Shown here: positions 1-64,000 of the stretch, piece after piece
Layout: each line of letters begins with the position of its first letter
Position numbering within the stretch: position 1 is the first letter of the stretch
Source of the DNA: Alphaproteobacteria bacterium
GTDB taxonomy: Bacteria; Pseudomonadota; Alphaproteobacteria; Rs-D84
DNA length: 64,000 nt
Assembly (NCBI GenBank): GCA_017520675.1
Contig: JAFXFG010000031.1
Span: forward strand, 574 to 64,573
Reading direction: 5' to 3'
Made by a program: the position numbers and the translations under genes
Notes under the pieces: model-generated
The model's input: the letters and a program-made list of their open reading frames with translations, nothing else
Databases searched by the model: none
What the model was told of the DNA's origin: nothing

Positions 1-92
1 CGGACAAGCCCGTTTTCACCAAGTAAATTTGTTTGACCAATTACTTCGTCAATTGTGTTCGGACGCATTAAATCTGCAAGTGGACGTGTCAT
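1..92 (-). CDS. rarA: 5' end (N-terminus) of the recombination factor RarA/MgsA AAA ATPase; the gene continues beyond the window start
   Basis: Reverse complement of 1-92 translates to MTRPLADLMRPNTIDEVIGQTNLLGENGLV, matching the conserved RarA N-terminus (MRP..LDE.VGQ.HLLG). Confidence 0.55.
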   Translation of the reverse strand, partial: MTRPLADLMRPNTIDEVIGQTNLLGENGLV

Positions 93-162
93 TTTACGGT
101 GCTTTTATTTGTTGTTTATTTGTGTTATAATTATTGTATTAAATAAACAAGGAAAGCGCAAG

Positions 163-519
163 TTGGTAAATAAAAATTCTGATTTTACTTTGGCTGTGGC
201 AAATCTGGCCGCAGCAGCAATTGCAGCAAATCCAAAACTTACAATGGAAGAGGCTGTTCAACGTGCACGTGAAATTTTGCGGGGAACATCAATTACACAA
301 CAACAAATCGATGATTCTGTGCAAAATGATAAAATTCAATGTCTGGAAGATGGTACTTGGCATATAATGTTGCGTAGATATATTAAACGCAGATTTAATA
401 TGACACCACAGCAATATCGTGAAAAATGGGGATTGCCAAATGACTATCCTTTTGTGGCACCAGATTATGCAAAAAAACGTTCGAAAATAGCGAAGAAAAC
501 TGGATTGGGGAGAAAATAA
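163..519 (+). CDS. MucR/Ros-family transcriptional regulator with a degenerate zinc finger
   Basis: C-terminus QCLEDGTWHIMLRRYIKRRFNMTPQQYREKWGLPNDYPFVAPDYAKKRSKIAKKTGLG matches the Ros/MucR core, but C2H2 is reduced to a single Cys. A TTG start at 163 has an AAGGAAAG RBS; the ORF track starts in frame at 55. Confidence 0.6.
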   Translation: MVNKNSDFTLAVANLAAAAIAANPKLTMEEAVQRAREILRGTSITQQQIDDSVQNDKIQCLEDGTWHIMLRRYIKRRFNMTPQQYREKWGLPNDYPFVAPDYAKKRSKIAKKTGLGRK

Positions 520-520
520 A

Positions 521-2368
521 ATGAAACAAAATTCTACAAGACAAATGACGAATACCCAAAAGGCTGGTGATGCGGTGCGTATGGTGGCAGATGGGATAAA
601 AGATGCAAGAAAAAAATTGTCAAAATTAAGTCCAAAAAAACATTTTGAAAATGCCGGTAGGGTTTCTGGTGCTGTGTTGCTGTGGTTGATGGAATATACA
701 ATGCGCATTGCAAATGGGCTGGTGTTGGATAATTTCGCATTGCGTGCAATGGAACGCGGATTTAAAAATAAAAAGAAAGATGGATTCGCTAAAAGAAATC
801 CCGCCTTGGTATCGCATGCGCTGTACTATCTGATTCCATTGTTGGCATGGCTGGGGGTCGAAACCGTAGATTTTGCAAAAGAAAGAGTTCAAGAACGAAA
901 ACAGAAAGAAGAGGAGGAAGCACGAAAAAAAGCAATGTCCTTTGATAATTTTAAAATTAACCCAAATGTTTCGGATGAAGAGTGGGAAAAACAAATTGAT
1001 GCAATACAGCCATATGTAATCGCACATTTGTTCTTGACCGAGGGGTATGTGCGAGATTTGTACTATGATAATGGAACAAGTGGTACGAAAACAATAGGGG
1101 TAGGTTTTATTCTTGATGATGAAGTGCATCGTAAGTTTGCAAAAAAAATACTGGGACGACCAATAGTAAACGGTTTGAGTGTGTCTGTTGAAGAGGCTAG
1201 AATCTTGGCGGATGCATGGACGCGTGAAAAGATTTATCCAAAGATGAAAGAGGCTTTTAATGTGCCGATGGATGCAAAGTTGTTTATTACTTTGGTGGTG
1301 GCAGCATATAATGCAGGCGAAAGTACTTATTCGCTTAAAGGTAATTCAGGTATTCCTGTGCGTGATGCAGTTAATGCTGGAAAAACAATAGAAGAAATAA
1401 TGAATGTTTTTGTTCGGCAGTATGGGAAAGTACGCGGTACACAATGGGGCGGAATGTCAAATAAGTATTCTGTGTGCGCGTTGTATGCATTAGGGGATAT
1501 TTCTGATGATGTTATTTTAAACTGTGTGGCAGAAGCGCCGTATGAAATAAATGTTATATTAGAGCAAGATTCGGCATATTTATCGGTCTATAACCCTAAA
1601 ACAATGAATGAAGGAAATTTGCTGATTTATGACGGAGAAGAAAAAAAAGCAAGGCCTGTTGGTGTGGTTAGAATACCTAATATAGAAGAGGTTTTACAGA
1701 CACCACAGTATAGAAAAACAAAAGGAACAGAACAATTAAAGATACGTGATTATTTGATGGAACAGGAAGTAAATACAATTATGGCAGGAGAAATTTTTGA
1801 AGGCTCAACAATTGATTATTTCACAGCCCAACAGTTGGCAAATTCTGTGAAGTATGAGGTGTCTGATTCTGACAAAATTAATGAAGAAGGTGAAGAACTT
1901 TATCATAAGGAACAATATAAAGAAGCAATACAAAAATTTGAAGAAGCATTGAATGTAAATCCTGAAAATTACATTGTTTATAGTAATATATCTTTGGCTT
2001 ATTATAAAATGGGTGAACCCAAAAAAGGCGCGCGTGTAATAGAAAAGTTTATAAAATCTGAATACTTTGACAATGCGCCAGATGTAAATAAGGGCTATGT
2101 TTATTATAATTTGGCCTTGTGTTATGAAAAAATTGGTGATTCGAAAAGTAAAAGAAAGCAGAAATTTTATAAAGAGGCTAATAATGCAATCGAAAGGGCG
2201 CAGGAATATTCAGGAAACAGTTATGATGATTTAAAAAATAGAATAAATAAAAAACTGACAGATGAGGGTAAAAAAATTGCTTTTAATTCTGGAATTCAGC
2301 AAATGCGTCAGAAAAATGCAAAAAAAGATATATTGCTGTACGGTAAAGAAACAACATTTAATGCCTAA
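521..2368 (+). CDS. 615-aa Lys-rich protein with a central GH24 phage-type lysozyme-like domain and C-terminal TPR repeats
   Basis: LTEGYVRDLYYDNGTSGTKTIGVGF aligns with the P22/lambda/T4 lysozyme catalytic E...D...T-IGxGH block. The C-terminus has TPR-like repeats (AIQKFEEALNVNPENYIVYSNISLAYYKMGE; YYNLALCYEKIGD). The ATG lies 1 nt after the mucR-like stop. Confidence 0.55.
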   Translation: MKQNSTRQMTNTQKAGDAVRMVADGIKDARKKLSKLSPKKHFENAGRVSGAVLLWLMEYTMRIANGLVLDNFALRAMERGFKNKKKDGFAKRNPALVSHALYYLIPLLAWLGVETVDFAKERVQERKQKEEEEARKKAMSFDNFKINPNVSDEEWEKQIDAIQPYVIAHLFLTEGYVRDLYYDNGTSGTKTIGVGFILDDEVHRKFAKKILGRPIVNGLSVSVEEARILADAWTREKIYPKMKEAFNVPMDAKLFITLVVAAYNAGESTYSLKGNSGIPVRDAVNAGKTIEEIMNVFVRQYGKVRGTQWGGMSNKYSVCALYALGDISDDVILNCVAEAPYEINVILEQDSAYLSVYNPKTMNEGNLLIYDGEEKKARPVGVVRIPNIEEVLQTPQYRKTKGTEQLKIRDYLMEQEVNTIMAGEIFEGSTIDYFTAQQLANSVKYEVSDSDKINEEGEELYHKEQYKEAIQKFEEALNVNPENYIVYSNISLAYYKMGEPKKGARVIEKFIKSEYFDNAPDVNKGYVYYNLALCYEKIGDSKSKRKQKFYKEANNAIERAQEYSGNSYDDLKNRINKKLTDEGKKIAFNSGIQQMRQKNAKKDILLYGKETTFNA

Positions 2369-2385
2369 ATGATAAAGGGGAATTT

Positions 2386-4383
2386 ATGAAAGTCTTGGTC
2401 GATGTGCATGATAAACGTTGGAATAAATTTAAAATAGATTTTGATGAAATTGCAAATGCAGTTGTCGGAAAAAAATATGAAAATTCCGAAGTGTCTGTGA
2501 TATTGACTAATGATAAAGAAATACAGCAAATCAATAAGCAATACAGAAATATCGATAAACCAACAAATGTATTGTCGTTTGAACTGGGGGACGATATTTT
2601 GCTGGGGGATATTTTTATTTCAATTGATACTGTACAGAGAGAGGCAAATCTAGAAAAGATAACAGTTGTTGAACATACGGCGCATATGTTGGTGCATGGG
2701 GTGTTGCACTTGTTGGGATACGACCATATCAAAGATGATGAAGCAGAGATTATGGAAGAAAAAGAAACAAAAATTTTAAAAAAATTGGGTATAAAAAATC
2801 CATATGCCATTGATGATGAGTGGCAATGTGATTCTGCGGAATGTTGTCCGTGGGGTGGTGTTGTCGCGTGGATTAAAAAACTTAAAATAAAAGAAAATGG
2901 GGTTTGGCAATATTTCCTATACGCATTGTTTGGTGGGGTTGCTTCATTTGGCTTTGCGCCGTTCTATTGTTGGTGGTTGGCTGTACTGGGGATTGGTGGT
3001 GCGTATTGGTTGACAGTCAAACAAAAACAAAAGTGTGGATTTTGGCGTGCTTGGTTGCGTGTATCACCGTTTGGTGCAGTTTATGCAATATCTATGTTTT
3101 GGTGGACTTTGCATTCAATTTATGTTGTGCCAGAATTGGCAAATCAATTTGCTGTTTGGACAATCCCAGGTGTGATTGGATTAGGAATTGCAGGTGCGTT
3201 TATATTTGTATGGCCATTTGTTGTAATTTCCTGTGTGCGCAGAAATCCTGCGTATAGCGCGATTTTATTCGCGGCTGTTTGGGTGTTGGTGTTGTGGGGG
3301 CGCGAGTGGATGTTTACAGGGTTTCCATGGAATCCAATTGCAAATATATCTTTGAATTTTCCGATGTTGGCTAATTCTATGTCTTTGTGGGGCGCGTTGG
3401 GGTTGACATTTGTAATTGTTGGTGGAATTGCAACCATAGTTGAGGTTATGCGAAAGCCAAAGTCAAAGGTTGTGTGGTGGGGATTGTTGGTATTTGTGTT
3501 GTTGGGGGCTGTGGGAATGTTGTGGGGGCGGTATAATATGCAGTTGGCAACAGTGGGTGAAAGCAATAATCATAAATTAATTCGAATCGTGCAACCTGCG
3601 TTAAATCAAGCACAAAAGGCAACACATAGCAGAGAGCAGGCAATAATAAATGCAGAAGATAATATGCGGGTCTTGTTCGAATTGGCGTCCGTTGATGAAC
3701 GACCTGATTTAATTGTTTTTCCTGAAACATCATATCCTTTTACGGTTTTGAAAGGGGATATAATGCCTTTGTCACAGGCGTTGGGCACAGATGTTATTGT
3801 CGGTGCAAATTTCTTGGATAATGGCAAGGTTTATAATGCAATGCTGTTCGCAGATAGATATGGTCAAATAAATCATATATACAGCAAGTCGCATTTGGTG
3901 CCGTTTGGTGAATATAGTCCATTGGGGATTTTGCCAAGTCCTGTAAATTTATCAGCAGGTCAGGGGGCAGAATTAGTCAATGTAAATGATTTGTTGGTTG
4001 CACCTGCGATATGCTATGAAATCATCTTTTCTGATTCTGTGATTCCAGATGGCAAAAAAACACCAAGTGCAATTGTGAATATTACCAATGATAATTGGTT
4101 TGGTAATACCCCAGGTACTTATCAACATCTGGATATGGTGCGCAGATATGCAATCGAATCTGGGGTGCCGGTGGTGCGTGCAAATTATTCGGGTATTAGT
4201 GCGTTTGTCTTGTCTGATGGTAATGTGTTGTCGCAATTGATGATTGGTGATTCTGGGGTTCTGGATGGCTTTGTGTGGGGTGCACATAATACACCATACA
4301 GAATGCTGGGGATGAATTTTTGGATGATTGTGATATTGGTATTTTCTGGATTGTGTTTGTTTGTGTTGCAACGAAGAGATTAA
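2386..4383 (+). CDS. ybeY-lnt: Fusion protein: YbeY endoribonuclease domain (N-terminal ~150 aa) joined to apolipoprotein N-acyltransferase Lnt
   Basis: The N-terminus carries the HGVLHLLGYDH YbeY zinc motif. It continues without a stop into Lnt-type transmembrane helices and a CN-hydrolase domain (ICYEIIFSD, NDNWFG). This is one uninterrupted 665-codon ORF. Confidence 0.75.
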   Translation: MKVLVDVHDKRWNKFKIDFDEIANAVVGKKYENSEVSVILTNDKEIQQINKQYRNIDKPTNVLSFELGDDILLGDIFISIDTVQREANLEKITVVEHTAHMLVHGVLHLLGYDHIKDDEAEIMEEKETKILKKLGIKNPYAIDDEWQCDSAECCPWGGVVAWIKKLKIKENGVWQYFLYALFGGVASFGFAPFYCWWLAVLGIGGAYWLTVKQKQKCGFWRAWLRVSPFGAVYAISMFWWTLHSIYVVPELANQFAVWTIPGVIGLGIAGAFIFVWPFVVISCVRRNPAYSAILFAAVWVLVLWGREWMFTGFPWNPIANISLNFPMLANSMSLWGALGLTFVIVGGIATIVEVMRKPKSKVVWWGLLVFVLLGAVGMLWGRYNMQLATVGESNNHKLIRIVQPALNQAQKATHSREQAIINAEDNMRVLFELASVDERPDLIVFPETSYPFTVLKGDIMPLSQALGTDVIVGANFLDNGKVYNAMLFADRYGQINHIYSKSHLVPFGEYSPLGILPSPVNLSAGQGAELVNVNDLLVAPAICYEIIFSDSVIPDGKKTPSAIVNITNDNWFGNTPGTYQHLDMVRRYAIESGVPVVRANYSGISAFVLSDGNVLSQLMIGDSGVLDGFVWGAHNTPYRMLGMNFWMIVILVFSGLCLFVLQRRD

Positions 4384-4598
4384 AACTGTCCAAGTTGTAG
4401 AATAATTTGCTTTAATATCCATACGCGGACAGCAGATGAAAGATTTACGTCTGGGGTGCGTGTGGAATCAAGTTCGCTGATAATTGATGCAACTGATTTG
4501 CCTTGGCGTTTTGATAGCACGTGCAGGGCATCAATGAATTCTGGTTCAAGTGTGATGCTGGTCTGGTGGCCTGATAATGAAACAGATAATTTTTTCAT
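4380..4598 (-). CDS. Ribbon-helix-helix protein of the RHH_4 family (PF13467-like)
   Basis: KKLSVSLSGHQTSITLEPEFIDALHVLSKRQGKSVASIISELDS matches the RHH_4 pattern (RSVSL.GH.TSITLE..FW.AL.EIA...G.S...LI.EID). It is the last gene of the coupled 5-gene operon. Confidence 0.6.
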   Translation of the reverse strand: MKKLSVSLSGHQTSITLEPEFIDALHVLSKRQGKSVASIISELDSTRTPDVNLSSAVRVWILKQIILQLGQF

Positions 4599-4601
4599 AG
4601 G

Positions 4602-5039
4602 TTATAATTTTCCCCCCATTAAACAGTCGCTGATTGCTTTGTGTGGGTCGGTATATTTCTTTACCGCTTTTAATGTTAGGTTATCCAGCATATAGCATGT
4701 GCCAAATGCGTCATAGGCAAACCAAAATAAATCATTGCGACCAAATATTGTTTTGCCAGATGTCTTGCCAAGTGGGCCAATGTCGTGATTAACTTTGATA
4801 ATACTGGGAATAACAAAGGGTGGTGTGTATGAAACTTCGTTTGGACCAAAAATATAACCAGAACCAATGTTTAAGCCACCTGTGATTGTGTATATATGAA
4901 TCAAAAAGTCGGGTAACATAGCAAAGCGACCACGTTGCAGTGCAGCATTTGTTAATGATAAACTTTGTGTCGGTACAGGAGGTGCAAAAATTGCGCCGCG
5001 CGCCTTGATTGCAGATAAAAAATTAGTGCATTCTGTCAT
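4602..5039 (-). CDS. Hypothetical protein (operon gene 4 of 5)
   Basis: ORF with ATG at 5039, 1 nt after the upstream stop. I recognise no domain (MTECTNFLSAIKARGAIFAPP...GPLGKTSGKTIFG...). Confidence 0.45.
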   Translation of the reverse strand: MTECTNFLSAIKARGAIFAPPVPTQSLSLTNAALQRGRFAMLPDFLIHIYTITGGLNIGSGYIFGPNEVSYTPPFVIPSIIKVNHDIGPLGKTSGKTIFGRNDLFWFAYDAFGTCYMLDNLTLKAVKKYTDPHKAISDCLMGGKL

Positions 5040-5040
5040 T

Positions 5041-5550
5041 TTAAAAATCCCTGTTGCTGACAATCTGAGAAGCGATTGTTTCTGTTAGTCTGTCTTCGGT
5101 ACCGTTGCCACCAGGTGAACTGGTTTCAGATTGTGTGGGTAGGTATATCTTTTTGGCAGGGTTTGGTAACCATATAGTTTCGTTACCGCTTTGTTGTATT
5201 ATAAATCTGTCAAGGGTGTACGAGTGCGGAAATGTGCGACATAAGAACATATTGTCTAGGTCAAGTTTGCCACCCCATGATAGCGGAATGCGAAAACGAA
5301 ATGACATATTTGCAGGAAGTGATTTGCCCATAATTAAATTCATAAATTCGTCTTGGGTTAAATTCATAAAGGCAAGTGTTTCAACAGAATCGGTTAATGA
5401 TGTCATAAATTGTCTGCAAAGGCGCTTGTAAATACTGAACCAATCGGCAGAAACATTCGTATAGACAGGACGGATGGAAATAAGTGGCATATTTTTTATA
5501 CCAAGTTCTTCTAAAAGTTTTTCTGCGGTGTTTTGGTTCAGTTGCATCAA
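5041..5550 (-). CDS. Hypothetical protein (operon gene 3 of 5) with a possible SUKH/SMI1-KNR4-like N-terminus
   Basis: ORF whose start overlaps the upstream stop (ATGA at 5547-5550). The N-terminus AEKLLEELGIKNMPL weakly resembles the SUKH immunity-protein N-terminus; the resemblance is tentative. Confidence 0.45.
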   Translation of the reverse strand: MMQLNQNTAEKLLEELGIKNMPLISIRPVYTNVSADWFSIYKRLCRQFMTSLTDSVETLAFMNLTQDEFMNLIMGKSLPANMSFRFRIPLSWGGKLDLDNMFLCRTFPHSYTLDRFIIQQSGNETIWLPNPAKKIYLPTQSETSSPGGNGTEDRLTETIASQIVSNRDF

Positions 5551-5984
5551 AGTCGTCCTAGGTATTCAATAACAGTTGATATGTACGAAGAAAATGCTTC
5601 GAAATTTTCCATCTCGTCCGGTGGAAGCGGAGTGTTGCGATGGGCATTTATATAGTCGCGTAAAGTTTCAGTGTTGTCAAATACTAAAATATCTGATGTG
5701 GGTTGTGGTGGTGTGCTGTTTAATATAAATCCATTGATTGTTATTTCTATGTCTTCGAGTGTGTCAGAAAATACTTGTTGTATGGTTTCTATGCGTTTTG
5801 ATAGTTCGCTGGGCTGACAGTCTGTTGCGCCAATCCAGATTGTTTCATTGCTGCCAATTGCGAATAAGATAGTTTGAAGCCCCTTTATCTTGGGTGTTTC
5901 TTTGGGTTCATAGCCAGCATCTTTGAATATGTTTGTTATTTCTGTTTTGTCCCATTTTGATGTTTCGGTGGGTGCAGAAATCAT
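5547..5984 (-). CDS. Hypothetical protein (operon gene 2 of 5)
   Basis: ORF with an ATGA overlap to the upstream gene (5981-5984). No recognisable domain. Confidence 0.45.
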   Translation of the reverse strand: MISAPTETSKWDKTEITNIFKDAGYEPKETPKIKGLQTILFAIGSNETIWIGATDCQPSELSKRIETIQQVFSDTLEDIEITINGFILNSTPPQPTSDILVFDNTETLRDYINAHRNTPLPPDEMENFEAFSSYISTVIEYLGRL

Positions 5985-6469
5985 GTGCTGCCAGTTGTAA
6001 TAACAGGCGCGGTTATGGGGGCGACGGATTGTTCCGTTGGGACAGGTAATGTAAGGCCGGTGTTTAAACGCTTAGGCCGTTCTAAGGTGGAAAAGCCCGT
6101 CATAGGTGATGGATGTTGCGTGGTTGGTTGTTCTTGTTTTGCTGGTATGGGGGCGGGGTGGTTTTTTGTTGGTGATTCTGTTGTGGTTCTTGTTATAGTA
6201 GGGGCAGAAGTGTGCAATTTTATTTTGCGGTAGCGCGGTCTGTGTAATATGTATAATCCCAATATTAGTACAAATACTGAGGCAATTAATGATGTGTAGA
6301 ATATGGGACTGATTGGTTGTTGTGATGCCTGCATATATGCAAGATAATCCCAGTTGGCCTTGGAAAATATGTTAAAGCCGAATCTGGTGTTGAACCAAAA
6401 GCATGTACCAAGTAATGCAATAATTAGCCATAAAAAGGTTAGTAAAATTTTTTCAAATTTGTTCTTCAT
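5981..6469 (-). CDS. Small membrane protein with 2 TM helices and a Pro/Thr-rich C-terminal tail (operon gene 1 of 5)
   Basis: Internal ATG at 6469 (MKNKFEKILLTFLWLIIALLG...). It has hydrophobic helices and a PT-rich tail. The longer ORF-track extension up to 6679 lacks support. Confidence 0.45.
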   Translation of the reverse strand: MKNKFEKILLTFLWLIIALLGTCFWFNTRFGFNIFSKANWDYLAYMQASQQPISPIFYTSLIASVFVLILGLYILHRPRYRKIKLHTSAPTITRTTTESPTKNHPAPIPAKQEQPTTQHPSPMTGFSTLERPKRLNTGLTLPVPTEQSVAPITAPVITTGST

Positions 6470-6513
6470 TATGTTTTTAATTGTATCATATTTATGATAA
6501 ACTAAAAAGCATA

Positions 6514-7188
6514 ATGATAGAAAAAAATGTATTGTTTGATGGTTCGCCAAATCGATTGGGAATGTGGTGTGGCGCGGATAAAGAAAATGCTGAGTTGGCA
6601 CGTGTGGCCGAAGTAATTGTCGAAGAATCTTTGTCAATTGTGTCTGTGGTGCCGTCTGTTGTATCGATAATTTGGCCATGGCTTGAAAAGGTTAGTACTA
6701 GGATTTTTGCACGATTTTATTTGCCAAATAAAAAGATTGATGAAGCATCTGTGTCTGATGTAGTGCAGAAAATTAATGCGACTTTTAAGCAGGGGGCAAA
6801 TGGTGCGCAGGTTTTTTTGTCTGTTTCGGATTTGAAAAAATTTGTTGACTATATTCGTGTTATAAGAGATGACTTGTTCTTTGACAAGGAATTTTCTGTT
6901 GGCCTCGATTTAAGTGATGTTGGACCGTTCGATTGGAATGATTTATACGAGGAAGCAAGAAAATTGAATGTTAATTCTGTGTTATTTGCGCTTGTAAAAG
7001 ATATGGGGAATAAATCTGATTTTGTTGGGCGAATTTATGCGATGCTTAATGCGTGGAATAATGATAATGAATTTGAATTGCATTTTGCACTTGGGCCGGA
7101 TTCTATGCGTATAGAGCAGGTTGTGCGTTTGGTTGAACAATTACAACCGCAATTACTTGATAGAATAAAATTCCTTGTTAATTTTTAA
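6514..7188 (+). CDS. Hypothetical protein with a possible DeoC/LacD-aldolase-like TIM-barrel fold
   Basis: ORF divergent from the 5-gene operon. It has a weak DeoC-like pattern (AEVIVEESLSIVSVVPSVVSIIWPWL). The start was chosen at MIEKN. Confidence 0.35.
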   Translation: MIEKNVLFDGSPNRLGMWCGADKENAELARVAEVIVEESLSIVSVVPSVVSIIWPWLEKVSTRIFARFYLPNKKIDEASVSDVVQKINATFKQGANGAQVFLSVSDLKKFVDYIRVIRDDLFFDKEFSVGLDLSDVGPFDWNDLYEEARKLNVNSVLFALVKDMGNKSDFVGRIYAMLNAWNNDNEFELHFALGPDSMRIEQVVRLVEQLQPQLLDRIKFLVNF

Positions 7189-7798
7189 TAATTAAATATT
7201 TTGGTGCATCTGTGCCGGCCTTGTTCTTGTGCTGATAACGGGTTTGGATTATTTCCAGATTTGCAATTGTTGCGCATAAATTTGCAGAAGTGGCTTGTTC
7301 AAGAATCCAGTCAAAATATTCCCAATGGTCTGTGCCAATAATTATTTCGCCATTTGGCGCCAAATGTCTTGATAATAATGTTAAAAAATCAGATGATAAT
7401 AAACGGCGCTTAATGTGGCGTGCCTTGGGCCAAGGGTCGGGGTGCAGTACCCAAATTTGTGAAAATTTCGAATCGTTTTTACGCAGAAAATCACGAACAT
7501 CGTCCGCCCATATACGGATGTTTTTATATTCGTTCATAACTTGATTGGTCTGTTCATCGGTTATTGCAGACAGAAGGCTGGCCACACCATTCATAAATGG
7601 TTCTGCGCCAATTATTGTTTTGTCTGGGTTGTTGCGCGCCAAATCACGTACGTGTTCGCCGGCCCCAAATCCAATTTCAAGAATATCCCCAGTTGCAGGA
7701 CACAGGGTTGGCAAAACATTGTCAATCAATGATTGTTGACGGGCGGATAATTTCTTGCCATGACGGCGACCAAATGTTCTTATTTCTTGTTTTTCCAT
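7178..7798 (-). CDS. trmB: tRNA (guanine-N7)-methyltransferase
   Basis: SAM-binding ILEIGFGAGEH plus the HPDPWPKARH..RRL TrmB signature. Confidence 0.85.
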   Translation of the reverse strand: MEKQEIRTFGRRHGKKLSARQQSLIDNVLPTLCPATGDILEIGFGAGEHVRDLARNNPDKTIIGAEPFMNGVASLLSAITDEQTNQVMNEYKNIRIWADDVRDFLRKNDSKFSQIWVLHPDPWPKARHIKRRLLSSDFLTLLSRHLAPNGEIIIGTDHWEYFDWILEQATSANLCATIANLEIIQTRYQHKNKAGTDAPKYLIIKN

Positions 7799-7845
7799 AT
7801 TTTTAGTATAGAATTGAGTTTGTTAAAAAACAAGGATTATATGCA

Positions 7846-8409
7846 ATGCAAGAATTTCCAAAACGAATCGATTGTGGGGACTTTGAACTGGTTAAACCGG
7901 ATGTGAAGTTTGATGTCGCGATTGAATTGTTTAATATGATTGATAAAAATCGTGATAAATTGACACCTTGGCTGGGGTGGGTGGATTATGTGAAAACACC
8001 TGAAGATGAGTTCGCTTTTGTTGAATCTGTGGCAAAAAGTGAAACAGGAAAGTACTTTATCGTTGTCGATTCTAGTATAGTTGGTATGTTGGGATTTGTG
8101 CAGGAAGAACATAGGTCAAAAAAGACTGTTGAGATAGGTTATTGGCTGGATAAAGATATGAACGGTCGTGGTATTATGACACGTGCAGTAAAACAGTTGA
8201 TGAAGTTGGCTTTTGAAATTTGGAATGCGAATCGTGTGGAAATTCAGGCCGCAGTCGAAAATATTAAATCGCGTGCAATTCCAGAACGCCTGGGGTTCAA
8301 TCAAGATGGGATTTTACGTCAACGTGAAATTGTTCGCGAAGGTGAAATTCAAGATGTTGTTATGTATTCAAAATTAAAAGCAGAATGGGAAAAGGAAATA
8401 GTAAAATGA
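7846..8409 (+). CDS. GNAT-family N-acetyltransferase (RimJ/RimL-like)
   Basis: GNAT core VGMLGF..EIGYWLDKDMNGRGIMTRAV..LGFNQDGILR. Confidence 0.7.
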   Translation: MQEFPKRIDCGDFELVKPDVKFDVAIELFNMIDKNRDKLTPWLGWVDYVKTPEDEFAFVESVAKSETGKYFIVVDSSIVGMLGFVQEEHRSKKTVEIGYWLDKDMNGRGIMTRAVKQLMKLAFEIWNANRVEIQAAVENIKSRAIPERLGFNQDGILRQREIVREGEIQDVVMYSKLKAEWEKEIVK

Positions 8410-9983
8410 GAAATGGTTTATCAAAAGATTTAATCGCGCGTGTATTGGGCGGTGCACCAAAATATACAATTGCAGAGTTGGAAGAAAAATTCCCAGCACG
8501 TAATCTGCCTGAGGGTGCAATGGTAACACGATTTGCCCCAAGCCCAACAGGCTTTATGCATATTGGTAATTTATATAGTGTTTTGATTGATTATAAATTT
8601 GCCCAGCAGTCGGGGGGGGTGTTTATGTTGCGTATCGAAGATACGGATACAAAACGCGAAGTGCAGGGCGCAGTTGATGTAGTAAAAAGTGCAATGCATA
8701 ATTTTGGCTTTGTGTACAATAATGATGATGTTTATGGGCCTTATTATCAATCTCAGCGTAAGGATATTTATCATTCTGTTGCTGCGCATTTGTTGGAAAC
8801 TGGGTATGCATATCCATGCTTTTTGACAGCAGAAGATATGGAAGATATTCGTGAAAAACAAAAGTCGGCAGGATTTGCAACAGGAATTTATGGCGAATTT
8901 GCACGTGATAGAGATTTAACAGAAGAGGATGTTATTGCGTATTTGGATAAGGGGTTGGTGCCATCAATTCGCTTGTATTCAATGGGAAATCCTGAACAGC
9001 GCATCTTTTGCAAGGATGCTGTGCGTGGTTCAATCGGGTTCCCAGAAAGTAACGAGGATATCGTTTTGATAAAATCAAATGATGGTTTGCCAACTTATCA
9101 TTTTGCACATTTGTGTGATGACCACTTTATGCATACAACACATGTTGTTCGTGGCGAAGAATGGTTGCCGTCCTTGCCGTTGCATTATCAATTGTTCCGT
9201 ATGATGCAGTGGACACCACCAATTTATATTCATACAGCAACACTCGATAAAATTGATGCGGAATCTGGTAAGCAAAGAAAGTTGTCCAAACGTAAAGATC
9301 CAGAGGCAAATGTTGCGTTCTTTTTGCAAGAAGGTTGGCCAGTTGATGCTGTAATTGAATATCTGGGTAATATTTTGGCATCAGGATACGAAGAAGCAAA
9401 AATGAAAGGGCAGGTTAAATCTTTCTGGGATTATGAAATGAAACCTAAAAAAATCCCTATGTCGGGCGCATTGTTTGATATGAAAAAACTGGAATGGTGG
9501 GCGAAAGAGTTTATCGGTTCGTTGCCTGTGCCAGAATTGGTTAGTCGTGTCGTTACATGGGCAAATGAATATGGAACAGATACAAACAAAATGCAGGTCG
9601 AAGATGTTAAATACCTGACGGGCGTTTTGGGTATTGAACGCGATAATCCAAAGCGTGTGCGCAAAGACTTTATTACTTGGTCCCAGACACTGGAAAATGT
9701 TGCGTTCTTTTGGGATGAATTGTTTGTGCCGAATACTGAATATGAATATAATCGGGATGCGTTGCGTGAATTCTTGGCAACATATAATCCGACAGATGAT
9801 AAAGATACTTGGTGGGCAAAAATTGTCGCGGTTGCTGAAAAAACGGGTATTAAAAATGGCGATGTGGCAATGAATTTGCGTGTGGCTTTATCAGGTCGTA
9901 CAAATACACCAGATTTGTATTCAATTATGACTGTTATGGGCGGTGAACGCGTTATGAATAGAATAAAAGGAGTTATAAAATGA
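8406..9983 (+). CDS. gltX: Glutamyl-tRNA synthetase (class I)
   Basis: HIGH motif PSPTGFMHIGN and a KMSKS-like KLSKRK. An ATGA overlap with the GNAT stop suggests a start at 8406; the canonical GluRS N-terminus MVTRFAPSPTG begins at 8520. Confidence 0.85.
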   Translation: MRNGLSKDLIARVLGGAPKYTIAELEEKFPARNLPEGAMVTRFAPSPTGFMHIGNLYSVLIDYKFAQQSGGVFMLRIEDTDTKREVQGAVDVVKSAMHNFGFVYNNDDVYGPYYQSQRKDIYHSVAAHLLETGYAYPCFLTAEDMEDIREKQKSAGFATGIYGEFARDRDLTEEDVIAYLDKGLVPSIRLYSMGNPEQRIFCKDAVRGSIGFPESNEDIVLIKSNDGLPTYHFAHLCDDHFMHTTHVVRGEEWLPSLPLHYQLFRMMQWTPPIYIHTATLDKIDAESGKQRKLSKRKDPEANVAFFLQEGWPVDAVIEYLGNILASGYEEAKMKGQVKSFWDYEMKPKKIPMSGALFDMKKLEWWAKEFIGSLPVPELVSRVVTWANEYGTDTNKMQVEDVKYLTGVLGIERDNPKRVRKDFITWSQTLENVAFFWDELFVPNTEYEYNRDALREFLATYNPTDDKDTWWAKIVAVAEKTGIKNGDVAMNLRVALSGRTNTPDLYSIMTVMGGERVMNRIKGVIK

Positions 9984-10717
9984 TGCAGTCAAAACGGGCG
10001 CGTGTGCGTGCAGTAAAAAAAGATGAGCATGGTTCACAGTTATTAAAGGTCTTGCGTGCAACAGGGTTGTTTCGCTGGGAAAAACCAAGTACACATGCAG
10101 AAGAAGTGGTAAATATCTTGACCCATGGTATTGGTATTGGATTAGCAATTGCTGCGCTGACTTTGTTGGTGGTGTTTGCAGGAATCAAAGGCGACCCATG
10201 GGCAATTGTTTCGTGTGCTATTTTCGGTGTAACTATGATTACATTGTATTTTGGGTCAACAATGTGCCACGCAACAATTGGAAAAAAACACGAATGCTTT
10301 TTTGAAGTATGGGATAGTGTTGCAATATATGCCTTGATTGCAGGTACATATACACCGTTTTTGTTGGTGAATTTGCGTGGCTGGATTGGCTGGACTGTGT
10401 TCGGTATTCTGTGGGCGATTGTGTTGTTTGGGTCGTATATGAAAATAAAAAATCCAAAGCGTCAGCCAAAGTGGATGGTGGCATTGTATCTGATTATGGG
10501 GTGGACGTTGCTGTTTATTTTGCCTGCGATGATTCGTAATATTCCGATTCGCGGATTGTGGTTTATCTTGGCGGGTGGGTTGTCTTATACGATTGGTGTA
10601 ATTTTCTATTTGTGGCGCAGAATGAAATTCTCGCACGCAATATGGCACTTGTTCGTTATTGGGGGCAGTGTGTGCTTCTTTTTTGCGGTGTTGTTCGGCA
10701 GTATCTTGGATTTGTAA
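9980..10717 (+). CDS. Hemolysin III / PAQR family membrane protein
   Basis: Seven TM segments and the HlyIII motifs NILTHGIG....HATIGKKHE...IAGTYTPF. Confidence 0.8.
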   Translation: MMQSKRARVRAVKKDEHGSQLLKVLRATGLFRWEKPSTHAEEVVNILTHGIGIGLAIAALTLLVVFAGIKGDPWAIVSCAIFGVTMITLYFGSTMCHATIGKKHECFFEVWDSVAIYALIAGTYTPFLLVNLRGWIGWTVFGILWAIVLFGSYMKIKNPKRQPKWMVALYLIMGWTLLFILPAMIRNIPIRGLWFILAGGLSYTIGVIFYLWRRMKFSHAIWHLFVIGGSVCFFFAVLFGSILDL

Positions 10718-10733
10718 TTAAAGGACTTGGTTT

Positions 10734-11081
10734 ATGCCGTATGAACGTGATTCGAAAAAAAGTGTTAGTCCAACTGTTGTTGAACGGGCATCAAATTTGC
10801 CAGATGATTTGTGCTGCGATGGATGCGCAGAAAAATGTCAGATGTCTATACAGTTGGAAATTAATAATAACAAATATAATAAAATAGAAAAAAATCAGAT
10901 TATATATGCAGAACCTGTTATGTTTGTGGGTAATAAAAAATTGCCAGATGTAGAATATTTGTCTGCAAATACGCAAAAGGCAGGTGATGGTGTAAAAATG
11001 GAATTGTTTTTTGCAGATGTTGCATATCGTTATGCGTTGGGGATGTGCAGAAAAATATGCAAGCATAGTAAATTTAGATAA
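10734..11081 (+). CDS. Small Cys-rich protein, paralog A (unknown family)
   Basis: Carries DLCCDGCAEKCQMS and AYRYALGMCRKICKHS. RBS AAGGAC. Paralogous to the next gene. Confidence 0.5.
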   Translation: MPYERDSKKSVSPTVVERASNLPDDLCCDGCAEKCQMSIQLEINNNKYNKIEKNQIIYAEPVMFVGNKKLPDVEYLSANTQKAGDGVKMELFFADVAYRYALGMCRKICKHSKFR

Positions 11082-11097
11082 AAGAAAGGGGTTAGAT

Positions 11098-11433
11098 ATG
11101 GCGTATGATTGTGATTATGTTAAAAGAGCAGGGCATATTGAATTTGCGGACGAGTTGACACCAGATTTATGTTGTGATGGGTGTGCGGAACATTGTCAGA
11201 TTTCTTTGCGTATGGTGGTTGATGGAAAGTATTCAATAAAAAATGGAAATCAAACAATGTTTATAAAGCCAGCAATGTATGCAGGTGAAAAAAAGTTGGG
11301 TAATGAATTCTTGTATGAAAGAATCCAAAAGGGCCCAGATGGTATAAGGGTGGATTTTGATTATGCAGACAAGGCGTATTTATATGCGCTGGGGATGTGC
11401 AGAAAAACATGTAAAAATAGTCGCGTGAAATAA
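11098..11433 (+). CDS. Small Cys-rich protein, paralog B
   Basis: Carries DLCCDGCAEHCQIS and AYLYALGMCRKTCKNS. RBS AAGGGG before the ATG at 11098. Followed by a terminator. Confidence 0.5.
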   Translation: MAYDCDYVKRAGHIEFADELTPDLCCDGCAEHCQISLRMVVDGKYSIKNGNQTMFIKPAMYAGEKKLGNEFLYERIQKGPDGIRVDFDYADKAYLYALGMCRKTCKNSRVK

Positions 11434-11461
11434 TTTTTATTCCCAGTTGATAAAAAAAATC

Positions 11462-11490
11462 CCCATATGGGGATTTTTTGGGAAAAATGA
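11462..11490. terminator. Bidirectional rho-independent terminator between convergent genes
   Basis: Hairpin ATCCCCATATGGGGAT flanked by A and T runs. Confidence 0.7.
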
Positions 11491-11503
11491 AAGTTTTTTG
11501 TTC

Positions 11504-11935
11504 TTAATTTTTACGGTTTTCGTATTCTTCTTGTTCTTCAACCGTCATGGTCGCAAGTGGACGCGCAATCATACGTTGAATCCCAATTTCATCACCAGAT
11601 ACAACACTGTAACCAAATGTGCCGTTGTCAATACGGTCAAGGGCAGCGTTTATCTTTTGTAATAGTTTGTTGTTGCGTTCAGAAATGCGCAAATCCATCG
11701 TGATGTCTTGGTTGTATGTCGCACTGTCCGATTCGTCGCCGGCACCAACTGCAGCTGTCTTTTCAGCCAAACGAACCGCGTTTAGTACTTCGTCATGTTC
11801 GCTAAGCAGTTCTGCCTTTTGCGCGGTTAATACATTATAGAAATATGCCAGTTGTGTCGGACACATATAGGGTTCTGACTTCTTTGGTTTGTAATTTGCA
11901 GGTATTTCAATCGTTTTGTAATTTTCAACAGACAT
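11504..11935 (-). CDS. dksA: DksA-family RNA polymerase-binding regulator without the Cys4 zinc finger
   Basis: DksA coiled coil with DxxDxA, and a C-terminus GTFGYSVVSGDEIGIQRMIARPLATM in which all four Cys are replaced. Confidence 0.75.
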   Translation of the reverse strand: MSVENYKTIEIPANYKPKKSEPYMCPTQLAYFYNVLTAQKAELLSEHDEVLNAVRLAEKTAAVGAGDESDSATYNQDITMDLRISERNNKLLQKINAALDRIDNGTFGYSVVSGDEIGIQRMIARPLATMTVEEQEEYENRKN

Positions 11936-11938
11936 TTT

Positions 11939-12262
11939 TTATCCCTTTAGTTCTTCTATCCAGGCAAGTAGTGTTTCTTGGTCCATAAGACCTGTACGAG
12001 CCTCAACCAATTCGCCGTCTTTGAATGCAAGCACAGATGGTATGCTGCGAATGCCATATTTTGCAGGTGTCTGGCGATTCGGTTCGTTGATTTCAAATTT
12101 TACAAATTTTACATCGCTGACTGTATCTATATCAGATGTCGATTCAAAAATAGGACCAAACATACGACATGGACCACACCAAGATGCCCAGAAATCAACC
12201 AATGTGATGCCACTGCCAATCATTGTGTCAATGTTTGTATCGTTCGCGTGTAATATTGCCAT
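11939..12262 (-). CDS. trxA: Thioredoxin
   Basis: WASWCGPCRMFGP active site. Confidence 0.9.
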   Translation of the reverse strand: MAILHANDTNIDTMIGSGITLVDFWASWCGPCRMFGPIFESTSDIDTVSDVKFVKFEINEPNRQTPAKYGIRSIPSVLAFKDGELVEARTGLMDQETLLAWIEELKG

Positions 12263-12340
12263 GTTTTTTCTCCTTTATGTAATAGTTGATATTCGAAAAG
12301 AGTGTATTATAATCGTTTTAAAATGCAAGAGAAATCATAA

Positions 12341-13441
12341 ATGAATAAAATCATATACTTAGATGCGGCCGCATCATACCAAAAATGCGAATCTGTAATT
12401 CAAACTGAAATCGATTTCTTGACACGAAATTATGCAAATGCAGGACGGGGAATTTGCGCACGTGCGGTGGCAGTCGATGATATGGTGCAACGATGCAGGG
12501 CAAAAGTCGCAGGATTTATGAATGCGCGTACAGACCAAATTGTCTTTACAGCAGGTACAACAGATGCAATGAATATGCTGGCTAATATGATTCCAATGTC
12601 TGCAAGAACTAAGTTGTTGGTGGCTGATATTGACCACCATAGTGCGCGATTGCCCTTTGATCAAAAAGTTAGGGCGCGGGCAGGGGTAATTAATGTTTGC
12701 CCATTGGATGATAAATTGAATATCGATGTCGATAATGTTCCATATGCAGATGTCTTTGTTATAACGGCGATGTCTAATGTGTTGGGAATGCCACAAAAGG
12801 TTGCAGATATTATAAGGGCGGCACGTCAAAAAAATCCAAATGTGGTAACTGTTGTTGATGCAGCGCAATATGTCGTGCATGAAAAGATTGATGTTAGGGC
12901 ATGGAATTGTGATTTCGTTTGTTGGTCTGGACACAAGATTGGCGCAGATACAGGTGTTGGGGTGTTGTATATTAAAAATCCCGAATCGTATATGCCTGTG
13001 AAGTTTGGCGGCGGGATGGTTAATAAAATTGTTGGTGATAAAATTACTTGGAATAATCCGCCTGATGTTTTTGAAGCAGGAACCCTGCCGTTGACGCAGA
13101 TTGCAGGATTGGCACAGGCAATCGATGAATTAAATCAAAATCGACCAAATATGGAATTGATAAAATATGCGTTTGATGAATTGCAGAAAATCCAAAATGT
13201 AAAAATATTGTCAGAACGTGATGCGTGTGTGTTGACTTTTGTGGTTGATGCAATGCATGTGTTGGATTTTGGCGCGTTGATGGGCGCGCGTGATGTTTGC
13301 CTGCGTGTGGGAAATATGTGTGCGTCTTGGGTGTTCGCGCGATTAAATCTGGATGGGGCAATCAGATTGTCAGTCGGTGCATATAATACAATTGATGATA
13401 TAAAGTATTTTGTTAAATCTGTAAAAGAGATTGTAAAATGA
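12341..13441 (+). CDS. sufS: Cysteine desulfurase-like class V aminotransferase (SufS/CsdA-like, short form)
   Basis: PLP lysine SGHKIGADTGVGVLY. Adjacent to the sufT-like and sufE genes. Confidence 0.7.
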   Translation: MNKIIYLDAAASYQKCESVIQTEIDFLTRNYANAGRGICARAVAVDDMVQRCRAKVAGFMNARTDQIVFTAGTTDAMNMLANMIPMSARTKLLVADIDHHSARLPFDQKVRARAGVINVCPLDDKLNIDVDNVPYADVFVITAMSNVLGMPQKVADIIRAARQKNPNVVTVVDAAQYVVHEKIDVRAWNCDFVCWSGHKIGADTGVGVLYIKNPESYMPVKFGGGMVNKIVGDKITWNNPPDVFEAGTLPLTQIAGLAQAIDELNQNRPNMELIKYAFDELQKIQNVKILSERDACVLTFVVDAMHVLDFGALMGARDVCLRVGNMCASWVFARLNLDGAIRLSVGAYNTIDDIKYFVKSVKEIVK

Positions 13442-13752
13442 GTATTGTGAAAAATGATATTATTAATGCGCTAAAGAAAATATATGACCCAGAAATTCCT
13501 GTTAATATCTGGGATATGGGGTTGATTTATGATATTGATATCTTAGATGATGGTGTTGTTATAAAAATGACTTTTACCAGTCCAACATGCCCAATGATGG
13601 AAGAATTGTTGGCGCAGGTAAAGGATGCGGTACAACAGGTTGCAGGTGAAAAAACTGTGCGGGTGGATTTGGTATGGAACCCACCATGGGATTTATCAAA
13701 AATGTCTGATACAGCGCGCGTGGAATTGGATTTGACCAATCAAGGATGGTAG
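13438..13752 (+). CDS. sufT: DUF59/SufT-family Fe-S assembly protein
   Basis: YDPEIPVNIWDMGLIY...TSPTCP signature. The start overlaps the sufS stop. Confidence 0.75.
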   Translation: MSIVKNDIINALKKIYDPEIPVNIWDMGLIYDIDILDDGVVIKMTFTSPTCPMMEELLAQVKDAVQQVAGEKTVRVDLVWNPPWDLSKMSDTARVELDLTNQGW

Positions 13753-14120
13753 AAAATATGGTTTATAGAGATATAAAGGCAATTTTGGAAATAACAGAAA
13801 ATCCTGTTGAAAAATTAGAAATCTTGATGGATTTTGGAAAAAAACTGGAACAAATACCAGATGGTGCAGATTGTACGGAGATAGTTGGTTGTTCTTCATT
13901 TGTTCAGATTTGTCGCAAGGATAATAAATTCTATGCAACAGCCGATTCGGCAATTGTGCGTGGAATTGTTGCAGTGCTGTTGTCAATGGTTGATGGGATG
14001 TCTGTGCAGAATATAAAAAATCTAAATATAGAAGAAGAGTTTAATTCGTTGAATTTAAATCTGGGGGCGGCACGATTAAATGGTGTTGGTTCTATGATTC
14101 GTTTTTTTAAAAATTTGTGA
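13746..14120 (+). CDS. sufE: Cysteine desulfuration protein SufE
   Basis: VGCSSFVQI motif with the SufE active-site Cys. Confidence 0.75.
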   Translation: MVENMVYRDIKAILEITENPVEKLEILMDFGKKLEQIPDGADCTEIVGCSSFVQICRKDNKFYATADSAIVRGIVAVLLSMVDGMSVQNIKNLNIEEEFNSLNLNLGAARLNGVGSMIRFFKNL

Positions 14121-14147
14121 TAAAATATCTAAAAAAAGGCAGGGGTT

Positions 14148-14444
14148 ATGAGAGATGATGAAAAAATGTTCCGAATCGGTTTGTGGACACTGGGAATTGG
14201 CTTGTTAATCAGTGTCGTGATTTTCCCTGTCGCATTTCGTACACAGGGCAGACAATTGAAAAGAGTGCAACGGGAAATTGTTGCGCTGCAACAGAAAATT
14301 GCTGTGAAAGAAGCAGAATTTGCATCTTTTATTACACCAGAAAAATTACGAAATTCAGTTGATATTATCGCACCAAAATCTAAAACAGTCGCGTTTTCAA
14401 ATGCTGTCTGGGTCGGTGATTTGCCAGATAAAAAGGAAAAATAA
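14148..14444 (+). CDS. ftsL: Cell division protein FtsL-like
   Basis: Small bitopic protein with a coiled coil, immediately upstream of ftsI (start overlaps at 14444). Confidence 0.6.
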   Translation: MRDDEKMFRIGLWTLGIGLLISVVIFPVAFRTQGRQLKRVQREIVALQQKIAVKEAEFASFITPEKLRNSVDIIAPKSKTVAFSNAVWVGDLPDKKEK

Positions 14445-16063
14445 TGTTCGAAATTGGTAAGGATATTTTTAAACATGGTTTTTATGGCGGACAGGCAGAT
14501 AGAACGCCTGTGGCAAGATTGCGAATCGTTTATTGGGTCTTTTTTGTCGCATTTATTATCTTTGCGCTTCGTACTTTGCAGTTGGGAATTCAAGGAACAG
14601 ATACTGTCAGAGATGTAGTAGGGGTGTCTGGGTGGGATATCAGTCGTGCAGATATCGTTGATAGAAATGGTGAAATATTGGCCAAAAATTTGGAGTCTGG
14701 ACATATTCAATTGGTCAAAAAATATATGGAAGAAAAAGATAAAGAGGAAATAGCAAGGGTCATTAGTGAACTGTTTCCATATAAATACTCGGTCGCAGAT
14801 GCGATGAAATTAATAGATTCAACTAAAAAATATAAAGAGTTGAAAAAGTTTGCTTCACCAGAACAAATAAAAAAAGTGAAAACTGCTAAGTTGGCAGGAT
14901 TGGAAGTTATGCCTGTGCAGTTCAGAAAATATCCAAAGCGTAATATGTTTTCCCATGTTGTGGGATTCCTTAATAAGGATGGACGTGCAGTGCAGGGGGC
15001 CGAGGCTGTCTTTGATGATTATCTGTCCGAAAATAAAGACCCGTTGTTTTTGTCGGTGGATTCACGTGTGCAGTCTGCGTTTTATGAACAATTATCTTTG
15101 GCAATGCAAAAATATCAAACTAAGACAGCAATGGGAATGTTGATGGATTCGCGGACTGGGGAAATTATTGCAATGGTGTCATTACCAGATTTTGACCCAG
15201 AAAACATAGGGAATTATCCAGTGGCGAATCGGACTTTGCAAACAATGCGTAATCCGTATGAATTGGGGTCTATATTTAAAATATTTAATACGGCATTGGC
15301 AATGGAAAATGGAATAGATAAAGAATACCTTGTTAATAAACCATTTATAATCGAAGATAAATTTGGACGGCCCGCCGCAAAAATTACAGACGTTAAAAGT
15401 TTTAAACCGCCACGTCCATATTTGAACGTAGAAGAAATTATGATGATGTCCTGTAATGTGGGTAGTGCGCAAATCGCACTAGATTTGCCAGATAATGCGC
15501 AAAAGGAATTTATCGAAAGATTGCATATGGACAAGGCATTGGATTTGGAAATGGGGCGCACAGAACGTACCATGTTGCCACAAAAATGGGGGCCTGTGGA
15601 AAAGGCGACAGTTGCATATGGACATGGTATATCTGTGACACCAATGCACCTGTTGTTGGCGGTGAATGCGGTCACCAATGGTGGATTCTATGTAAAACCA
15701 ACACTGCAAAAACGTGGTGTTGGGGTGGTGCGCGCAGAAAAGGTTCTGGAAGAAGAAATTTCTGAAAGGTTGCGCGCAATTATGTTTCGGGTTGCAGAAG
15801 AAACAACTGCAAAACAGGCAAGGGTTGCAGGAATTAAAATCGGTGGAAAAACAGGTACTGCTGAAAAATATGGTGCAGATGGGAAAGTTGATAGAAAACG
15901 TAATGTGACCGCATTCGTGGGAATATTTCCAGTTGATGCACCACAATATACAATTATGATTGTCTTGGATGAACCAAAGGGATATCCGCGTACGGCATCT
16001 TATAATGCGGTGCCTGTTACGGGAAAAATTCTTGAAACGATACTGCCGTTGCTATTTGAATAA
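14444..16063 (+). CDS. ftsI: Penicillin-binding protein 3 (peptidoglycan D,D-transpeptidase FtsI)
   Basis: SxxK (SIFK), SCN and KTGTA motifs. Confidence 0.85.
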   Translation: MFEIGKDIFKHGFYGGQADRTPVARLRIVYWVFFVAFIIFALRTLQLGIQGTDTVRDVVGVSGWDISRADIVDRNGEILAKNLESGHIQLVKKYMEEKDKEEIARVISELFPYKYSVADAMKLIDSTKKYKELKKFASPEQIKKVKTAKLAGLEVMPVQFRKYPKRNMFSHVVGFLNKDGRAVQGAEAVFDDYLSENKDPLFLSVDSRVQSAFYEQLSLAMQKYQTKTAMGMLMDSRTGEIIAMVSLPDFDPENIGNYPVANRTLQTMRNPYELGSIFKIFNTALAMENGIDKEYLVNKPFIIEDKFGRPAAKITDVKSFKPPRPYLNVEEIMMMSCNVGSAQIALDLPDNAQKEFIERLHMDKALDLEMGRTERTMLPQKWGPVEKATVAYGHGISVTPMHLLLAVNAVTNGGFYVKPTLQKRGVGVVRAEKVLEEEISERLRAIMFRVAEETTAKQARVAGIKIGGKTGTAEKYGADGKVDRKRNVTAFVGIFPVDAPQYTIMIVLDEPKGYPRTASYNAVPVTGKILETILPLLFE

Positions 16064-16107
16064 TTTTTGATTATAATGTCTTTGATAATAAAAAAAAAGA
16101 GAAGACG

Positions 16108-17838
16108 TTGAGAAAGATAGTAGAGAAATCTGTGCTGGGAAAAGCATGGGTTGTGGCAGATGATAATTTCGGTGATAATGTTACTTTGGTGGAAAAAATA
16201 TTAAATCGGCGTGGTATAAATACAGAGGCTGATAGAAATTTATTTTTAAACCCAAGTATCAAGGAGTATATGCCTGACCCGTTCGTGTTGCAGGATATGG
16301 ATGTGGCTGTGCGACTGATTGCAGATGCTGTGCAAAATAAGCAGAAAATTGCAATATATGGCGATTATGATGTTGATGGAATAACTTCGACGGCAATCAT
16401 GGTTAAGTATATGCGGGCAGTTGGTGCAGATGTTATTTGGCACTTGCCCACGCGTGAGGGGGAAGGATATGGCCTGAATGACGAGGCAATTCAAGAAATT
16501 GCTAATGCAGGTGCAGATTTAATCATAACTGTTGATTGTGGTATTAGCGGTAATAAAGAAATAGATTTTGCAAAAAGTTTGGGATTAAAGGTTGTTGTAA
16601 CAGACCATCATTCGCCTGATTCGCAGTTGCCAGATGCAAATGCAATTGTTAACCCAAAACGCAATGATGATACATCTGGATTGACTTATCTGGCAGGTGT
16701 GGGTGTGGCGTTTTTGACCTTGGTCGCATTAAACCGCGAAATGAAATCGCGTGGTTTGGGAATTGATAATTCTGAATTAATGGGATATATGGACTTGGTT
16801 GCGCTGGGGACCGTTTGTGATACGATGCCTTTGGTTGGATTAAATCGTGCGTTTGTTACAACTGGGTTAAAAGTTTTTGGACTGCAACAAAATTTAGGTT
16901 TGCGGGTCTTGATGGAGGTGGCAGGGATTAAAAAGGTTTCTGTTTATGCAATTGGATTTGCATTAGGACCACGATTGAATGCCGCAGGACGCCTGGATTC
17001 TGCGGGACCCGCGTTGGATTTGTTGTTGACAGATAATCCATTGATTGCACGCGATTTGGCGGAAAAACTGCATCAGATGAATCAAGAACGAATCGATATA
17101 CAAAATGCAATTATGTTACGCGCAATTGAATTGGCTGATAATTGTTGTGCGTCTGGAAAGTGCAGTTTGTTTGTCTGTGGTGATAATTGGCATGGTGGGG
17201 TTATGGGAATTATCGCAGGTCGATTGAAAGATAAATATAATTTGCCGTCTTGTGTGGCAACCAGAAGTGATGGGGTTGTTAATGGATCGGGACGCTCAAT
17301 CGCAGGGGTCGATTTGGGAAAAATTATTCATGATGCGTTGGCTGCTGGGGTTATAAGCGAAGGGGGGGGGCATGCCGCAGCTGCTGGATTTTCGTTGCCG
17401 GTGGAACAGGAACAAGCATTTTGTGAATTCTTGGAAAAGGCGGTAAAAGAGCAATTAAATGGTGAAATGCCTGCGCCAGAGGTATTGGTTGATGCGGAAC
17501 TGGATGCAGGGGGGGCAACAATGCGATTGGTAAAAAGCCTGATGGAGATGGAACCATTCGGGCAGGGTAATCCAGAACCAATGCTGGTTTTACATGGTGC
17601 GGTACTGCGTGGTGTAACAACAATGGGAAATGGCGCGCATTTGCGTGGGACAGTCGCAACAAGTACAGGTGGACAATTGCCGTTCGTAGGATTTAACTTG
17701 GTCGGTACAAAAGTAGGTGATTTTTTACTAGACGATGAAAATACAAATACTAAAATAATGTTGCTGGGACGCTTGAAAGAAAATGAGTATAATGGACGCG
17801 TTAATGCACAATTTTTTCTGGAAGATGTCGCGATTTAG
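16108..17838 (+). CDS. recJ: Single-stranded-DNA-specific exonuclease RecJ
   Basis: DHH motifs (DYDVDGITS, DHH) and a DHHA1 domain. TTG start. Confidence 0.85.
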   Translation: MRKIVEKSVLGKAWVVADDNFGDNVTLVEKILNRRGINTEADRNLFLNPSIKEYMPDPFVLQDMDVAVRLIADAVQNKQKIAIYGDYDVDGITSTAIMVKYMRAVGADVIWHLPTREGEGYGLNDEAIQEIANAGADLIITVDCGISGNKEIDFAKSLGLKVVVTDHHSPDSQLPDANAIVNPKRNDDTSGLTYLAGVGVAFLTLVALNREMKSRGLGIDNSELMGYMDLVALGTVCDTMPLVGLNRAFVTTGLKVFGLQQNLGLRVLMEVAGIKKVSVYAIGFALGPRLNAAGRLDSAGPALDLLLTDNPLIARDLAEKLHQMNQERIDIQNAIMLRAIELADNCCASGKCSLFVCGDNWHGGVMGIIAGRLKDKYNLPSCVATRSDGVVNGSGRSIAGVDLGKIIHDALAAGVISEGGGHAAAAGFSLPVEQEQAFCEFLEKAVKEQLNGEMPAPEVLVDAELDAGGATMRLVKSLMEMEPFGQGNPEPMLVLHGAVLRGVTTMGNGAHLRGTVATSTGGQLPFVGFNLVGTKVGDFLLDDENTNTKIMLLGRLKENEYNGRVNAQFFLEDVAI

Positions 17839-17853
17839 CATGGAGGATGACAA

Positions 17854-27170: not shown

Positions 27171-27722
27171 ATGAATAATATGGCAAAAAAAATGTTCGTG
27201 GGTGTGTCTGCCTTGGCAGCGGTAGTGTTGCTGGGTGGGTGTACTGGGTGTCCAGCAAAAAAACATCATACAAAAAAAATGGTGTATCAACCACAGCCTG
27301 TTGAGATGATTGAATCAGATACAATTGTCGTATATCAAATGGTTGAAAAACAGCCAGTTGATAATATGTATGCGAAAATGTATACGCACAGCAGTAACGG
27401 CGGGGAATCAAAAATGGGATATATCAAATTTCATCAGACAGATAATGGTTTGAAAATGAAAGTTGATTTGAAAGATATGCGCCCAGGTGTACAATATCAT
27501 GTAAAATTATATCAATGTGATTCTTGTCATAATGATGCAAGATGCTGTAATAATGCAAAAAAATTAGATATGACAATGCCTATGTTGCAAACAGGTAAAA
27601 GTGGCCGTTTGGAACAGACTTATATGTTACAAGGTGTAAGTGCTGCACAATTACAGAGTGCAAATATTTTCTTGGAACGTGATGGCGGATACAAAGCCGC
27701 ATGGGGCAGATTGGAAAAGTAA
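27171..27722 (+). CDS. Lipoprotein with a Cu/Zn-superoxide-dismutase-like (SodC-like) fold; metal ligands probably incomplete
   Basis: Lipobox LLGGC. GYIKFHQTDNGLKMKVDLKDMRPGVQYHVKLYQ resembles the SodC beta-sandwich, but the His cluster is replaced by a Cys-rich segment (CDSCHNDARCC). Confidence 0.45.
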   Translation: MNNMAKKMFVGVSALAAVVLLGGCTGCPAKKHHTKKMVYQPQPVEMIESDTIVVYQMVEKQPVDNMYAKMYTHSSNGGESKMGYIKFHQTDNGLKMKVDLKDMRPGVQYHVKLYQCDSCHNDARCCNNAKKLDMTMPMLQTGKSGRLEQTYMLQGVSAAQLQSANIFLERDGGYKAAWGRLEK

Positions 27723-27813
27723 ATTCTTTTTACAAGATGCAAAAATCCTGCTGAATTTTATTCTGTGGGATTTTTTTCTTTTGTATGTGTTTTATTGTGT
27801 TAATATCCTTGTT

Positions 27814-29355
27814 ATGAGGATTTGTGTTAGTGCTTTTGTTGTTCCTTTGTTTATGCGTCCATTGTATGCTCAGGTTTTAAATAACCCAAATATGGGTAAT
27901 GATTTCTTGATATACGAAAACGCAATCGTTCAACCTGAAACACGAATTGATTCTGGGTTGCTGGTGGTGCAGAATAATAATGTTTTGCTGGAAAATTACG
28001 GATATATTAATACTGATGTGATTTTGAATTCTGCTGATTTGTTTATAAAAAACACTGGTAATTTTAAAGGAAATTTTTATTTGTATAACAATTCTGCGGT
28101 TTTTCAAGTAATTGATGATACAACGGTGTTTAATCCAATTGGCTTTAATACAGACTATGGTTTGGTCGTTGAAGATATGCAGGATGAATTAAAAATTGCG
28201 GATGTCTTTGATTTTGTGCGTGGTGCAAAAAGTGTGTCTGTTAAAAATTCAACAATTGATTTATCAGGCACTGATTTACATAATCTGAAAAATTTAAACC
28301 TGATAGTCGATGGTGTCGTTGTCCTTAAATTAGATAGTTTGTCTGGATTAAGTCAGGATGGGGTGTTGTTTAGTAATGTTGATGGAAAGGCGCAAATTTA
28401 TTTGAATGTGGATAATGCAGATGTTTTGTTCTCTGATTTTGCATATTTAGAAGGCGGAAAAATAATTGTTCAGAAAAAGCGCGAAACAGATTATTCAAAA
28501 GTTTTGAATGGTAATGTTGGAGATTTCTTGGATGGTTTGCAACAGTCTGGTAAAAATAATGCGCTGATGAATCAACTGGATAACGCGGAAAATTTCGATT
28601 CGTTTGCTGCTGTTATGAATAACTCTGTTGTGTTTAATACAGGTAAATTGTTCTATCCAATAAAAGTGCTGAATGCGCGGAATAAAAATGATTTTGTGTT
28701 AAATAAGATTGGGGCTGATGCTTTTGTTTTGTTAAATGATGAATTTAATTTTTATGGTGTTGATTTGAATGTCGCCATGGGAAATGATAAAAATTATCTT
28801 TATGTTGGTGGACAATATTCTGTGCTGAAGTATTCATCAGATGTTGATAAATTTGATGCAAAAAATTATTTGCTTGATGTTGGGGGCAGGGTAAGTTTAT
28901 TGCCAGGTGTTTTTATAAATACAGAACTTGGTTTTGGAATTGCTGATTATGATGTAGGTGAAGTGGTTATAAATAATGAAGTTTATAATAACCCAAAATT
29001 GATGTCTGGATATTTTGTGTTGGATGCGGGATGTAGTTTTAATGTAACTGATTTAATTCGTTTTATACCGTTTGTTGGAACAGAATATAATTTGTATTAT
29101 ACGGATGAAATAATTGAAAAAGAACTTTCAATCAGGGGTGGGGCAGAAATGCTGTATACGCATGAAATGCTGGGAATTCGTTATGATTATGGTGCACGAT
29201 TGGTGGCAAGTTCTTATGACGGTTTTTATTTGTCTGTGTTGGGTGGTTTTTGGTCGCAAATGGATTTAGTTGGTGGAAATATAGAGCTGTCTGCGATTCG
29301 CATTGATGATAGATTTTCATATAAGGTATCGTTAGGGGTGAATATCAAATTTTAG
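27814..29355 (+). CDS. Outer-membrane protein with a passenger-like N-terminal region and a C-terminal beta-barrel (autotransporter-like)
   Basis: Signal peptide MRICVSAFVVPLFMRPLYAQV and a terminal VSLGVNIKF with C-terminal Phe. The start was chosen at the internal ATG 27814. Confidence 0.5.
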   Translation: MRICVSAFVVPLFMRPLYAQVLNNPNMGNDFLIYENAIVQPETRIDSGLLVVQNNNVLLENYGYINTDVILNSADLFIKNTGNFKGNFYLYNNSAVFQVIDDTTVFNPIGFNTDYGLVVEDMQDELKIADVFDFVRGAKSVSVKNSTIDLSGTDLHNLKNLNLIVDGVVVLKLDSLSGLSQDGVLFSNVDGKAQIYLNVDNADVLFSDFAYLEGGKIIVQKKRETDYSKVLNGNVGDFLDGLQQSGKNNALMNQLDNAENFDSFAAVMNNSVVFNTGKLFYPIKVLNARNKNDFVLNKIGADAFVLLNDEFNFYGVDLNVAMGNDKNYLYVGGQYSVLKYSSDVDKFDAKNYLLDVGGRVSLLPGVFINTELGFGIADYDVGEVVINNEVYNNPKLMSGYFVLDAGCSFNVTDLIRFIPFVGTEYNLYYTDEIIEKELSIRGGAEMLYTHEMLGIRYDYGARLVASSYDGFYLSVLGGFWSQMDLVGGNIELSAIRIDDRFSYKVSLGVNIKF

Positions 29356-30650
29356 GATATAATTTTTCCGCGAAGTGAGGCTTTGTTTGCAGCAGTAATT
29401 AGTATGTTTGCTAATTCTGGCGCGCTCTCTGCGTTCTCAACAATGCATTGTTGCATAAATTGGGTGCGGTATATCAGGTGTTTACCTGTTTTGTCTGGGC
29501 CTTCTAGCAGGCAGGATAATGTTTTGTCAATGCAAGATTCATTGAAGTCGCGTTGCAGTTCGTTAAGGTATGAATCAAGTTCAGCAAGACGGGCGGCCTT
29601 GATATTTTCTGGAACTTGGTTCGGCATAAGTGCGGCACCTGTGTGTGGGCGCGGTGAATATTTGAAAGAGTATGAATTTATATATTTAATTTTTTGCGCT
29701 ATACGCATTGTTTCTGCGAAATCTTCATCTGTTTCACCAGGGAATCCAACGATAAAATCAGATGAAATTTGAATCTCTGGTCTGGCGGTTTTTAGTTTGT
29801 TTATAATGTCGCAATATAATTCAAGTGTATAAGGGCGGTTCATTTTTGTTAAAATGTTTTTTGAACCACTTTGAATCGGCATATTTAAAAATGGTAGCAG
29901 TTTTGGTTCGATTGCAAACATTTTAATCAGGTCATCTGTCATTTCTGTTGGATAGCTGGAAGTGAAGCGTATACGCATTATTTCTGGGATTTTTGCTGTT
30001 TCGCGTATTAAGTCGGACAGGCGATATGTATGTCCTTTATCGTCTGTGTATTTGTATCCATTTACATTTTGACCAAGAAAGCAAATTTCAATTGCGCCTG
30101 TTTTCGCAGCGTGTATAGTGTCGCGTATAACGTCATCGTATGCACGTGATATTTCGCGTCCGCGTGTGTATGGCACAATGCAATATGTGCAACAGTGATT
30201 ACAACCTTCTTGAATTGGAATATATGCAACGCGTGGACTGCGTTCCATCTGGGGCAGTTCATCAAATTTTTCTAGCCCACCTAGGTCTATATTTAATAGT
30301 TTTGTGTCTGGATTCTTTAATATTTCTGGTAATTTGTGATAACTTTGTGGCCCCAGAACGAAATTTAAATCAGGAATTCTGCGAAAGGCATCTGCGCCTG
30401 ATTCGCGTGCAACGCAACCAACAATGCCGAATAATGCAGATGGTTTTTTTGCACGACGAATACGACCCAATGCAGAAAATACTTTATCAGTTGCCTTGGC
30501 GCGAACAGCACATGTGTTTAGAATGATTATGTCAGCATCAGAAATATCGTCTGTACGCACCATTCCATGGTGTTCCAGCATTGTTGCAATGCGCCAACCA
30601 TCATAAACATTCATTTGACAGCCAAAGGTTTGAATAAAGAATTTCTGCAT
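29352..30650 (-). CDS. miaB: tRNA-2-methylthio-N6-dimethylallyladenosine synthase MiaB
   Basis: UPF0004 N-terminal FGCQMN, radical SAM CxxxCxxC (CNHCCTYC) and a TRAM domain. Confidence 0.85.
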   Translation of the reverse strand: MQKFFIQTFGCQMNVYDGWRIATMLEHHGMVRTDDISDADIIILNTCAVRAKATDKVFSALGRIRRAKKPSALFGIVGCVARESGADAFRRIPDLNFVLGPQSYHKLPEILKNPDTKLLNIDLGGLEKFDELPQMERSPRVAYIPIQEGCNHCCTYCIVPYTRGREISRAYDDVIRDTIHAAKTGAIEICFLGQNVNGYKYTDDKGHTYRLSDLIRETAKIPEIMRIRFTSSYPTEMTDDLIKMFAIEPKLLPFLNMPIQSGSKNILTKMNRPYTLELYCDIINKLKTARPEIQISSDFIVGFPGETDEDFAETMRIAQKIKYINSYSFKYSPRPHTGAALMPNQVPENIKAARLAELDSYLNELQRDFNESCIDKTLSCLLEGPDKTGKHLIYRTQFMQQCIVENAESAPELANILITAANKASLRGKIIS

Positions 30651-30829
30651 TTTGATTATCTTATTTTTGTCGTGTTCTGTTTTGTAAAAAATTATTTCTA
30701 TATTGCTGTGAAAGTCTTTGAGCGCGCAGTGCATACCTGTATTGGTGTTTGACAGCGCGTTGCGTAATCTTGGATTTGGCTTCAAAGGTTTTCATTTCAC
30801 GAAATAATTCAAGAAACATTTTTTTACCG

Positions 30830-31003
30830 TTGTTTTAGGTGTGTATTGAATTTTGCTTTTTCTGTTTTTTGTTTTAGTTGTTCTGATTTGTACATCAGTT
30901 CCAGTTCGTTTAGTCTGATTTCTTTTTCGCCATACTTTGCACCAGTAATTGGATTGTAATCGATTAGTGTTAATACTTTTATCGTTTGTGTCATTTTGTT
31001 TTC
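30830..31003 (-). CDS. Small 57-aa protein (not in the ORF track) upstream of gatB
   Basis: MTQTIKVLTLIDYNPITGAKYGEKEIRLNELELMYKSEQLKQKTEKAKFNTHLKQR preceded by a strong RBS AAGGAG. Confidence 0.4.
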
Positions 31004-31008
31004 TCCTT

Positions 31009-32529
31009 TTATGCTAGTTTCTTTTGTAAAATTTCGTTAACTGTGGCTGGGTTTGCTTGACCCTGAGAGGCGCGCATTACATTACCAACAAAGAATCCAA
31101 GCAGTCCAACTTTGCCAGATTTATATTGTTCAACCTGTGCAGGGTTTGCAGCAATGACTTCATCTATGATTTTTTCAATTGCGCCAGTGTCGGTCATTTG
31201 TTTCATACCAAATTTATTTGCAATATCGTGTGGCGTGCCACTTTCGCCATCCAGCATTTTGATAAAGATGTCTTTGGCTTGTTTTCCATTGATTTCTTTG
31301 GCAGAAATCATTTCAACCAATTCAGATAAGTCGGTTGGTGTGATAATACGCATATCGTCGATGATACCTGATTTTTCGTTTTTTACGTCCCAGTTTTCAG
31401 GGTGGGCAAATAATTCACTTATCATCCAGTTCGCAATTGATTTTGCGTTTTCTACCTTGCCATTTACGGCAGTATCATACCAATGTGAGATGTCAATTGT
31501 TTCTGTCAGACGGGCAGCGTCGTATTCAGAAAGCCCGAATTCTGCCGTATAGCGCGTGCGTGTCTGTGATGGCAGTTCTGGCATAGTTGCACGAATGCGT
31601 TCGATTGTTTCATCTGATATTTCGATTGGTAGTAAATCTGGGTCAGGGAAGTAGCGATAATCCAATGCGTCTTCTTTGCTGCGCATAACAGTTGTTGTTC
31701 CATCTTCTTGGTTAAAGCGCATTGTGTCTTGTGAAACTGTGCCACCGTTTTCATAGATTTCAATTTGGCGACGCGCTTCGTATTCAATTGCTGTTTTGAT
31801 AAATTTAAATGACACCATATTTTTTGTTTCAGTGCGTGTGCGGAATTCGGTTGAGCCAACTGGGCGGACCGATACATTTACGTCTGCACGCATAGAGCCT
31901 TCTTCCATATTTGCCTTGGATACGCCCAGTGCACGTGCGATTTCACGAATCGCGCGCAGATAACGTTCTGCTTCGTCTGGGGATGTTATGTATGAATTGT
32001 TTTCTGGGTTCTTGGTGTCCAAAAATGTAACAATTTCCAATAACATAACGCCGGTGCGGTTAAAGTCCACGAATGATTTTGATGGGTGCATATCGTGTTT
32101 GTTCTTGGCGGCGTCCTGTTCCATATGGGCGCGTTCAATGAAAATCTTTTTAGGATTGCCATCGTCCCCAATAATTTCAATCCAACCACGACCAACAACA
32201 GGTGGTTCATCCGCAGGTTGTGAAATTTGATAGCCTTGGGGCAGGTCAGGGTAAAAATATTGTTTGCGTGCAAAACGACTGGTTCTGGATATTTCTGCAT
32301 TTATGCCAAGCCCGAATTTAATCGCTTGTTCAACACAATGTTCGTTCAAAACAGGTAACATTCCAGGCATCGCAACATCAATCATAGAAACCTGGGTGTT
32401 TGGTGATACTGTTGGGTTGTAATCCGCAGATGCACCGCTGAATAATTTTGATTTAGACAGGACTTCAATATGTGTTTCAAGCCCAATTACGACTTCCCAA
32501 TCTGTTGTTTTGCCTTTTATTGTAAACAT
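31009..32529 (-). CDS. gatB: Asp-tRNA(Asn)/Glu-tRNA(Gln) amidotransferase subunit B
   Basis: GatB N-terminus (IGLETHIEV) and a C-terminal GatB/YqeY domain. Confidence 0.9.
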   Translation of the reverse strand: MFTIKGKTTDWEVVIGLETHIEVLSKSKLFSGASADYNPTVSPNTQVSMIDVAMPGMLPVLNEHCVEQAIKFGLGINAEISRTSRFARKQYFYPDLPQGYQISQPADEPPVVGRGWIEIIGDDGNPKKIFIERAHMEQDAAKNKHDMHPSKSFVDFNRTGVMLLEIVTFLDTKNPENNSYITSPDEAERYLRAIREIARALGVSKANMEEGSMRADVNVSVRPVGSTEFRTRTETKNMVSFKFIKTAIEYEARRQIEIYENGGTVSQDTMRFNQEDGTTTVMRSKEDALDYRYFPDPDLLPIEISDETIERIRATMPELPSQTRTRYTAEFGLSEYDAARLTETIDISHWYDTAVNGKVENAKSIANWMISELFAHPENWDVKNEKSGIIDDMRIITPTDLSELVEMISAKEINGKQAKDIFIKMLDGESGTPHDIANKFGMKQMTDTGAIEKIIDEVIAANPAQVEQYKSGKVGLLGFFVGNVMRASQGQANPATVNEILQKKLA

Positions 32530-32584
32530 TTTGTCTTTTTCCCTTGATTTTTTGTTTTTAGTATCTTATTATTGCTTTCGCGTT

Positions 32585-32660
32585 GGCTAGGTAGCTCAGT
32601 TGGTAGAGCAAGGGACTGAAAATCCCTGTGTCGGCGGTTCGATTCCGTCCCTAGCCACCA
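32585..32660 (+). tRNA. tRNA-Phe (anticodon GAA)
   Basis: Acceptor GGCTAGG/CCTAGCC, anticodon stem AGGGA/TCCCT, loop CTGAAAA, encoded CCA. Confidence 0.9.
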
Positions 32661-32694
32661 GTTTTTTTAATGAGGCCGTTTTAACGGTCATTTT

Positions 32695-34161
32695 TTATTT
32701 CCCCATTATTATTGTTGGACGATTGTCAATGTTGGCAGCCGTTTCAATGTGCTTTGCCAATTGCAGAACACGCATATCGTCAAAGCGACGACCAACAACC
32801 TGCATTCCAAGTGGTAACCCGTTTTGTGCCAATCCGCATGGAACAGTGCAGGCAGGAATACCGGCCAGATTCATCGCAACTGTAAACAAATCCAGTGCAT
32901 AATATTCCAATGGCGTCAAATCAGAATCAAGTGGCATTGCAGTGCCTGCGCCAGATGGACAAATAATTAAATCACATTGTTCAAATGCGGTGTTAAAGCT
33001 GTCTGCAATCATACGACGAACGCGTGCAGCCTGCATAAAATATACATCGTACGATTCGCTGGATAAAACAGCAGTGCCGACAATTACACGACGTTTTACT
33101 TCATCGCCAAAACCAGCAGCACGTGTCTTTTTGTATGTGTCATAGATATCTTTGCCTTCGACACGCAGACCATAACGCATACCGTCATAACGTGCAAGAT
33201 TTGATGATGCCTCAGCCGGGGCGATGATGTGATATGCCGCCAATGCATCCAAGATGTTTGGAATAGATACTTCGACTATTTCGGCACCCATCGATTTTAA
33301 GTCTGCGATTCGTTTTTCAAATGCTGATTTCATATCTGGTGAAACTTCGACATTTGAAAATTCGCGAATTATACCAACACGTAATTTTTTCCCATTACCA
33401 AGAATTGGTGATAATGGTTCGTTGCACTTAAAGTCAGAGTGGCACGATGTTGAATCTTTGTCATCATGGCCAGCCATTGCAGATAAAACAAGCGCGGCAT
33501 CATCAACAGTGCGTGTAATTGGACCAGGGGTGTCCAAACTGGATGCAAATGCAATACAACCCCAACGTGAACATAAACCGTATGTTGGCTTTACACCAAC
33601 CAAACCTGTGATAGATGCAGGGAAACGAATCGAACCGCCGGTGTCTGTGCCGGTTGCCGCCAATGCCAGACCACCTGCAACAGCAGATGTTGAACCACCA
33701 GAAGAACCGCCCGCGGTTAGATGTTTTTCAAATTGCCATGGGTTGACAGGTGCACCAAAGAAACTGGTCTTGCTGAATGTGCCCATCGCAAATTCATCTA
33801 AGTTAGCCTTACCAAGTAGTACAGTACCCGCATCAATAAATTTTTGCGAAATTGTTGATTCGTATTCTGGAACAAAATTTTCCAATATGCGTGATGCAGC
33901 AGTTGTGCGTATGCCACGCGTGGCAAATAAGTCCTTCATTGCAATTGGAATTCCGTCCAGTGCCAATGTTTCGCCTGCAGCGCGTCGCGCGTCAGATGCC
34001 GCAGCATCCGCCATTGCGCGTTCTGGGGTTGTTGTTATATAACAATTTAAATCGGCCCCATATTTTTCAATACGTTCCAAATATGCACGTGTTAATTCAA
34101 CAGCGGAAATTTCACGATTGTTTAATTTTTGTAAAGCTTCGCTTAGTGTCAGGTTAATCAT
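32695..34161 (-). CDS. gatA: Glutamyl-tRNA(Gln) amidotransferase subunit A (amidase signature family)
   Basis: Amidase signature GGSSGGS..A and the Ser-cisSer-Lys triad region. Confidence 0.9.
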   Translation of the reverse strand: MINLTLSEALQKLNNREISAVELTRAYLERIEKYGADLNCYITTTPERAMADAAASDARRAAGETLALDGIPIAMKDLFATRGIRTTAASRILENFVPEYESTISQKFIDAGTVLLGKANLDEFAMGTFSKTSFFGAPVNPWQFEKHLTAGGSSGGSTSAVAGGLALAATGTDTGGSIRFPASITGLVGVKPTYGLCSRWGCIAFASSLDTPGPITRTVDDAALVLSAMAGHDDKDSTSCHSDFKCNEPLSPILGNGKKLRVGIIREFSNVEVSPDMKSAFEKRIADLKSMGAEIVEVSIPNILDALAAYHIIAPAEASSNLARYDGMRYGLRVEGKDIYDTYKKTRAAGFGDEVKRRVIVGTAVLSSESYDVYFMQAARVRRMIADSFNTAFEQCDLIICPSGAGTAMPLDSDLTPLEYYALDLFTVAMNLAGIPACTVPCGLAQNGLPLGMQVVGRRFDDMRVLQLAKHIETAANIDNRPTIIMGK

Positions 34162-34173
34162 CTTTTTCTTCTT

Positions 34174-34761
34174 TTATTTTTGTTTGTTGTTCAAATAGGG
34201 TTTTACGGTTGTGCTGTGAAACAATTTTAAGATTGCGAAAATTTTTTCGCGTTGTTTTTGTGACGGTTGTATACGTGGATTGTTCAATAGCGCATGCAGG
34301 TATTCAAAGTATTTTTCATCCAATAATAAGACCCCGTATTTTTTCTGCAATATAGAATGTAAATATGGTTGGGCCGTTAATACAGGGGAATTAAAATGGC
34401 TGTCATTTATTGCGTAATAAATTGTTTCGGCGTGTGCTTCGGGCAGTTTGCTTAATTTCTTGGTTATTGCAGATGGGTGCAGTTTTTTACCACGATGTGC
34501 AATGTTGTATCCGATTAGTAATTCGGCAACACGTTTTGCATTTAAAACAGATTGTTGAATTTCGTATTCTGCCAAAAGCTGTCCAACATCTTCCAGATAT
34601 TCATAATATTCTGGGCGGTCTAGTAAGTCTTCTGCATTAAAGTTTATATTGTGTCTTTTTGCAAGTTTGTCAGCCTGAAAATCGTAATTTACAGAAGCGA
34701 CTATTATCTGGTTTGATAGGTTGTCAAAGTTTCTTAAATGTTTTTTATTGGGTTTCATCGT
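34174..34761 (-). CDS. Hypothetical protein inserted between gatC and gatA
   Basis: ORF with start chosen at MKPNKKHL. No confident domain. Confidence 0.4.
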   Translation of the reverse strand, partial: TMKPNKKHLRNFDNLSNQIIVASVNYDFQADKLAKRHNINFNAEDLLDRPEYYEYLEDVGQLLAEYEIQQSVLNAKRVAELLIGYNIAHRGKKLHPSAITKKLSKLPEAHAETIYYAINDSHFNSPVLTAQPYLHSILQKKYGVLLLDEKYFEYLHALLNNPRIQPSQKQREKIFAILKLFHSTTVKPYLNNKQK

Positions 34762-34771
34762 TGGGCCTGTT

Positions 34772-35215
34772 TTATTTTTGTTTATCTTTTGTGTAATGTT
34801 GTGGGAATAATGTTGCGCCCAGCGTGCGTCGTATGAATTCGTCATGACATTTGCCGTCTGCTAAATTTTTGCAACATATACCCATTTTCATGTCTTCGTC
34901 TGCCCCGTGTGGTACACTTGTGCATTTTGGTTTTGCGTCCGAGAAATAGAAGATGTTAGATATTTCAACTGACTGATTACGTTTGTTATGAAATGGGTTT
35001 CTGCCAAAATTGACAGTGTCCATAAGTTGAATAGACATAGTGCGTACACATGAGTCTGGTGTTACAGTGTTCTTTTCGTCAGAAAATTCGGACATTATCC
35101 ATTCCAAGTTATTGCGATCGATTTTTCCTATTTCTTGCTCAAATGAGGAAAATTCTGGGTCGTATACATCCGTGACAATAAATTTTACAGGAATATTTTT
35201 TTTTGTGTCTGGCAT
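34772..35215 (-). CDS. Hypothetical Cys/His-containing protein inserted between gatC and gatA
   Basis: ATG at 35215, immediately after the gatC stop. C-terminal segment PHGADEDMKMGICCKNLADGKCHDE. Confidence 0.4.
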   Translation of the reverse strand: MPDTKKNIPVKFIVTDVYDPEFSSFEQEIGKIDRNNLEWIMSEFSDEKNTVTPDSCVRTMSIQLMDTVNFGRNPFHNKRNQSVEISNIFYFSDAKPKCTSVPHGADEDMKMGICCKNLADGKCHDEFIRRTLGATLFPQHYTKDKQK

Positions 35216-35216
35216 T

Positions 35217-35519
35217 TTATTCACCATCCATAACCTTGGGTACTGCGAAATAGCCGCGTGATGTGCCGGCATTATCAGGTGTGTTTGCCAGAACCAAGTC
35301 GCGAATATTACCATCTGTTACAATGTCTGCGCGTGTGGGCAATTTATGTTCAGATGGGTTAAGTAAAGGCTTTACACCAGTTGTGTCGATTTGCTTTAAT
35401 TTGTCCAGCCATTCAACAACAGAATCAATATTCATTTTTTCCATTTCTTCTGGTGTGATTTCAATCTGTATTAAATCAGCGAATTTTTGTAATTGTTGCT
35501 TGCTAAATGCCATTTTCAA
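35217..35519 (-). CDS. gatC: Glutamyl-tRNA(Gln) amidotransferase subunit C
   Basis: GatC-sized (100 aa) with a conserved N-terminal helix (LAKLARLELSEEE-like IEITPEEMEKM). Confidence 0.8.
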   Translation of the reverse strand: MKMAFSKQQLQKFADLIQIEITPEEMEKMNIDSVVEWLDKLKQIDTTGVKPLLNPSEHKLPTRADIVTDGNIRDLVLANTPDNAGTSRGYFAVPKVMDGE

Positions 35520-35550
35520 TCCTATATTTGTAAAGTAAAGGAATTATACT

Positions 35551-36000
35551 ATGATTTTACAGGATTTCAAGGTTTTTCCGCGTGTTGGGCGTGTGTTGGG
35601 GGTCGACTGGGGAATGCGACGCGTTGGTGTCGCTGTGTCAGACGCAACGCGACAATTTGTTTTTACGCGTCCTGTGTTGAATTTTAAGTCTGGTCAAAAT
35701 AATCAGGCAGATATTGTTGCAAAATGTGCGATGGAAGAGGGAACTGTTGGAATTGTTGTTGGGTTGCCAGTGTATAATGATGGTACCGATTCAGAAACAA
35801 CTGTTCTGGTGCGAGAATTTATAAAGCAATTGTCGGAAAAAATTGATTTGCCAATTTGTGTGCTAGAAGAGAATTTAACTTCGGTCGTAGCCCAAGAAGA
35901 AATGGGGCGGGTTCGTGTGCGGGATTTAAAAGAAAAATTAGATTCTGAATCTGCACGTGTAATTCTGGAAAATGCAATTGCAATAATTAACCGGTCTTAG
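35551..36000 (+). CDS. ruvX: Putative pre-16S rRNA nuclease / Holliday-junction resolvase-like RuvX (YqgF)
   Basis: VLGVDWGMRRVGVAVSD N-terminus. Confidence 0.8.
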   Translation: MILQDFKVFPRVGRVLGVDWGMRRVGVAVSDATRQFVFTRPVLNFKSGQNNQADIVAKCAMEEGTVGIVVGLPVYNDGTDSETTVLVREFIKQLSEKIDLPICVLEENLTSVVAQEEMGRVRVRDLKEKLDSESARVILENAIAIINRS

Positions 36001-36016
36001 AAAAAAGACCGGTTGT
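35988..36016 (+). terminator. Rho-independent terminator
   Basis: AACCGGTCTTAGAAAAAAGACCGGTT, followed by the conserved motif TTATGCGTATAGAAC. Confidence 0.7.
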
Positions 36017-36036
36017 TATGCGTATAGAACGAATTT

Positions 36037-37080
36037 TTAATCGTCATCTTTGTCGGGGATTTCGCCGTTTGCAGATAACAAAATTGCAATTGGACGCGTT
36101 GCATCAAATTGTGCGCAGATTATATAAATTGCAACCAGCATTGGTACGCTGAAGAACATACCTGCAATTCCCCATACCATACCCCAGAAAACAAGATTAA
36201 TCAAAATAGCAAGTGTTGATAGATTTAATGTTTTTCCTGTTAATTTAGGCTCAATTATGTTGCCAAATAGTATTTGTAAACCAATTAATCCAATCGCTGT
36301 TAATATTGGTTGTTGTAGTGATGGGGCAGAAACAAGTGAATATAAAATTGGCAGACCACATGCAACAAATGCACCAATTGTTGGAATGTAACTGGTAATA
36401 AAGACTATAAATGCCCATACACCCGCAAATTCAACACCAATAAGTTGTAGCCATATGTATGAAGCAACACCTGTTATGCCAGAAATAGCAGTTTTAACAA
36501 ATAAATATTTTTTCATGTTGGTGTCAATACTGTCGATTATATAACGCATTTTTTTAGATTGGCGCTTGTTTGGAAACATTGCCTGAAATTTTTTGTTGAA
36601 TGTGCTTTGCTCGATAAACATAAATATCATATATACTAGAACCATTCCCATAGAGGCGGCAAGTCCTGCAATTGAAGAACCAATATTGGCCGCAATCTTG
36701 GTGATGTTTGGTATTAGGTTGGTATCAAACTTTATGCCGACTGAATTTGATAGGTAGGTGCCAAATGAAACCAGTTTGTCTTGTAGTGCAGGTAATGCCG
36801 TTAATAATTCAGAAAACATAGGTTTGATTTGCGTTATGAATAAATAGGCAACAAGAAATACAGTTACAATTGTGCCAATATGTGATGCGATATCAAATGT
36901 TATTTGCCACTGTTTTGTTCCGTATTTAGTAGAATTTTTGTTGGGAAAAATCTTGCGATAGTAGTCTGATATTGCGTTCATCAGGTACCATAAAAATGTC
37001 GCTATTAATAATGGTATTATTATAGAGCGCCCAAACCATAAAATTAATATAAGTCCAATAAAAATAAGTAGTTTGTTCAT
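36037..37080 (-). CDS. AI-2E family transporter (PerM-like permease)
   Basis: Eight TM segments in the typical AI-2E layout. The start was chosen at MNKLLIFIGL (ATGA overlap with the upstream gene). Confidence 0.7.
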   Translation of the reverse strand: MNKLLIFIGLILILWFGRSIIIPLLIATFLWYLMNAISDYYRKIFPNKNSTKYGTKQWQITFDIASHIGTIVTVFLVAYLFITQIKPMFSELLTALPALQDKLVSFGTYLSNSVGIKFDTNLIPNITKIAANIGSSIAGLAASMGMVLVYMIFMFIEQSTFNKKFQAMFPNKRQSKKMRYIIDSIDTNMKKYLFVKTAISGITGVASYIWLQLIGVEFAGVWAFIVFITSYIPTIGAFVACGLPILYSLVSAPSLQQPILTAIGLIGLQILFGNIIEPKLTGKTLNLSTLAILINLVFWGMVWGIAGMFFSVPMLVAIYIICAQFDATRPIAILLSANGEIPDKDDD

Positions 37081-37997
37081 TGTTCTAGTCCTTGGGATAC
37101 GGTGGTTGTTTCTGTTATTGTTATTTGTGTGTCTGGTGCAACTGAATTTGTGCCTTGTGAAAATATAAATATTGTTGCGACAAGTAAAACTATATTTGCA
37201 ATAATTGCAAAGTTTGTGTATGCACCGGTGATTTTTTTTGTGAATTTCTGGGCGCCAATTTGCAGTGCCCATATTCCAAATACTAGGGCAAATGTTGTTA
37301 ACAGTAATGTCGAATTAAAATTGAAAAATAAATCAAGAAATATGCTGATTAAAATAAATGATATTATGCAGTTTGATAGTGTAGAGGTTGCCCATTTTGT
37401 GAATTTTTTATACCATTTTAATTGTGTCTTTGTATTTGTTTTTTCTTTGTTGGTAGGCGCTAGGATATAACCTGGAATCCATAATGCGGCAAACCCAAAT
37501 GGCATAGTTAAAAATATCTTGTATGTAGGTATCTTAAAACTGCGTATGCGGCAGAATTTAGCGTATATATTAGAAATCCTTAGTCCGATAAGTGTTAGTA
37601 AGAATATTGAAAATATTGTTAAAAATATTAGTGATATTATGCTGATGTTTGATTGTGCAAATAGTATGTTGTTTATGTTTTGACTGGCATAATCAAAAAA
37701 TACAAATGCAGATAAAATTGTGCCTGTAAAATACAGGATTGTTTGTGCATTATGTATCATAATGAATGATGTTCTGTCCATGTTGTGCTTTGGTAATTTC
37801 TTTATTAGTTTGTATAAGCAGAATATAAAAGAAAAACTTGTTATAATTGTAAGCATAATTGGCGAAAGAAGCGTTCCAAAGACAGCACAAAAAATGCTGT
37901 ATAAAAACATAAGTATGCATGTTAGCCCAAAAAATAGACAAGAAAATTTTAATGGTTGCCAAAGTGTCCATGTGGATAAATTTTGATTGGTGTTCAT
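37077..37997 (-). CDS. Hypothetical polytopic membrane protein
   Basis: 306-aa ORF with about 8 hydrophobic helices. Coupled to the AI-2E gene. Confidence 0.45.
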   Translation of the reverse strand: MNTNQNLSTWTLWQPLKFSCLFFGLTCILMFLYSIFCAVFGTLLSPIMLTIITSFSFIFCLYKLIKKLPKHNMDRTSFIMIHNAQTILYFTGTILSAFVFFDYASQNINNILFAQSNISIISLIFLTIFSIFLLTLIGLRISNIYAKFCRIRSFKIPTYKIFLTMPFGFAALWIPGYILAPTNKEKTNTKTQLKWYKKFTKWATSTLSNCIISFILISIFLDLFFNFNSTLLLTTFALVFGIWALQIGAQKFTKKITGAYTNFAIIANIVLLVATIFIFSQGTNSVAPDTQITITETTTVSQGLEQ

Positions 37998-38020
37998 TTT
38001 TTTAGTCCTTTTGTTTCTTG

Positions 38021-38698
38021 TTATTTTATCACAATTTTGCCGGCAGATAAAGTTGTTGTATCAGTCGGTGAAATCAGGTCTGTAAATGCGGGTTGATGAC
38101 TGATAAATAAAAATGTAGTTTCTGGCATAGATTTAATTGTTTCTGCAATTAGTTGTTGTGTTGTTGAATCTGCGCCTGAATCAGGTTCGTCAAGTATGGC
38201 AAGTTTTGGTTCTGTCATTAATAGTTGTAATAGCATTAGACGCTTGCGTTCGCCACCAGAAAAGCCGACATTCATTCCGCGATTAAGCCATTCACGTGGG
38301 ATGTTTAGTTTTGTTCTGTTGTTTTCTAACTTTTCTAGGAATTCACCCATCGATAAATCGTGGCCTGTGCGAAAGTGCGTGTGCGCAATACATGAATGTT
38401 TTAGAAAACTGAGTACTGATAAACCTGGGATTTCAGGTACATTTTGTGCACCAAGAAAAATACCAAGAAGGGCGCGCTTGGTCGCATTATCGTCTGTGAT
38501 GTCGATATTGTTAAAAATAATTTTTCCTGATTTTATTGTATAGTCGCTGTCGCCGGCGATTGTGCGTACCAGACTGGATTTGCCAGAACCGTTGTGGCCT
38601 GATAATAAATGGCGTGCGCCTGTCTTGATGGTCAGGTTTATATTGTGTAATAATTCAGTATCTTTGTAGTTCACAAATAGATTCTCGATAATCAGCAT
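38021..38698 (-). CDS. sufC: Fe-S cluster assembly ATPase SufC
   Basis: Walker A GHNGSGKSS, an ABC signature and Walker B ILDEPDSG. Confidence 0.85.
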   Translation of the reverse strand: MLIIENLFVNYKDTELLHNINLTIKTGARHLLSGHNGSGKSSLVRTIAGDSDYTIKSGKIIFNNIDITDDNATKRALLGIFLGAQNVPEIPGLSVLSFLKHSCIAHTHFRTGHDLSMGEFLEKLENNRTKLNIPREWLNRGMNVGFSGGERKRLMLLQLLMTEPKLAILDEPDSGADSTTQQLIAETIKSMPETTFLFISHQPAFTDLISPTDTTTLSAGKIVIK

Positions 38699-38701
38699 CT
38701 G

Positions 38702-40030
38702 TTAGTCCTTTGATAGTGCCATTTGAATTAGTTGTTTTGATTCAACCAAAAATTCCATAGGTAGTCGCGATAAAACCGGGGTTGCAGCCGCGCCAATAAT
38801 TAATGCAATTGCTGTGTCGGTTTCAATGCCTGCCATATTTAGATAGGTTAGGGTGGCGGTGTCGATGGCGCCTGTGGTAGCCTCGTGCGAGATTTGGTTG
38901 TTGTCGCCACTGTGTATGACACGTGGCAAGGTGTTGGCGGTTGCGGTGTTGCCGATAAGTCTGCTGTCGCATTTAGAAGCGCAGGTGCAATTGTTCCCTG
39001 AAAAAGATATAAGACTGCGAAATGTTTGAACAGATGAATCGGTTGCAACACCATAAGAAACTATGTTTGAGATGCTGTTGTCGCCAATGTGTATCATCTT
39101 GGTTCCTGTGTCGGCCATTTGACCATCGCGGGTTATAGATAGTGAATAAAAGTCGCTGTATGAATTTTTGCCTGATAATATTGTAGACGGGTATTTCCAT
39201 GTAAGGGCAGAGCCTATTTCCATTTGAGTCCAGAGTAGTTTTGCATTGTCGGCGCAACGACCGCGCTTGGTAACAAAGTTTAATATGCCACCAGTGTTTC
39301 TTTTGCCATCGTATTTTCCAGAGTACCAGTTTTGGACTGTTGCGTACTTAACTGTTGCGTCTGCGTTGACAATGATTTCTACGACACCGCTGTGAAGTTG
39401 GTGGTTTGGACGACGGGGGGCGCTGCAACCCTCCATATATGTTAGTTCTGCGCCAGTGTCTGCGATGATTAGGGTGCGTTCAAATTGACCAATTTTTGCG
39501 GTTTCTATTCTAAAATAACTGGCTAAATCAATTGGGCACTTAGTGTTAGGTGGAATGTATACAAATGTGCCATCGGAAAATACTGCTGCATTTAGGGCGG
39601 CATAGTAATTATCTGTGCTGGGTACAACAGTGCCAAGGTGTTTTTTGACAAGGTCTGGGTGTTTTTGTACGGCATCAGAAAATGGTAAAAATATTATGCC
39701 ATGTTTTTCTAGTTCTGATTGATAAGATGTGTGAACAGAGCGACTGTCAATTACAGTGTCGGTCGCCATACCTAATAACGCTTGTTTTTCACTGGGGGGC
39801 AGACCCATCTTGTCATATATTTGTTCTAGGTCTGAATTGTCGATTGGAGTGGGGGCGTTATAATAATTTAGGTCGTCATAATCTATATCGGGTATGTCCA
39901 ATTCGGCCCAGGTTGGTGGTTGCATATTTTGCCAGAACTTAAATGCGGATAGACGCCATTGAAGTAACCAGTCTGGTTCGTGGCGTGCGTTGGATATTTC
40001 GCGAATAAGTTTGTCTGATAATTTTGGCAT
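38702..40030 (-). CDS. sufB: SufB/SufD-family Fe-S cluster scaffold protein (gene order suggests SufB)
   Basis: A SufBD beta-helix-type region lies upstream of sufC. I cannot separate B from D by eye. Confidence 0.6.
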   Translation of the reverse strand: MPKLSDKLIREISNARHEPDWLLQWRLSAFKFWQNMQPPTWAELDIPDIDYDDLNYYNAPTPIDNSDLEQIYDKMGLPPSEKQALLGMATDTVIDSRSVHTSYQSELEKHGIIFLPFSDAVQKHPDLVKKHLGTVVPSTDNYYAALNAAVFSDGTFVYIPPNTKCPIDLASYFRIETAKIGQFERTLIIADTGAELTYMEGCSAPRRPNHQLHSGVVEIIVNADATVKYATVQNWYSGKYDGKRNTGGILNFVTKRGRCADNAKLLWTQMEIGSALTWKYPSTILSGKNSYSDFYSLSITRDGQMADTGTKMIHIGDNSISNIVSYGVATDSSVQTFRSLISFSGNNCTCASKCDSRLIGNTATANTLPRVIHSGDNNQISHEATTGAIDTATLTYLNMAGIETDTAIALIIGAAATPVLSRLPMEFLVESKQLIQMALSKD

Positions 40031-40035
40031 TGTTA

Positions 40036-40578
40036 TTAATCTGTTTGATTTGCAAGTTGTTTTGCCTGTGCAAAAAAGGTTAGCGATTGTCCCAGCAGAC
40101 CGTCTGTAAATGTTGATGCCAATAACCCGTCCGTTTCGGTGGTGTTTAAGTGGTGCAGAAAATTGTCTGCGCGACGGATGTAATTGTCAATATTACGAAG
40201 AACCTCAGAGTCTAGTTTTATTGCACGACGCAATTTTTCAAGCGCAAAGGGATTCTTGGCGTATTCGTCCATTATGCCCCCAAGGGCGCGCCATAGTGCA
40301 TGCTCGGGCGTGTTGCGTGGCATTATGTCAATGGATGCCATAATTGGAATAAGATTTTGCAACAGGTCTTGGTATATCATTTCTGCGTGTTCTGCAACAG
40401 CGTTGGTCGCAGATTTGTTCTTTAGAATAGATTGGATTTTGACCAATAAGTTGTATTGGTGTTCAAGCGTCTTGTTCAGGTTGGTTGTGCATGCGTCCAG
40501 TTTGCGGATGTATATAAACAGACCAATTATTGATATTGTTATTAAAGTAAGTAAAACCAGTATGATGGTTGTTTGCAT
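40036..40578 (-). CDS. lemA: LemA-family membrane protein
   Basis: N-terminal TM helix and a LemA-like helical domain (QYNLLV..Q..L.). Confidence 0.6.
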   Translation of the reverse strand: MQTTIILVLLTLITISIIGLFIYIRKLDACTTNLNKTLEHQYNLLVKIQSILKNKSATNAVAEHAEMIYQDLLQNLIPIMASIDIMPRNTPEHALWRALGGIMDEYAKNPFALEKLRRAIKLDSEVLRNIDNYIRRADNFLHHLNTTETDGLLASTFTDGLLGQSLTFFAQAKQLANQTD

Positions 40579-40750
40579 GACTGTGTCCTTAGGCTTCGCT
40601 GTTTTTGAAATTTAATGACAGTATAACATAATTTTATCGATTCGCAGAATTTTATCTTTTTTAGTTTTTTATAGCCTGTTTTTAGGTCTTGCACAGATTC
40701 GGTCAAATTGTTATAATAATTATTAAAGAAGGAAGTAAAGGAAGGTCTGT

Positions 40751-41959
40751 ATGTTCCGTAAGATATTGATTTTTGCGATGTTTGCAACTGCCGCGGGGTA
40801 TTGTTTCGCATCTGATGATTTGCAACAAATTGTAACCTCAGAGGTTTTTTATGATAACGAAGTTGTCCCGTACGAGGATACTGTTGTTGTGCAGGAACAG
40901 ATTCCAACATGGCCTTTGATTGGGTCAGAGGCGGATGTTGAGGTCGGTTGTGAGGGAAATCCAAAGGTTAAACGACAGGATGATAATATTCGCATTGTGT
41001 CAAAGGTTGGTGATGATTTAGTTGTTGAAAATAACTTTAATATTGGGGCACGTGGTGAATTTACAGGCTGGTCTGGTGGTGCGAATATGTTGCATGGTAC
41101 GCAGATTCCTGTTGGTTTTGATGATGAGTGTTTGTCTAATACGGAAATGCCATTATTGCATCGCGAGGTTTTAGAAGACGATGGTGGAAATGTTTTGGCT
41201 GTGTCGCGCAGTGGACGCAAGGTGTGTGGTAGTGCAGATGCTTATAACGCGTTTTCGCTAAGGAATAATATGAATTTTAATGCGAAAAAAGGAACTGATG
41301 TTAAAAAAGCGGTTTTGGATAATGGAAACGCAGTTGTTTCTTCTGATGGAAGTAATGTAGTTATTTCTATGGCTGATGGTAATGTGGTTGTGTCTGAAAG
41401 TGGTGCGGTTTCTGCAAATGGAACAAGTCAAATTACACAGGATGGTGGTGATGTTGTCGCAACATCTGCAGATGGCAGTGTTACTGTATCCGTTGCAGAA
41501 AATGGTAGAATTGTTGTTACTTCCTATGAAAGTGAGGTTGTGGTAGAAGAGGGGACTATTGTTGCGGTTAGTGGTAATAGCGAGGTTTTAGAAGAAGAAA
41601 CAGAGAATTATGCAAGTGCGTCTGATGCCTTGGCAAATGTGCCAGAGGAAGAAATTGCAGTGGATGTTTCTGCAGATGCTGAGGCGCCAAAAGTATTGAA
41701 AGATCAGGTGCGTTCTTGGGTTGTTGTAAATGGGCAGACATTAAGAGAGGTCTTGCAATCGTGGGCGGATAAAGAAGGTTGGGATTTGGTTTGGACAACC
41801 GCGCGCGAATATCCAATTGAGGCAAGCGCAGTATTTAAAGGACGCTTTGTTGATGTAGCGTCGGCTTTGGTTCGTAATTTTGGACGTGCAACACCTGTAC
41901 CATATGCAAAGTTCTATAAAGGGAATAGGGTTTTGGTGGTTTCTACGGTTGATGAATAG
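40751..41959 (+). CDS. Secreted protein with a beta-rich repeat region and a TcpQ-like C-terminal domain (secretin-associated)
   Basis: Signal peptide MFRKILIFAMFATAAGYCFA and a VV/SG-rich repeat segment. The C-terminus WVVVNGQTLREVLQSWADKEGWDLVWTTAREYPIEASAVFKGRFVDVASALVRNF fits the TcpQ C-terminal/PFL_4695-type pattern. Confidence 0.5.
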   Translation: MFRKILIFAMFATAAGYCFASDDLQQIVTSEVFYDNEVVPYEDTVVVQEQIPTWPLIGSEADVEVGCEGNPKVKRQDDNIRIVSKVGDDLVVENNFNIGARGEFTGWSGGANMLHGTQIPVGFDDECLSNTEMPLLHREVLEDDGGNVLAVSRSGRKVCGSADAYNAFSLRNNMNFNAKKGTDVKKAVLDNGNAVVSSDGSNVVISMADGNVVVSESGAVSANGTSQITQDGGDVVATSADGSVTVSVAENGRIVVTSYESEVVVEEGTIVAVSGNSEVLEEETENYASASDALANVPEEEIAVDVSADAEAPKVLKDQVRSWVVVNGQTLREVLQSWADKEGWDLVWTTAREYPIEASAVFKGRFVDVASALVRNFGRATPVPYAKFYKGNRVLVVSTVDE

Positions 41960-41989
41960 TGATGGGGATGTCTGCTAAGGAGATATATT

Positions 41990-43618
41990 ATGATGAAAAC
42001 ATTAAAGATTTTTGCTGTTTGTGTTTTGGGGGCTGTCGCAGTTGCAGGATGCGCAAAGCGTGAGTCTGCCAAGGTAGCGGCAACCGTTGACCAAGACTTT
42101 GTTAATGCATATGATGCGTTTGAAATGGCAAAAAATCCACGTGCCAAGGTCGCAAGCGGTGATACTGTTTCTGTGTCCGAAGGTGTTTGGTTGGGAAATA
42201 AATCTGTGGTGCTGGAACATCGTAATAATTTGCCTGCGAAGTTCGAAACTGATACTGGGGTAACTATTTTGTTGAATGAGCCTGTTTCATTGCAGGTCTT
42301 GGCAAATGATATTTATTCAATTACGGGAATTCCTGTGAAAATTGATGGTCAGGTTTCGTATGATAAACTTAGAAATCAGGTTAATGTTGCATATACAGGA
42401 AAGTTGTCTGGGTTGTTATCTCAGGTCGCGACTGATTTAGATTTGTTGTGGTACTATGATAAGAATTCAATTGTGTTCTATGAAACGGAAACGCGTACAT
42501 TTACTTTGTATGCCTTGGGGACAGAGGTTGCATATCAAACATCTGTTTCGACAGATAATTCTAATGAGGTTTCATTGCAGTCTACATTGAAGGAATGGGA
42601 CGAGGTTGAAAATGCTATTTCGTCTATCTTGGGAAAAAGTAGTAATGCCGATTTTACCGTTTCGCGCAGTCTGGGGACAATTACAGTAACTGCATCGCCA
42701 TCTGTGTTGGCGCGTGTTGGTGAATATATCGAAAGACAGAATAAACGGTTAAGTCAATTGGTAACAATTGATGTTAAGGTTTTACAGGTAACTTTGTCTA
42801 ATGATACTGCATTTGGTTTGAATTTGGCAGCGGCGATTAATTCTACATCTGGGTTGAATATTGTTGCAAATCCGAAAAATAATTTGGCTTCGACTGAGGC
42901 AAGCTCTATGAATATTGCGGTGTTATCTAATGCGGTTTCTGCGTTAACTGGTGCCACACATATGGAAGGTGGAACAATGGTAGAAGGTGCATATACACAA
43001 GATCAGATTATGAACGGTTCGTTGTCTGGTGTTGCAGGCAGTGCTGCGTTGATAGAGGCTTTGGCAAAGCAGGGTAAGGTTTCGTTGGTAACAAATGTTG
43101 GTGTAACCACACGTTCGAATCGTGTTGCGCCGGTTAGCAATACACGCACAACTGGCTATATAAAACGATTCGAATCACGAAATTTTACAACGGTTGAATC
43201 AAGTACTGTTGATCAGGATGATTTAGAGACAGGGTTTACAATGCAGTTGTTGCCGAATGTCCTAGAAAATGGAAAAATTTTGTTGCTGTTCCGTATGTCG
43301 GTGCGTGAATTATTGCGTATGTCAACACAGACAATTGGCGAGGTTACTTTGCAGTTGCCAGAGGTTGAAGAACGCAGTTTTATGCAGGAAATTATTATGG
43401 AATCAGGTCAAATGTTAGTATTATCTGGGTTTGAAAAGCAGACAAATGAAGATACACGTTATGGCTTGGGGAATCCAGATTTTATGGCGTTGTCTGGGTC
43501 GCGTGAATCGTCATCTACGCGTGAAGTGTTGGTGGTTATCTTGACACCACAGGTACTGGTTAGCCCAATGGATGTTGAACGTGGAATTCAACAAAATTGG
43601 GGCGCACCATTGAATTAA
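41990..43618 (+). CDS. Lipoprotein secretin (pilus/secretion-type outer-membrane channel; TcpC/PilN-like)
   Basis: Lipobox AVAGC. Secretin C-domain hallmarks: LVTIDVKVLQV, ETGFTMQLLPNV, a Gly-rich LGNPDFMALSG and a terminal REVLVVILTPQVL. Confidence 0.7.
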   Translation: MMKTLKIFAVCVLGAVAVAGCAKRESAKVAATVDQDFVNAYDAFEMAKNPRAKVASGDTVSVSEGVWLGNKSVVLEHRNNLPAKFETDTGVTILLNEPVSLQVLANDIYSITGIPVKIDGQVSYDKLRNQVNVAYTGKLSGLLSQVATDLDLLWYYDKNSIVFYETETRTFTLYALGTEVAYQTSVSTDNSNEVSLQSTLKEWDEVENAISSILGKSSNADFTVSRSLGTITVTASPSVLARVGEYIERQNKRLSQLVTIDVKVLQVTLSNDTAFGLNLAAAINSTSGLNIVANPKNNLASTEASSMNIAVLSNAVSALTGATHMEGGTMVEGAYTQDQIMNGSLSGVAGSAALIEALAKQGKVSLVTNVGVTTRSNRVAPVSNTRTTGYIKRFESRNFTTVESSTVDQDDLETGFTMQLLPNVLENGKILLLFRMSVRELLRMSTQTIGEVTLQLPEVEERSFMQEIIMESGQMLVLSGFEKQTNEDTRYGLGNPDFMALSGSRESSSTREVLVVILTPQVLVSPMDVERGIQQNWGAPLN

Positions 43619-43642
43619 ATAAAAGAAAGGAGGGCATATAAG

Positions 43643-43993
43643 ATGTTAATGAAAAAATTATTTATTGTTTCTGGGATAATGATGGGCAGTGTGGCGGCCT
43701 ATGCCAATATCCCCAGTTCTGAATATATGGGACAGAAAATTGCGGAACATGCAAATAATGTGCAAAATCCACATTCAGTTACCAAGGCGCAGATTGGATT
43801 GGGAAATGTAGAAAATCTTAATCAGACAAATGCGGATAATTTGACAAGTGGTACGGTTTCCTTTGCGCGTCTGCCGGTTGGAACATCGGAAAATACGGTT
43901 GCAGCGGGTGATGATGTTCGATTTAATACAATTGCAACCGCACAACCAAATGGTACACCACCATCTGGTTCTGTTTTTGTGTGGTTTGAATAG
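43643..43993 (+). CDS. Small secreted protein (116 aa) encoded after the secretin gene
   Basis: Signal peptide MLMKKLFIVSGIMMGSVAAYA and RBS AAGGAGG. It contains SGTVSFARLPVGTSENTVAAGDD, reminiscent of phage tail-fibre motifs (tentative). Confidence 0.5.
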   Translation: MLMKKLFIVSGIMMGSVAAYANIPSSEYMGQKIAEHANNVQNPHSVTKAQIGLGNVENLNQTNADNLTSGTVSFARLPVGTSENTVAAGDDVRFNTIATAQPNGTPPSGSVFVWFE

Positions 43994-43997
43994 TTAA

Positions 43998-44028
43998 GTG
44001 CGCGCGGATAATGCGCGCTTTTTTTGTT
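43998..44028 (+). terminator. Rho-independent terminator
   Basis: GCGCGCGGATAATGCGCGC followed by TTTTTTT. Confidence 0.75.
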
Positions 44029-44037
44029 GTGCTTTCA

Positions 44038-44070
44038 TAAAAAAATTCCCCAATCGGGGAATTTTTTATT
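44038..44070 (-). terminator. Rho-independent terminator downstream of rpsT
   Basis: AATTCCCCAATCGGGGAATT flanked by A and T runs. Confidence 0.7.
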
Positions 44071-44075
44071 CTTTA

Positions 44076-44336
44076 TTAAGCCATTTTGGAAACTTTCTTG
44101 GCCAAACGCGAAATCTTGCGGGCAGCACGCTTTTTTGGCATTACTTTGCCGGCAGCCTTCATGATTTTGCTCTCTGCATTGCGGGTGGCAACGATTGCAA
44201 CATCTTTGTCACCAGATGTAATGGCAACAATTGCTTTCTTGGTCGCTGTCTTAACCGCACTGCGACGGGCAGTGTTTATTGCGTTCTTTTTGGCCGAAAC
44301 CAAAATTCTTTTTTTAGATGACTTATGATTCGCCAC
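44076..44336 (-). CDS. rpsT: 30S ribosomal protein S20
   Basis: MANHKSSKKRI...ARRSAVKTA..KA is the typical S20 sequence. Confidence 0.9.
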   Translation of the reverse strand: MANHKSSKKRILVSAKKNAINTARRSAVKTATKKAIVAITSGDKDVAIVATRNAESKIMKAAGKVMPKKRAARKISRLAKKVSKMA

Positions 44337-44409
44337 GTTATTTTCCTTTTATTTTTGATTTGATTTTGATATTTTATAAGAAACAAATATAAAATCAAGG
44401 AAAAATAAC

Positions 44410-44997
44410 ATGATCTATTTAATTGCAATTTTATTTTCTTATTTATTAGGTAGTATTCCAATGGGATTGTTGCTGACCAAGGTCGCAGGTAGGGGCGATT
44501 TAAGAAAGGTCGGCAGTGGTAATATTGGGGCAACTAATGTTATGCGTGTCGGTGGTTTGCGTATGGCAGGGTTGGTGTGGTTGCTGGATATGTTGAAGGC
44601 AATTGTGGCGGTCTTGATTGGAAAATATGTTGCAGGTGGTGCATTTGGTGCATGGTGCGGATTTGTCGCAATTGTGGGACATTGTTATCCAATATGGTTG
44701 CGGTTTAAGGGCGGAAAAGGAATTTCTTCGTTGTTTGGGGTAATGTTGGCTATGTCGCCATTGGTGTTTGCAATTTGTGGAATTGAATGGTTGCTGGTCG
44801 CGTTGTATTCTGGTATTTCGTCTTTGGGGGCAACAGTTGTGTTTTGCCTTATACCTGTGTTTGGATTTGTGATGGGGGGCGGTATCGGTTGGCCTTTTCT
44901 GGCAATTGGGCTGTTGTGTATGTCGCGACATCGCGAAAATATCAAACGACTAATTACAAAAAACGAATCGAAAATAGAGTGGAAATGGAAAAAGTAA
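44410..44997 (+). CDS. plsY: Glycerol-3-phosphate acyltransferase PlsY
   Basis: GSGNIGATN motif and five TM helices. Confidence 0.85.
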   Translation: MIYLIAILFSYLLGSIPMGLLLTKVAGRGDLRKVGSGNIGATNVMRVGGLRMAGLVWLLDMLKAIVAVLIGKYVAGGAFGAWCGFVAIVGHCYPIWLRFKGGKGISSLFGVMLAMSPLVFAICGIEWLLVALYSGISSLGATVVFCLIPVFGFVMGGGIGWPFLAIGLLCMSRHRENIKRLITKNESKIEWKWKK

Positions 44998-45059
44998 GTC
45001 TTTTGTCTTTATTTTTGGCGCTTTTTGTGGTATAATGCCCAATAATGAGGAAAGAGAAT

Positions 45060-45923
45060 ATGAAAAAATCATTTCTTTTGTTTTTCGGTATGTTTTGTTT
45101 GTTTGTTTCTGATGCAGGTGCTGCAAGGCCGTCTATGTCAGAGAAAATGATGGCTGCACCAAGGGCAGGGGTGGCATCTAAAAATCAGATTTCTGCCGCT
45201 GCAACATTAACCGCAGACGAGGCTGTTGTTAGTAAAGCAAGTCTTAAAGCGGGTGATGTGAATGCTAATTTAGAAATTAATCCTGATGAAATGCTGTCTG
45301 TTAAAAAGAATATGCGTGAAAAGGAAAGATTGGCTTGCATTAGCAATAATATCGGTATAAGTAATACTTTTGTTTGGGCATCACGATATAGTGATTCTTC
45401 TAGTTATGTGTCAATGGTTGAAGATGTTGAAGAGCCTGAGAATAATACTTGTTTCGTAAAGACTGCGTTGAAGTCAAATGATCCAAAAATTAATGTTTCA
45501 AATGTGCCGACAAGGTATTTTGAAATGGGGCAGGTGGTTACTTGTGGCGAATGGGCAGATTATGAGGCTTTGAAGCAACAGATATTGGATGCAAAAAAGA
45601 AGGGGCGTACGCTGGGGACTATTGCTGCGGTTGTCGGTGGGGCAGGTGTTGGTGTCGGCGCGATGGAATTGTTTGGAAACAAGGTAATCGGTGGTAAGGT
45701 CGAGGGGCAATATAATGAAAATTTGTCTGATGCACAATTGTTGCGTTCGCAATTGTTGACTTTGCAAAAGGAAGATGCAGCGAAATATAATGAATTTACA
45801 ACAAAGTTGGGACAGTTAAGAAAAAAGTGTACTGAGTTTGAAACCTCTTATAAAAATCAAACAGAACCGGCAGACTGCACTAAGTATAAGGATGTGTTTC
45901 CTTTGCTGGATTCGATGAAATAG
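45060..45923 (+). CDS. Secreted protein; short paralog of the giant Cys-rich protein, sharing its N- and C-terminal modules
   Basis: Signal peptide plus ARP...GVAS, and a C-terminal YFEMGQVVTCGEW...GGAGVGVGAMELFGNKVIGGKVEG aligning with YFALGDTFTCGSW...LGTGGAFLGNKIADGKIGG of the 49933-53175 protein. RBS GAGGAAAG. Confidence 0.6.
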   Translation: MKKSFLLFFGMFCLFVSDAGAARPSMSEKMMAAPRAGVASKNQISAAATLTADEAVVSKASLKAGDVNANLEINPDEMLSVKKNMREKERLACISNNIGISNTFVWASRYSDSSSYVSMVEDVEEPENNTCFVKTALKSNDPKINVSNVPTRYFEMGQVVTCGEWADYEALKQQILDAKKKGRTLGTIAAVVGGAGVGVGAMELFGNKVIGGKVEGQYNENLSDAQLLRSQLLTLQKEDAAKYNEFTTKLGQLRKKCTEFETSYKNQTEPADCTKYKDVFPLLDSMK

Positions 45924-45935
45924 TTTTTGAAATAA

Positions 45936-45963
45936 TTCAACCTGCTGTGGCAGGTTTTTTTAT
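45936..45963 (+). terminator. Rho-independent terminator
   Basis: ACCTGCTGTGGCAGGT followed by TTTTTTT. Confidence 0.75.
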
Positions 45964-46008
45964 CTGGATATTGTGCTTTATTTAATTAGAAGGGTTTTAT
46001 ATTATATG

Positions 46009-47037
46009 TTTATGTCAGATATTTATAACAAGTTATTGATTTTGCGTACGCCTGGGATTGGACCCGTAAAGTTTAATTCATTAATTAAACGATTCGGTAA
46101 TGTGGCATCGGCTGTGCTGTCTTTGGGACCGGATGTTGCGTTTTGCGATTCGGTTAAACGCGAAATGGAAAAAGCACAGCAACTGGGGATACATTATTTA
46201 TCAGATGATGATGTGTTGTATCCTGAAAATTTGAGAAAAGTAAAAAATCATCCGCCAGTGATTTCTGTGCGTGGCAATTTAGATTCTTTATCAAGACCGA
46301 TGGTGTCGATTGTTGGTACAAGGCACGCAACAGTTGCAGGAATGAATTTTGTCGCAGATTTGGCACAGGCATTTGCCGATTCGGGGACGGTTGTTGTTTC
46401 GGGTATGGCAATCGGTACAGATACCGCAGCACATCGTGGGGCATTGCGTGCACAGGGCAATATGCAAACAATTGCGGTCTTGGCGGGTGGGGTGGATTAT
46501 GTTTGGCCGCCGGAAAACGAATCGTTATATTATCAAATACTAGAACGTGGTGCGGTTATCAGTGAGATGCCAGTTGGCTTTGTCCCAGTTGCAACTAATT
46601 TTGTTCAACGAAACAGATGGGTGGCAGGATTGGCAGATAAACTGATTCTGGGTGAGGCTGATTTAAAGTCTGGTTCTATGACAACTGCCCGATTCGCAAT
46701 CGATTATGGACGCGAATTGTGGGCAATACCATCACATCCCGCAGATTTGCGCGCAGTTGGGCCGAATTCTCTGATTCGGTCGGGTGATGCAAAACTGTGT
46801 ATGGGGATACAAGATTTTTTTAAAACAGAAAGGTTTGATGCAAATTCTGAAAAAAAATTAGAAAAGTTTAATGCGGAAAATAATCTTCTTGATGCGTTAG
46901 GAACAAATCCAGTGTCAGAATCTGTATTGGCAGAAGTTGTCAAAAAATCTGTTTCGGAAATTAAACGAGATTTGGTTGTCTTGGAATTGCAAGGTTTAGT
47001 TCAAAAAGTCGATGGTGGTTATGTTCGTTTGGTTTGA
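46009..47037 (+). CDS. dprA: DNA processing protein DprA (Smf)
   Basis: Rossmann-like DprA core (VVSGMAIGTDTAAHRGAL; GETDLKSGSMTTARFAIDYGRELWAIP) and a C-terminal winged helix. Confidence 0.85.
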   Translation, partial: FMSDIYNKLLILRTPGIGPVKFNSLIKRFGNVASAVLSLGPDVAFCDSVKREMEKAQQLGIHYLSDDDVLYPENLRKVKNHPPVISVRGNLDSLSRPMVSIVGTRHATVAGMNFVADLAQAFADSGTVVVSGMAIGTDTAAHRGALRAQGNMQTIAVLAGGVDYVWPPENESLYYQILERGAVISEMPVGFVPVATNFVQRNRWVAGLADKLILGEADLKSGSMTTARFAIDYGRELWAIPSHPADLRAVGPNSLIRSGDAKLCMGIQDFFKTERFDANSEKKLEKFNAENNLLDALGTNPVSESVLAEVVKKSVSEIKRDLVVLELQGLVQKVDGGYVRLV

Positions 47038-47391
47038 AAAAAATGTCTATACAGTGTATATACAAAGGGCAGAAAACAGCCAAAAAAACGAATCGTTGTC
47101 AAAAAATAAATGTTCAAAAATCGGTTAATATTTAGTTGTAAATTGATTTTTATATTCTAAATTATCAATCGTATCCAAAAGAAAAATAAACAAACAAATT
47201 AAAGCGAGAGAGTTTAAAGTAGGAATAAAAAATATTTGTTAATTCTGTGAATTGTAATCTGATTTTTGAAAGGAGAAATTAATATTACAATTCATAAAAA
47301 AAGAATTAATAGGTATTTTCCCTGGGGTGGTTTTTATAACCTGTGGCAGGGTGGAATTGGCTTTCTCGGAAGGAAGGAAAGGAGAAACAAT

Positions 47392-48678
47392 ATGCAGGCA
47401 CAAACAGCGGCAAATACACAAATGACAAACTTGGAAAATATCAAGGGGGCCATTGCCGCAAAAATGGATTCTGCATCTTTTACTTCTTGGATTGCACCTT
47501 TGACCATGGATGTTGTTGATGGAAATTTGGTATTGTGTGCACAAAATCAATTCTCGGCTGATTTTATTACAAGTGTTCATAAGGCTGTTTTAGCTGATGT
47601 AGCAGCAGAATTTGGTTTGGGGTTGGATATCGTTGTTCGTAACAGTGCAACACGTGCAACTGCATCAATTGCAAATGATAATCAGGCACAGGTATATGCA
47701 CCAGTTGTAAAGACTGTTGCGGATTCTGTTAATTTTGATAGTTTTGTTACATCTGATGAAAATGCATTTGTTGTATGTGCATGCAAAAAATTGGCAACAG
47801 GAACTGCGCCTTTTACACAGTTGTTTATTTATGGGGCTGCTGGTTGTGGTAAATCTTTGTTGGCCGATTGTATCGCAGGTGCATGTACAGGTCGTGTTGT
47901 AAAAATGTCTGGCGCACAATTTGTTTCTGAATTTACACGTTCTTTGAAAGAACATAATGTTTTTGCATTTAAAGATTTCTGCCGTAACTGCAATTTGTTT
48001 ATTTTGGACGATGTTCAGGCGTTGGCTGGTAAAAAGGCATCAACCGAAGAATTCTTGCAATTGATTGTTGATTTGCGTAATGCAGGTAAAAATGTTGTTT
48101 TGACTGCGGATGCAGCCCCCAGCAATTTGACAGGATTTGACCGTCATTCTCAGGGTGTTTTGGCATCTGGATTGGTTGCAGATGTTGCAGTACCAAACGC
48201 GCATGTTAAAACTGTTATCTTGCAACGCGCAGGTGTCAAGGCAGATGTTGCAACTGCTCTGGCTACACGCGTCGCAAATGATGGCCACTTGATTGCAGGT
48301 GTTGCGACAAAAATCAAAACATATGTTGACTTGATGGGTGCAGATGTTGATATTGATGTTGCAAAACGTCTGTTGGCAGATACATTAACAGCCGTTAAAA
48401 CACCAAACGCGATGGTTCGTGATATGTGCGAAAAATTAGGTGTTTCATATGATGCAGTTTGTGGAAATGGGCGCAGTCGCAACTTGGTTTTTGCACGTCA
48501 GATAATGATGGTTGTATTAAAGAATGCGACATCTTTGTCCTTGGCGGAAATCGGTAATTTTGTTGGTGGTCGTGATCATGCAACAGTTTTGTACGCGGTA
48601 AAGCAGATTGAAAAACAAAAGGCAACAGACTTGGTGTTGGCAGCGCAGATAGAACAATTTATCGCAGACTGCAAATAA
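47392..48678 (+). CDS. dnaA: Chromosomal replication initiator DnaA
   Basis: AAA+ Walker A GAAGCGKS, box VII and a C-terminal DNA-binding domain (VVLKNATSLSLAEIGNFVGGRDHATVLYA). Start chosen at MQAQTAAN with RBS AAGGAAAGGAG. Confidence 0.9.
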   Translation: MQAQTAANTQMTNLENIKGAIAAKMDSASFTSWIAPLTMDVVDGNLVLCAQNQFSADFITSVHKAVLADVAAEFGLGLDIVVRNSATRATASIANDNQAQVYAPVVKTVADSVNFDSFVTSDENAFVVCACKKLATGTAPFTQLFIYGAAGCGKSLLADCIAGACTGRVVKMSGAQFVSEFTRSLKEHNVFAFKDFCRNCNLFILDDVQALAGKKASTEEFLQLIVDLRNAGKNVVLTADAAPSNLTGFDRHSQGVLASGLVADVAVPNAHVKTVILQRAGVKADVATALATRVANDGHLIAGVATKIKTYVDLMGADVDIDVAKRLLADTLTAVKTPNAMVRDMCEKLGVSYDAVCGNGRSRNLVFARQIMMVVLKNATSLSLAEIGNFVGGRDHATVLYAVKQIEKQKATDLVLAAQIEQFIADCK

Positions 48679-48696
48679 AAATTAAATATAATGGTC

Positions 48697-48768
48697 TATC
48701 TAAATGCGGTGCCGGAAACTCATGTATCATTTGTACACATCGTTTCCGGCACTGCGTTTATCTAAACC
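48697..48768. repeat. Imperfect inverted repeat / hairpin downstream of dnaA
   Basis: TATCTAAATGCGGTGCCGGAAAC ... GTTTCCGGCACTGCGTTTATCTAAA. A related GCGTT..TTATCTAAATC segment recurs at about 48845-48875. Confidence 0.6.
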
Positions 48769-48919
48769 ATTCTATTTAATTTTATAAAATTAACCATAAT
48801 AATTCATCTAAAACCAATCCTGCCAACTTATGTAACTTCTGTACACTGCGTTGTCGGGATTGATTTTATCTAAATCATTATAATTAATTTTAACCCCTGC
48901 AAGGGGCGGGTAAGAATAA

Positions 48920-48962
48920 GTCCCTGCGGGGCAATGGATACCCGCCTGCGCGGGTATGACGA
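48920..48962 (+). repeat. Solo copy of a 43-bp palindrome-containing repeat
   Basis: GTCCCTGCGGGGCAATGGATACCCGCCTGCGCGGGTATGACGA. Confidence 0.8.
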
Positions 48963-49061
48963 CGAACGAGGGGGGGACGAAGGGTTGGGGTGTGTGTGAA
49001 AAGCCACATCGATGATAAAGAGTTGAATATTTATAATTTTTGTGGGGTGCTCACATACACA

Positions 49062-49103
49062 CGTCATTCCCGCGCAGGCGGGAATCCACTGCCCCGCAGG
49101 GAC
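49062..49103 (-). repeat. Inverted copy of the 43-bp repeat, abutting the 3' end of the GIY-YIG gene
   Basis: CGTCATTCCCGCGCAGGCGGGAATCCACTGCCCCGCAGGGAC with a perfect ATTCCC-N8-GGGAAT core. Confidence 0.8.
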
Positions 49104-49105
49104 CT

Positions 49106-49420
49106 TTATTCGTTGTTATAACCGTTTTCAGATAATACATCTGGGTATAAATCATTCCAATCTGGATTTTTTTGAATAATTAAGCGATATTTCCAGTTTC
49201 GTTGCCATTTTTTTAATTGGCGTTCGCGCAGAACCATTTCTTTTATTGAATCGTGCCATTCATAATAAACCAGATTGTTGATATTGTATTTAGAAGTAAA
49301 GCCTGGGATGATTTTATTTTTATGTTGCCAAATACGTCCAACTAAATCGGTGGTGGAACCGATGTACAATGTTCCCATTGGGCCGGAAGATAAGATATAA
49401 ACATAACCGCCTGATTTCAT
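49106..49420 (-). CDS. Small GIY-YIG nuclease-family protein (COG2827/YhbQ-like)
   Basis: GYVYILSSGPMGTLYIGSTTDLVGRIWQHK...YYE is a GIY-YIG signature. The gene is bracketed by inverted copies of the 43-bp repeat. Confidence 0.75.
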   Translation of the reverse strand: MKSGGYVYILSSGPMGTLYIGSTTDLVGRIWQHKNKIIPGFTSKYNINNLVYYEWHDSIKEMVLRERQLKKWQRNWKYRLIIQKNPDWNDLYPDVLSENGYNNE

Positions 49421-49458
49421 AGTGCCTAATTATAATGCACAAATAAAAAATATCAATA

Positions 49459-49900
49459 TGTCCCTGCGGGGCAATGGATACCCGCCTGCGCGGGTATGAC
49501 GAGAGTGTAAGGGCGGGGCCCGATACGCGGGTATGACGAAGAGACGGGGGTGGGGTGTTGGGTGTTTAATATGTCCCTGCGGGGCAATGGATACCCGCCT
49601 GCGCGGGTATGACGAGAGCGTAAGGGCGGGGCCCGATACGCGGGGGCGATGAGGGCTGAGTGTGTTGGGTGTTTAATAAGTCCCTGCGGGGCAATGGATT
49701 CCTGCCTGCGCAGGAATGACGATGAACGAGGACGAGGCCTGATACAGGAATGACGAGTGTGTGAGTGGGCGCGATGCGCGGGGGCGATGAGGGCTGAGTG
49801 TGTTGGGTGTTTAATATGTCCCTGCGGGGCAATGGATACCCGCTGCGCGGGTATGACGAATGTGTGAGTGGTGGGGAATTAAAAATCCCCCAATTGCTTG
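49459..49900 (+). repeat. Tandem array of four copies of the 43-bp repeat with 107-138-bp periods and partially conserved inter-repeat sequence (not CRISPR)
   Basis: Copies start at 49459, 49573, 49680 and 49818. The spacers share GGGTGTTTAATA and CGGGTATGACGA sub-repeats. Confidence 0.8.
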
Positions 49901-49932
49901 GGGAATTCGTGTCGATTGATTTTGGAATATTG

Positions 49933-52900
49933 CTATTCCGACATCGATGTCGAAATCATATCGCCATATGTACCGACTTCGTCAGCACCGATAAAGCAAC
50001 GGATTTTCGACCCGATATTGTCCATAAATTCTTGATAGGCTTCTTGTTCAGCTGAATCAAGTTTTGTATTATGGGCATCTTTGACAATGTGATATGCGGC
50101 CAAACCACCCGCCAATGCGGTGCCAGCACCAACAATCGTTGCACCACCCCATTTTTGGAACCAGCCATCTTTTGCATCAGTGTTTGTGAACTTTTCGCAC
50201 TGTTCTTTTATTTTTGCTAATTCGGTGTACGCTTTGCCGGTTTTAGTTTTTTGTGTTTCTATGACTATTGTGCTTCCATCGGTGTCAAGAAGGTCGTCGT
50301 GTTTAAACTCCAGTGCCTCACGAGCATTTGATATCATGGTGTTCGCACTGAGCTGTGTCATGCCAGATGGCAATTCCTGTGCACTTTTTACAATGCTTTC
50401 AAAGGCGGATATTGCGTCTTTAGCATTCTTGAGCGCAGTGTTTAGTGCTGGTTCTGTTAATTGCTGTGTAGAACTACCATTTTTCCATTGTTCAAACATA
50501 TTCAGTGCGGCCTGGGCATCTGTTTTGCAAGAATTGATGTTGTTGATGATTTTCTTGGAACGGTTGTTCCCGTTCAAACCACCAATTTTACCGTCGGCAA
50601 TCTTGTTGCCCAGGAATGCACCGCCGGTACCCAATGTAACTGCAGATGCGGCAGTTGCCCAGAATTTTTGACGACGTGCTTTGTCGGTGGCTTTGCCGTC
50701 TTTGTCTTCCAGACCGGTGGCAACACGTGCTGCCTGGCCGGCTGCATCAGCCAATGCCTCTAAATCAGCAGATGATAACCATGAACCACAGGTAAATGTA
50801 TCACCCAATGCAAAGTATGCAGTTGACCATGAAGCGTTATTTTTTATTGCTTCTTGGATATATTTATCGTTGGACTGCAATGTTACACGCAGGCGACAGA
50901 ATGAACCATATAAATCATTGCTGGCCACGAATTGGTTCGTGTCAAGACCAGACATCGCATAGTTCTTTGGTACATCTTTGCCTTTTAGTTTTACCCACAT
51001 GTATGTAGAGCCGTTGTCTTTGTTGCCTATTATGCCACCGGCATTTGATGACAGGCACATATTTTGTTCTTTGGTTAATTTTGCGTTATATTTTGCCTGG
51101 GCTTCTTTTTCAATGTCATAGACCAAATCCTTGAACAAACTGTTCGCAACCTGTGTTTGGCGATATGTGTCAACTGATACATATACAGGTTGATCAAAGA
51201 TGTTGCCTGTTTCATCCATTTTATAACATATACCTTCGACACCGGATTTGTTTGTGCAGATTTCTTGACCGTTTTCGTCAACTTTTTTTACACCTTCTAC
51301 GGCGGTCATTTTGCTTGCACTGCCGGCATCATACCAACCAGAGCGTACAGAGTCAGCGGTTTCACCACCGTTGGTCCCCCATGTGTTGGCTAGATTGTTA
51401 TTTTGGTTAATATTGAATTTTGCGGTTTCAATTGCCAGATGTTCTGCACAGACATCAGAGTCTTTGACGGTGTTAACACATAATCCCAGTATGATTGTAT
51501 AGTCAAGTACACCACCGACCTTGTTCATTGATTTATCAAATGCAGCGTCGCCAGTGCTGGTCAAACTGGACATTACGTCTGTACGATTGCGATAGCAATT
51601 GACATAGTCAGGACCGCACATTGATCTGACGCAACTGCTTGCCAATGTTTGACATTGTTTTTTCATTTGTGCAATTGCTGCATCGTTGTATGAATTGTTC
51701 AATGTTGCGTCCAGATTTGCAACAACCCCAATTGGATCAAGTTTGGTGTCTGCGTGTGGGAACAGGGTTGTAAACGCGTCCCCTTGGTTGTATGTATAGT
51801 TAAAGCCACCAGATGTTGTCGGGTTTTGCGCCGCATAAATACAGTTTGGATCGGTGTTCACAACAGATGTGCAACCACGTTGAATTTCTTGGTATGTGTT
51901 GTCGCCATTTATTCCGATACCACTGGCCAATTTATAGCATGCAGCGCCAGAACCACCACCGCATACGCGCATCGCGCAAGAGCGGATTGTCTGTGTGCAC
52001 TTATCCTTGGCATCAGTATCAAATTTATTTACTAGGTCAGAAATCTTGGACATCATTCCAGAATTCATACGGGTAGAATATGCCTGAGAAAAGACATCTT
52101 CTTGGTTGAATTCATCGCGCAATTCAGAATTGGTTGGCATTTTGCCGTCGCCAATAAATGTTGCATAGCAATATTTATTTTGACCAATTGTATCCATACA
52201 TTCGCCACGAATGTATCTGTTGATGTCCGATTTGCTTAATGCTTCGGAAAGGGTGTCAGATAATTGTGTGGTTGTGCCTTTTAATATCGATTCAACGGTT
52301 GCAACAAGGGCACCTGGGGTGTTCTCGTAACATTTGTATGGATTCTTGGTGCAGGCATTTAATATACATTGATCAACAACACGATAACAGGTCGATACTG
52401 CATTTATTGCCGCCAATGTTGCGCCGTCTGCAATCATTGTGCCAACACGACTGCTGGTTTCAGGGTCAACAGTGCGTGATGCAGTGCCGAATAGTTCTTT
52501 TAAGCCATCGCTTTGACAGCGGGCCAGTACGGAATCGCAACTGACGCGTTGTTTTTTGAATTCTGAATTTGATGTGCATAGTTCAAAATCAGAACCACAA
52601 ACATTTTCGCGATTTAAACATGTGGTGTAACGACGCACGCAATCAGATGTGTTGTACATATTTGATATTGCACCAGCAGTAATTAACTGACCCAGTGCGC
52701 TGTCGTCGTCTGGATATGTGTAGTCAGTGATTTCGTCAAATTCATTTTTGCTGGCAACCTGAGATAAATTGTCCATATTGGTTGTGCCAAATAACTTTTG
52801 AATTCCACCAGTTGAACATTGGTACAGTGTGCCAATGCATTGTGGCATCTTGGCATGGAATAGAACCTTGGTTGTACATTCTTCAAAGTTTGAACCACAG

Positions 52901-53175
52901 TTTTCTGGGGCCTTGATACAGGTCAGATATTCGTTTACGCATTTTGTGTCGTCTAGTAGTGAAGATGTTGTTGCAGCAGGTAATGTGGCGCTGTTGTTGT
53001 TCGCAGCAGCATTAGCCAATGCAGATGCCATCGTGGGCATACGACGACCAGATGCAGCAATGCTGGTAACCTTGCCTGTTGGCATTATGCCAGGACGCGC
53101 AGTTACACCATGTGCAACAGATACAATGCTGAATGCAAAGATTAAACTGAATGTATGCTTTAAAAATGATGACAT
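49933..53175 (-). CDS. Giant (1080 aa) secreted Cys-rich protein, probably surface-associated
   Basis: RBS AGGAG before the ATG at 53175. Signal peptide MSSFLKHTFSLIFAFSIVSVAHG. Repeated Cys modules (C..YLTCIKAPENCGSNFEECT; CVRRYTTCLNRENVCGSDFELCT). The C-terminal module is shared with the 45060-45923 paralog. Confidence 0.6.
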   Translation of the reverse strand: MSSFLKHTFSLIFAFSIVSVAHGVTARPGIMPTGKVTSIAASGRRMPTMASALANAAANNNSATLPAATTSSLLDDTKCVNEYLTCIKAPENCGSNFEECTTKVLFHAKMPQCIGTLYQCSTGGIQKLFGTTNMDNLSQVASKNEFDEITDYTYPDDDSALGQLITAGAISNMYNTSDCVRRYTTCLNRENVCGSDFELCTSNSEFKKQRVSCDSVLARCQSDGLKELFGTASRTVDPETSSRVGTMIADGATLAAINAVSTCYRVVDQCILNACTKNPYKCYENTPGALVATVESILKGTTTQLSDTLSEALSKSDINRYIRGECMDTIGQNKYCYATFIGDGKMPTNSELRDEFNQEDVFSQAYSTRMNSGMMSKISDLVNKFDTDAKDKCTQTIRSCAMRVCGGGSGAACYKLASGIGINGDNTYQEIQRGCTSVVNTDPNCIYAAQNPTTSGGFNYTYNQGDAFTTLFPHADTKLDPIGVVANLDATLNNSYNDAAIAQMKKQCQTLASSCVRSMCGPDYVNCYRNRTDVMSSLTSTGDAAFDKSMNKVGGVLDYTIILGLCVNTVKDSDVCAEHLAIETAKFNINQNNNLANTWGTNGGETADSVRSGWYDAGSASKMTAVEGVKKVDENGQEICTNKSGVEGICYKMDETGNIFDQPVYVSVDTYRQTQVANSLFKDLVYDIEKEAQAKYNAKLTKEQNMCLSSNAGGIIGNKDNGSTYMWVKLKGKDVPKNYAMSGLDTNQFVASNDLYGSFCRLRVTLQSNDKYIQEAIKNNASWSTAYFALGDTFTCGSWLSSADLEALADAAGQAARVATGLEDKDGKATDKARRQKFWATAASAVTLGTGGAFLGNKIADGKIGGLNGNNRSKKIINNINSCKTDAQAALNMFEQWKNGSSTQQLTEPALNTALKNAKDAISAFESIVKSAQELPSGMTQLSANTMISNAREALEFKHDDLLDTDGSTIVIETQKTKTGKAYTELAKIKEQCEKFTNTDAKDGWFQKWGGATIVGAGTALAGGLAAYHIVKDAHNTKLDSAEQEAYQEFMDNIGSKIRCFIGADEVGTYGDMISTSMSE

Positions 53176-53252
53176 TCCCAACTCCTGTTTTTTCTAGTTT
53201 TATTATTTTATTTTAACATAATTTGACGGTATTAAAAAGCAAAAAGTTGTTG

Positions 53253-53990
53253 TTAAAATAAAATGTTTATTTGTGCGCCAACTTGGATGTCGTCGCTTTC
53301 GAATTCATAGTCAAAATGGCCCGAATATTGCGTGCGACCAAATTGACGAATTAGTTTAAAATGCAGCCATTCTTGGTCATAATTTTGGCCGGTAATACGG
53401 TCTTGATTTGTTGCGACGCGTATCGTTAGACCTGTGCCAAAGCGCCAGTCTGGGGCAATTCTGAAATATGCCTGGGGGATAAAATCAAGAAATGCCATGC
53501 CACGCAAATCGTCAAATATCCAACTGGATTTAATCGTGCCAGATAATGTCATCCCAGCCCATTGACGACCAAAACGAAGTCCTGCGTAGTATGTAGAGTC
53601 CGCATATTCTGGGGTGCGAACATGACTGCTGCCACCGAATTTAAAACCGAATATTACATCTGATATGATGCCAGAATTGTTGTCGTTCGCGGTTGCAATA
53701 CGATAAAATCCACCAAGGTCTGTTGATGCAAAGCCATCTTCACTGCCGTTAAAATCGTGTTGATAATGAATGTTTAAACCAACAGATAAACGATCGTTAA
53801 AGCCGTATGATAATGACTGGCCTGCGCGAAGAATATGATCCCAGTATGTTAGTGTGGTTTTTGATAATATGCTGGATTTTGGTTGTATGTATAGTGGGTC
53901 AGATGTGTCGTGTTCAAGTATGTTTGAATGACCAAGTGTTGGTAGTAGTAATGATAATGCAATAAAGATTCTTGATAAAAATTTGTGCAT
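53253..53990 (-). CDS. Outer-membrane beta-barrel protein (possibly MipA/OmpV-like)
   Basis: Signal peptide MHKFLSRIFIALSLLLPTLGHS, about 245 aa, alternating beta strands and a C-terminal INILF. Confidence 0.55.
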   Translation of the reverse strand: MHKFLSRIFIALSLLLPTLGHSNILEHDTSDPLYIQPKSSILSKTTLTYWDHILRAGQSLSYGFNDRLSVGLNIHYQHDFNGSEDGFASTDLGGFYRIATANDNNSGIISDVIFGFKFGGSSHVRTPEYADSTYYAGLRFGRQWAGMTLSGTIKSSWIFDDLRGMAFLDFIPQAYFRIAPDWRFGTGLTIRVATNQDRITGQNYDQEWLHFKLIRQFGRTQYSGHFDYEFESDDIQVGAQINILF

Positions 53991-54066
53991 GGGAATTCTC
54001 TCTCGCTTTGTGAAAAAAAGTATTTTTGCCCCCAAGCGTAATCGTTGGGGGCAGGGGTGTATAATT

Positions 54067-55365
54067 TTAGAACTGGAATATTGCCTGTACACCGATTGTT
54101 GTTTCGGCAATGTTATCCAATTTTACTGTCCCGATGTTTGTTAATTGTTCCAGTGGGAATACTTCACCATTAGCTGGATTTTCGGCTTCGATATGAGGTT
54201 CCATCCAGTATAGGTCAAGATTTTTGCTGTTCGCACTGTCATAGAATGCGGTTTTAGCATATAGGTTCAACGCAAACCAATCGTTTGGTTGCCAGCCAAT
54301 TGCACCCTTGATAGATGCCTGGTTGTGCCAGTCGTAATGACCAAATGTACCCTCTAGGTTTAGGGTCCAATCTTCGTTCAGAACACTGAACATACCAAGA
54401 CCACCTTCGATGTATATGGCATTGCTGCTGCCGACCTGATAGGGAATATAGAATGTTGCAGAATCGCCGTTTTCGTCAGAACCGGTTATGCCGTTGCCAT
54501 AAGAATTGCCTTCTAAATCAAGATACCAGCCACGTACCAATCCATAAATTGTGGATTTAGATACTTTGTAGCCGGCCTTGATATCCAACAAGAAATTGTT
54601 TGATATGTCTTTCTGATGTTGGAAGTATGCAGATGCGGTTGCAATCCATTTGTCGTTGTCGATAAAACGCCATTGTGCGCCAAGCCCAAATATATTCAGT
54701 CCGTTGTCGTCCATTGTGTCCGCTGGGGCACCGTTATCGTATTCAAACTTGTAATCGTTCATATCATATTCAAGTAAGCCAACCAATGCGATTTGGTCGT
54801 TGATACCATAACTGAAATGTTCTTTGGCTGAAATTTGATTGGATTTCCATTTGCCACCAACACCATCAAGTGCTAAGGAAAATGCACTGCCACTGCCGAT
54901 TTCGCGAATTGGTAGTGTTTGATTGATTACAAAGTCATATGAACTGGTTGTATAACCAAGGTCAGTAATAGAACCAAATTTTTCGCCCAATGGTTGAAAG
55001 AATGGGTGTGCAAGGTAGTATTTGCGACGCATCTTGGTTGTTACGGTTTCAGAACGGGTCTTGCGTACTGTGCTTTTTGTCGCAGTTGCCGCAGGGGATT
55101 GGGCGCCAGTATATGATTTATACATTGTATTGCGATTTGCAGGCTTTACATAATACATGTCGCCATTGTTTTTTGTTTCGTATGTCTTGGTTGTTGTACG
55201 GGTTGTATATTTTTTGTAATTTACACTGGTTTGTTCACGTGTCGCAGGGGCATCCGATAAGTTCGCAGTTGTTCCAGCGCGTGTGCCGACATTGGTCGCA
55301 GCATTCGTGGCAGTTGTGCCAAGAATAGCCAGTGCACTAAAAAATAATGGTAATGTTCGTTTCAT
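54067..55365 (-). CDS. Outer-membrane beta-barrel protein (porin-like) with a Thr/Lys-rich N-terminal extension
   Basis: RBS AAGGAG, a signal peptide and a C-terminal GVQAIFQF. Confidence 0.55.
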   Translation of the reverse strand: MKRTLPLFFSALAILGTTATNAATNVGTRAGTTANLSDAPATREQTSVNYKKYTTRTTTKTYETKNNGDMYYVKPANRNTMYKSYTGAQSPAATATKSTVRKTRSETVTTKMRRKYYLAHPFFQPLGEKFGSITDLGYTTSSYDFVINQTLPIREIGSGSAFSLALDGVGGKWKSNQISAKEHFSYGINDQIALVGLLEYDMNDYKFEYDNGAPADTMDDNGLNIFGLGAQWRFIDNDKWIATASAYFQHQKDISNNFLLDIKAGYKVSKSTIYGLVRGWYLDLEGNSYGNGITGSDENGDSATFYIPYQVGSSNAIYIEGGLGMFSVLNEDWTLNLEGTFGHYDWHNQASIKGAIGWQPNDWFALNLYAKTAFYDSANSKNLDLYWMEPHIEAENPANGEVFPLEQLTNIGTVKLDNIAETTIGVQAIFQF

Positions 55366-55454
55366 TTTAATTCTCCTTTTGTGTGGTATTATAACATAAA
55401 TAATTGCTGTAAAAAAGAAAAAACAGCGCGGATTGCGCGCTGAGTATAGTGTTC

Positions 55455-64000: not shown

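Follow-up and report, generated by a model that had tools for sequence, protein, structure and literature searches.

The window, i.e. the whole 64-kb stretch of DNA that was analysed, carries five tightly packed minus-strand ORFs at 6469-5981, 5984-5547, 5550-5041, 5039-4602 and 4598-4380, all of which were found in the sequence where an earlier note on this DNA had placed them. ORF1 and ORF2 meet in ATGA and ORF2 and ORF3 in TGATG, and gaps of 1 nt and 3 nt separate ORF3 from ORF4 and ORF4 from ORF5, respectively. Judging from sequence comparisons, the real unit is one of four genes, A-B-C-D, with ORF1 and ORF2 merging into A (Table 1), and TGATG is where the B start ATG overlaps the A stop codon. 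On one side the unit is flanked by ybeY-lnt, the stop of D and that of the convergent ybeY-lnt gene overlapping by 4 nt, and on the other by a divergent 224-aa gene followed by trmB; the earlier note had rightly set the block between ybeY-lnt and trmB but passed over the conserved 224-aa gene that intervenes before trmB. Among the window ORFs examined, no mobile-element genes were found near A-B-C-D.

Table 1. Features of the A-B-C-D locus and its divergent promoter region (window coordinates).
Feature	Position	Strand	Remarks
Gene D	4380..4598	-	72 aa, RHH_4 ribbon-helix-helix
Gene C	4602..5039	-	145 aa, SUKH superfamily, YrhA family
Gene B	5041..5547	-	168 aa, HNH fold without catalytic His
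Gene A	5547..6469	-	307 aa in all relatives; here split into ORF1 + ORF2
1-nt deletion (missing C) within gene A	5985..5986	-	from alignment with L001-L006; makes the TGA/ATG 'ATGA' junction
Extended -10 element TGATACAAT, A-B-C-D operon	6480..6488	-	ends 10 nt before the A ATG
Palindrome TATCATA-AA-TATGATA	6484..6499	.	centre of the 44-nt divergent intergenic region 6470-6513
Extended -10 element TGATAAACT, 224-aa gene	6495..6503	+	mirror image; ends 10 nt before the ATG (6514)
224-aa gene ('unk235')	6514..7188	+	224 aa from ATG 6514; divergent, conserved neighbour

Six contigs (L001-L006) that are 99-99.96% identical to the window have one more C at window position ~5986 (GGCAGCA-CATGA in the window versus GGCAGCACCATGA in the contigs), which yields an uninterrupted 307-aa A protein, and this is the sole indel across the 15,547 bases aligned with the closest contig, L003. 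Since A is also a single gene of ~300 aa in 80/80 other species, the 'ATGA overlap' is a window-specific frameshift site inside A, and the five-gene operon with overlapping ORF1 and ORF2 proposed in the earlier note is reduced to four genes. The deletion may be either genuine or an artefact of assembly; if genuine, the strain would tolerate a C-terminal A domain without its membrane tether.

A B homologue was detected in 189 species genomes, of which 80 Rs-D84/'Ca. Enterousia' loci were examined for synteny. In all 80 the gene order, orientation and neighbours (lnt-ybeY, the 224-aa gene and trmB) are identical and occupy one fixed chromosomal position, with a 1-nt A/B overlap in 75/80 species and median spacings of 15 nt for B-C and 3 nt for C-D, bearing out the claim of a tightly coupled and co-conserved operon. 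The operon genes evolve with a dN/dS of 0.05-0.24 versus 0.11-0.31 for lnt, trmB and gltX, B being the most constrained (0.05-0.11), and full-length homologues of the operon proteins, constant in length, number in the hundreds. Such fixed synteny and housekeeping-like dN/dS mark a vertically inherited core operon, neither a mobile toxin module nor part of a defence island. None of the four proteins is matched by a PADLOC model. Both homology searches for an ordinary housekeeping pathway and the co-conservation analysis were run, and neither refuted the reading as an operon of unknown function. That the ORFs arose by chance or form a decaying pseudogene cluster, as the frameshifted A and the lack of a functionally annotated member might suggest, has next to no probability and was refuted by the homologues, the synteny in 80 loci and the dN/dS values well below 1; confident AF2 models and the single indel in ~15.5 kb likewise speak against decay.

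The 44-nt intergenic region common to the operon and the 224-aa gene is nearly invariant, far above the synonymous-site conservation of the flanking genes (dS 0.6-2.5). TGnTAnAAT occurs 8-10 nt before the A ATG in 73/73 species, TGnTAAA[CG]T on the opposite strand in 72/73, and the palindrome motif in 61/73. The extended -10 element of the operon, which was not picked up by a generic promoter scan requiring a -35 element, probably functions as its promoter, and its distance from the A ATG implies an mRNA with little or no leader; no Shine-Dalgarno sequence precedes A. The palindrome may represent merely two back-to-back -10 regions, or may additionally serve a dimeric regulator as its operator, D being the candidate regulator. 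The 224-aa gene itself, without a match in Pfam, NCBIfam or PDB, lies divergently next to the operon in 80/80 Rs-D84 loci and adjoins the block in a distant 'Rickettsiales' MAG locus as well (L087; 27% identity, E 3e-17); its dN/dS is 0.07-0.23. As it shares the 44-nt promoter region with the operon, it may be a fifth partner.

The A protein begins with a hairpin of two TM segments whose loop contains a conserved helix (residues 1-76). A Pro/Thr/Gln-rich linker, disordered and bearing a conserved RP(P/K)RLN motif, follows (77-170) and leads to an alpha/beta domain of the PD-(D/E)xK (NERD-like) fold at the C-terminus (171-307), in which no D...(D/E)xK catalytic motif was found. In B, a helical N-terminal part is followed by a beta-beta-alpha (HNH/His-Me finger) core at about residues 80-117 and a disordered tail with a conserved GGxGGN[AG]TEDRL; no recognisable secretion domain or N-terminal trafficking domain was found. 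R84, R86, N99, C103 and D113 are invariant, whereas the B family has no invariant His, and neither the canonical catalytic His nor another recognised His-Me catalytic set was found; R84 and D113 sit in the alignment where relatives have His. Given the invariant R84, R86 and D113, B could perform a non-canonical chemistry. The His of the His-retaining relatives aligned one position off the canonical general base, so that even the ancestral nuclease activity is only putative. His-less His-Me fingers are known as inactive DNA- or ligand-binding modules (PMC5714182), such as Smad MH1 and the ENPP nuclease-like domain, which likewise keep the beta-beta-alpha core under selection as a binding module after loss of the catalytic His, although the B lineage and its partners are unrelated to them.

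C matched the NCBIfam model NF038335 (YrhA family) at E 0.0017 and 18.3 bits, the curated cut-off of 55 bits being far above, but the same model matched 17/18 members of a broadened C family (best E 9.1e-19). Among 33 C-family members, Pfam assigned SMI1_KNR4 to seven and SUKH_6 to three; the YrhA protein of IncHI2 plasmids was aligned by hhalign at 92.9% probability (E 3.7e-7), and the single match among PDB sequences, a weak one, was the SUKH structure 2icg. By these matches C is a YrhA-family SUKH protein, sharing its fold and family with immunity proteins that act as partners of nuclease toxins. A SUKH/SMI1-like protein, as the earlier note had supposed, is thus present in the block, but NF038335, Pfam and hhalign assign it to ORF4 (C), not ORF3. 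The last ORF was confirmed as an RHH_4 protein (PF13467, 70.5 bits, E 1.2e-19); D, whose nearest solved relative is the uncharacterised BP1543 (3kk4, E 0.037), comes after C in every His-less locus examined and is presumably a DNA-binding regulator.

The B-C order, an HNH protein followed by a YrhA-family SUKH gene, recurs in a pair on conjugative IncHI2 plasmids (WP_000902297.1/WP_020833765.1), of the type also seen in E. coli YhhZ-YrhA. A B-like relative matches 446 plasmids at ~30% identity, and the plasmid HNH protein was matched by the B profile with 23.9 bits and by hhalign at 80%. The plasmid protein, however, is 353 aa long with an intact HH...N...H above the Pfam HNH threshold, whereas B is stand-alone and has R/F in place of the HH and D113 in place of the helix His; moreover, the plasmid pair resides on a mobile element, while the window pair is chromosomally fixed and joined to A and D. 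SUKH proteins are the immunity partners of HNH toxins in polymorphic toxin systems (Zhang, Iyer & Aravind 2011, PMC3113570), where an HNH-fold protein is likewise accompanied by a cytoplasmic SUKH protein, and by analogy a 1:1 binding of C to the nuclease-fold domain might be expected.

A working toxin-immunity or TA addiction module, in which B would be a toxin with unusual catalytic residues, C its neutraliser and D an RHH autoregulator, would fit this homology to HNH-YrhA pairs and SUKH-associated nuclease toxins, as well as the tight gene coupling and the frequency of RHH proteins as TA regulators; type II TA operons also couple a small RHH gene tightly with a nuclease-fold protein and a binding partner. 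Yet D is the last gene, is of the RHH_4 type and falls outside known antitoxin families, and the operon, occupying an identical position in 80 species, is not patchy or mobile as typical TA loci are. In B the catalytic His is lost, purifying selection is strong and inheritance is vertical throughout, without the diversification typical of toxin/immunity pairs, and trafficking domains, orphan immunity genes, polymorphism and cassette arrays are missing, making such a working module unlikely.

In other lineages, too, the block stays together, next to different neighbours (L087, L092/93, L096, L098 and L100). His-retaining B and C lie directly downstream of a VirD4-like coupling ATPase (705-784 aa) in 5/5 loci from other uncultured Alphaproteobacteria (L090, L091, L094, L095 and L099), with an A-like gene upstream in four of them, and L099 unites all five parts, namely RHH_4, A, VirD4, B and C. 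These VirD4/TraG-type operons, of which our literature search found no characterisation, are the nearest relatives in which a recognisable enzyme joins the set; the window operon lacks the ATPase, and VirD4 is absent from the entire 64-kb window, to which the search was limited. In these operons B retains histidines that are conserved (H..K.P, THP[YF]H..IH), in contrast to the His-less window B, and it often has an N-terminal MWDWS together with a P/Q-rich extension; the disordered tail motif (GG..N.T.DR) is kept in T4CP-linked and T4CP-less versions alike. By hmmsearch, the A profile scored 14.6-30.7 bits against three VirD4-linked A-like proteins and a non-significant 0.5 bits against L091_384, and hhalign of A5 with L094_404 recovered no homology; the homology of A to the T4CP-linked proteins appears to be partly transitive.

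This linkage and the shared tail raise the possibility, rather improbable though the likeliest of the alternatives, that the operon is an accessory to a transfer apparatus whose genes lie elsewhere (T4CP/T4SS or type IV pilus-like), with B as a substrate or adaptor recognised via its C-terminal tail, C as chaperone, A as membrane docking partner and D as regulator. Rs-D84 bacteria have reduced genomes and are probably partner-dependent, and the cells are proposed to draw metabolites from partner cells (PMC12306168), a lifestyle that such a module could serve; a secretin gene lies within the window at 41990-43618, and the module has type IV pilus-like genes next to it in L096 and pseudopilin-like ones in L088. 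Against it stand the absence of VirD4 from the operon and the rest of the 64-kb window, the lack of a recognisable secretion domain in B, and the surroundings of the T4CP-linked loci, which are housekeeping genes with no VirB apparatus genes nearby. The T4CP-linked relatives, pairing an FtsK/HerA-class ATPase with nuclease folds, could also recall an anti-phage or anti-plasmid defence in which a NERD nuclease at the membrane would act with an HNH nuclease, the SUKH protein being the inhibitor and the RHH protein the regulator, folds of the NERD- and HNH-like kinds being common in defence systems; with both nuclease motifs degenerate, no PADLOC match, and a universal, housekeeping-level conservation instead of a patchy or island-like one, defence is very unlikely.

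We favour, at a probability of roughly 0.55, that A-B-C-D is a vertically inherited, lineage-wide core operon of Rs-D84 ('Ca. Enterousia'), an order of gut Alphaproteobacteria with reduced genomes, and a domesticated and catalytically dead toxin/immunity-type derivative that would form a membrane-tethered, RHH-controlled complex. It would have originated from a module of other uncultured Alphaproteobacteria, i.e. a His-retaining HNH-type protein and a YrhA/SUKH partner behind a VirD4-like ATPase, this ancestral pair being homologous in turn to the toxin/immunity-type IncHI2 pair. In Rs-D84 the operon has no ATPase, B has other residues at its HNH catalytic positions, with the invariant R84 and D113 possibly forming a salt bridge at the former metal site, and the C-terminal domain of A lacks the PD-(D/E)xK motif. 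B and C may form a stable, non-toxic heterodimer, as does a nuclease with bound immunity protein, which A could tether to the inner membrane on its cytoplasmic side through its dead-nuclease domain and/or the short motifs RPPRLN (A linker) and GGxGGNATEDRL (B tail). D would bind DNA as an RHH dimer, most simply as an autoregulator at the palindromic divergent promoter common to the 224-aa neighbour.

The fixed position, slow evolution, missing PADLOC match and loss of catalytic residues together make a working toxin/immunity or defence system unlikely. Of the toxin/immunity reading offered earlier, what persists is the homology of B and C to an HNH/SUKH (YrhA) pair: the block resembles toxin/immunity or defence systems by descent, not in its current behaviour. 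The cellular role might, as a guess, be that of a nucleic-acid- or envelope-associated scaffold, a remnant of a machine linked to DNA or protein transfer. With its nuclease catalytic residues lost, the operon has the appearance of an old module of the toxin/immunity type that has become a permanent part of the cell and is no longer toxic.

The five minus-strand ORFs described in the earlier note were recovered from the sequence at the same coordinates, and the last of them indeed belongs to the RHH_4 family (PF13467, 70.5 bits against a threshold of 25, covering 2–66 of 67 profile positions); profile matches also verified the flanks, i.e. a ybeY-lnt fusion as the convergent neighbour and trmB further upstream. 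These ORFs represent four genes, A to D, rather than five: ORF1 and ORF2, whose 'ATGA overlap' had been taken as a coupling signal, together encode one 307-aa protein, A. Six metagenome contigs with 99–99.96% identity to the window all carry one additional C at ∼5986 (GGCAGCACCATGA versus GGCAGCA-CATGA in the window), and A was found as a single ∼300-aa gene in 80 of 80 species-level genomes through a tblastn survey; therefore, the overlap is a frameshift inside gene A and not a coupling device, and the annotation is corrected to one frameshifted gene in place of two coupled ones. The frameshift is the sole indel in 15.5 kb between the window and its closest contig, and could be a genuine lesion of this strain or an isolated error of the assembly. 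Programmed frameshifting was rejected, because the frame is uninterrupted in every other genome.

Coordinates of the operon genes and of other features mentioned in the text
Sequence	Feature	Positions	Strand	Description
Window	A	6469-5547	-	ORF1 + ORF2 joined
Window	B	5547-5041	-	ORF3
Window	C	5039-4602	-	ORF4
Window	D	4598-4380	-	ORF5, RHH_4
Window	Palindrome	6499-6484		Candidate operator
Window	224-aa gene	6514-7188	+	Divergent neighbour of A
Window	ybeY-lnt fusion	2386-4383	+	665-aa ORF
Window	gltX region	8385-9983, 7846-8409		Local divergence hotspot
L001	gltX region	4676-7702		Local divergence hotspot
Window	Secretin-family gene	41990-43618	+	PF00263, E 2.4e-13
Window	Same-strand ORF run	40751-48678	+	Contains the secretin-family gene
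Window	Small Cys-rich proteins	10734-11081, 11011-11433	+	Tandem paralogues
Window	TPR-repeat protein	521-2368	+	615 aa
Window	Ros/MucR-family regulator	55-519	+	Adjoins the TPR-repeat protein gene
L008	224-aa gene homologue	4354-5073		Goat-colon MAG; in-frame stop
NC_021845.1 (L097)	HNH and YrhA-family genes	151064-152641		IncHI2 plasmid
L096	Tandem genes	513-7396		Divergently upstream of the block
L098	Tandem genes	1-5913		Divergently upstream of the block
L100	Tandem genes	3-3433		Divergently upstream of the block

Homologues of B, C and A (150–410 each), all unannotated and constant in length, came from gut and rumen Alphaproteobacteria MAGs labelled 'Candidatus Enterousia', and a relative of B was found in 189 species genomes. 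The arrangement gltX, (GNAT), trmB, the divergent 224-aa gene, A-B-C-D and the convergent lnt-ybeY was constant in all 80 fetched loci, with the A stop overlapping the B ATG (TGATG) in 75 of them and median gaps of 15 nt between B and C and 3 nt between C and D. Pairwise dN/dS values of A to D ranged from 0.05 to 0.24, versus 0.11–0.31 for lnt, trmB and gltX, and B was the most constrained gene of the operon (0.05–0.11). A-B-C-D is thus a vertically inherited core operon and not a mobile island. Rs-D84/Enterousia genomes are smaller than 1 Mb with only ∼850–900 genes, and the cells are thought to be partner-dependent (PMC12306168). Since the locus is unvarying in every examined species, and its constraint resembles that of tRNA-synthetase and lipoprotein-maturation genes in such reduced genomes, the operon is likely important for the Rs-D84 lifestyle. 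A defence system, which the earlier note had listed among the candidate functions, is very improbable; none of A, B, C or D matched a PADLOC-DB defence model, and a BrxB match of the 224-aa neighbour was at chance level (E 0.017).

B has the ββα-metal core fold of HNH/His-Me finger nucleases, with modest fold scores, and lacks their catalytic general-base His at the end of β-strand 1, zero invariant His being present among 72 B sequences. By hhalign, R84/F85 of B align to the HH of an IncHI2 plasmid HNH protein; R84 likewise aligns to the conserved His of relatives linked to a VirD4/TraG-type coupling ATPase (T4CP). N99, a candidate for the loop Asn, is invariant, as is D113 at the helix position that is His in relatives, and H108 varies (Y, Q, I). 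His-Me fingers devoid of the His are known to serve as inactive binding modules (PMC5714182). The sequence link of B to HNH is only transitive, via the IncHI2 protein: curated HNH profiles (PF01844 or related) gave no match at E≤1 for B, 21 family members and 10 remote relatives, and Foldseek with the B model returned nothing significant from the PDB. An exhaustive profile search yielded only 69 relatives; among them is P0401, a His-retaining protein whose match covers the C-terminal third of a 353-aa 'HNH endonuclease' encoded on 446 mostly IncHI2 plasmids. With 27.1 bits versus PF01844, this plasmid protein clears the Pfam threshold for HNH, and it was matched by the B profile with 23.9 bits and an hhalign probability of 80% (E 1.3e-5).

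The 'YrhA family protein' gene directly follows the HNH gene on the plasmid, just as C comes directly after B, the HNH-fold gene, at all loci examined. Window C matched the YrhA model NF038335 with 18.3 bits (E 0.0017; cut-off 55), while in a broadened set of the C family 17 of the 18 proteins did so, at best with E 9.1e-19; SMI1_KNR4 was matched by 7 and SUKH_6 by 3 of 33 C-family members, and hhalign of the C profile with the plasmid YrhA protein reached 92.9%. On these profile matches, assignment of C to the SUKH superfamily is well supported, whereas its equivalence to YrhA itself is not; the SUKH-like hint that had been placed on ORF3 hence belongs to ORF4. SUKH proteins are predicted immunity partners of HNH toxins (PMC3113570), a pairing that would suit an active toxin/immunity or toxin–antitoxin pair. 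We regard this as improbable, given the missing general base in B and the features by which polymorphic toxins are recognized, namely fusion to toxin-trafficking domains, rapid diversification and a variable, often island-like distribution: B is a stand-alone protein of constant 166–169 aa, with dN/dS of 0.05–0.11 and a position fixed in 80 species. The proposal of an uncharacterised coupled toxin/immunity-related system is partly supported, by ancestry, though not with regard to any toxin or defence role today. When the five ORFs were scanned against Pfam, NCBIfam and PADLOC, only RHH_4 and the weak YrhA match came up; searches of PDB sequences with profiles for B, C, A and the 224-aa gene stayed at chance level, apart from a weak SUKH match to 2icg. 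The nearest solved relative of D is the uncharacterised BP1543, and a literature search on RHH_4/PF13467 gave nothing relevant.

On the IncHI2 plasmid NC_021845.1, the HNH and YrhA-family genes adjoin trhH/TraG-N conjugal transfer genes, and look like a plasmid-borne toxin/immunity-type pair. Matches homologous to the HNH part came from 446 plasmids, of which 433 are conjugative; a YrhA neighbour was seen on NC_021845.1, the one plasmid checked for it.

The AlphaFold2 model of A (pLDDT 82) comprises three parts: a two-TM hairpin at the N-terminus, whose loop helix is conserved, then a P/T/Q-rich linker that is disordered and bears a conserved RP(P/K)RLN motif, and finally a confident C-terminal α/β domain. 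The latter has the restriction-endonuclease-like αβββαβ fold, in which A204, G206, E209 and G214 are invariant and no conserved D/ExK of the catalytic D...(D/E)xK motif occurs in strands 2–3. The window copy of A matched no Pfam profile, NERD included, and distant A-like proteins scored below the NERD threshold (16.1 and 19.9 bits versus 22.1). Homology of A to the T4CP-linked A-like proteins is partly transitive; it is built on hmmsearch, tblastn chains and shared architecture, and hhalign of the A profile with one of them, L094_404, failed to link the two.

The four-gene block recurs as a unit with other neighbours in further uncultured alphaproteobacterial lineages. A-B-C-RHH_4 again adjoins lnt-ybeY in locus L087, is present with all four genes in L092/93, and is accompanied by an additional upstream gene in L096, L098 and L100; B is without the histidines in each of these. 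In a second set of loci, the B-like proteins keep the conserved histidines (..H.K.P..GG...N....THP[YF]H..IH), and the His-retaining B with its C-like partner lies immediately downstream of a VirD4/TraG-type ATPase in five of five cases (L090, L091, L094, L095 and L099). An A-like gene is located upstream of the ATPase in four of the five, L095 having none; L090 carries two significant copies, and L091 one significant copy plus one weak candidate. L099 displays the full set in the order RHH_4, A-like, VirD4, B and C. VirD4 was found neither in the A-B-C-D operon nor within the 64-kb window, and none of the 80 Rs-D84 loci has it in the operon. Compared with the T4CP-linked loci, the window operon thus appears to be a pared-down derivative from which the ATPase and the catalytic residues have gone. 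The VirD4 linkage in relatives could also point to an accessory of a transfer apparatus encoded elsewhere in the genome, which we consider doubtful; the T4CP-linked operons themselves sit among housekeeping genes, and no VirB genes were seen near any of the five. A literature search on coupling protein, NERD and HNH found no description of this T4CP-linked operon.

Genes upstream of VirD4 in L090 and L091 were considered as virB8-11, and this reading was rejected: three of them (L090_352, L090_354 and L091_369) turned out to be A-like paralogues with significant scores, and L091_384 a weak candidate. The T4CP-linked HNH-like proteins often have an MWDWS N-terminus and a P/Q-rich linker. Two to five tandem genes (435–620 aa) lie divergently upstream of the His-less block in three distant lineages, L096, L098 and L100; the evidence for paralogy is limited to genes inside L098 and to L098 compared with L096. 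L088 has instead two large proteins with prepilin-like N-termini. The secretin-family gene of the window falls within a same-strand ORF run that is possibly a type IV pilus/T2SS-like cluster, resembling the TcpQ-secretin-PilO-T2SSE genes beside the L096 block.

The 44-nt stretch that separates the start codon of A from that of the divergent 224-aa gene is almost invariant across species, while synonymous sites are near-saturated. TGnTAnAAT ends 8–10 nt before the A ATG in 73 of 73 loci, and a mirrored TGnTAAA[CG]T precedes the 224-aa gene in 72 of 73. No Shine–Dalgarno sequence precedes A. L087 has TGCTATAAT 6 nt before its ATG; a generic sigma-70 scan upstream of A found no promoter, the extended −10 emerging only from the cross-species comparison. 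From this conservation, a pair of extended −10 promoters arranged back to back is predicted, with mRNAs that are nearly leaderless. Both elements together form the palindrome TATCATA-AA-TATGATA, present in 61 of 73 loci and a candidate operator for a dimer of the RHH protein D. The 224-aa gene lies with the operon both in Rs-D84 and in L087, and profile searches detected no family for it; its homologue in L008, with an in-frame stop, is a pseudogene or an assembly error.

Several further observations were made in the window. The fusion of YbeY (endoribonuclease) with Lnt (apolipoprotein N-acyltransferase), whose stop overlaps that of D by 4 nt, is kept in every Rs-D84 locus, and the distant L087 MAG has it as well (596 aa). 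L001 gltX has 77% protein and 89% DNA identity to the window copy with 32 gap openings, versus ∼99% for the flanking genes, and the GNAT acetyltransferase gene beside it is present in some strains or species and absent from others. Throughout nearly all of positions 1–14000, where GC content is only 30–45%, GC skew is about +0.1 to +0.45, over the minus-strand operon (4380–6469) and plus-strand genes alike, a sign of unusually strong compositional asymmetry between the strands. Two motifs, LxxDLCCDGCAExCQ and ALGMCRKxCKxS, are common to the tandem Cys-rich proteins. The 615-aa TPR-repeat protein, with faint lysozyme-like matches, is highly variable between species (22–81% identity, often only partly alignable).

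Taken together, the best-supported reading is that a T4CP-linked module built from HNH/SUKH, NERD-like and RHH proteins gave rise to the operon, which has been domesticated and is now catalytically dead. In it, B and C would probably still bind each other like a nuclease and its immunity protein, A would probably tether them to the inner membrane, and D probably regulates the operon. More tentatively, and at a probability of 0.3, RHH_4, the membrane NERD-like protein, the VirD4-like ATPase, the HNH-like protein and YrhA/SUKH may constitute a chromosomal system not described before, carried by uncultured Alphaproteobacteria that are associated with hosts or the gut, and forming no part of a conventional T4SS or of a conjugative element. 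The ATPase and both nuclease active sites would have been shed in several lineages with reduced genomes, all Rs-D84/Enterousia among them, and the rest kept as an indispensable membrane-tethered complex, perhaps to handle DNA or protein exchanged with a partner cell. If true, this would document a conflict-type module, of toxin/immunity or DNA transfer, turned into a core gene set in a minimal genome.

The ancestry of the operon is now concrete, namely an HNH/SUKH toxin-immunity-type pair with a NERD-like membrane protein and an RHH protein, VirD4-linked in relatives, and an uncharacterised T4CP-linked operon family has been exposed that may deserve its own study. The loss of catalytic residues while the proteins were kept leads to a testable hypothesis, that a nuclease/immunity complex was exapted as a scaffold.

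Follow-up and report, generated by a model that had tools for sequence, protein, structure and literature searches.

The tandem genes for a TcpQ-like protein and a predicted lipoprotein secretin described here very probably supply the outer-membrane part of a BfpB-BfpG/TcpC-TcpQ/PilN-kind type IVb pilus (T4bP) machine, the other genes of which lie elsewhere in the genome. The initial annotation, made from a 64-kb stretch of DNA (the window), had instead treated the pair as an orphan. Its three open reading frames were all found as located (Table 1), and the identities it gave to their products are right: a type IVb-type lipoprotein secretin, a TcpQ-like partner, and a small secreted protein.

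Table 1. Features of the secretin locus and associated genes (positions within the window)
Feature	Positions	Strand	Basis or remark
Lnt	2386-4383		lipoprotein maturation
LolA	18807-19418		lipoprotein trafficking
Left neighbour of the pair, 180 aa	40036-40578	-	
Promoter-like site: TGCACA, 16-nt spacer, TATAAT with TG extension	40690..40717	+	10/12 consensus matches; candidate only
TcpQ/BfpG-like secretin partner, 402 aa	40751..41959	+	Pfam TcpQ
Predicted lipoprotein secretin, BfpB/TcpC/PilN (type IVb pilus) kind, 542 aa	41990..43618	+	Pfam Secretin, PDB/Foldseek matches
Accessory 116-aa secreted protein, phage tail-fibre-like motif	43643..43993	+	signal peptide, PHROG matches
Terminator-like hairpin GCGCGCGGATAATGCGCGC with T-run	43996-44020	+	terminator scan
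Second terminator-like hairpin	44040-44067		may serve both strands; faces rpsT
dprA	45973-47037		Pfam DNA_processg_A, 205 bits; 2 kb downstream of pair

The secretin contains the Pfam Secretin domain (PF00263; aa 357–523; 50.5 bits, cut-off 27.5), which places it in the superfamily, as well as a lipobox (...AVAVAG-C21; Cys21 codon at nt 42050–42052) whose Cys is invariant across 43 homologues; the lipobox (AVAGC) and secretin C-domain reported initially are both confirmed. Such a Cys marks the type IVb-pilus secretins that are lipoproteins themselves, with no separate pilotin, and the protein is predicted to be one of them. Its N-terminal linker, which includes a predicted partner-binding region (~aa 22–125), is followed by N0 and N3 (~aa 130–300), a lineage-specific loop (~aa 300–348), and the beta-barrel domain (aa 357–523). 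The sole sequence match in the PDB is BfpB (9u5s_A, E 2e-43), colinear over aa 32–523, with three colinear phmmer segments aligning these residues to BfpB 13–528. An AlphaFold2 model of the secretin (mean pLDDT 67) has its N0, N3, and barrel blocks mostly at 73–86 and the linker at aa 44–77 at low confidence. Foldseek matches this model to secretins exclusively, the top match again being 9u5s_A (E 2e-28, 530 aligned columns; next match 9e-15). By phmmer and Foldseek, the architecture is linker(LG)-N0-N3-secretin without N1/N2, as in BfpB. The best NCBIfam model is TIGR02520 (PilN-family type IVb secretin), matched in four stretches at 241 bits, which does not reach its equivalog cut-off of 287.65 bits. 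In the family searches, Secretin and TcpQ (below) scored above their cut-offs but Secretin_N_2 did not (PF07655; E 0.63, 11 bits), a domain carried by plasmid-type relatives (P0294–P0309) and lacking from the alphaproteobacterial clade.

The TcpQ-like protein begins with a Sec-type signal peptide (aa 1–20) and a lineage-specific, Cys-containing N-terminal domain (~aa 21–180) that has no match in Pfam or the PDB, profile search included. A V/S/G-rich insert of ~105 aa (~aa 180–290), common only to the closest relative (L052), and a linker precede the Pfam TcpQ domain (PF10671; aa 321–398, nt 41711–41944). This domain scores 68.6 bits (cut-off 27), in agreement with the TcpQ-type C-terminus first noticed from the sequence, and aa 312–398 match BfpG (PDB 9u5s chain R, E 8e-16). 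The C-domain has a median identity of 89%, compared with 62% in the N-domain; a single-sequence AlphaFold2 model of the protein has a pLDDT of 35, too low for a check of the N0-like fold that characterises the TcpQ domain. As befits the family, a gene with a TcpQ domain adjoins the secretin gene, lying directly upstream of it in all 83 related loci.

The promoter-like site has an extended -10 element and lies 34 nt ahead of the start codon of the tcpQ-like gene, a Shine-Dalgarno-like sequence precedes each of the three genes, and the two terminator-like hairpins (43996..44067) close the unit; the first, with its T-run, corresponds to the terminator previously placed after the third gene. Between the secretin stop and the 116-aa gene there is a terminator-free gap of 24 nt with a strong ribosome-binding site (AGGAGG), and the gene appears to be co-transcribed with the pair in this strain. 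Its product has a signal peptide and, as had been proposed, a tail-fibre-like motif (...NPHSVTKAQIGLGNVENLNQTNADNL...AAGDDVRF...), which matches phage tail-fibre, tail-collar, and minor-tail proteins in PHROGs (E ~1e-9). Annotated phage minor tail proteins match the protein at E 1e-4 to 1e-6, and no match was found in Pfam, NCBIfam, or viral contigs. Homologues, 97 to 419 aa long, occur in 14 of the 83 related loci, and the gene is missing from L052, whose secretin is 96% identical (spacer 182 bp). It is an accessory gene and no conserved part of the pilus module. The slot downstream of the secretin is empty (47–500 bp) in roughly half of the species and elsewhere holds unrelated items, such as outer-membrane-protein pairs, Cys-rich surface proteins, and an RNase T-like gene; many of the slot genes encode signal-peptide proteins. 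Based on these unrelated or absent contents, the slot resembles a rearrangement-prone junction rather than a substrate cassette.

Within the 64-kb window, Pfam scans of ~55 ORFs detected no pilus ATPase, platform, or PilO gene, tblastn with lineage-specific PilO, PilP, ATPase, and platform queries gave no match, and a prepilin-motif scan of all six frames yielded no prepilin gene; the initial statement that ATPase, platform, and pilin genes are absent from the window therefore stands. The flanks of the pair consist of housekeeping genes, the Pfam scans of the window showing neither integrase nor transfer genes there, and the GC content of the pair is that of the surroundings. It had been placed between lemA and rpsT. 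The right neighbour is indeed rpsT (PF01649 is present in the rpsT homologues of L084 and L093), but the left neighbour has no LemA match in the Pfam scan even at E<=1. The source organism is Candidatus Enterousia (Alphaproteobacteria, order Rs-D84), an uncultured gut bacterium with a genome of <1 Mb. Several biosynthetic pathways and standard transporters are missing from the genomes of Rs-D84, whose members have been suggested to depend on partner organisms; the genomic description of Enterousia/Rs-D84 stresses the scarcity of recognisable transport and interaction functions and mentions type IV pili for another lineage only (PMC12306168).

Genes for the inner-membrane components were identified in outgroups and congeners. 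In three outgroups (L085, L094, and L086, with 63%, 66%, and 42% secretin identity, respectively), a single operon encodes tcpQ-secretin-PilO(PF06864)-PilP-like-T2SSE-T2SSF, in the order seen in an annotated T4bP cluster on a Salmonella plasmid. After the secretin, this operon is interrupted in Enterousia and its nearest relatives. The L085 ATPase as query retrieved >120 clusters at 71–76% identity, one of which (P0404) is found on JAZTWE010000001.1 from a Ca. Enterousia sp., the contig that also bears secretin locus L051. There, PilO, a 220-aa protein, ATPase, and platform occur 14.4 kb from the secretin, with a prepilin gene another 5 kb beyond. An ATPase of the kind that the initial annotation had proposed to look for is present in congeners. 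In L058, PilO is 9 kb from the secretin, and five other congeneric contexts contain pilO-pilP-ATPase-platform without any secretin. The usual layout of this separate operon in Enterousia is lpxC-104aa-pilO-pilP-ATPase-platform-gyrB, in which the ATPase comes after PilO and a PilP-like protein of 220–227 aa that combines a coiled coil with a beta domain. The PilO of L087 scores 25.0 bits against a Pfam cut-off of 26.7 and is 34% identical to the PF06864-annotated PilO of L085. Because the split layout is also present in L093 (secretin 83% identical) and L084 (79%), it is old and stable. Based on congeners with secretins 87–88% identical, the species of the window probably has such a pilOPQR operon as well. 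A motif scan and tblastn with a plasmid T4bP peptidase found no prepilin peptidase (Peptidase_A24) in the window or the loci examined.

A candidate pilin gene lies just outside the window. Two contigs (L090 and L091) share 99.9% identity with window positions 52242–64000 and extend past the right end, and on these a 154-aa type IV prepilin gene, conserved in 21 loci, is located 351–815 bp beyond the last window position (64000). The leader and N-terminal residues of its product (MFQESG/RSMIEMLGVLAIMGVITVG) display a class III prepilin signal, with Gly at -1, Glu at +5, and a hydrophobic N-terminal helix; the Pfam N_methyl score is 15.2 bits, under the 21.2 cut-off. With a leader of only six residues and Arg at +1, the predicted pilin is atypical for type IVb, although a +1 residue other than Phe is a type IVb trait; the mature protein, at 148 aa, is of type IVa-like size. 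It is assigned to the secretin machine tentatively, as the only prepilin seen. The contiguous outgroup operon, the secretin-less second locus in Enterousia, and this nearby prepilin contradict the orphan reading by the measure that the initial annotation had itself set, namely a cluster encoded elsewhere to which the pair belongs.

On the basis of homology with the BfpB-BfpG complex, the secretin would be exported by Sec, lipidated at Cys21, and delivered by the Lol pathway to the outer membrane, where it may form a gated multimeric channel; Lnt and LolA, which lipoprotein maturation and trafficking require, are encoded in the window. The periplasmic TcpQ-like protein would bind the N-terminal linker of the secretin around the N3 ring and is probably needed for secretin assembly. 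PilO, the PilP-like protein, a GspE/PilB-family ATPase, and a GspF-family platform would form the inner-membrane part, and the pilus fibre, with the 154-aa type IV pilin as its subunit, would pass through the secretin channel. That these components physically assemble into one machine is likewise suggested by homology.

The initial annotation had offered two other readings, that the pair is a remnant or that it is a minimal export conduit. A decaying remnant of a type IVb or conjugative-element pilus cluster could have been left by genome reduction, and the ancestral operon is indeed broken in a strongly reduced genome, yet this is scarcely credible. The pair is present and intact in 83 of 83 related loci and is under strong purifying selection: across 80 species-level genomes the median identity of the secretin is 89%, higher than that of SufB (79%), S20 (83%), PlsY (78%), and DnaA (68%), and DprA is also less conserved. 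A pair that is intact and better conserved than several housekeeping genes is not a remnant, and the matching GC content, the housekeeping flanks without integrase or transfer genes, and the age of the split layout also argue against decay. It is very improbable, too, that the secretin and TcpQ-like protein form a stand-alone outer-membrane conduit that has no pilus and perhaps exports the 116-aa protein, as the lack of ATPase, platform, and pilin genes in the window and the apparent co-transcription of the 116-aa gene might suggest. This candidate is largely refuted by the inner-membrane operon, which has no secretin of its own in congeners and is contiguous with the pair in outgroups, by the prepilin gene, and by the accessory nature of the 116-aa gene, which is missing in 69 of 83 loci, the closest relative included, whereas the pair is invariant. 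Some type IVb systems do secrete soluble proteins (TcpF, CofJ), and the varied genes downstream of the secretin, the 116-aa gene among them, could be substrates of a machine that is mainly a secretion device. The signal peptides of many slot genes are consistent with this, but a slot that is empty in roughly half of the species and otherwise unrelated in content makes it quite improbable.

For the dispersed T4bP machine that we favour, the most likely role is to mediate adhesion to, or aggregation on, the gut surface or partner cells. The main alternative is that the same machine chiefly serves DNA uptake, for competence or nucleotide scavenging, a function already suggested for type IV pili in other partner-dependent bacteria with reduced genomes. 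The retention of dprA near the pair, syntenic in 44 loci, is consistent with DNA uptake, but DprA is nearly universal among bacteria; the characterised relatives (BFP, TCP, and the R64 thin pilus) serve adhesion, aggregation, or mating-pair stabilisation; and comEC/comEA were not seen in the window or loci in a general look rather than a dedicated search. Although the missing biosynthetic pathways and transporters and the proposed partner dependence of Rs-D84 (PMC12306168) would also suit DNA uptake, we consider it unlikely as the chief function. A tentative, somewhat doubtful extension of the pilus reading is that the T4bP is a core, indispensable organelle with which Enterousia/Rs-D84 attach to, or take up from, partner cells or the gut surface, and that the Cys-containing N-domain and the Arg+1 pilin are adaptations to this use. 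The pair is genus-universal and conserved above several housekeeping genes, and Enterousia genomes have few other surface-interaction annotations; both observations would fit. Such an organelle would be the alphaproteobacterial counterpart of the pilus-dependent lifestyle reportedly proposed for Patescibacteria.

As an orphan secretin, then, the finding dissolves: the pair very probably belongs to a recognisable type IVb pilus system as its outer-membrane half, and apparent absence within a 64-kb neighbourhood is no proof of an orphan. Type IVb clusters are usually compact, and Enterousia presents a stable, genus-wide split of one. Because few interaction functions are recognisable in Rs-D84 and type IV pili were mentioned only for another lineage (PMC12306168), a complete-looking, highly conserved pilus provides a concrete handle on attachment or uptake by these uncultured, probably partner-dependent gut bacteria. 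The enlarged TcpQ-like partner is also a variant on the BfpB-BfpG mode of assembly, which was solved recently.

In the bundle-forming pilus of enteropathogenic E. coli, BfpB and BfpG form a 17:17 complex (PDB 9u5s) in which BfpG binds the N-terminal LG domain of the lipoprotein secretin BfpB and is required for assembly; TcpC-TcpQ is described as homologous to this pair (PMC12531336). The secretin reported here is similarly a predicted lipoprotein, colinear with BfpB through the linker, N0, N3, and secretin domain, and the partner gene is directly upstream of its gene. However, identity to BfpB-BfpG is just ~25–29%, the partner has 402 aa (~300 aa in congeners) compared with 114 aa in the BfpG chain of 9u5s and includes the extra conserved Cys-containing N-domain for which no homologue was found, and the secretin has a ~40-aa additional loop before the barrel. 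The genes are also chromosomal, in a housekeeping context, and apart from the rest of the machine.

Similarity to the PilN secretins of plasmids and ICEs (R64-type thin pili) includes TIGR02520 as the best NCBIfam model, an adjacent TcpQ-family gene, and 27–29% identity of the secretin to plasmid PilN and BfpB over 85–94% of its length; in outgroups, the order tcpQ-pilN-pilO-pilP-ATPase-platform is that of the annotated Salmonella plasmid cluster. In contrast to plasmid/ICE PilN, the TIGR02520 score falls short (241 < 287.65) and there is no significant PF07655, which plasmid PilN relatives carry. Moreover, the genes are off mobile elements, the cluster is split, and neither a prepilin peptidase nor a lytic transglycosylase or shufflon-type adhesin was observed next to the genes. 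TcpC-TcpQ of Vibrio cholerae, likened here through the membership of the partner in the Pfam TcpQ family and through BfpB-BfpG homology rather than by sequence, also combines a lipoprotein secretin with a periplasmic non-lipoprotein partner. The toxin-coregulated pilus genes form a single cluster on a pathogenicity island, whereas the machine proposed here has its genes scattered across three or more chromosomal loci.

The three genes of the unit at 40751–44028 lie in the same orientation with short gaps between them, each preceded by a ribosome-binding site, with a promoter-like site upstream of the first and two hairpins with T-runs downstream of the third. The initial annotation described them as encoding a TcpQ-like protein, a lipoprotein secretin, and a small secreted protein, and the ORFs, signal peptides, and Pfam matches bear this out, with both the TcpQ and the Secretin domain scoring above cut-off (see table). 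The top NCBIfam model for the secretin is TIGR02520, the PilN-family type IVb secretin (241 bits, against a cut-off of 287.65). The GC content of the unit is that of its surroundings.

The only solved structure with a sequence match to the secretin is BfpB from the bundle-forming pilus of enteropathogenic E. coli (PDB 9u5s_A, E 2e-43), and the alignment runs colinearly between aa 32 and aa 523. Chain R of that entry is BfpG, to which the C-terminal domain of the TcpQ-like protein is similar (E 8e-16). This structure is a 17:17 complex of the two proteins, in which BfpG has an N0-like fold, binds the secretin linker around the N3 ring, and is needed for assembly; the homologous pair in V. cholerae is TcpC-TcpQ (PMC12531336). 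An AlphaFold2 model of the window secretin, built on 43 homologues, has a mean pLDDT of 67 (folded domains mostly 73–86), and its best fold match is again 9u5s_A (E 2e-28), thirteen orders of magnitude ahead of the next secretin. Identity to PilN and BfpB as annotated on plasmids is 27–29% over 85–94% of the length. A single-sequence AlphaFold2 model of the TcpQ-like protein gave no usable fold (pLDDT 35), and its N-terminal domain, searched as a 32-sequence profile, has no PDB or Pfam match. The window copy and that of its closest relative, locus L052, also carry an extra V/S/G-rich insert of ~105 aa, within which the window gene contains no tandem DNA repeats.

At ≥90% identity the secretin matches more than 120 database clusters, every one of which comes from uncultured Alphaproteobacteria of gut and rumen. 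A scan of genomes, one for each species, with an alignment of four sequences as query gave 315 loci with relatives. The best 80 of these all belong to the Enterousia clade (83–96% identity), in MAGs labelled Candidatus Enterousia or unclassified Alphaproteobacteria, a few of them under other labels. Enterousia, of the order Rs-D84, has genomes of 0.75–1.0 Mb without a TCA cycle, respiration, or standard transporters, and its lifestyle is proposed to be partner-dependent; the same study mentions type IV pili for another lineage only (PMC12306168).

Based on a Pfam scan of ~55 ORFs, the recognisable genes of the window are all housekeeping genes, among them sufBC, rpsT, plsY, dprA, dnaA, gatAB, dnaJ, uvrC, lolA, lnt, and a gene for a gyrB/parE-like topoisomerase subunit; three tRNAs are the sole Rfam matches. 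The scan detected neither a pilus ATPase or platform nor PilO or a prepilin peptidase in the window, in agreement with the initial annotation as regards ATPase and platform. Its statement that the window holds no pilin is literally true, with no prepilin motif in any frame, but a prepilin gene lies only a few hundred bases past the window's end. The left neighbour, which it called lemA, has no Pfam match at E≤1, and we reject that identity. As this gene accompanies sufBC and is missing from the unsplit pilus operons described below, we exclude it from the pilus system.

The isolation of the pair had been read as an orphan, a minimal export conduit, or a remnant. The pair does stand alone in every one of the 83 Enterousia-type loci, where it has the window's sufBC ... 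rpsT-plsY-dprA-dnaA context, and this holds equally for two closer outgroups, L093 and L084 (secretin 83% and 79% identical to that of the window). An outgroup search, using one representative per 50%-identity cluster followed by a profile search for distant members, also found relatives in other uncultured Alphaproteobacteria and in 'Rickettsiales' MAGs. In three of these outgroups, L094, L085, and L086 (secretin 66%, 63%, and 42% identical), the pair is followed directly by PilO (PF06864), a PilP-like protein (227–273 aa), a T2SSE ATPase, and a T2SSF platform. This is exactly the order in an annotated Salmonella plasmid type IVb cluster (TcpQ-family, PilN, PilO2, PilP, ATPase, platform).

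The L085 ATPase in turn matches more than 120 clusters at 71–76% identity. One of them, P0404, maps to JAZTWE010000001.1, a Candidatus Enterousia contig that also carries secretin locus L051. This contig carries, on the strand of the secretin and starting 14.4 kb downstream from it, genes for PilO (420 aa), a protein of 220 aa, the ATPase (543 aa), and the platform protein (357 aa), with a prepilin gene 5 kb beyond them. A candidate cognate ATPase and pilin, for which the initial annotation had proposed a search of the genome, are both present on this congener's contig together with the secretin. In L058, PilO starts 9 kb from the secretin. The remaining operon contexts retrieved show the usual layout lpxK-lpxC-104aa-PilO-PilP-like-ATPase-platform-189aa-gyrB, and none has a secretin near the operon. 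Because the operon adjoins gyrB in the unsplit L085 too, the gene order suggests that tcpQ-pilN is the piece that was separated from the rest. Across 80 species-level genomes, median identity to the window is 89% for both the secretin and the TcpQ domain and 62% for the N-terminal domain of the TcpQ-like protein, compared with 83% for S20, 79% for SufB, 78% for PlsY, and 68% for both DnaA and DprA. These values argue for strong purifying selection on the pair and against a remnant. With the inner-membrane operon present in congeners and contiguous with the pair in outgroups, the orphan, minimal-conduit, and remnant readings are refuted at the genus level, and the pair very probably forms the outer-membrane part of a type IVb pilus system whose genes are dispersed.

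The inner-membrane operon of the window's own species was not found: an exact 24-mer from a window-extending contig had no match among metagenome contigs, and a search from the fructose-bisphosphate aldolase gene past the end of the window yielded no relative above 75% identity, and those recovered have a pilin and no pilO nearby. We therefore reject the aldolase-to-pilO synteny seen in L087 as a general rule. Just upstream of pilO is a conserved gene for a 104-aa predicted lipoprotein, overlapping the pilO start in L118, which is a possible extra, unannotated part of the machine.

A motif scan of the loci examined identified a conserved ORF, divergent from uvrC, with a canonical class III signal (M.QESG/RSMIEMLGVLAIMGVITVG..., Glu at +5). 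Two contigs that extend beyond the window, L090 and L091, are 99.9% identical to it over 52242–64000 and place the prepilin gene 351–815 bp past position 64000. Type IVa pilins have Phe at +1 and type IVb pilins a long leader; the Enterousia prepilin (MFQESG/RSMIE...) is unusual against both, with Arg at +1 and a leader of 6 residues. Scanning for the prepilin peptidase motif GxGD[..]K returned only PlsY, and tblastn with a plasmid type IVb pilus peptidase found none in the ~120 loci examined. The pilus would most likely serve adhesion or aggregation, with DNA uptake as the main alternative.

The product of the third gene shares a short motif with annotated phage tail-fibre and minor-tail proteins, which match by that motif only, and it has no relatives in viral contigs. 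Of the 83 related loci, 14 have a homologue (97 to 419 aa), and in L052, whose secretin is 96% identical, the slot holds only a 182-bp spacer. Between the secretin and the next gene that is conserved lie 47 to 3647 bp, depending on the species, with unrelated contents: pairs of outer-membrane proteins, Cys-rich surface proteins, an RNase T-like gene, and Gly-rich proteins. Given this distribution, the 116-aa protein is an accessory passenger at a rearrangement-prone junction rather than a conserved substrate or component.

The tail-fibre-motif gene is sometimes followed by a gene for a Gly-rich protein without Pfam or PHROG match, as in L024 (homologues in L026, L027, L039, L077, and L083), forming a small two-gene accessory module. 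Two large Cys-rich secreted proteins of the window, without Pfam match, have in common a Gly-rich hydrophobic C-terminal segment. In other Enterousia genomes, similar-looking proteins are encoded either in the variable slot that follows the secretin or next to the pilus platform gene, and together these proteins may form a variable surface-protein family. The window also encodes two predicted outer-membrane beta-barrel proteins, both with C-terminal Phe and no Pfam match; the homologous pair in L044 lies in the variable slot.

Other features of the window were noted. In the 1.2 kb that separate dnaA from the 1082-aa gene lie at least 6 copies of a GC-rich repeat of ~42–77 nt (unit GTCCCTGCGGGGCAATGGATACCCGCCTGCGCGGGTATGACG; palindromic core AT[AT]CC[CT]-N8-[AG]GG[AT]AT), one of them inverted; the repeat looks like a REP/MITE-type intergenic element; an adjacent stretch is present twice beside dnaN in L090. 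GC skew is strongly positive (~0.2–0.4) over most of 1–49,000, dipping to ~0 at 30–34 kb, and is ~0–0.1 after ~50 kb, without a sign change although dnaA lies at 47266–48678; the shift coincides with the repeat cluster. An 85-nt direct repeat, duplicating the 3' end of an FMN-dependent dehydrogenase gene, flanks a 2.1-kb segment just upstream of tRNA-Lys (25112). On its minus strand this segment encodes a trypsin-like protein of 347 aa and an unknown one of 318 aa, and it may have been inserted with a target duplication. YbeY and apolipoprotein N-acyltransferase are combined in a single uninterrupted ORF; apparently their genes have fused, or the two run together with no stop codon between them. 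A lytic transglycosylase is encoded in plasmid type IVb pilus clusters; to link the lysozyme-like protein of the window to the pilus is pure speculation.

Coordinates of features in the window and in related loci or contigs (L-numbers)
Feature	Locus	Position	Product	Details
tcpQ-like gene (ORF 1)	window	40751–41959, plus	402 aa	N-terminal Sec-type signal peptide; C-terminal TcpQ domain PF10671, aa 321–398, 68.6 bits (cut-off 27)
pilN-like lipoprotein secretin gene (ORF 2)	window	41990–43618, plus	542 aa	lipobox ending in Cys21; PF00263, 50.5 bits
third gene (ORF 3)	window	43643–43993, plus	116 aa	signal peptide; no Pfam/NCBIfam match
prepilin gene	L090	8027–8491	154 aa	351–815 bp past window position 64000; ~20.7 kb downstream of secretin
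predicted lipoprotein gene upstream of pilO	L118; L088; L122	3649–3963; 7653–7967; 3651–3965	104 aa
Gly-rich protein gene	L024	12480–13472	324–332 aa across homologues
Cys-rich protein genes	window	45045–45923; 49933–53181	292 aa; 1082 aa
similar-looking genes	L006; L007; L087	11475–13631; 12091–14427; 13609–15798	713–778 aa
beta-barrel pair	window	53253–55365	432 aa, 285 aa
beta-barrel pair homologues	L044	11718–13831
lysozyme-like protein gene	window	521–2368	615 aa	phage-lysozyme-like domain, TPR repeats
YbeY-Lnt ORF	window	2386–4383	665 aa	YbeY endoribonuclease domain (aa 19–134), LNT_N, CN_hydrolase
direct repeat	window	22783–22867; 24924–25008		96% identical
dnaA	window	47266–48678
stretch adjacent to repeat cluster	window	48677–48912
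repeat cluster	window	48915–49843		inverted copy 49057–49103

The system is of a known type IVb kind, in which the gene layout is modestly unusual and the partner protein is extended. The value of the pair lies mainly in what it suggests about how these gut bacteria with reduced genomes live. Compared with BfpG (a 114 aa chain in 9u5s), the Enterousia-type TcpQ-like partner is 300–400 aa long and adds a conserved, Cys-containing N-terminal domain of ~130 aa. Unlike PilN equivalogs, the window secretin falls below the TIGR02520 threshold and is without a significant Secretin_N_2 domain, and relative to known systems it has an additional loop, with a poor model, in front of the barrel. The cluster also differs from known systems in being chromosomal and split over at least three loci.

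Follow-up and report, generated by a model that had tools for sequence, protein, structure and literature searches.

A probable Ssn/SRM system in an uncultured gut alphaproteobacterium: a single-domain GIY-YIG nuclease gene between inverted hairpin repeats, found in several genomic contexts

Introduction

Downstream of dnaA, a 64-kb stretch of DNA from an uncultured gut alphaproteobacterium, in the following referred to as the window, harbors a small GIY-YIG nuclease gene that is bracketed by inverted copies of a 43-nt hairpin repeat. Judging from sequence comparisons, this locus is in all probability (we estimate roughly 0.85) an Ssn/SRM system, in which the encoded protein would be an Ssn nuclease, the repeats its cognate sites, and the cassette formed by the gene and its flanking repeats a unit that is relocated or exchanged between genomes. 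Rather than a novel type of element, the locus fits a system published in 2025. New are a conserved 3' module of the repeat, the presence of the cassette in at least seven contexts, a near-identical open reading frame (ORF) in diverged genomes and the variation of the repeat array; the kind of system is unchanged.

We know of no site-specific endonucleases other than the Ssn nucleases whose cleavage is confined to single-stranded DNA (ssDNA). The system comprises single-domain GIY-YIG nucleases and hairpin repeats (Chenal et al., Nat Commun 2025; PMC11893778). About half of the dRS3 copies of Neisseria lie within an oriented hairpin of 28 nt that is termed NTS (CGTCATTCCCGCGMAVGCGGGAATCYRG), and NTS-like repeats (SRM) flank ssnA, a GIY-YIG gene of the CDD family cd10448, in several phyla (PMC11893778). 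SsnA binds the NTS only as ssDNA, and only one of its strands, and cuts a few nucleotides upstream of it; it shows no activity on double-stranded DNA (dsDNA) and none on RNA (PMC11893778). The non-palindromic flanks of the hairpin, CGTCAT and ATCC, are determinants of binding and cleavage, and mutations of Y6, Y17 or E64 abolish cleavage by the Neisseria meningitidis enzyme (PMC11893778). In this organism, SsnA reduces transformation by NTS-bearing DNA, and its effect in Neisseria is a shortening of recombination tracts (PMC11893778). Four Ssn homologs were found to be active, among them that of Wolbachia, and an analogy to the mobility of REP/RAYT systems or MITEs was offered as a hypothesis (PMC11893778). 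A first interpretation of the window, made from its sequence only (the sequence-only reading in the following), considered such repeats unexpected in an alphaproteobacterium; this view does not hold, as the system had already been reported from Wolbachia, Rickettsia, Sphingomonas and Devosia (PMC11893778).

Results

The repeats lie between dnaA, whose stop codon is at 48678, and a gene for a 1082-aa protein on the minus strand (stop codon 49933-49935, at the low end of its ORF). This interval is a GC-rich repeat mosaic in a genome of ~39% G+C, and contains six copies of the 43-nt unit GTCCCTGCGGGGCAATGGATACCCGCCTGCGCGGGTATGACGA, all within 48920-49859 and none elsewhere in the 64 kb. Exact matches on the plus strand start at 48920, 49460 and 49573, with a chance expectation of zero, and the core of the unit has no further occurrence in the window and none in shuffled sequences. 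The gene, which we call ssn (49106..49420, minus strand), is followed after 2 nt by the 3'-side inverted repeat of the cassette (49062..49103, NTS sense on the plus strand; core ATTCCCGCGCAGGCGGGAAT). Some 140 nt past this repeat, and with its NTS sense on the minus strand, lies an exact copy (48920..48962) that forms a divergent inverted pair with it, 100 nt apart. On the other side of ssn, a sigma-70-like promoter (49429..49456, minus strand; TTGATA, 16 nt, TATAAT), a consensus match only, with 11 of 12 positions agreeing, is placed between the start codon and the 5'-side inverted repeat (49460..49502), an exact copy with its NTS sense on the gene strand (minus).

The 5'-side repeat is at the same time the first unit of an array of four direct copies, all on the minus strand and spaced by 113, 107 and 138 nt, with partly conserved spacers. 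Its second copy (49573..49615) is exact, the third (49680..49722; core ATTCCTGCCTGCGCAGGAAT) carries the compensatory stem changes ATTCCTGC/GCAGGAAT, and the fourth (49818..49859) lacks 1 nt in the region of the loop. Inside the spacers sit truncated half-units, namely GATACGCGGGTATGACGA (49522..49539, minus strand), in which the CGTCAT-proximal arm alone is kept, and a similar one at 49741-49756; relatives hold many such half-units too. The sequence-only reading had listed the unit at 48920, a tandem array of four further copies and an inverted copy with an exact ATTCCC-N8-GGGAAT core. All six copies were located, and a search placed that core in the inverted one; 'tandem', however, does not describe the array, which consists of spaced direct copies and for which Tandem Repeats Finder reported no clean head-to-tail array.

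Read in the orientation of the gene, the cassette consists of CGTCATACCCGCGCAGGCGGGTATCC-ATTGCCCCGCAGGGAC, ~40 nt with the promoter, ssn, 2 nt and the inverted unit. Its two NTS arrows are directed toward the gene, with the CGTCAT ends outermost. By analogy with SsnA, the predicted cuts would therefore lie immediately beyond the two ends of the cassette, each on a different strand.

By sequence homology, the ssn product belongs to the Ssn family. It is a protein of 104 aa, a size within the ~94-105 aa expected of an Ssn protein, whose residues 5-78 match the Pfam GIY-YIG domain PF01541 (E 1.2e-14), as had been read from the sequence for this gene downstream of dnaA, and it has no other domain. 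We measured its homology to SsnA against the Neisseria gonorrhoeae ortholog, standing in for the N. meningitidis protein, and found 52% identity over 90 aa, with E-values of 3e-34 in the pairwise comparison and 1e-23 in tblastn; the published homology criterion for the family is E < 1e-10 to SsnA (PMC11893778). The residues Y8, Y19 and E66 align with Y6, Y17 and E64 of SsnA; an alignment of 13 sequences shows no variation at these three positions, nor at R29, H33 and N85. A PDB sequence search with the protein returned no match at E <= 0.01.

The repeats also agree with the published system. Its SRM pattern, HGTCWYN(0-2)YYVSBRHN(0-5)WNVSBRGN(0-2)RNCYNB, matches four of the six units, at 48934-48961 (-), 49062-49089 (+), 49474-49501 (-) and 49587-49614 (-), and has no other match in the 64 kb and none in 50 dinucleotide-preserving shuffles; the matches at 49474-49501 (-) and 49062-49089 (+) flank ssn on both sides. 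Of the 28 positions in the NTS consensus of N. meningitidis, the copy at 49062 (CGTCATTCCCGCGCAGGCGGGAATCCAC) shares 27, the exception being the last base, and its dRS3 core is perfect. The N. gonorrhoeae chromosome that we compared has a single ssnA locus with canonical NTS copies on its flanks. The repeats nearest to the gene point outward there (divergent) and inward in the window; the orientation of the flanking repeats thus differs within the Ssn family.

The NTS-type part of the unit is built of CGTCAT, an 8-bp stem, a 4-nt loop, the second arm of the stem and ATCC. In a comparison of 51 distinct units taken from related genomes, 95.4% of the stem cells are paired, and both partners have changed at four of the eight stem pairs (e.g. 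ACCCGC/GCGGGT, ACCGGC/GCCGGT, ACCGAC/GTCGGT and TCCCGC/GCGGGA); none of 500 shuffles attained the observed covariation score. Folded as ssDNA, the unit has an energy of -10 to -12 kcal/mol. The positions G2, T3, C4, A5 and C25 are invariant across units, and C1 is present in at least 90% of them.

The NTS-type part is followed by a second, small hairpin, formed by the conserved 3' module TTGCCCCGCAGGGAC. Compensatory changes are seen within this module in a few copies (CCTC/GAGA, CCAC/GTGA), and in a variant family of the repeat, the module reads GTC-GCA-GAC. It accompanies 66 of the 96 SRM pattern matches in the window and the signature-bearing stretches described below and is absent from the repeats of more distant homologs; on these sequence comparisons, the module is specific to a gut 'Enterousia-like' alphaproteobacterial lineage. 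Relatives also have a second repeat type (TGTCAT...CTTGAC...ATCCAGGT), of which the window holds no intact copy.

A co-occurrence of the C-terminal 'GY' tail seen in the 104-aa proteins with the 3' extension of the repeat was considered and rejected, as one homolog (L128) has the tail without the extension and another (L122) a different extension. At the Rfam gathering threshold, the only matches in the window were tRNAs; a permissive search added miRNA-precursor matches far below the threshold, which stem from long inverted repeats.

To trace the repeat beyond the window, we scanned one genome per species for a 23-nt signature of the unit. It was found in 90 stretches, all from ~24 genomes of uncultured gut Alphaproteobacteria, which include Candidatus Enterousia, the 'uncultured Rickettsiales' UMGS1304, goat, sheep and roe-deer MAGs, and Hadza human gut MAGs. 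The source genome itself has six units in the 64 kb seen, all at this locus, and RGIG2127, the closest species-level relative of the window, has at least 42 in the stretches compared. Together, the window and the 90 stretches contain 142 units, only 15 of which have an ssn homolog within 150 nt; the repeat is therefore mostly scattered as gene-less copies and arrays.

The cassette layout is repeated around homologs of 72-87% identity at other genomic sites, and the 'terminal inverted repeats' that had been noticed around the nuclease gene are thus a recurring architecture among relatives. More distant homologs (L124 and L126) have the same layout with plain Neisseria-type NTS. Homologs of at least 72% identity occur in seven unrelated flanking contexts. 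The identical protein is encoded in two contexts, once between a gene for a 1080-aa protein and dnaA (L117, L119-L121), and once next to a penicillin-binding-protein gene, with three different neighbors on its other side (L114-L116, L118). In a contig of RGIG2127 (JAFQTD010000029.1), which is ~78-93% identical to the window at the nucleotide level, dnaA (~78 kb), the homolog of the 1082-aa gene (~108 kb) and the ssn cassette (0.4-0.9 kb) are located in three separate places. The ssn ORF is nevertheless identical in 313 of 315 nt (99.4%) and the cassette in 432 of 441, against a baseline of 93.5% for dnaA and 78-90% for other shared DNA. Finally, sufBD adjoins rpmJ in a more distant relative (L044), and the two are separated by a cassette in L001.

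The gene is not conserved downstream of dnaA, where each relative examined has different DNA (efp, a DUF1015 gene or a 472-aa gene). Several short-read contigs end directly after dnaA. Between the window and its relatives, clusters of the repeat coincide with breaks of synteny, and the arrays vary in length: there are four copies upstream of ssn in the window and L119, three in L117 and L121, and one in L120, where, given an otherwise 99.5-100% identity to the window, the single copy may be a collapse in short-read assembly. On the dnaA side, the assemblies have one or two copies. The repeats have thus spread as gene-less copies and arrays, they mark rearrangement breakpoints and they vary in copy number, all of which is in line with the recombination hotspot that the sequence-only reading had considered. 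Its alternative of a mobile mini-element stands in part: the cassette is found in several contexts, and its transposition is suggested by comparison rather than demonstrated. The two outcomes that would have counted against the sequence-only reading, a repeat confined to this locus without variation among strains and a GIY-YIG gene kept here by relatives that lack the repeats, were not observed, given the dispersal of the repeat in related genomes and the variable DNA downstream of dnaA.

Discussion

The likeness to the published Ssn/SRM systems extends from the ~100-aa single-domain GIY-YIG protein, with inverted SRM-pattern hairpins on both sides, to the CGTCAT and ATCC flanks at the 5' and 3' ends of the hairpin, the catalytic residues whose mutation was studied in SsnA, and the many gene-less copies. 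The differences from those systems are the extra 3' module of the repeat and a C-terminal tail of the protein that is longer by ~10 aa, and, in the case of the window protein, the activity is a predicted one.

On this basis, the Ssn protein would recognize the hairpin through its stem and oriented flanks, only as ssDNA and only on the NTS-sense strand, and would nick a few nucleotides 5' of CGTCAT. Such ssDNA is formed in the course of replication, recombination, transformation or conjugation. Plausibly, repeat-bearing single strands, whether incoming or exposed, would then be cut and recombination tracts shortened, and the enzyme may thereby have a role in limiting the recombination of incoming DNA. 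Likewise, breaks at the arrays could favor rearrangement and changes in copy number.

The repeats also invite comparison with the dRS3 and NIME elements of Neisseria, a resemblance that had been noted from the sequence and that goes further than proposed, given that the repeats are SRM/NTS sites of the Ssn family. Neisseria NIME are arrays of 50-150-bp repeat units bounded by dRS3 palindromes. Similarly, the units of ~107-138 nt in the window are delimited by palindromes, and their clusters occupy variable, rearranged loci. The exact dRS3 palindrome ATTCCC-N8-GGGAAT, however, is present in one of the six copies (49066-49085), whereas the others read ATACCC/GGGTAT or ATTCCT/AGGAAT, and the host is not Neisseria.

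The strongest competing explanation concerns the way in which the cassette, which appears to move between genome sites, does so. The SRM-ssn-SRM unit may be an autonomous selfish element, with Ssn as a transposase or homing enzyme that acts on ssDNA hairpins, and with the gene-less repeats and arrays as its non-autonomous derivatives. This would make the nuclease the engine of movement instead of a host-serving ssDNA restriction factor; for the rest, the explanation overlaps with the one that we prefer. We regard it as possible, if on the unlikely side. It would account for the inverted repeats that bracket the gene at every site, for the seven contexts, for the near-identical ORF in diverged genomes and for the empty site in L044. 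It would also agree with the gene-less inverted pairs of the second repeat type in two relatives (L022 and L038), and with a paralog that has this repeat type on its flanks. Two analogies, hypothesized in the original work (PMC11893778), point in the same direction. As in REP/BIME elements with their RAYTs, a small gene is flanked by hairpins that are presumably recognized as ssDNA, and the repeats are expanded in clusters; here, however, the flanked gene encodes a GIY-YIG protein and not an HUH Y1 transposase of the IS200/IS605 type. As in MITEs such as the Correia elements of Neisseria, relatives have short, dispersed, gene-less pairs bounded by inverted repeats, which are of the second repeat type, but no known IS-family transposase is associated with them and no target-site duplications were identified.

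Several observations speak against a nuclease-driven element. Unlike in REP/RAYT systems, the repeats around ssn are inverted, an arrangement that puts the predicted cuts on opposite strands; with one cut per strand, no strand would be excised. We know of no strand-transfer activity of a GIY-YIG domain alone. At the loci compared, we saw no target-site duplications, no excision junctions and no precise empty site at close range. Furthermore, an IS200/IS605-like preference for the lagging-strand template would predict a biased orientation of the repeats, yet the orientation of the cleavable strand relative to local GC skew, taken as a proxy for replication, is balanced (74 versus 68 overall; 32 versus 40 in regions of strong skew, p = 0.41). 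Finally, the block common to the two contexts compared (48999-49543 in the window) reaches 41-63 nt past the inverted repeats and terminates within other repeats, which means that the relocation may be ordinary recombination between dispersed repeats. Such recombination would account for the relocations as well as nuclease-driven transposition, and we find it doubtful that the nuclease itself drives the spread of the cassette. Rather improbable, too, is the bolder notion that the cassette represents a self-mobilizing transposon class of its own, the GIY-YIG counterpart of IS200/IS605 and REP/RAYT, in which the ~100-aa ssDNA nuclease would act on hairpin ends and so power both its own relocation and the spread of gene-less repeat pairs and arrays; if true, Ssn-driven movement would have left its traces in a cassette that diverged genomes share almost unchanged and in the many contexts of its insertion.

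It is very improbable that the repeats represent hairpins of the REP type with a structural or regulatory role (terminators or mRNA stabilizers) and an incidental association to the nuclease. The units are indeed GC-rich, intergenic in the window and located at gene ends, and the covariation in their stems is compatible with an RNA structure. Yet the association with ssn is kept across sites and lineages, and even across phyla (PMC11893778), and the conserved CGTCAT and ATCC flanks are those that determine Ssn binding and cleavage (PMC11893778). Moreover, we found no T-run terminators at the locus, the upstream copy is situated upstream of the ssn promoter, the repeats match no Rfam family, and the published SsnA is inactive on RNA (PMC11893778).

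That the gene encodes a classical double-strand homing endonuclease, with the repeats as remnants of its target or homing sites, is hardly credible: besides the GIY-YIG catalytic domain, it could invoke a weak match to the group I intron endonuclease model TIGR01453, but this match scores 16 bits against a cut-off of 56, the protein of 104 aa is a single domain and lacks the tethered DNA-binding domain of I-TevI-type enzymes, there is no intron, intein or phage context, and the characterized relatives have no dsDNA activity (PMC11893778). The chance is slighter still that the repeats belong to the chromosomal replication origin, as their position directly downstream of dnaA had suggested to the sequence-only reading, given that the GC skew is positive on both sides without an inflection, that there is no DnaA-box-like site between 43839 and 50991 (with a window-wide count as expected by chance), that the DNA downstream of dnaA is entirely different in relatives, and that dozens of other loci bear these repeats.

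As an Ssn/SRM system, the locus adds a new enzyme-repeat pair from an uncultured gut lineage, with a longer, predicted recognition unit of two hairpins. The comparative data bear on a question that was left open in the description of the system, namely whether the repeat-gene-repeat unit is mobile (PMC11893778): one cassette is found in several contexts, it is nearly identical across diverged genomes, its arrays vary, and clusters of its repeat lie at synteny breaks. Each such pair of an Ssn enzyme and its repeat may, in addition, be a distinct molecular tool.

The dnaA region and its AT-rich palindromes

The gene order plsY-x-dprA-dnaA upstream is kept in all relatives examined. The DnaA encoded in the window (47266-48678) is divergent, scoring 251 bits against a TIGR00362 cut-off of 344 bits, and in some public annotations its counterparts in relatives are labelled 'AAA family ATPase' or 'DnaA/Hda family protein'. 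GC skew on the plus strand is unusually strong over window positions 1-30000 (0.2-0.35) and drops to about 0-0.15 past 50 kb (50000-64000), with no change of sign between these two stretches.

Immediately past the dnaA stop, a palindromic, AT-rich element roughly 107 nt long is present twice, side by side (48678-48784 and 48786-48892). The two copies each have arms of 42-43 nt and have a TTATGTA...TGTACAC centre in common. Their GC-rich inner stems are unlike in sequence, while self-complementarity is kept in both. The pair falls within the interval covered by the sequence-only reading (48680-49900), yet is absent from its description. Among the loci fetched from other genomes (L-numbers), the element is scattered in the relatives L022, L041, L049, L056, L064, L068 and L107, and SRM arrays often adjoin its copies in relatives.

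A second hairpin repeat type

The fetched loci also contain a second hairpin repeat, with the layout TGTCAT-stem-CTTGAC-stem-ATCCAGGT and a covarying stem, of which 16 copies match the published SRM pattern (Chenal et al., 2025; PMC11893778). The loci concerned are L020 1093-1392, L077 6248-6517 (minus strand), L022 ~3830-3925 and L038 ~248-330; the window has no more than a degenerate remnant of this repeat (48990-49013). Repeats of this type bracket 99-aa Ssn paralogs, which are about 50% identical to the window Ssn, a GIY-YIG nuclease; they are also present as inverted pairs without a gene, about 30 nt apart, which resemble MITEs in appearance.

Repeat orientation around ssn and ssnA

The 78% identical ssn homolog of L051 (2144-2455, minus strand) has outward-facing repeats on both flanks, and the inner module of its upstream repeat copy is degraded. 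This outward orientation is also that of the Neisseria gonorrhoeae ssnA locus (L112; NZ_CP119142.1, 1880219-1883488), where the NTS hairpin repeats closest to ssnA face away from the gene. The 2.17-Mb N. gonorrhoeae record is entered in PLSDB as a plasmid, but is evidently a chromosome. Because no in-frame ATG, GTG or TTG precedes VYILASQ in the ssnA frame of this strain, its ssnA may be frameshifted or a pseudogene.

Polymorphism at the cassette boundaries

At one site, a comparison of L001-L008 and L014 distinguished three alleles of the repeat upstream of ssn: it is intact in L014; in L003, L005 and L006 its loop is interrupted by a hairpin-forming insert of some 40 nt; and in L001, L002, L004, L007 and L008 it has lost its CGTCAT arm too. 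In some strains of one species, an indel with a 153-aa ORF begins just past the ssn cassette's 3' repeat (L003 4360-5120, and L006, versus L001 ~4360-4480), a further polymorphism at a repeat boundary.

Follow-up and report, generated by a model that had tools for sequence, protein, structure and literature searches.

Introduction

A conserved frame carrying a recombining hypervariable region is a feature of Anaplasma Msp2/P44, of Neisseria PilE and of the central domain of flagellin. TraN of F-like conjugation is a Cys-rich outer-membrane protein of mating-pair stabilisation with a variable, receptor-specific region, and OmcB is a large, Sec-exported, Cys-rich envelope protein of chlamydiae, which are obligately host-dependent and have reduced genomes. 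TcpF of V. cholerae and CofJ of ETEC are secreted partners of type IVb pili, both bearing an N-terminal type IVb pilus (T4bP) secretion signal (PMC9565799). Outer-membrane lipoproteins with a transmembrane glycine zipper have been described as a group (bioRxiv 10.64898/2025.12.22.696046).

Bacteria of the lineage Rs-D84/Enterousia have reduced genomes of <1 Mb, lack respiratory chains as well as standard transporters, are predicted to depend on a partner organism and to obtain metabolites from other cells, and have retained peptidoglycan and rod-shape genes (PMC12306168). Here, we analyse a gene encoding a 1080-aa Cys-rich protein in a 64-kb stretch of DNA of this lineage, in the following called the window. 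The original prediction saw in it a probable surface adhesin or antigen of a reduced genome, the latter being in line with the genome sizes of the lineage. We show the 1080-aa protein being a mosaic of a slow-evolving body and a hypervariable cassette, and compare it with the systems listed above.

Gene, export signal and family

49933..53175, minus strand: coding sequence of the 1080-aa Cys-rich protein, ORF read from the sequence, stop codon 49933-49935
53182..53186, minus strand: AGGAG ribosome-binding site, read directly from the sequence, 6 nt spacer to the ATG
53110..53175, minus strand: putative signal peptide, residues 1-22, n-h-c layout, predicted cleavage after AHG
52960..53109, minus strand: Cys-free N-terminal peptide, residues 23-72, modelled with low confidence (pLDDT <50), motifs TARP(S/G) and RRMPTM

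The ORF with a ribosome-binding site and a signal peptide, as proposed originally, was recovered on inspection of the sequence, which places the start codon at ATG 53175-53173. The predicted signal peptide, MSSFLKHTFSLIFAFSIVSVAHG followed by VTARP, has a KD hydrophobicity of 1.77 over 19 residues, and its n-h-c layout is kept family-wide as ...AYA/VTARPS, the slash marking the cleavage site. Residues 23-72 are, judging from the structural model, probably a flexible peptide, being devoid of Cys in 120/120 proteins and containing the family-wide invariant residues T25, A26, R27, R45, P47 and T48. Its motif (TARPS...RRMPTM), with 77 occurrences compared to 2 in shuffles, is confined to the family of the 1080-aa protein and its small paralog.

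The original prediction had recognised no family, and our searches likewise point to an unannotated family without known family or fold. For the 1080-aa protein, the best Pfam-A match was Lambda_Kil with 16 bits (cut-off 27.6), none exceeding its cut-off, the best NCBIfam match reached 15.9 bits (cut-off 445), and searches by PDB sequence and with Foldseek returned no match; nine further family members yielded nothing above threshold in the family-profile scans. Homology of the 1080-aa protein to periplasmic enzymes was not found. The family is confined to the uncultured order Rs-D84/Ca. Enterousia, i.e. gut bacteria with genomes <1 Mb: more than 812 close homologs are all from Alphaproteobacteria gut MAGs, a member is present in at least 222 species genomes of GTDB, most of which bear the label Enterousia or Alphaproteobacteria, and only 264 matching clusters exist among 1.84 billion (1.84e9).

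A slow-evolving Cys-rich body

52666..52959, minus strand: six-Cys module A1, residues 73-170 (C79, C86, C93, C100, C113, C120)
52396..52665, minus strand: six-Cys module A2, residues 171-260 (C179...C220), duplicate of A1
51376..52395, minus strand: residues 261-600, helical, containing three Cx6Cx4Cx6-7CY + Cx9C units, modelled mostly at pLDDT 80-92
51076..51375, minus strand: linker, residues 601-700, less conserved, short beta-hairpins, Cx9C pair C640, C650
50668..51075, minus strand: beta-rich domain, residues 701-836, three Cys (C707, C760, C796), common to the small paralog

The regular Cys spacing noted in the original prediction extends over 38 Cys in the 1080-aa protein, with 35 near-invariant Cys within the slowly evolving residues 73-836, and the Cys of the body are invariant across the whole order. 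Residues 73-800 show a dN/dS of 0.04-0.3 between strains, i.e. purifying selection. This value, the intact ORF and the presence of the identical protein on 7 metagenome contigs rule out that the gene is a pseudogene.

Modules A1 and A2, each of ~90-100 aa, are true duplicates by sequence comparison (BLASTP E=1e-14; hhalign probability 99.1%, E=7e-19). The duplicated motif C..Y.TC....EN.CGS.FE.CT had thus been correctly identified, whereas the spacing originally given as ~110 aa has to be corrected to 100 aa, the copies being located at residues 79-101 and 179-201. Module A1 is missing in a distant branch of the family, and the Cys residues of A2 stay invariant even at 25-30% identity. The three Cx6Cx4Cx6-7CY + Cx9C units (C263-336, C393-445, C508-576) have their spacing in common, with marginal repeat homology (hhalign E=0.014-0.07).

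Hypervariable cassette, glycine-rich flanks and C-terminal tail

50560..50667, minus strand: G1, residues 837-872, Gly-rich GxxxG-type segment, weakly hydrophobic (KD 1.19, 27% Gly, no Cys)
50173..50559, minus strand: hypervariable cassette, residues 873-1001, predicted four-helix bundle (pLDDT ~90), C883 and C993
50071..50172, minus strand: G2, residues 1002-1035, second Gly-rich hydrophobic segment (KD 1.51)
49936..50070, minus strand: conserved C-terminal tail, residues 1036-1080, motif C(F/Y)(I/V)G.DEVG.YGD, C1060

The cassette between G1 and G2 comprises ~130 residues in the 1080-aa protein and 98-278 residues across the family, and 120 proteins contain 54 cassette types compared to one type of body. 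Compared to the near-identical strain L091, for which neighbouring genes show a dS of 0.05-0.11, pN is at most 0.006 over residues 1-800 and 0.60 over residues 871-1000, and a search for alignable DNA across residues 873-1001 found none. Compared to the divergent strain L092, with a dS of 1.1-1.6 in neighbouring genes, the cassette shows a dS of 0.09 and a dN/dS of 1.84. Cassettes are unalignable between near-identical strains, yet common to divergent ones, and in 178 protein pairs bodies being >90% identical are combined with cassettes being <30% identical. Cassette dN/dS amounts to 1.3-1.8 and the cassette exceeds the body in its ratio of nonsynonymous to synonymous changes (Fisher p=0.003 and 2.8e-11); as the dN/dS values >1 are individually not significant (binomial p=0.13 and 0.27), relaxed constraint combined with recombination is a possible explanation for the cassette as well.

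The proposal of a surface antigen has to be relocated within the protein: the recombining cassette with dN/dS ≥1 is antigen- or ligand-like, whereas the Cys modules highlighted originally are its most conserved part. With Msp2/P44, PilE and flagellin the protein shares conserved flanks, a sharply bounded hypervariable block, elevated dN/dS and a mosaic inheritance decoupled from the genome phylogeny. It differs in belonging to an unrelated fold and family and in that silent donor cassettes were found neither within the window nor, for 80 species, at distances of up to 10 kb from the gene, so that the cassette variants appear to be alleles of different strains.

A polymorphic toxin of the CDI/Rhs type, in which a variable toxic cassette is accompanied by a cognate immunity gene, would likewise combine a conserved body with a variable module that has sharp borders and is swapped by recombination. 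We regard such a toxin as extremely improbable since the variable module is internal, being followed by the conserved G2 and tail, the cassette is a predicted helical bundle without a toxin-domain match, and no small co-varying gene lies downstream, where gene content is not conserved between species.

The tail is conserved at 70% and contains exactly one Cys in 120/120 proteins. Cassettes contain 2, 4, 6, 8 or 10 Cys, the count being even in 119/120 proteins; that of the ectodomain is odd in 119/120, and the sum of ectodomain and tail is even, again in 119/120. This Cys parity, as far as sequence can tell, implies disulfide bonds in every part of the protein and a location of all parts outside the cytoplasm. 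It bears on the topology which a signal peptide plus two hydrophobic segments would give by default, i.e. an inner-membrane protein crossing the membrane with two helices, its Cys-rich domain lying in the periplasm and its variable loop in the cytoplasm. Such a topology is very unlikely: the even number of loop Cys fits disulfides and not the cytoplasm, the hydrophobicity of G1 is too low and its Gly content too high for a helix of the usual inner-membrane kind, and hypervariability with dN/dS ≥1 would be unusual for a cytoplasmic loop.

As OmcB, the 1080-aa protein is large, Sec-exported, Cys-rich, presumably located in the envelope, and encoded by a bacterium with a reduced genome and a presumably obligate dependence on a host. 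It could accordingly be thought of as part of a disulfide-cross-linked structural lattice that stiffens the envelope, the cassette being a tolerated loop. The near-invariant Cys and the very strong, order-wide conservation of the body would suit such a lattice, as would the Cys-rich secreted proteins (clusters 10 and 11) recurring beside the gene and the unpaired Cys of the small paralog, which could form bonds between molecules. However, the Pfam scan revealed no similarity to OmcB, the Cys parity indicates bonds being satisfied within one molecule, peptidoglycan and rod-shape genes are kept, the window encoding an M23/LysM peptidase and a lysozyme-like protein, and cassette exchange across divergent genomes with dN/dS ≥1 points to interaction-driven variation. 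We thus judge a lattice to be decidedly unlikely.

G1 and G2 contain GxxxG repeats with 16-27% Gly and KD hydrophobicities of 1.2-1.5, and AlphaFold confidence is low across both. They resemble the paired Gly/Ala-rich GxxxG helices of 2TM glycine-zipper OMPs of the proteobacterial envelope (SlyB, YcfJ, YfgH, Rickettsia 17-kDa antigen; PF05433, PF13488). With the cassette removed, the joined G1 and G2 of two family members span the whole profiles Gly-zipper_Omp (E=3.5e-4) and Gly-zipper 2TM (E=0.0026), with scores below the gathering cut-offs (P0016, 20.9 bits, cut-off 25; P0089, 18.1 bits, cut-off 24.2); one member has been auto-named YcfJ by JGI. The full-length 1080-aa protein and the window's own G1/G2 gave no match to the glycine-zipper models. 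Glycine-zipper proteins are small lipoproteins forming a tight hairpin, whereas here a lipobox is lacking, the mature N-terminus starting with VTARP..., the two segments are split by the variable domain of 98-278 aa, and they carry a Cys-rich domain of 760 aa.

The same segments would enter a partner membrane, for nutrient acquisition or fusion, if the protein were a pore-forming or membrane-inserting effector comparable to alpha-helical toxins. Glycine zippers are typical of channel formers according to works cited in a preprint (bioRxiv 10.64898/2025.12.22.696046), standard transporters are missing from the organism, which is predicted to take metabolites from other cells, and residues 847-1033 weakly match the PDB profile of XaxA at E=0.024. 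Scoring 15 bits at a bias of 4.8, this match rests on the Gly-rich helix, the only part aligned with confidence, no fold match to a toxin or viral fusion protein was retrieved by Foldseek, and the conserved single-Cys tail suggests a fixed, disulfide-locked anchor and not a deployable hairpin, making a pore former improbable. Membership in the XaxA/YaxA/ClyA-type toxins was rejected on the same scores, Foldseek not retrieving such toxins.

Genomic context

53253..53990, minus strand: 245-aa OMP-like gene directly upstream of the 1080-aa gene, Pfam DUF3187 at E=0.022 only
54067..55365, minus strand: 432-aa OMP-like gene, conserved hypothetical throughout the clade, adjoining the 1080-aa gene only in the sub-lineage of the window
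55424..55442, minus strand: hairpin resembling a terminator, with a T-run after it, upstream of the 432-aa gene, from a consensus scan only
45045..45923, plus strand: 292-aa small paralog with signal peptide and ARPS motif, three-Cys beta domain, Gly-rich segment and helical tail with a Cys pair
40751-41959, plus strand: TcpQ-domain protein (TcpQ 5e-19)
41990-43618, plus strand: PilN-type type IVb pilus secretin (Secretin 2.4e-13; TIGR02520 2e-71, below the curated cut-off)

The two upstream genes, predicted originally to encode OMPs, exist with barrel-like features, while homology does not confirm barrels: searches by PDB sequence and profile for barrel families came back empty for both proteins, and the 873 homologs are all without Pfam domains and names. 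Both proteins have signal peptides, no Cys and 13-15% aromatic residues, their hydrophobic moment is larger for the beta-type than for the alpha-type, as it is for the OMP_b-brl protein of the window, and their C-termini (...IGVQAIFQF and ...VGAQINILF) are terminal-Phe beta-signals, making an OMP identity plausible from sequence features. The 245-aa gene is probably co-transcribed with the 1080-aa gene, and the hairpin at 55424..55442 is a probable mark for the start of a three-gene transcription unit. On the opposite side of the 1080-aa gene, the repeat array described originally is present at about 48915-49875; downstream content varies among species, in the window being the repeats and a GIY-YIG gene.

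The linkage to OMP genes holds only for the sub-lineage of the window; in ~65/80 species, however, the gene directly follows a prepilin-like cluster. This encodes three paralogous proteins of 400-450 aa with a prepilin motif (G/NMLVE...), a Zn-ribbon/TM protein, a small secreted protein and an RluA-like protein, and a small pilin gene is found a few genes farther upstream. A VirD4 gene is located near the gene in most species. In the window, the TcpQ and secretin genes lie 1.4 kb from the small paralog and ~6 kb from the 1080-aa gene, and their gene products are possibly linked functionally to the 1080-aa protein. The small paralog shares 43% identity with its L006 ortholog, compared to 86-99.6% for neighbouring genes, and of its 5 mature Cys one is left unpaired.

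This context suggests comparison with TcpF/CofJ, as both a clade-specific flexible peptide immediately after the signal-peptide cleavage site and a neighbourhood with large minor-pilin-like genes, or with TcpQ and a type IVb secretin, are found here as well. The 1080-aa protein might hence serve a type IVb pilus as cargo or as a partner at its tip, like TcpF/CofJ or PilY1. Its N-terminal peptide would dock onto large minor pilins, and the protein would exit by way of the PilN-type secretin, either being set free or staying at the pilus tip to contact a partner. The family-specific motif is placed exactly as the T4bP secretion signal of TcpF/CofJ (PMC9565799), and in a distant homolog a prepilin peptidase is encoded two genes upstream. 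The known T4bP signals depend, however, on aromatic residues (PMC9565799), of which the motif has none, and the protein resembles the soluble TcpF and CofJ neither in sequence nor in fold, exceeds them 3-4 times in size and contains two hydrophobic anchor-like segments. Moreover, the scores by which pilins were assigned do not reach the threshold (N_methyl E=0.006-0.04), the RluA-like housekeeping gene intervenes between the pilin-like genes and the gene of the family, the linkage is lost in about 12/80 loci including the window, and reduced genomes can keep synteny without functional coupling. Pilus cargo is therefore unlikely, though still a reading to be reckoned with; it is compatible with a model in which the cassette is exposed and does not exclude it.

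Discussion

Our data are best described by an envelope protein that is specific to the Ca. Enterousia lineage, exported by Sec and rich in disulfides, and that displays a variable, recombining domain either as an antigen or to contact a partner or host, a sequence-based reading to which we assign a probability of about 0.5. According to this model, cleavage of the signal peptide would leave the short conserved flexible peptide ahead of a mostly alpha-helical ectodomain of ~760 residues, stiffened by about 17 putative disulfides and composed of the two six-Cys modules, the three four-Cys + Cx9C units and the small beta domain. G1 and G2 would form, as glycine-zipper-like helices, a membrane hairpin, most likely in the outer membrane, and at its turn the disulfide-stapled helical bundle of 98-278 residues would be the sole freely varying part. 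The tail Cys probably bonds to the odd Cys of the ectodomain, which would lock ectodomain and tail on one side of the membrane and place the cassette on the other, exposed side. Strains would exchange the cassette through homologous recombination at its conserved flanks, G1 and G2, followed by diversification, and the cassette would thereby behave as expected of a ligand or antigen meeting a variable partner, be it a receptor of the host or of a partner cell, an antibody or a phage. Alpha-helical hairpins spanning the outer membrane are rare, which counts against this model.

TraN offers a parallel to such a protein, being likewise large and Sec-exported with many conserved Cys, consisting of a conserved scaffold and a separate variable region presumed to determine partner choice, and being encoded in genomes with pilus or T4SS genes. 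In contrast to TraN, the gene is located outside a tra operon, TraN has neither the predicted helical fold stapled by Cys nor the flanks of glycine-zipper type, and the TraN family is absent from the Pfam scan of the 1080-aa protein at E≤1.

The lineage being without respiratory chains, we note that the 38 Cys would nevertheless need oxidising, an observation that speaks against the proposed model.

Regarding the biology of the organism, which is thought to live off other cells, the cassette-bearing protein is probably an exposed contact or antigen protein. A more specific reading, which we consider rather unlikely, is that a glycine-zipper hairpin crossing the outer membrane displays the stapled variable bundle, held by the periplasmic body and the locked tail, and acts together with a type IVb pilus in the recognition of partner or host. 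If true, this would be a new way of showing a variable domain on a diderm cell, and a recognition device of the obligately partner-dependent Enterousia.

The giant gene encodes a mosaic protein

The giant protein is a mosaic protein, in which a Cys-rich body or ectodomain (residues 73-836) and a short C-terminal tail, both conserved, are separated by a hypervariable cassette bracketed by two Gly-rich hydrophobic segments, termed G1 and G2. The reading frame and its ribosome-binding site were found as originally predicted:

49933-53175, minus strand: giant-protein coding sequence, 1080 aa, ATG at 53175
53186-53182, minus strand: AGGAG ribosome-binding site, 6-nt spacer to the ATG

The same applies to the signal peptide, the N-terminus showing the typical layout and this being kept across the family. 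The protein contains 38 Cys residues in regular spacing. The Cys motif described as duplicated in the original prediction is present in two copies (residues 79-101 and 179-201), but these are 100 aa apart and not ~110 aa. The six-Cys modules are true duplicates of ~90-100 aa (BLASTP E=1e-14; hhalign probability 99.1%, E=7e-19). Three further units have a common spacing, i.e. Cx6Cx4Cx6-7CY followed ~45 aa on by Cx9C, with marginal homology among them (hhalign E=0.014-0.07); we do not treat these B-type units as homologous repeats since homology could not be demonstrated.

In an alignment with 46 relatives, column identity is 70-84% over most of residues 81-800, 12-16% in residues 881-1000 and again 70% in the last 40 residues. 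Among 120 proteins the body forms one single type, while 54 types (≥40% identity) can be distinguished for the cassettes, which vary in length from 98 to 278 aa, and 178 pairs have bodies >90% identical yet cassettes <30% identical. Comparing the window with the relative L006, the products of neighbouring genes are 86-99.6% identical, the giant protein only 70% and a small 292-aa paralog 43%.

Codon-level comparisons explain the low identity of the giant protein relative to its neighbours. Compared to the near-identical strain L091 (neighbour genes dS 0.05-0.11), residues 1-800 show pN ≤0.006, residues 871-1000 have a pN of 0.60 and a saturated pS, and dS is raised to 0.44 and 0.28 on the two sides of the cassette. 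At the DNA level the identity to L091 is 98.3% through residue 872 and 93% again from residue 1002, with no alignment for residues 873-1001 in between (window 50174-50562). For the divergent strain L092, with dS of 1.1-1.6 in the neighbour genes, the dS of the cassette is 0.09, its cassette being far closer to that of the window than the remainder of the genome. The comparison of dN/dS between strains, proposed along with the original prediction, revealed the body being under purifying selection and the cassette having dN/dS of 1.84 versus L092 and 1.34 versus L090. Compared to the body, the cassette has a significant excess of nonsynonymous changes (Fisher p=0.003 and 2.8e-11); a cassette dN/dS >1 taken alone is not significant in the pairwise test (p=0.27 and 0.13). 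As the body is under purifying selection and the identical giant protein is encoded on seven contigs from several ruminant-gut samples, the giant gene is not a pseudogene.

A search of the 64-kb window, and of the DNA up to 10 kb from the gene in 80 species, revealed no silent donor cassettes. The cassette variation therefore seems to be allelic, with cassettes transferred by homologous recombination at their conserved flanks. The giant protein is alike in kind to known surface proteins that combine a conserved frame with a hypervariable, recombining region. Its function is inferred: the surface adhesin or antigen originally proposed is partly supported, the antigen-like behaviour residing in a discrete C-terminal cassette and not in the Cys modules, which form the conserved scaffold.

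Cysteine parity suggests an extracytoplasmic cassette

Counting of Cys residues by region across 120 proteins revealed a near-constant parity.

Cysteine content of the regions of the giant protein
Residues 23-72, N-terminal linker: 0 Cys in 120/120
Residues 73-836, ectodomain: 35 or 37 Cys, odd in 119/120
Residues 837-872, G1: 0 Cys in 119/120
Residues 873-1001, hypervariable cassette: 2, 4, 6, 8 or 10 Cys, even in 119/120
Residues 1002-1035, G2: 0 Cys in 120/120
Residues 1036-1080, C-terminal tail: exactly 1 Cys in 120/120
Ectodomain plus tail: sum even in 119/120

Such a parity is expected only with disulfide pairing, from which we infer that cassette, ectodomain and tail are all extracytoplasmic and that the tail residue C1060 is probably bonded to the odd Cys of the ectodomain. 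The default reading of such a sequence, two inner-membrane helices connected by a cytoplasmic loop, would place the cassette in the cytoplasm, and the parity argues strongly against it.

G1 and G2 are weakly hydrophobic, with best 19-residue KD values of 1.19 and 1.51 compared to 1.77 for the signal peptide, contain 16-27% Gly and are rich in GxxxG. When G1 and G2 of two family members were joined with the cassette removed, they aligned over the full profiles of Gly-zipper_Omp (E=3.5e-4) and glycine zipper 2TM (E=0.0026), both below the curated cut-offs; the window's own G1/G2 gave no score on either profile. SlyB, YfgH and YcfJ have been described as a group of outer-membrane lipoproteins with a transmembrane glycine zipper (bioRxiv 10.64898/2025.12.22.696046). 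In the most economical model, G1 and G2 would lie in the outer membrane as a glycine-zipper hairpin, the conserved body and the tail facing the periplasm and the variable bundle being exposed; both the membrane and the orientation are putative.

Searches for related families and folds

The giant-protein family is unannotated and without detectable sequence or fold relatives. Neither Pfam nor NCBIfam gave a match above threshold for the giant protein, nine diverse relatives and the products of the two upstream genes. The sole match in sequence and profile searches of the PDB, XaxA, was rejected as homolog, its score of 15 bits resting on one Gly-rich helix. An AlphaFold2 model built from 46 sequences is mostly helical with a mean pLDDT of 63.8, reaching ~90 for residues 871-1000 and falling below 50 for residues 1-72 and both Gly-rich segments. 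A second model of residues 73-830, built from 94 sequences with a distant branch of the family included, has a pLDDT of 75.7, and most of its first 450 residues score 80-92. In Foldseek searches of the PDB, the C-terminal bundle of the full model matched only generic four-helix bundles (best E=0.19) and the ectodomain model matched nothing (best E=0.69, probability 0.08); a viral structure library gave only noise. A layout resembling viral class I fusion proteins (ectodomain, Gly/Ala-rich peptide, helical bundle and anchor) was dropped, being without structural support. The Cys-stapled helical ectodomain combined with a glycine-zipper-bracketed variable bundle constitutes an architecture not previously described.

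Genomic neighbourhood of the giant gene

The giant gene comes third in a row of three genes on one strand, separated by gaps of 76-77 nt, with a terminator-like hairpin upstream of the first gene and none between them on that strand. The two preceding genes (245 and 432 aa), originally predicted to encode outer-membrane proteins, are on the same strand and both products are barrel-like in composition, amphipathicity and their terminal-Phe beta-signal; no homology confirming them as barrels was found. The linkage is limited to the sub-lineage of the window, the neighbours in the relative L001 being non-homologous, and we rejected it as a conserved feature.

On the other side of the gene, a 104-aa GIY-YIG gene (49106-49420, minus strand) is enclosed by copies of a GC-rich repeat family (window 48915-49875; four 77-nt units, inverted arms of 42-47 nt, 89-93% complementary). 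Metagenome contigs carrying the identical giant protein stop at these repeats, and several other species (L017, L018, L020, L035, L069 and L090) have a GIY-YIG homolog directly 3' of their giant gene. The region may constitute a mobile element located where synteny breaks, beside the hypervariable 3' end. Directly after the dnaA stop codon, two ~107-nt direct repeats are found (48678-48892), each being palindromic in itself, with arms of 42-43 nt around a spacer of 22 nt. Gene orientation converges at ~49 kb beside dnaA, mostly plus on the left and minus on the right, and the GC skew shifts there from ~0.25 to ~0.07 without a sign change. In L091, a phage-type integrase and small ORFs (1806-3143) take the place of the DNA preceding the AMP-ligase gene, which indicates a strain-specific insertion near the giant-gene locus. 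Elsewhere in the window, one ORF (2386-4383, plus strand) fuses the YbeY endoribonuclease to an apolipoprotein N-acyltransferase (LNT_N and CN_hydrolase), a fusion also present in the distant relative L093 (7893-9860).

In ~65 of 80 species, the giant gene lies downstream of a conserved block rather than of OMP-like genes. This block starts with VirD4, an OmpA-like protein, a small pilin, DnaX and an opposite-strand DUF4167 gene, continues with three paralogous, Cys-free proteins of 400-450 aa with prepilin motifs (e.g. ENG|NMLVELLL), and ends with an MJ0042-type Zn-ribbon/TM protein, a 153-aa secreted protein and an RluA-like gene. In L001 (4083-8959), the three paralogs, the Zn-ribbon/TM protein and the 153-aa secreted protein match no Pfam family; the Cys-free paralogs may be the large minor pilins of a system akin to type IVb. 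No homologs of this cluster are present in the window, which encodes the following:

40751-43618: TcpQ-domain protein and PilN-type type IVb secretin
45045-45923, plus strand: small paralog, 292 aa, secreted

The TcpQ domain is assigned by Pfam (E=5e-19) and the secretin is closest to the PilN family (TIGR02520, E=2e-71, below cut-off); type IV pili are not mentioned in the published genome description of Rs-D84 (PMC12306168). The two genes are 1.4 kb from the small paralog, which has in common with the giant protein an ARPS motif after the signal peptide, a three-Cys beta domain and a Gly-rich segment. Between the small paralog and its L006 ortholog the N-terminal linker is the most variable part. 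In a distant homolog, a prepilin peptidase is encoded two genes upstream. The TAR(P/S) motif directly after the signal peptide is family-specific (77 observed versus 2 in shuffles) and sits in a low-confidence, Cys-free peptide, the same position as the T4bP secretion signal of TcpF and CofJ; those signals depend on aromatic residues (PMC9565799), whereas the motif of the giant protein lacks them. Judged from sequence and gene order, a link of the giant protein to a pilus is a serious but unproven possibility.

Other envelope genes recur closely 3' of the giant gene (L023, L027, L029, L034, L039, L044, L048, L053 and others) and form three families: cluster 10 is secreted and Cys-rich (~20 Cys), often in tandem duplicates, cluster 11 is secreted with 13 Cys, and cluster 12 is OMP-like with a terminal Phe in 26/26 members. 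A 913-aa coiled-coil protein of L006 (14013-16754, minus strand) ends in a Gly-rich hydrophobic segment and ...GIGCYVGGQVVADYGDEFTVGM, resembling G2 and the tail of the giant protein (...KIRCFIGADEVGTYGDMISTSM; BLAST E 0.08); a tail HMM did not recover it at E≤1e-3. A common C-terminal sorting or anchoring module is possible but unproven.

Distribution and implications

A word-indexed search yielded >812 homologs, the best 120 of which (51-93% identity, 1033-1222 aa) are unnamed or "hypothetical" and all derive from Alphaproteobacteria gut MAGs. Scanning one genome per GTDB species, we found a relative in 222 genomes; these stem from the guts of ruminants, humans, chickens, rabbits and mice and are titled Candidatus Enterousia or uncultured Alphaproteobacteria/Rickettsiales. 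When 1.84 billion cluster representatives were searched exhaustively with an HMM, only 264 matched at E≤0.001. A rare distant branch (25-41% identity), including a "Rickettsiales bacterium" MAG, is devoid of the first six-Cys module.

Typing of the cassette might be used for strain tracking, and the conserved body might serve as a lineage marker or target. The order Rs-D84, with the genus Enterousia, comprises widespread gut bacteria of ruminants, humans, poultry and rodents. Because their genomes of <1 Mb are without biosynthetic pathways, respiration and standard transporters, these bacteria are assumed to live at the expense of other cells; the published genome description predicts dependence on a partner organism and notes many hypothetical membrane proteins possibly mediating contacts (PMC12306168). 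The 3.2-kb giant gene, retained in at least 222 species of this lineage, is among the few with a clear signature of interaction with a variable external factor, and antibodies or tagged cassettes might help to identify the partner or receptor.
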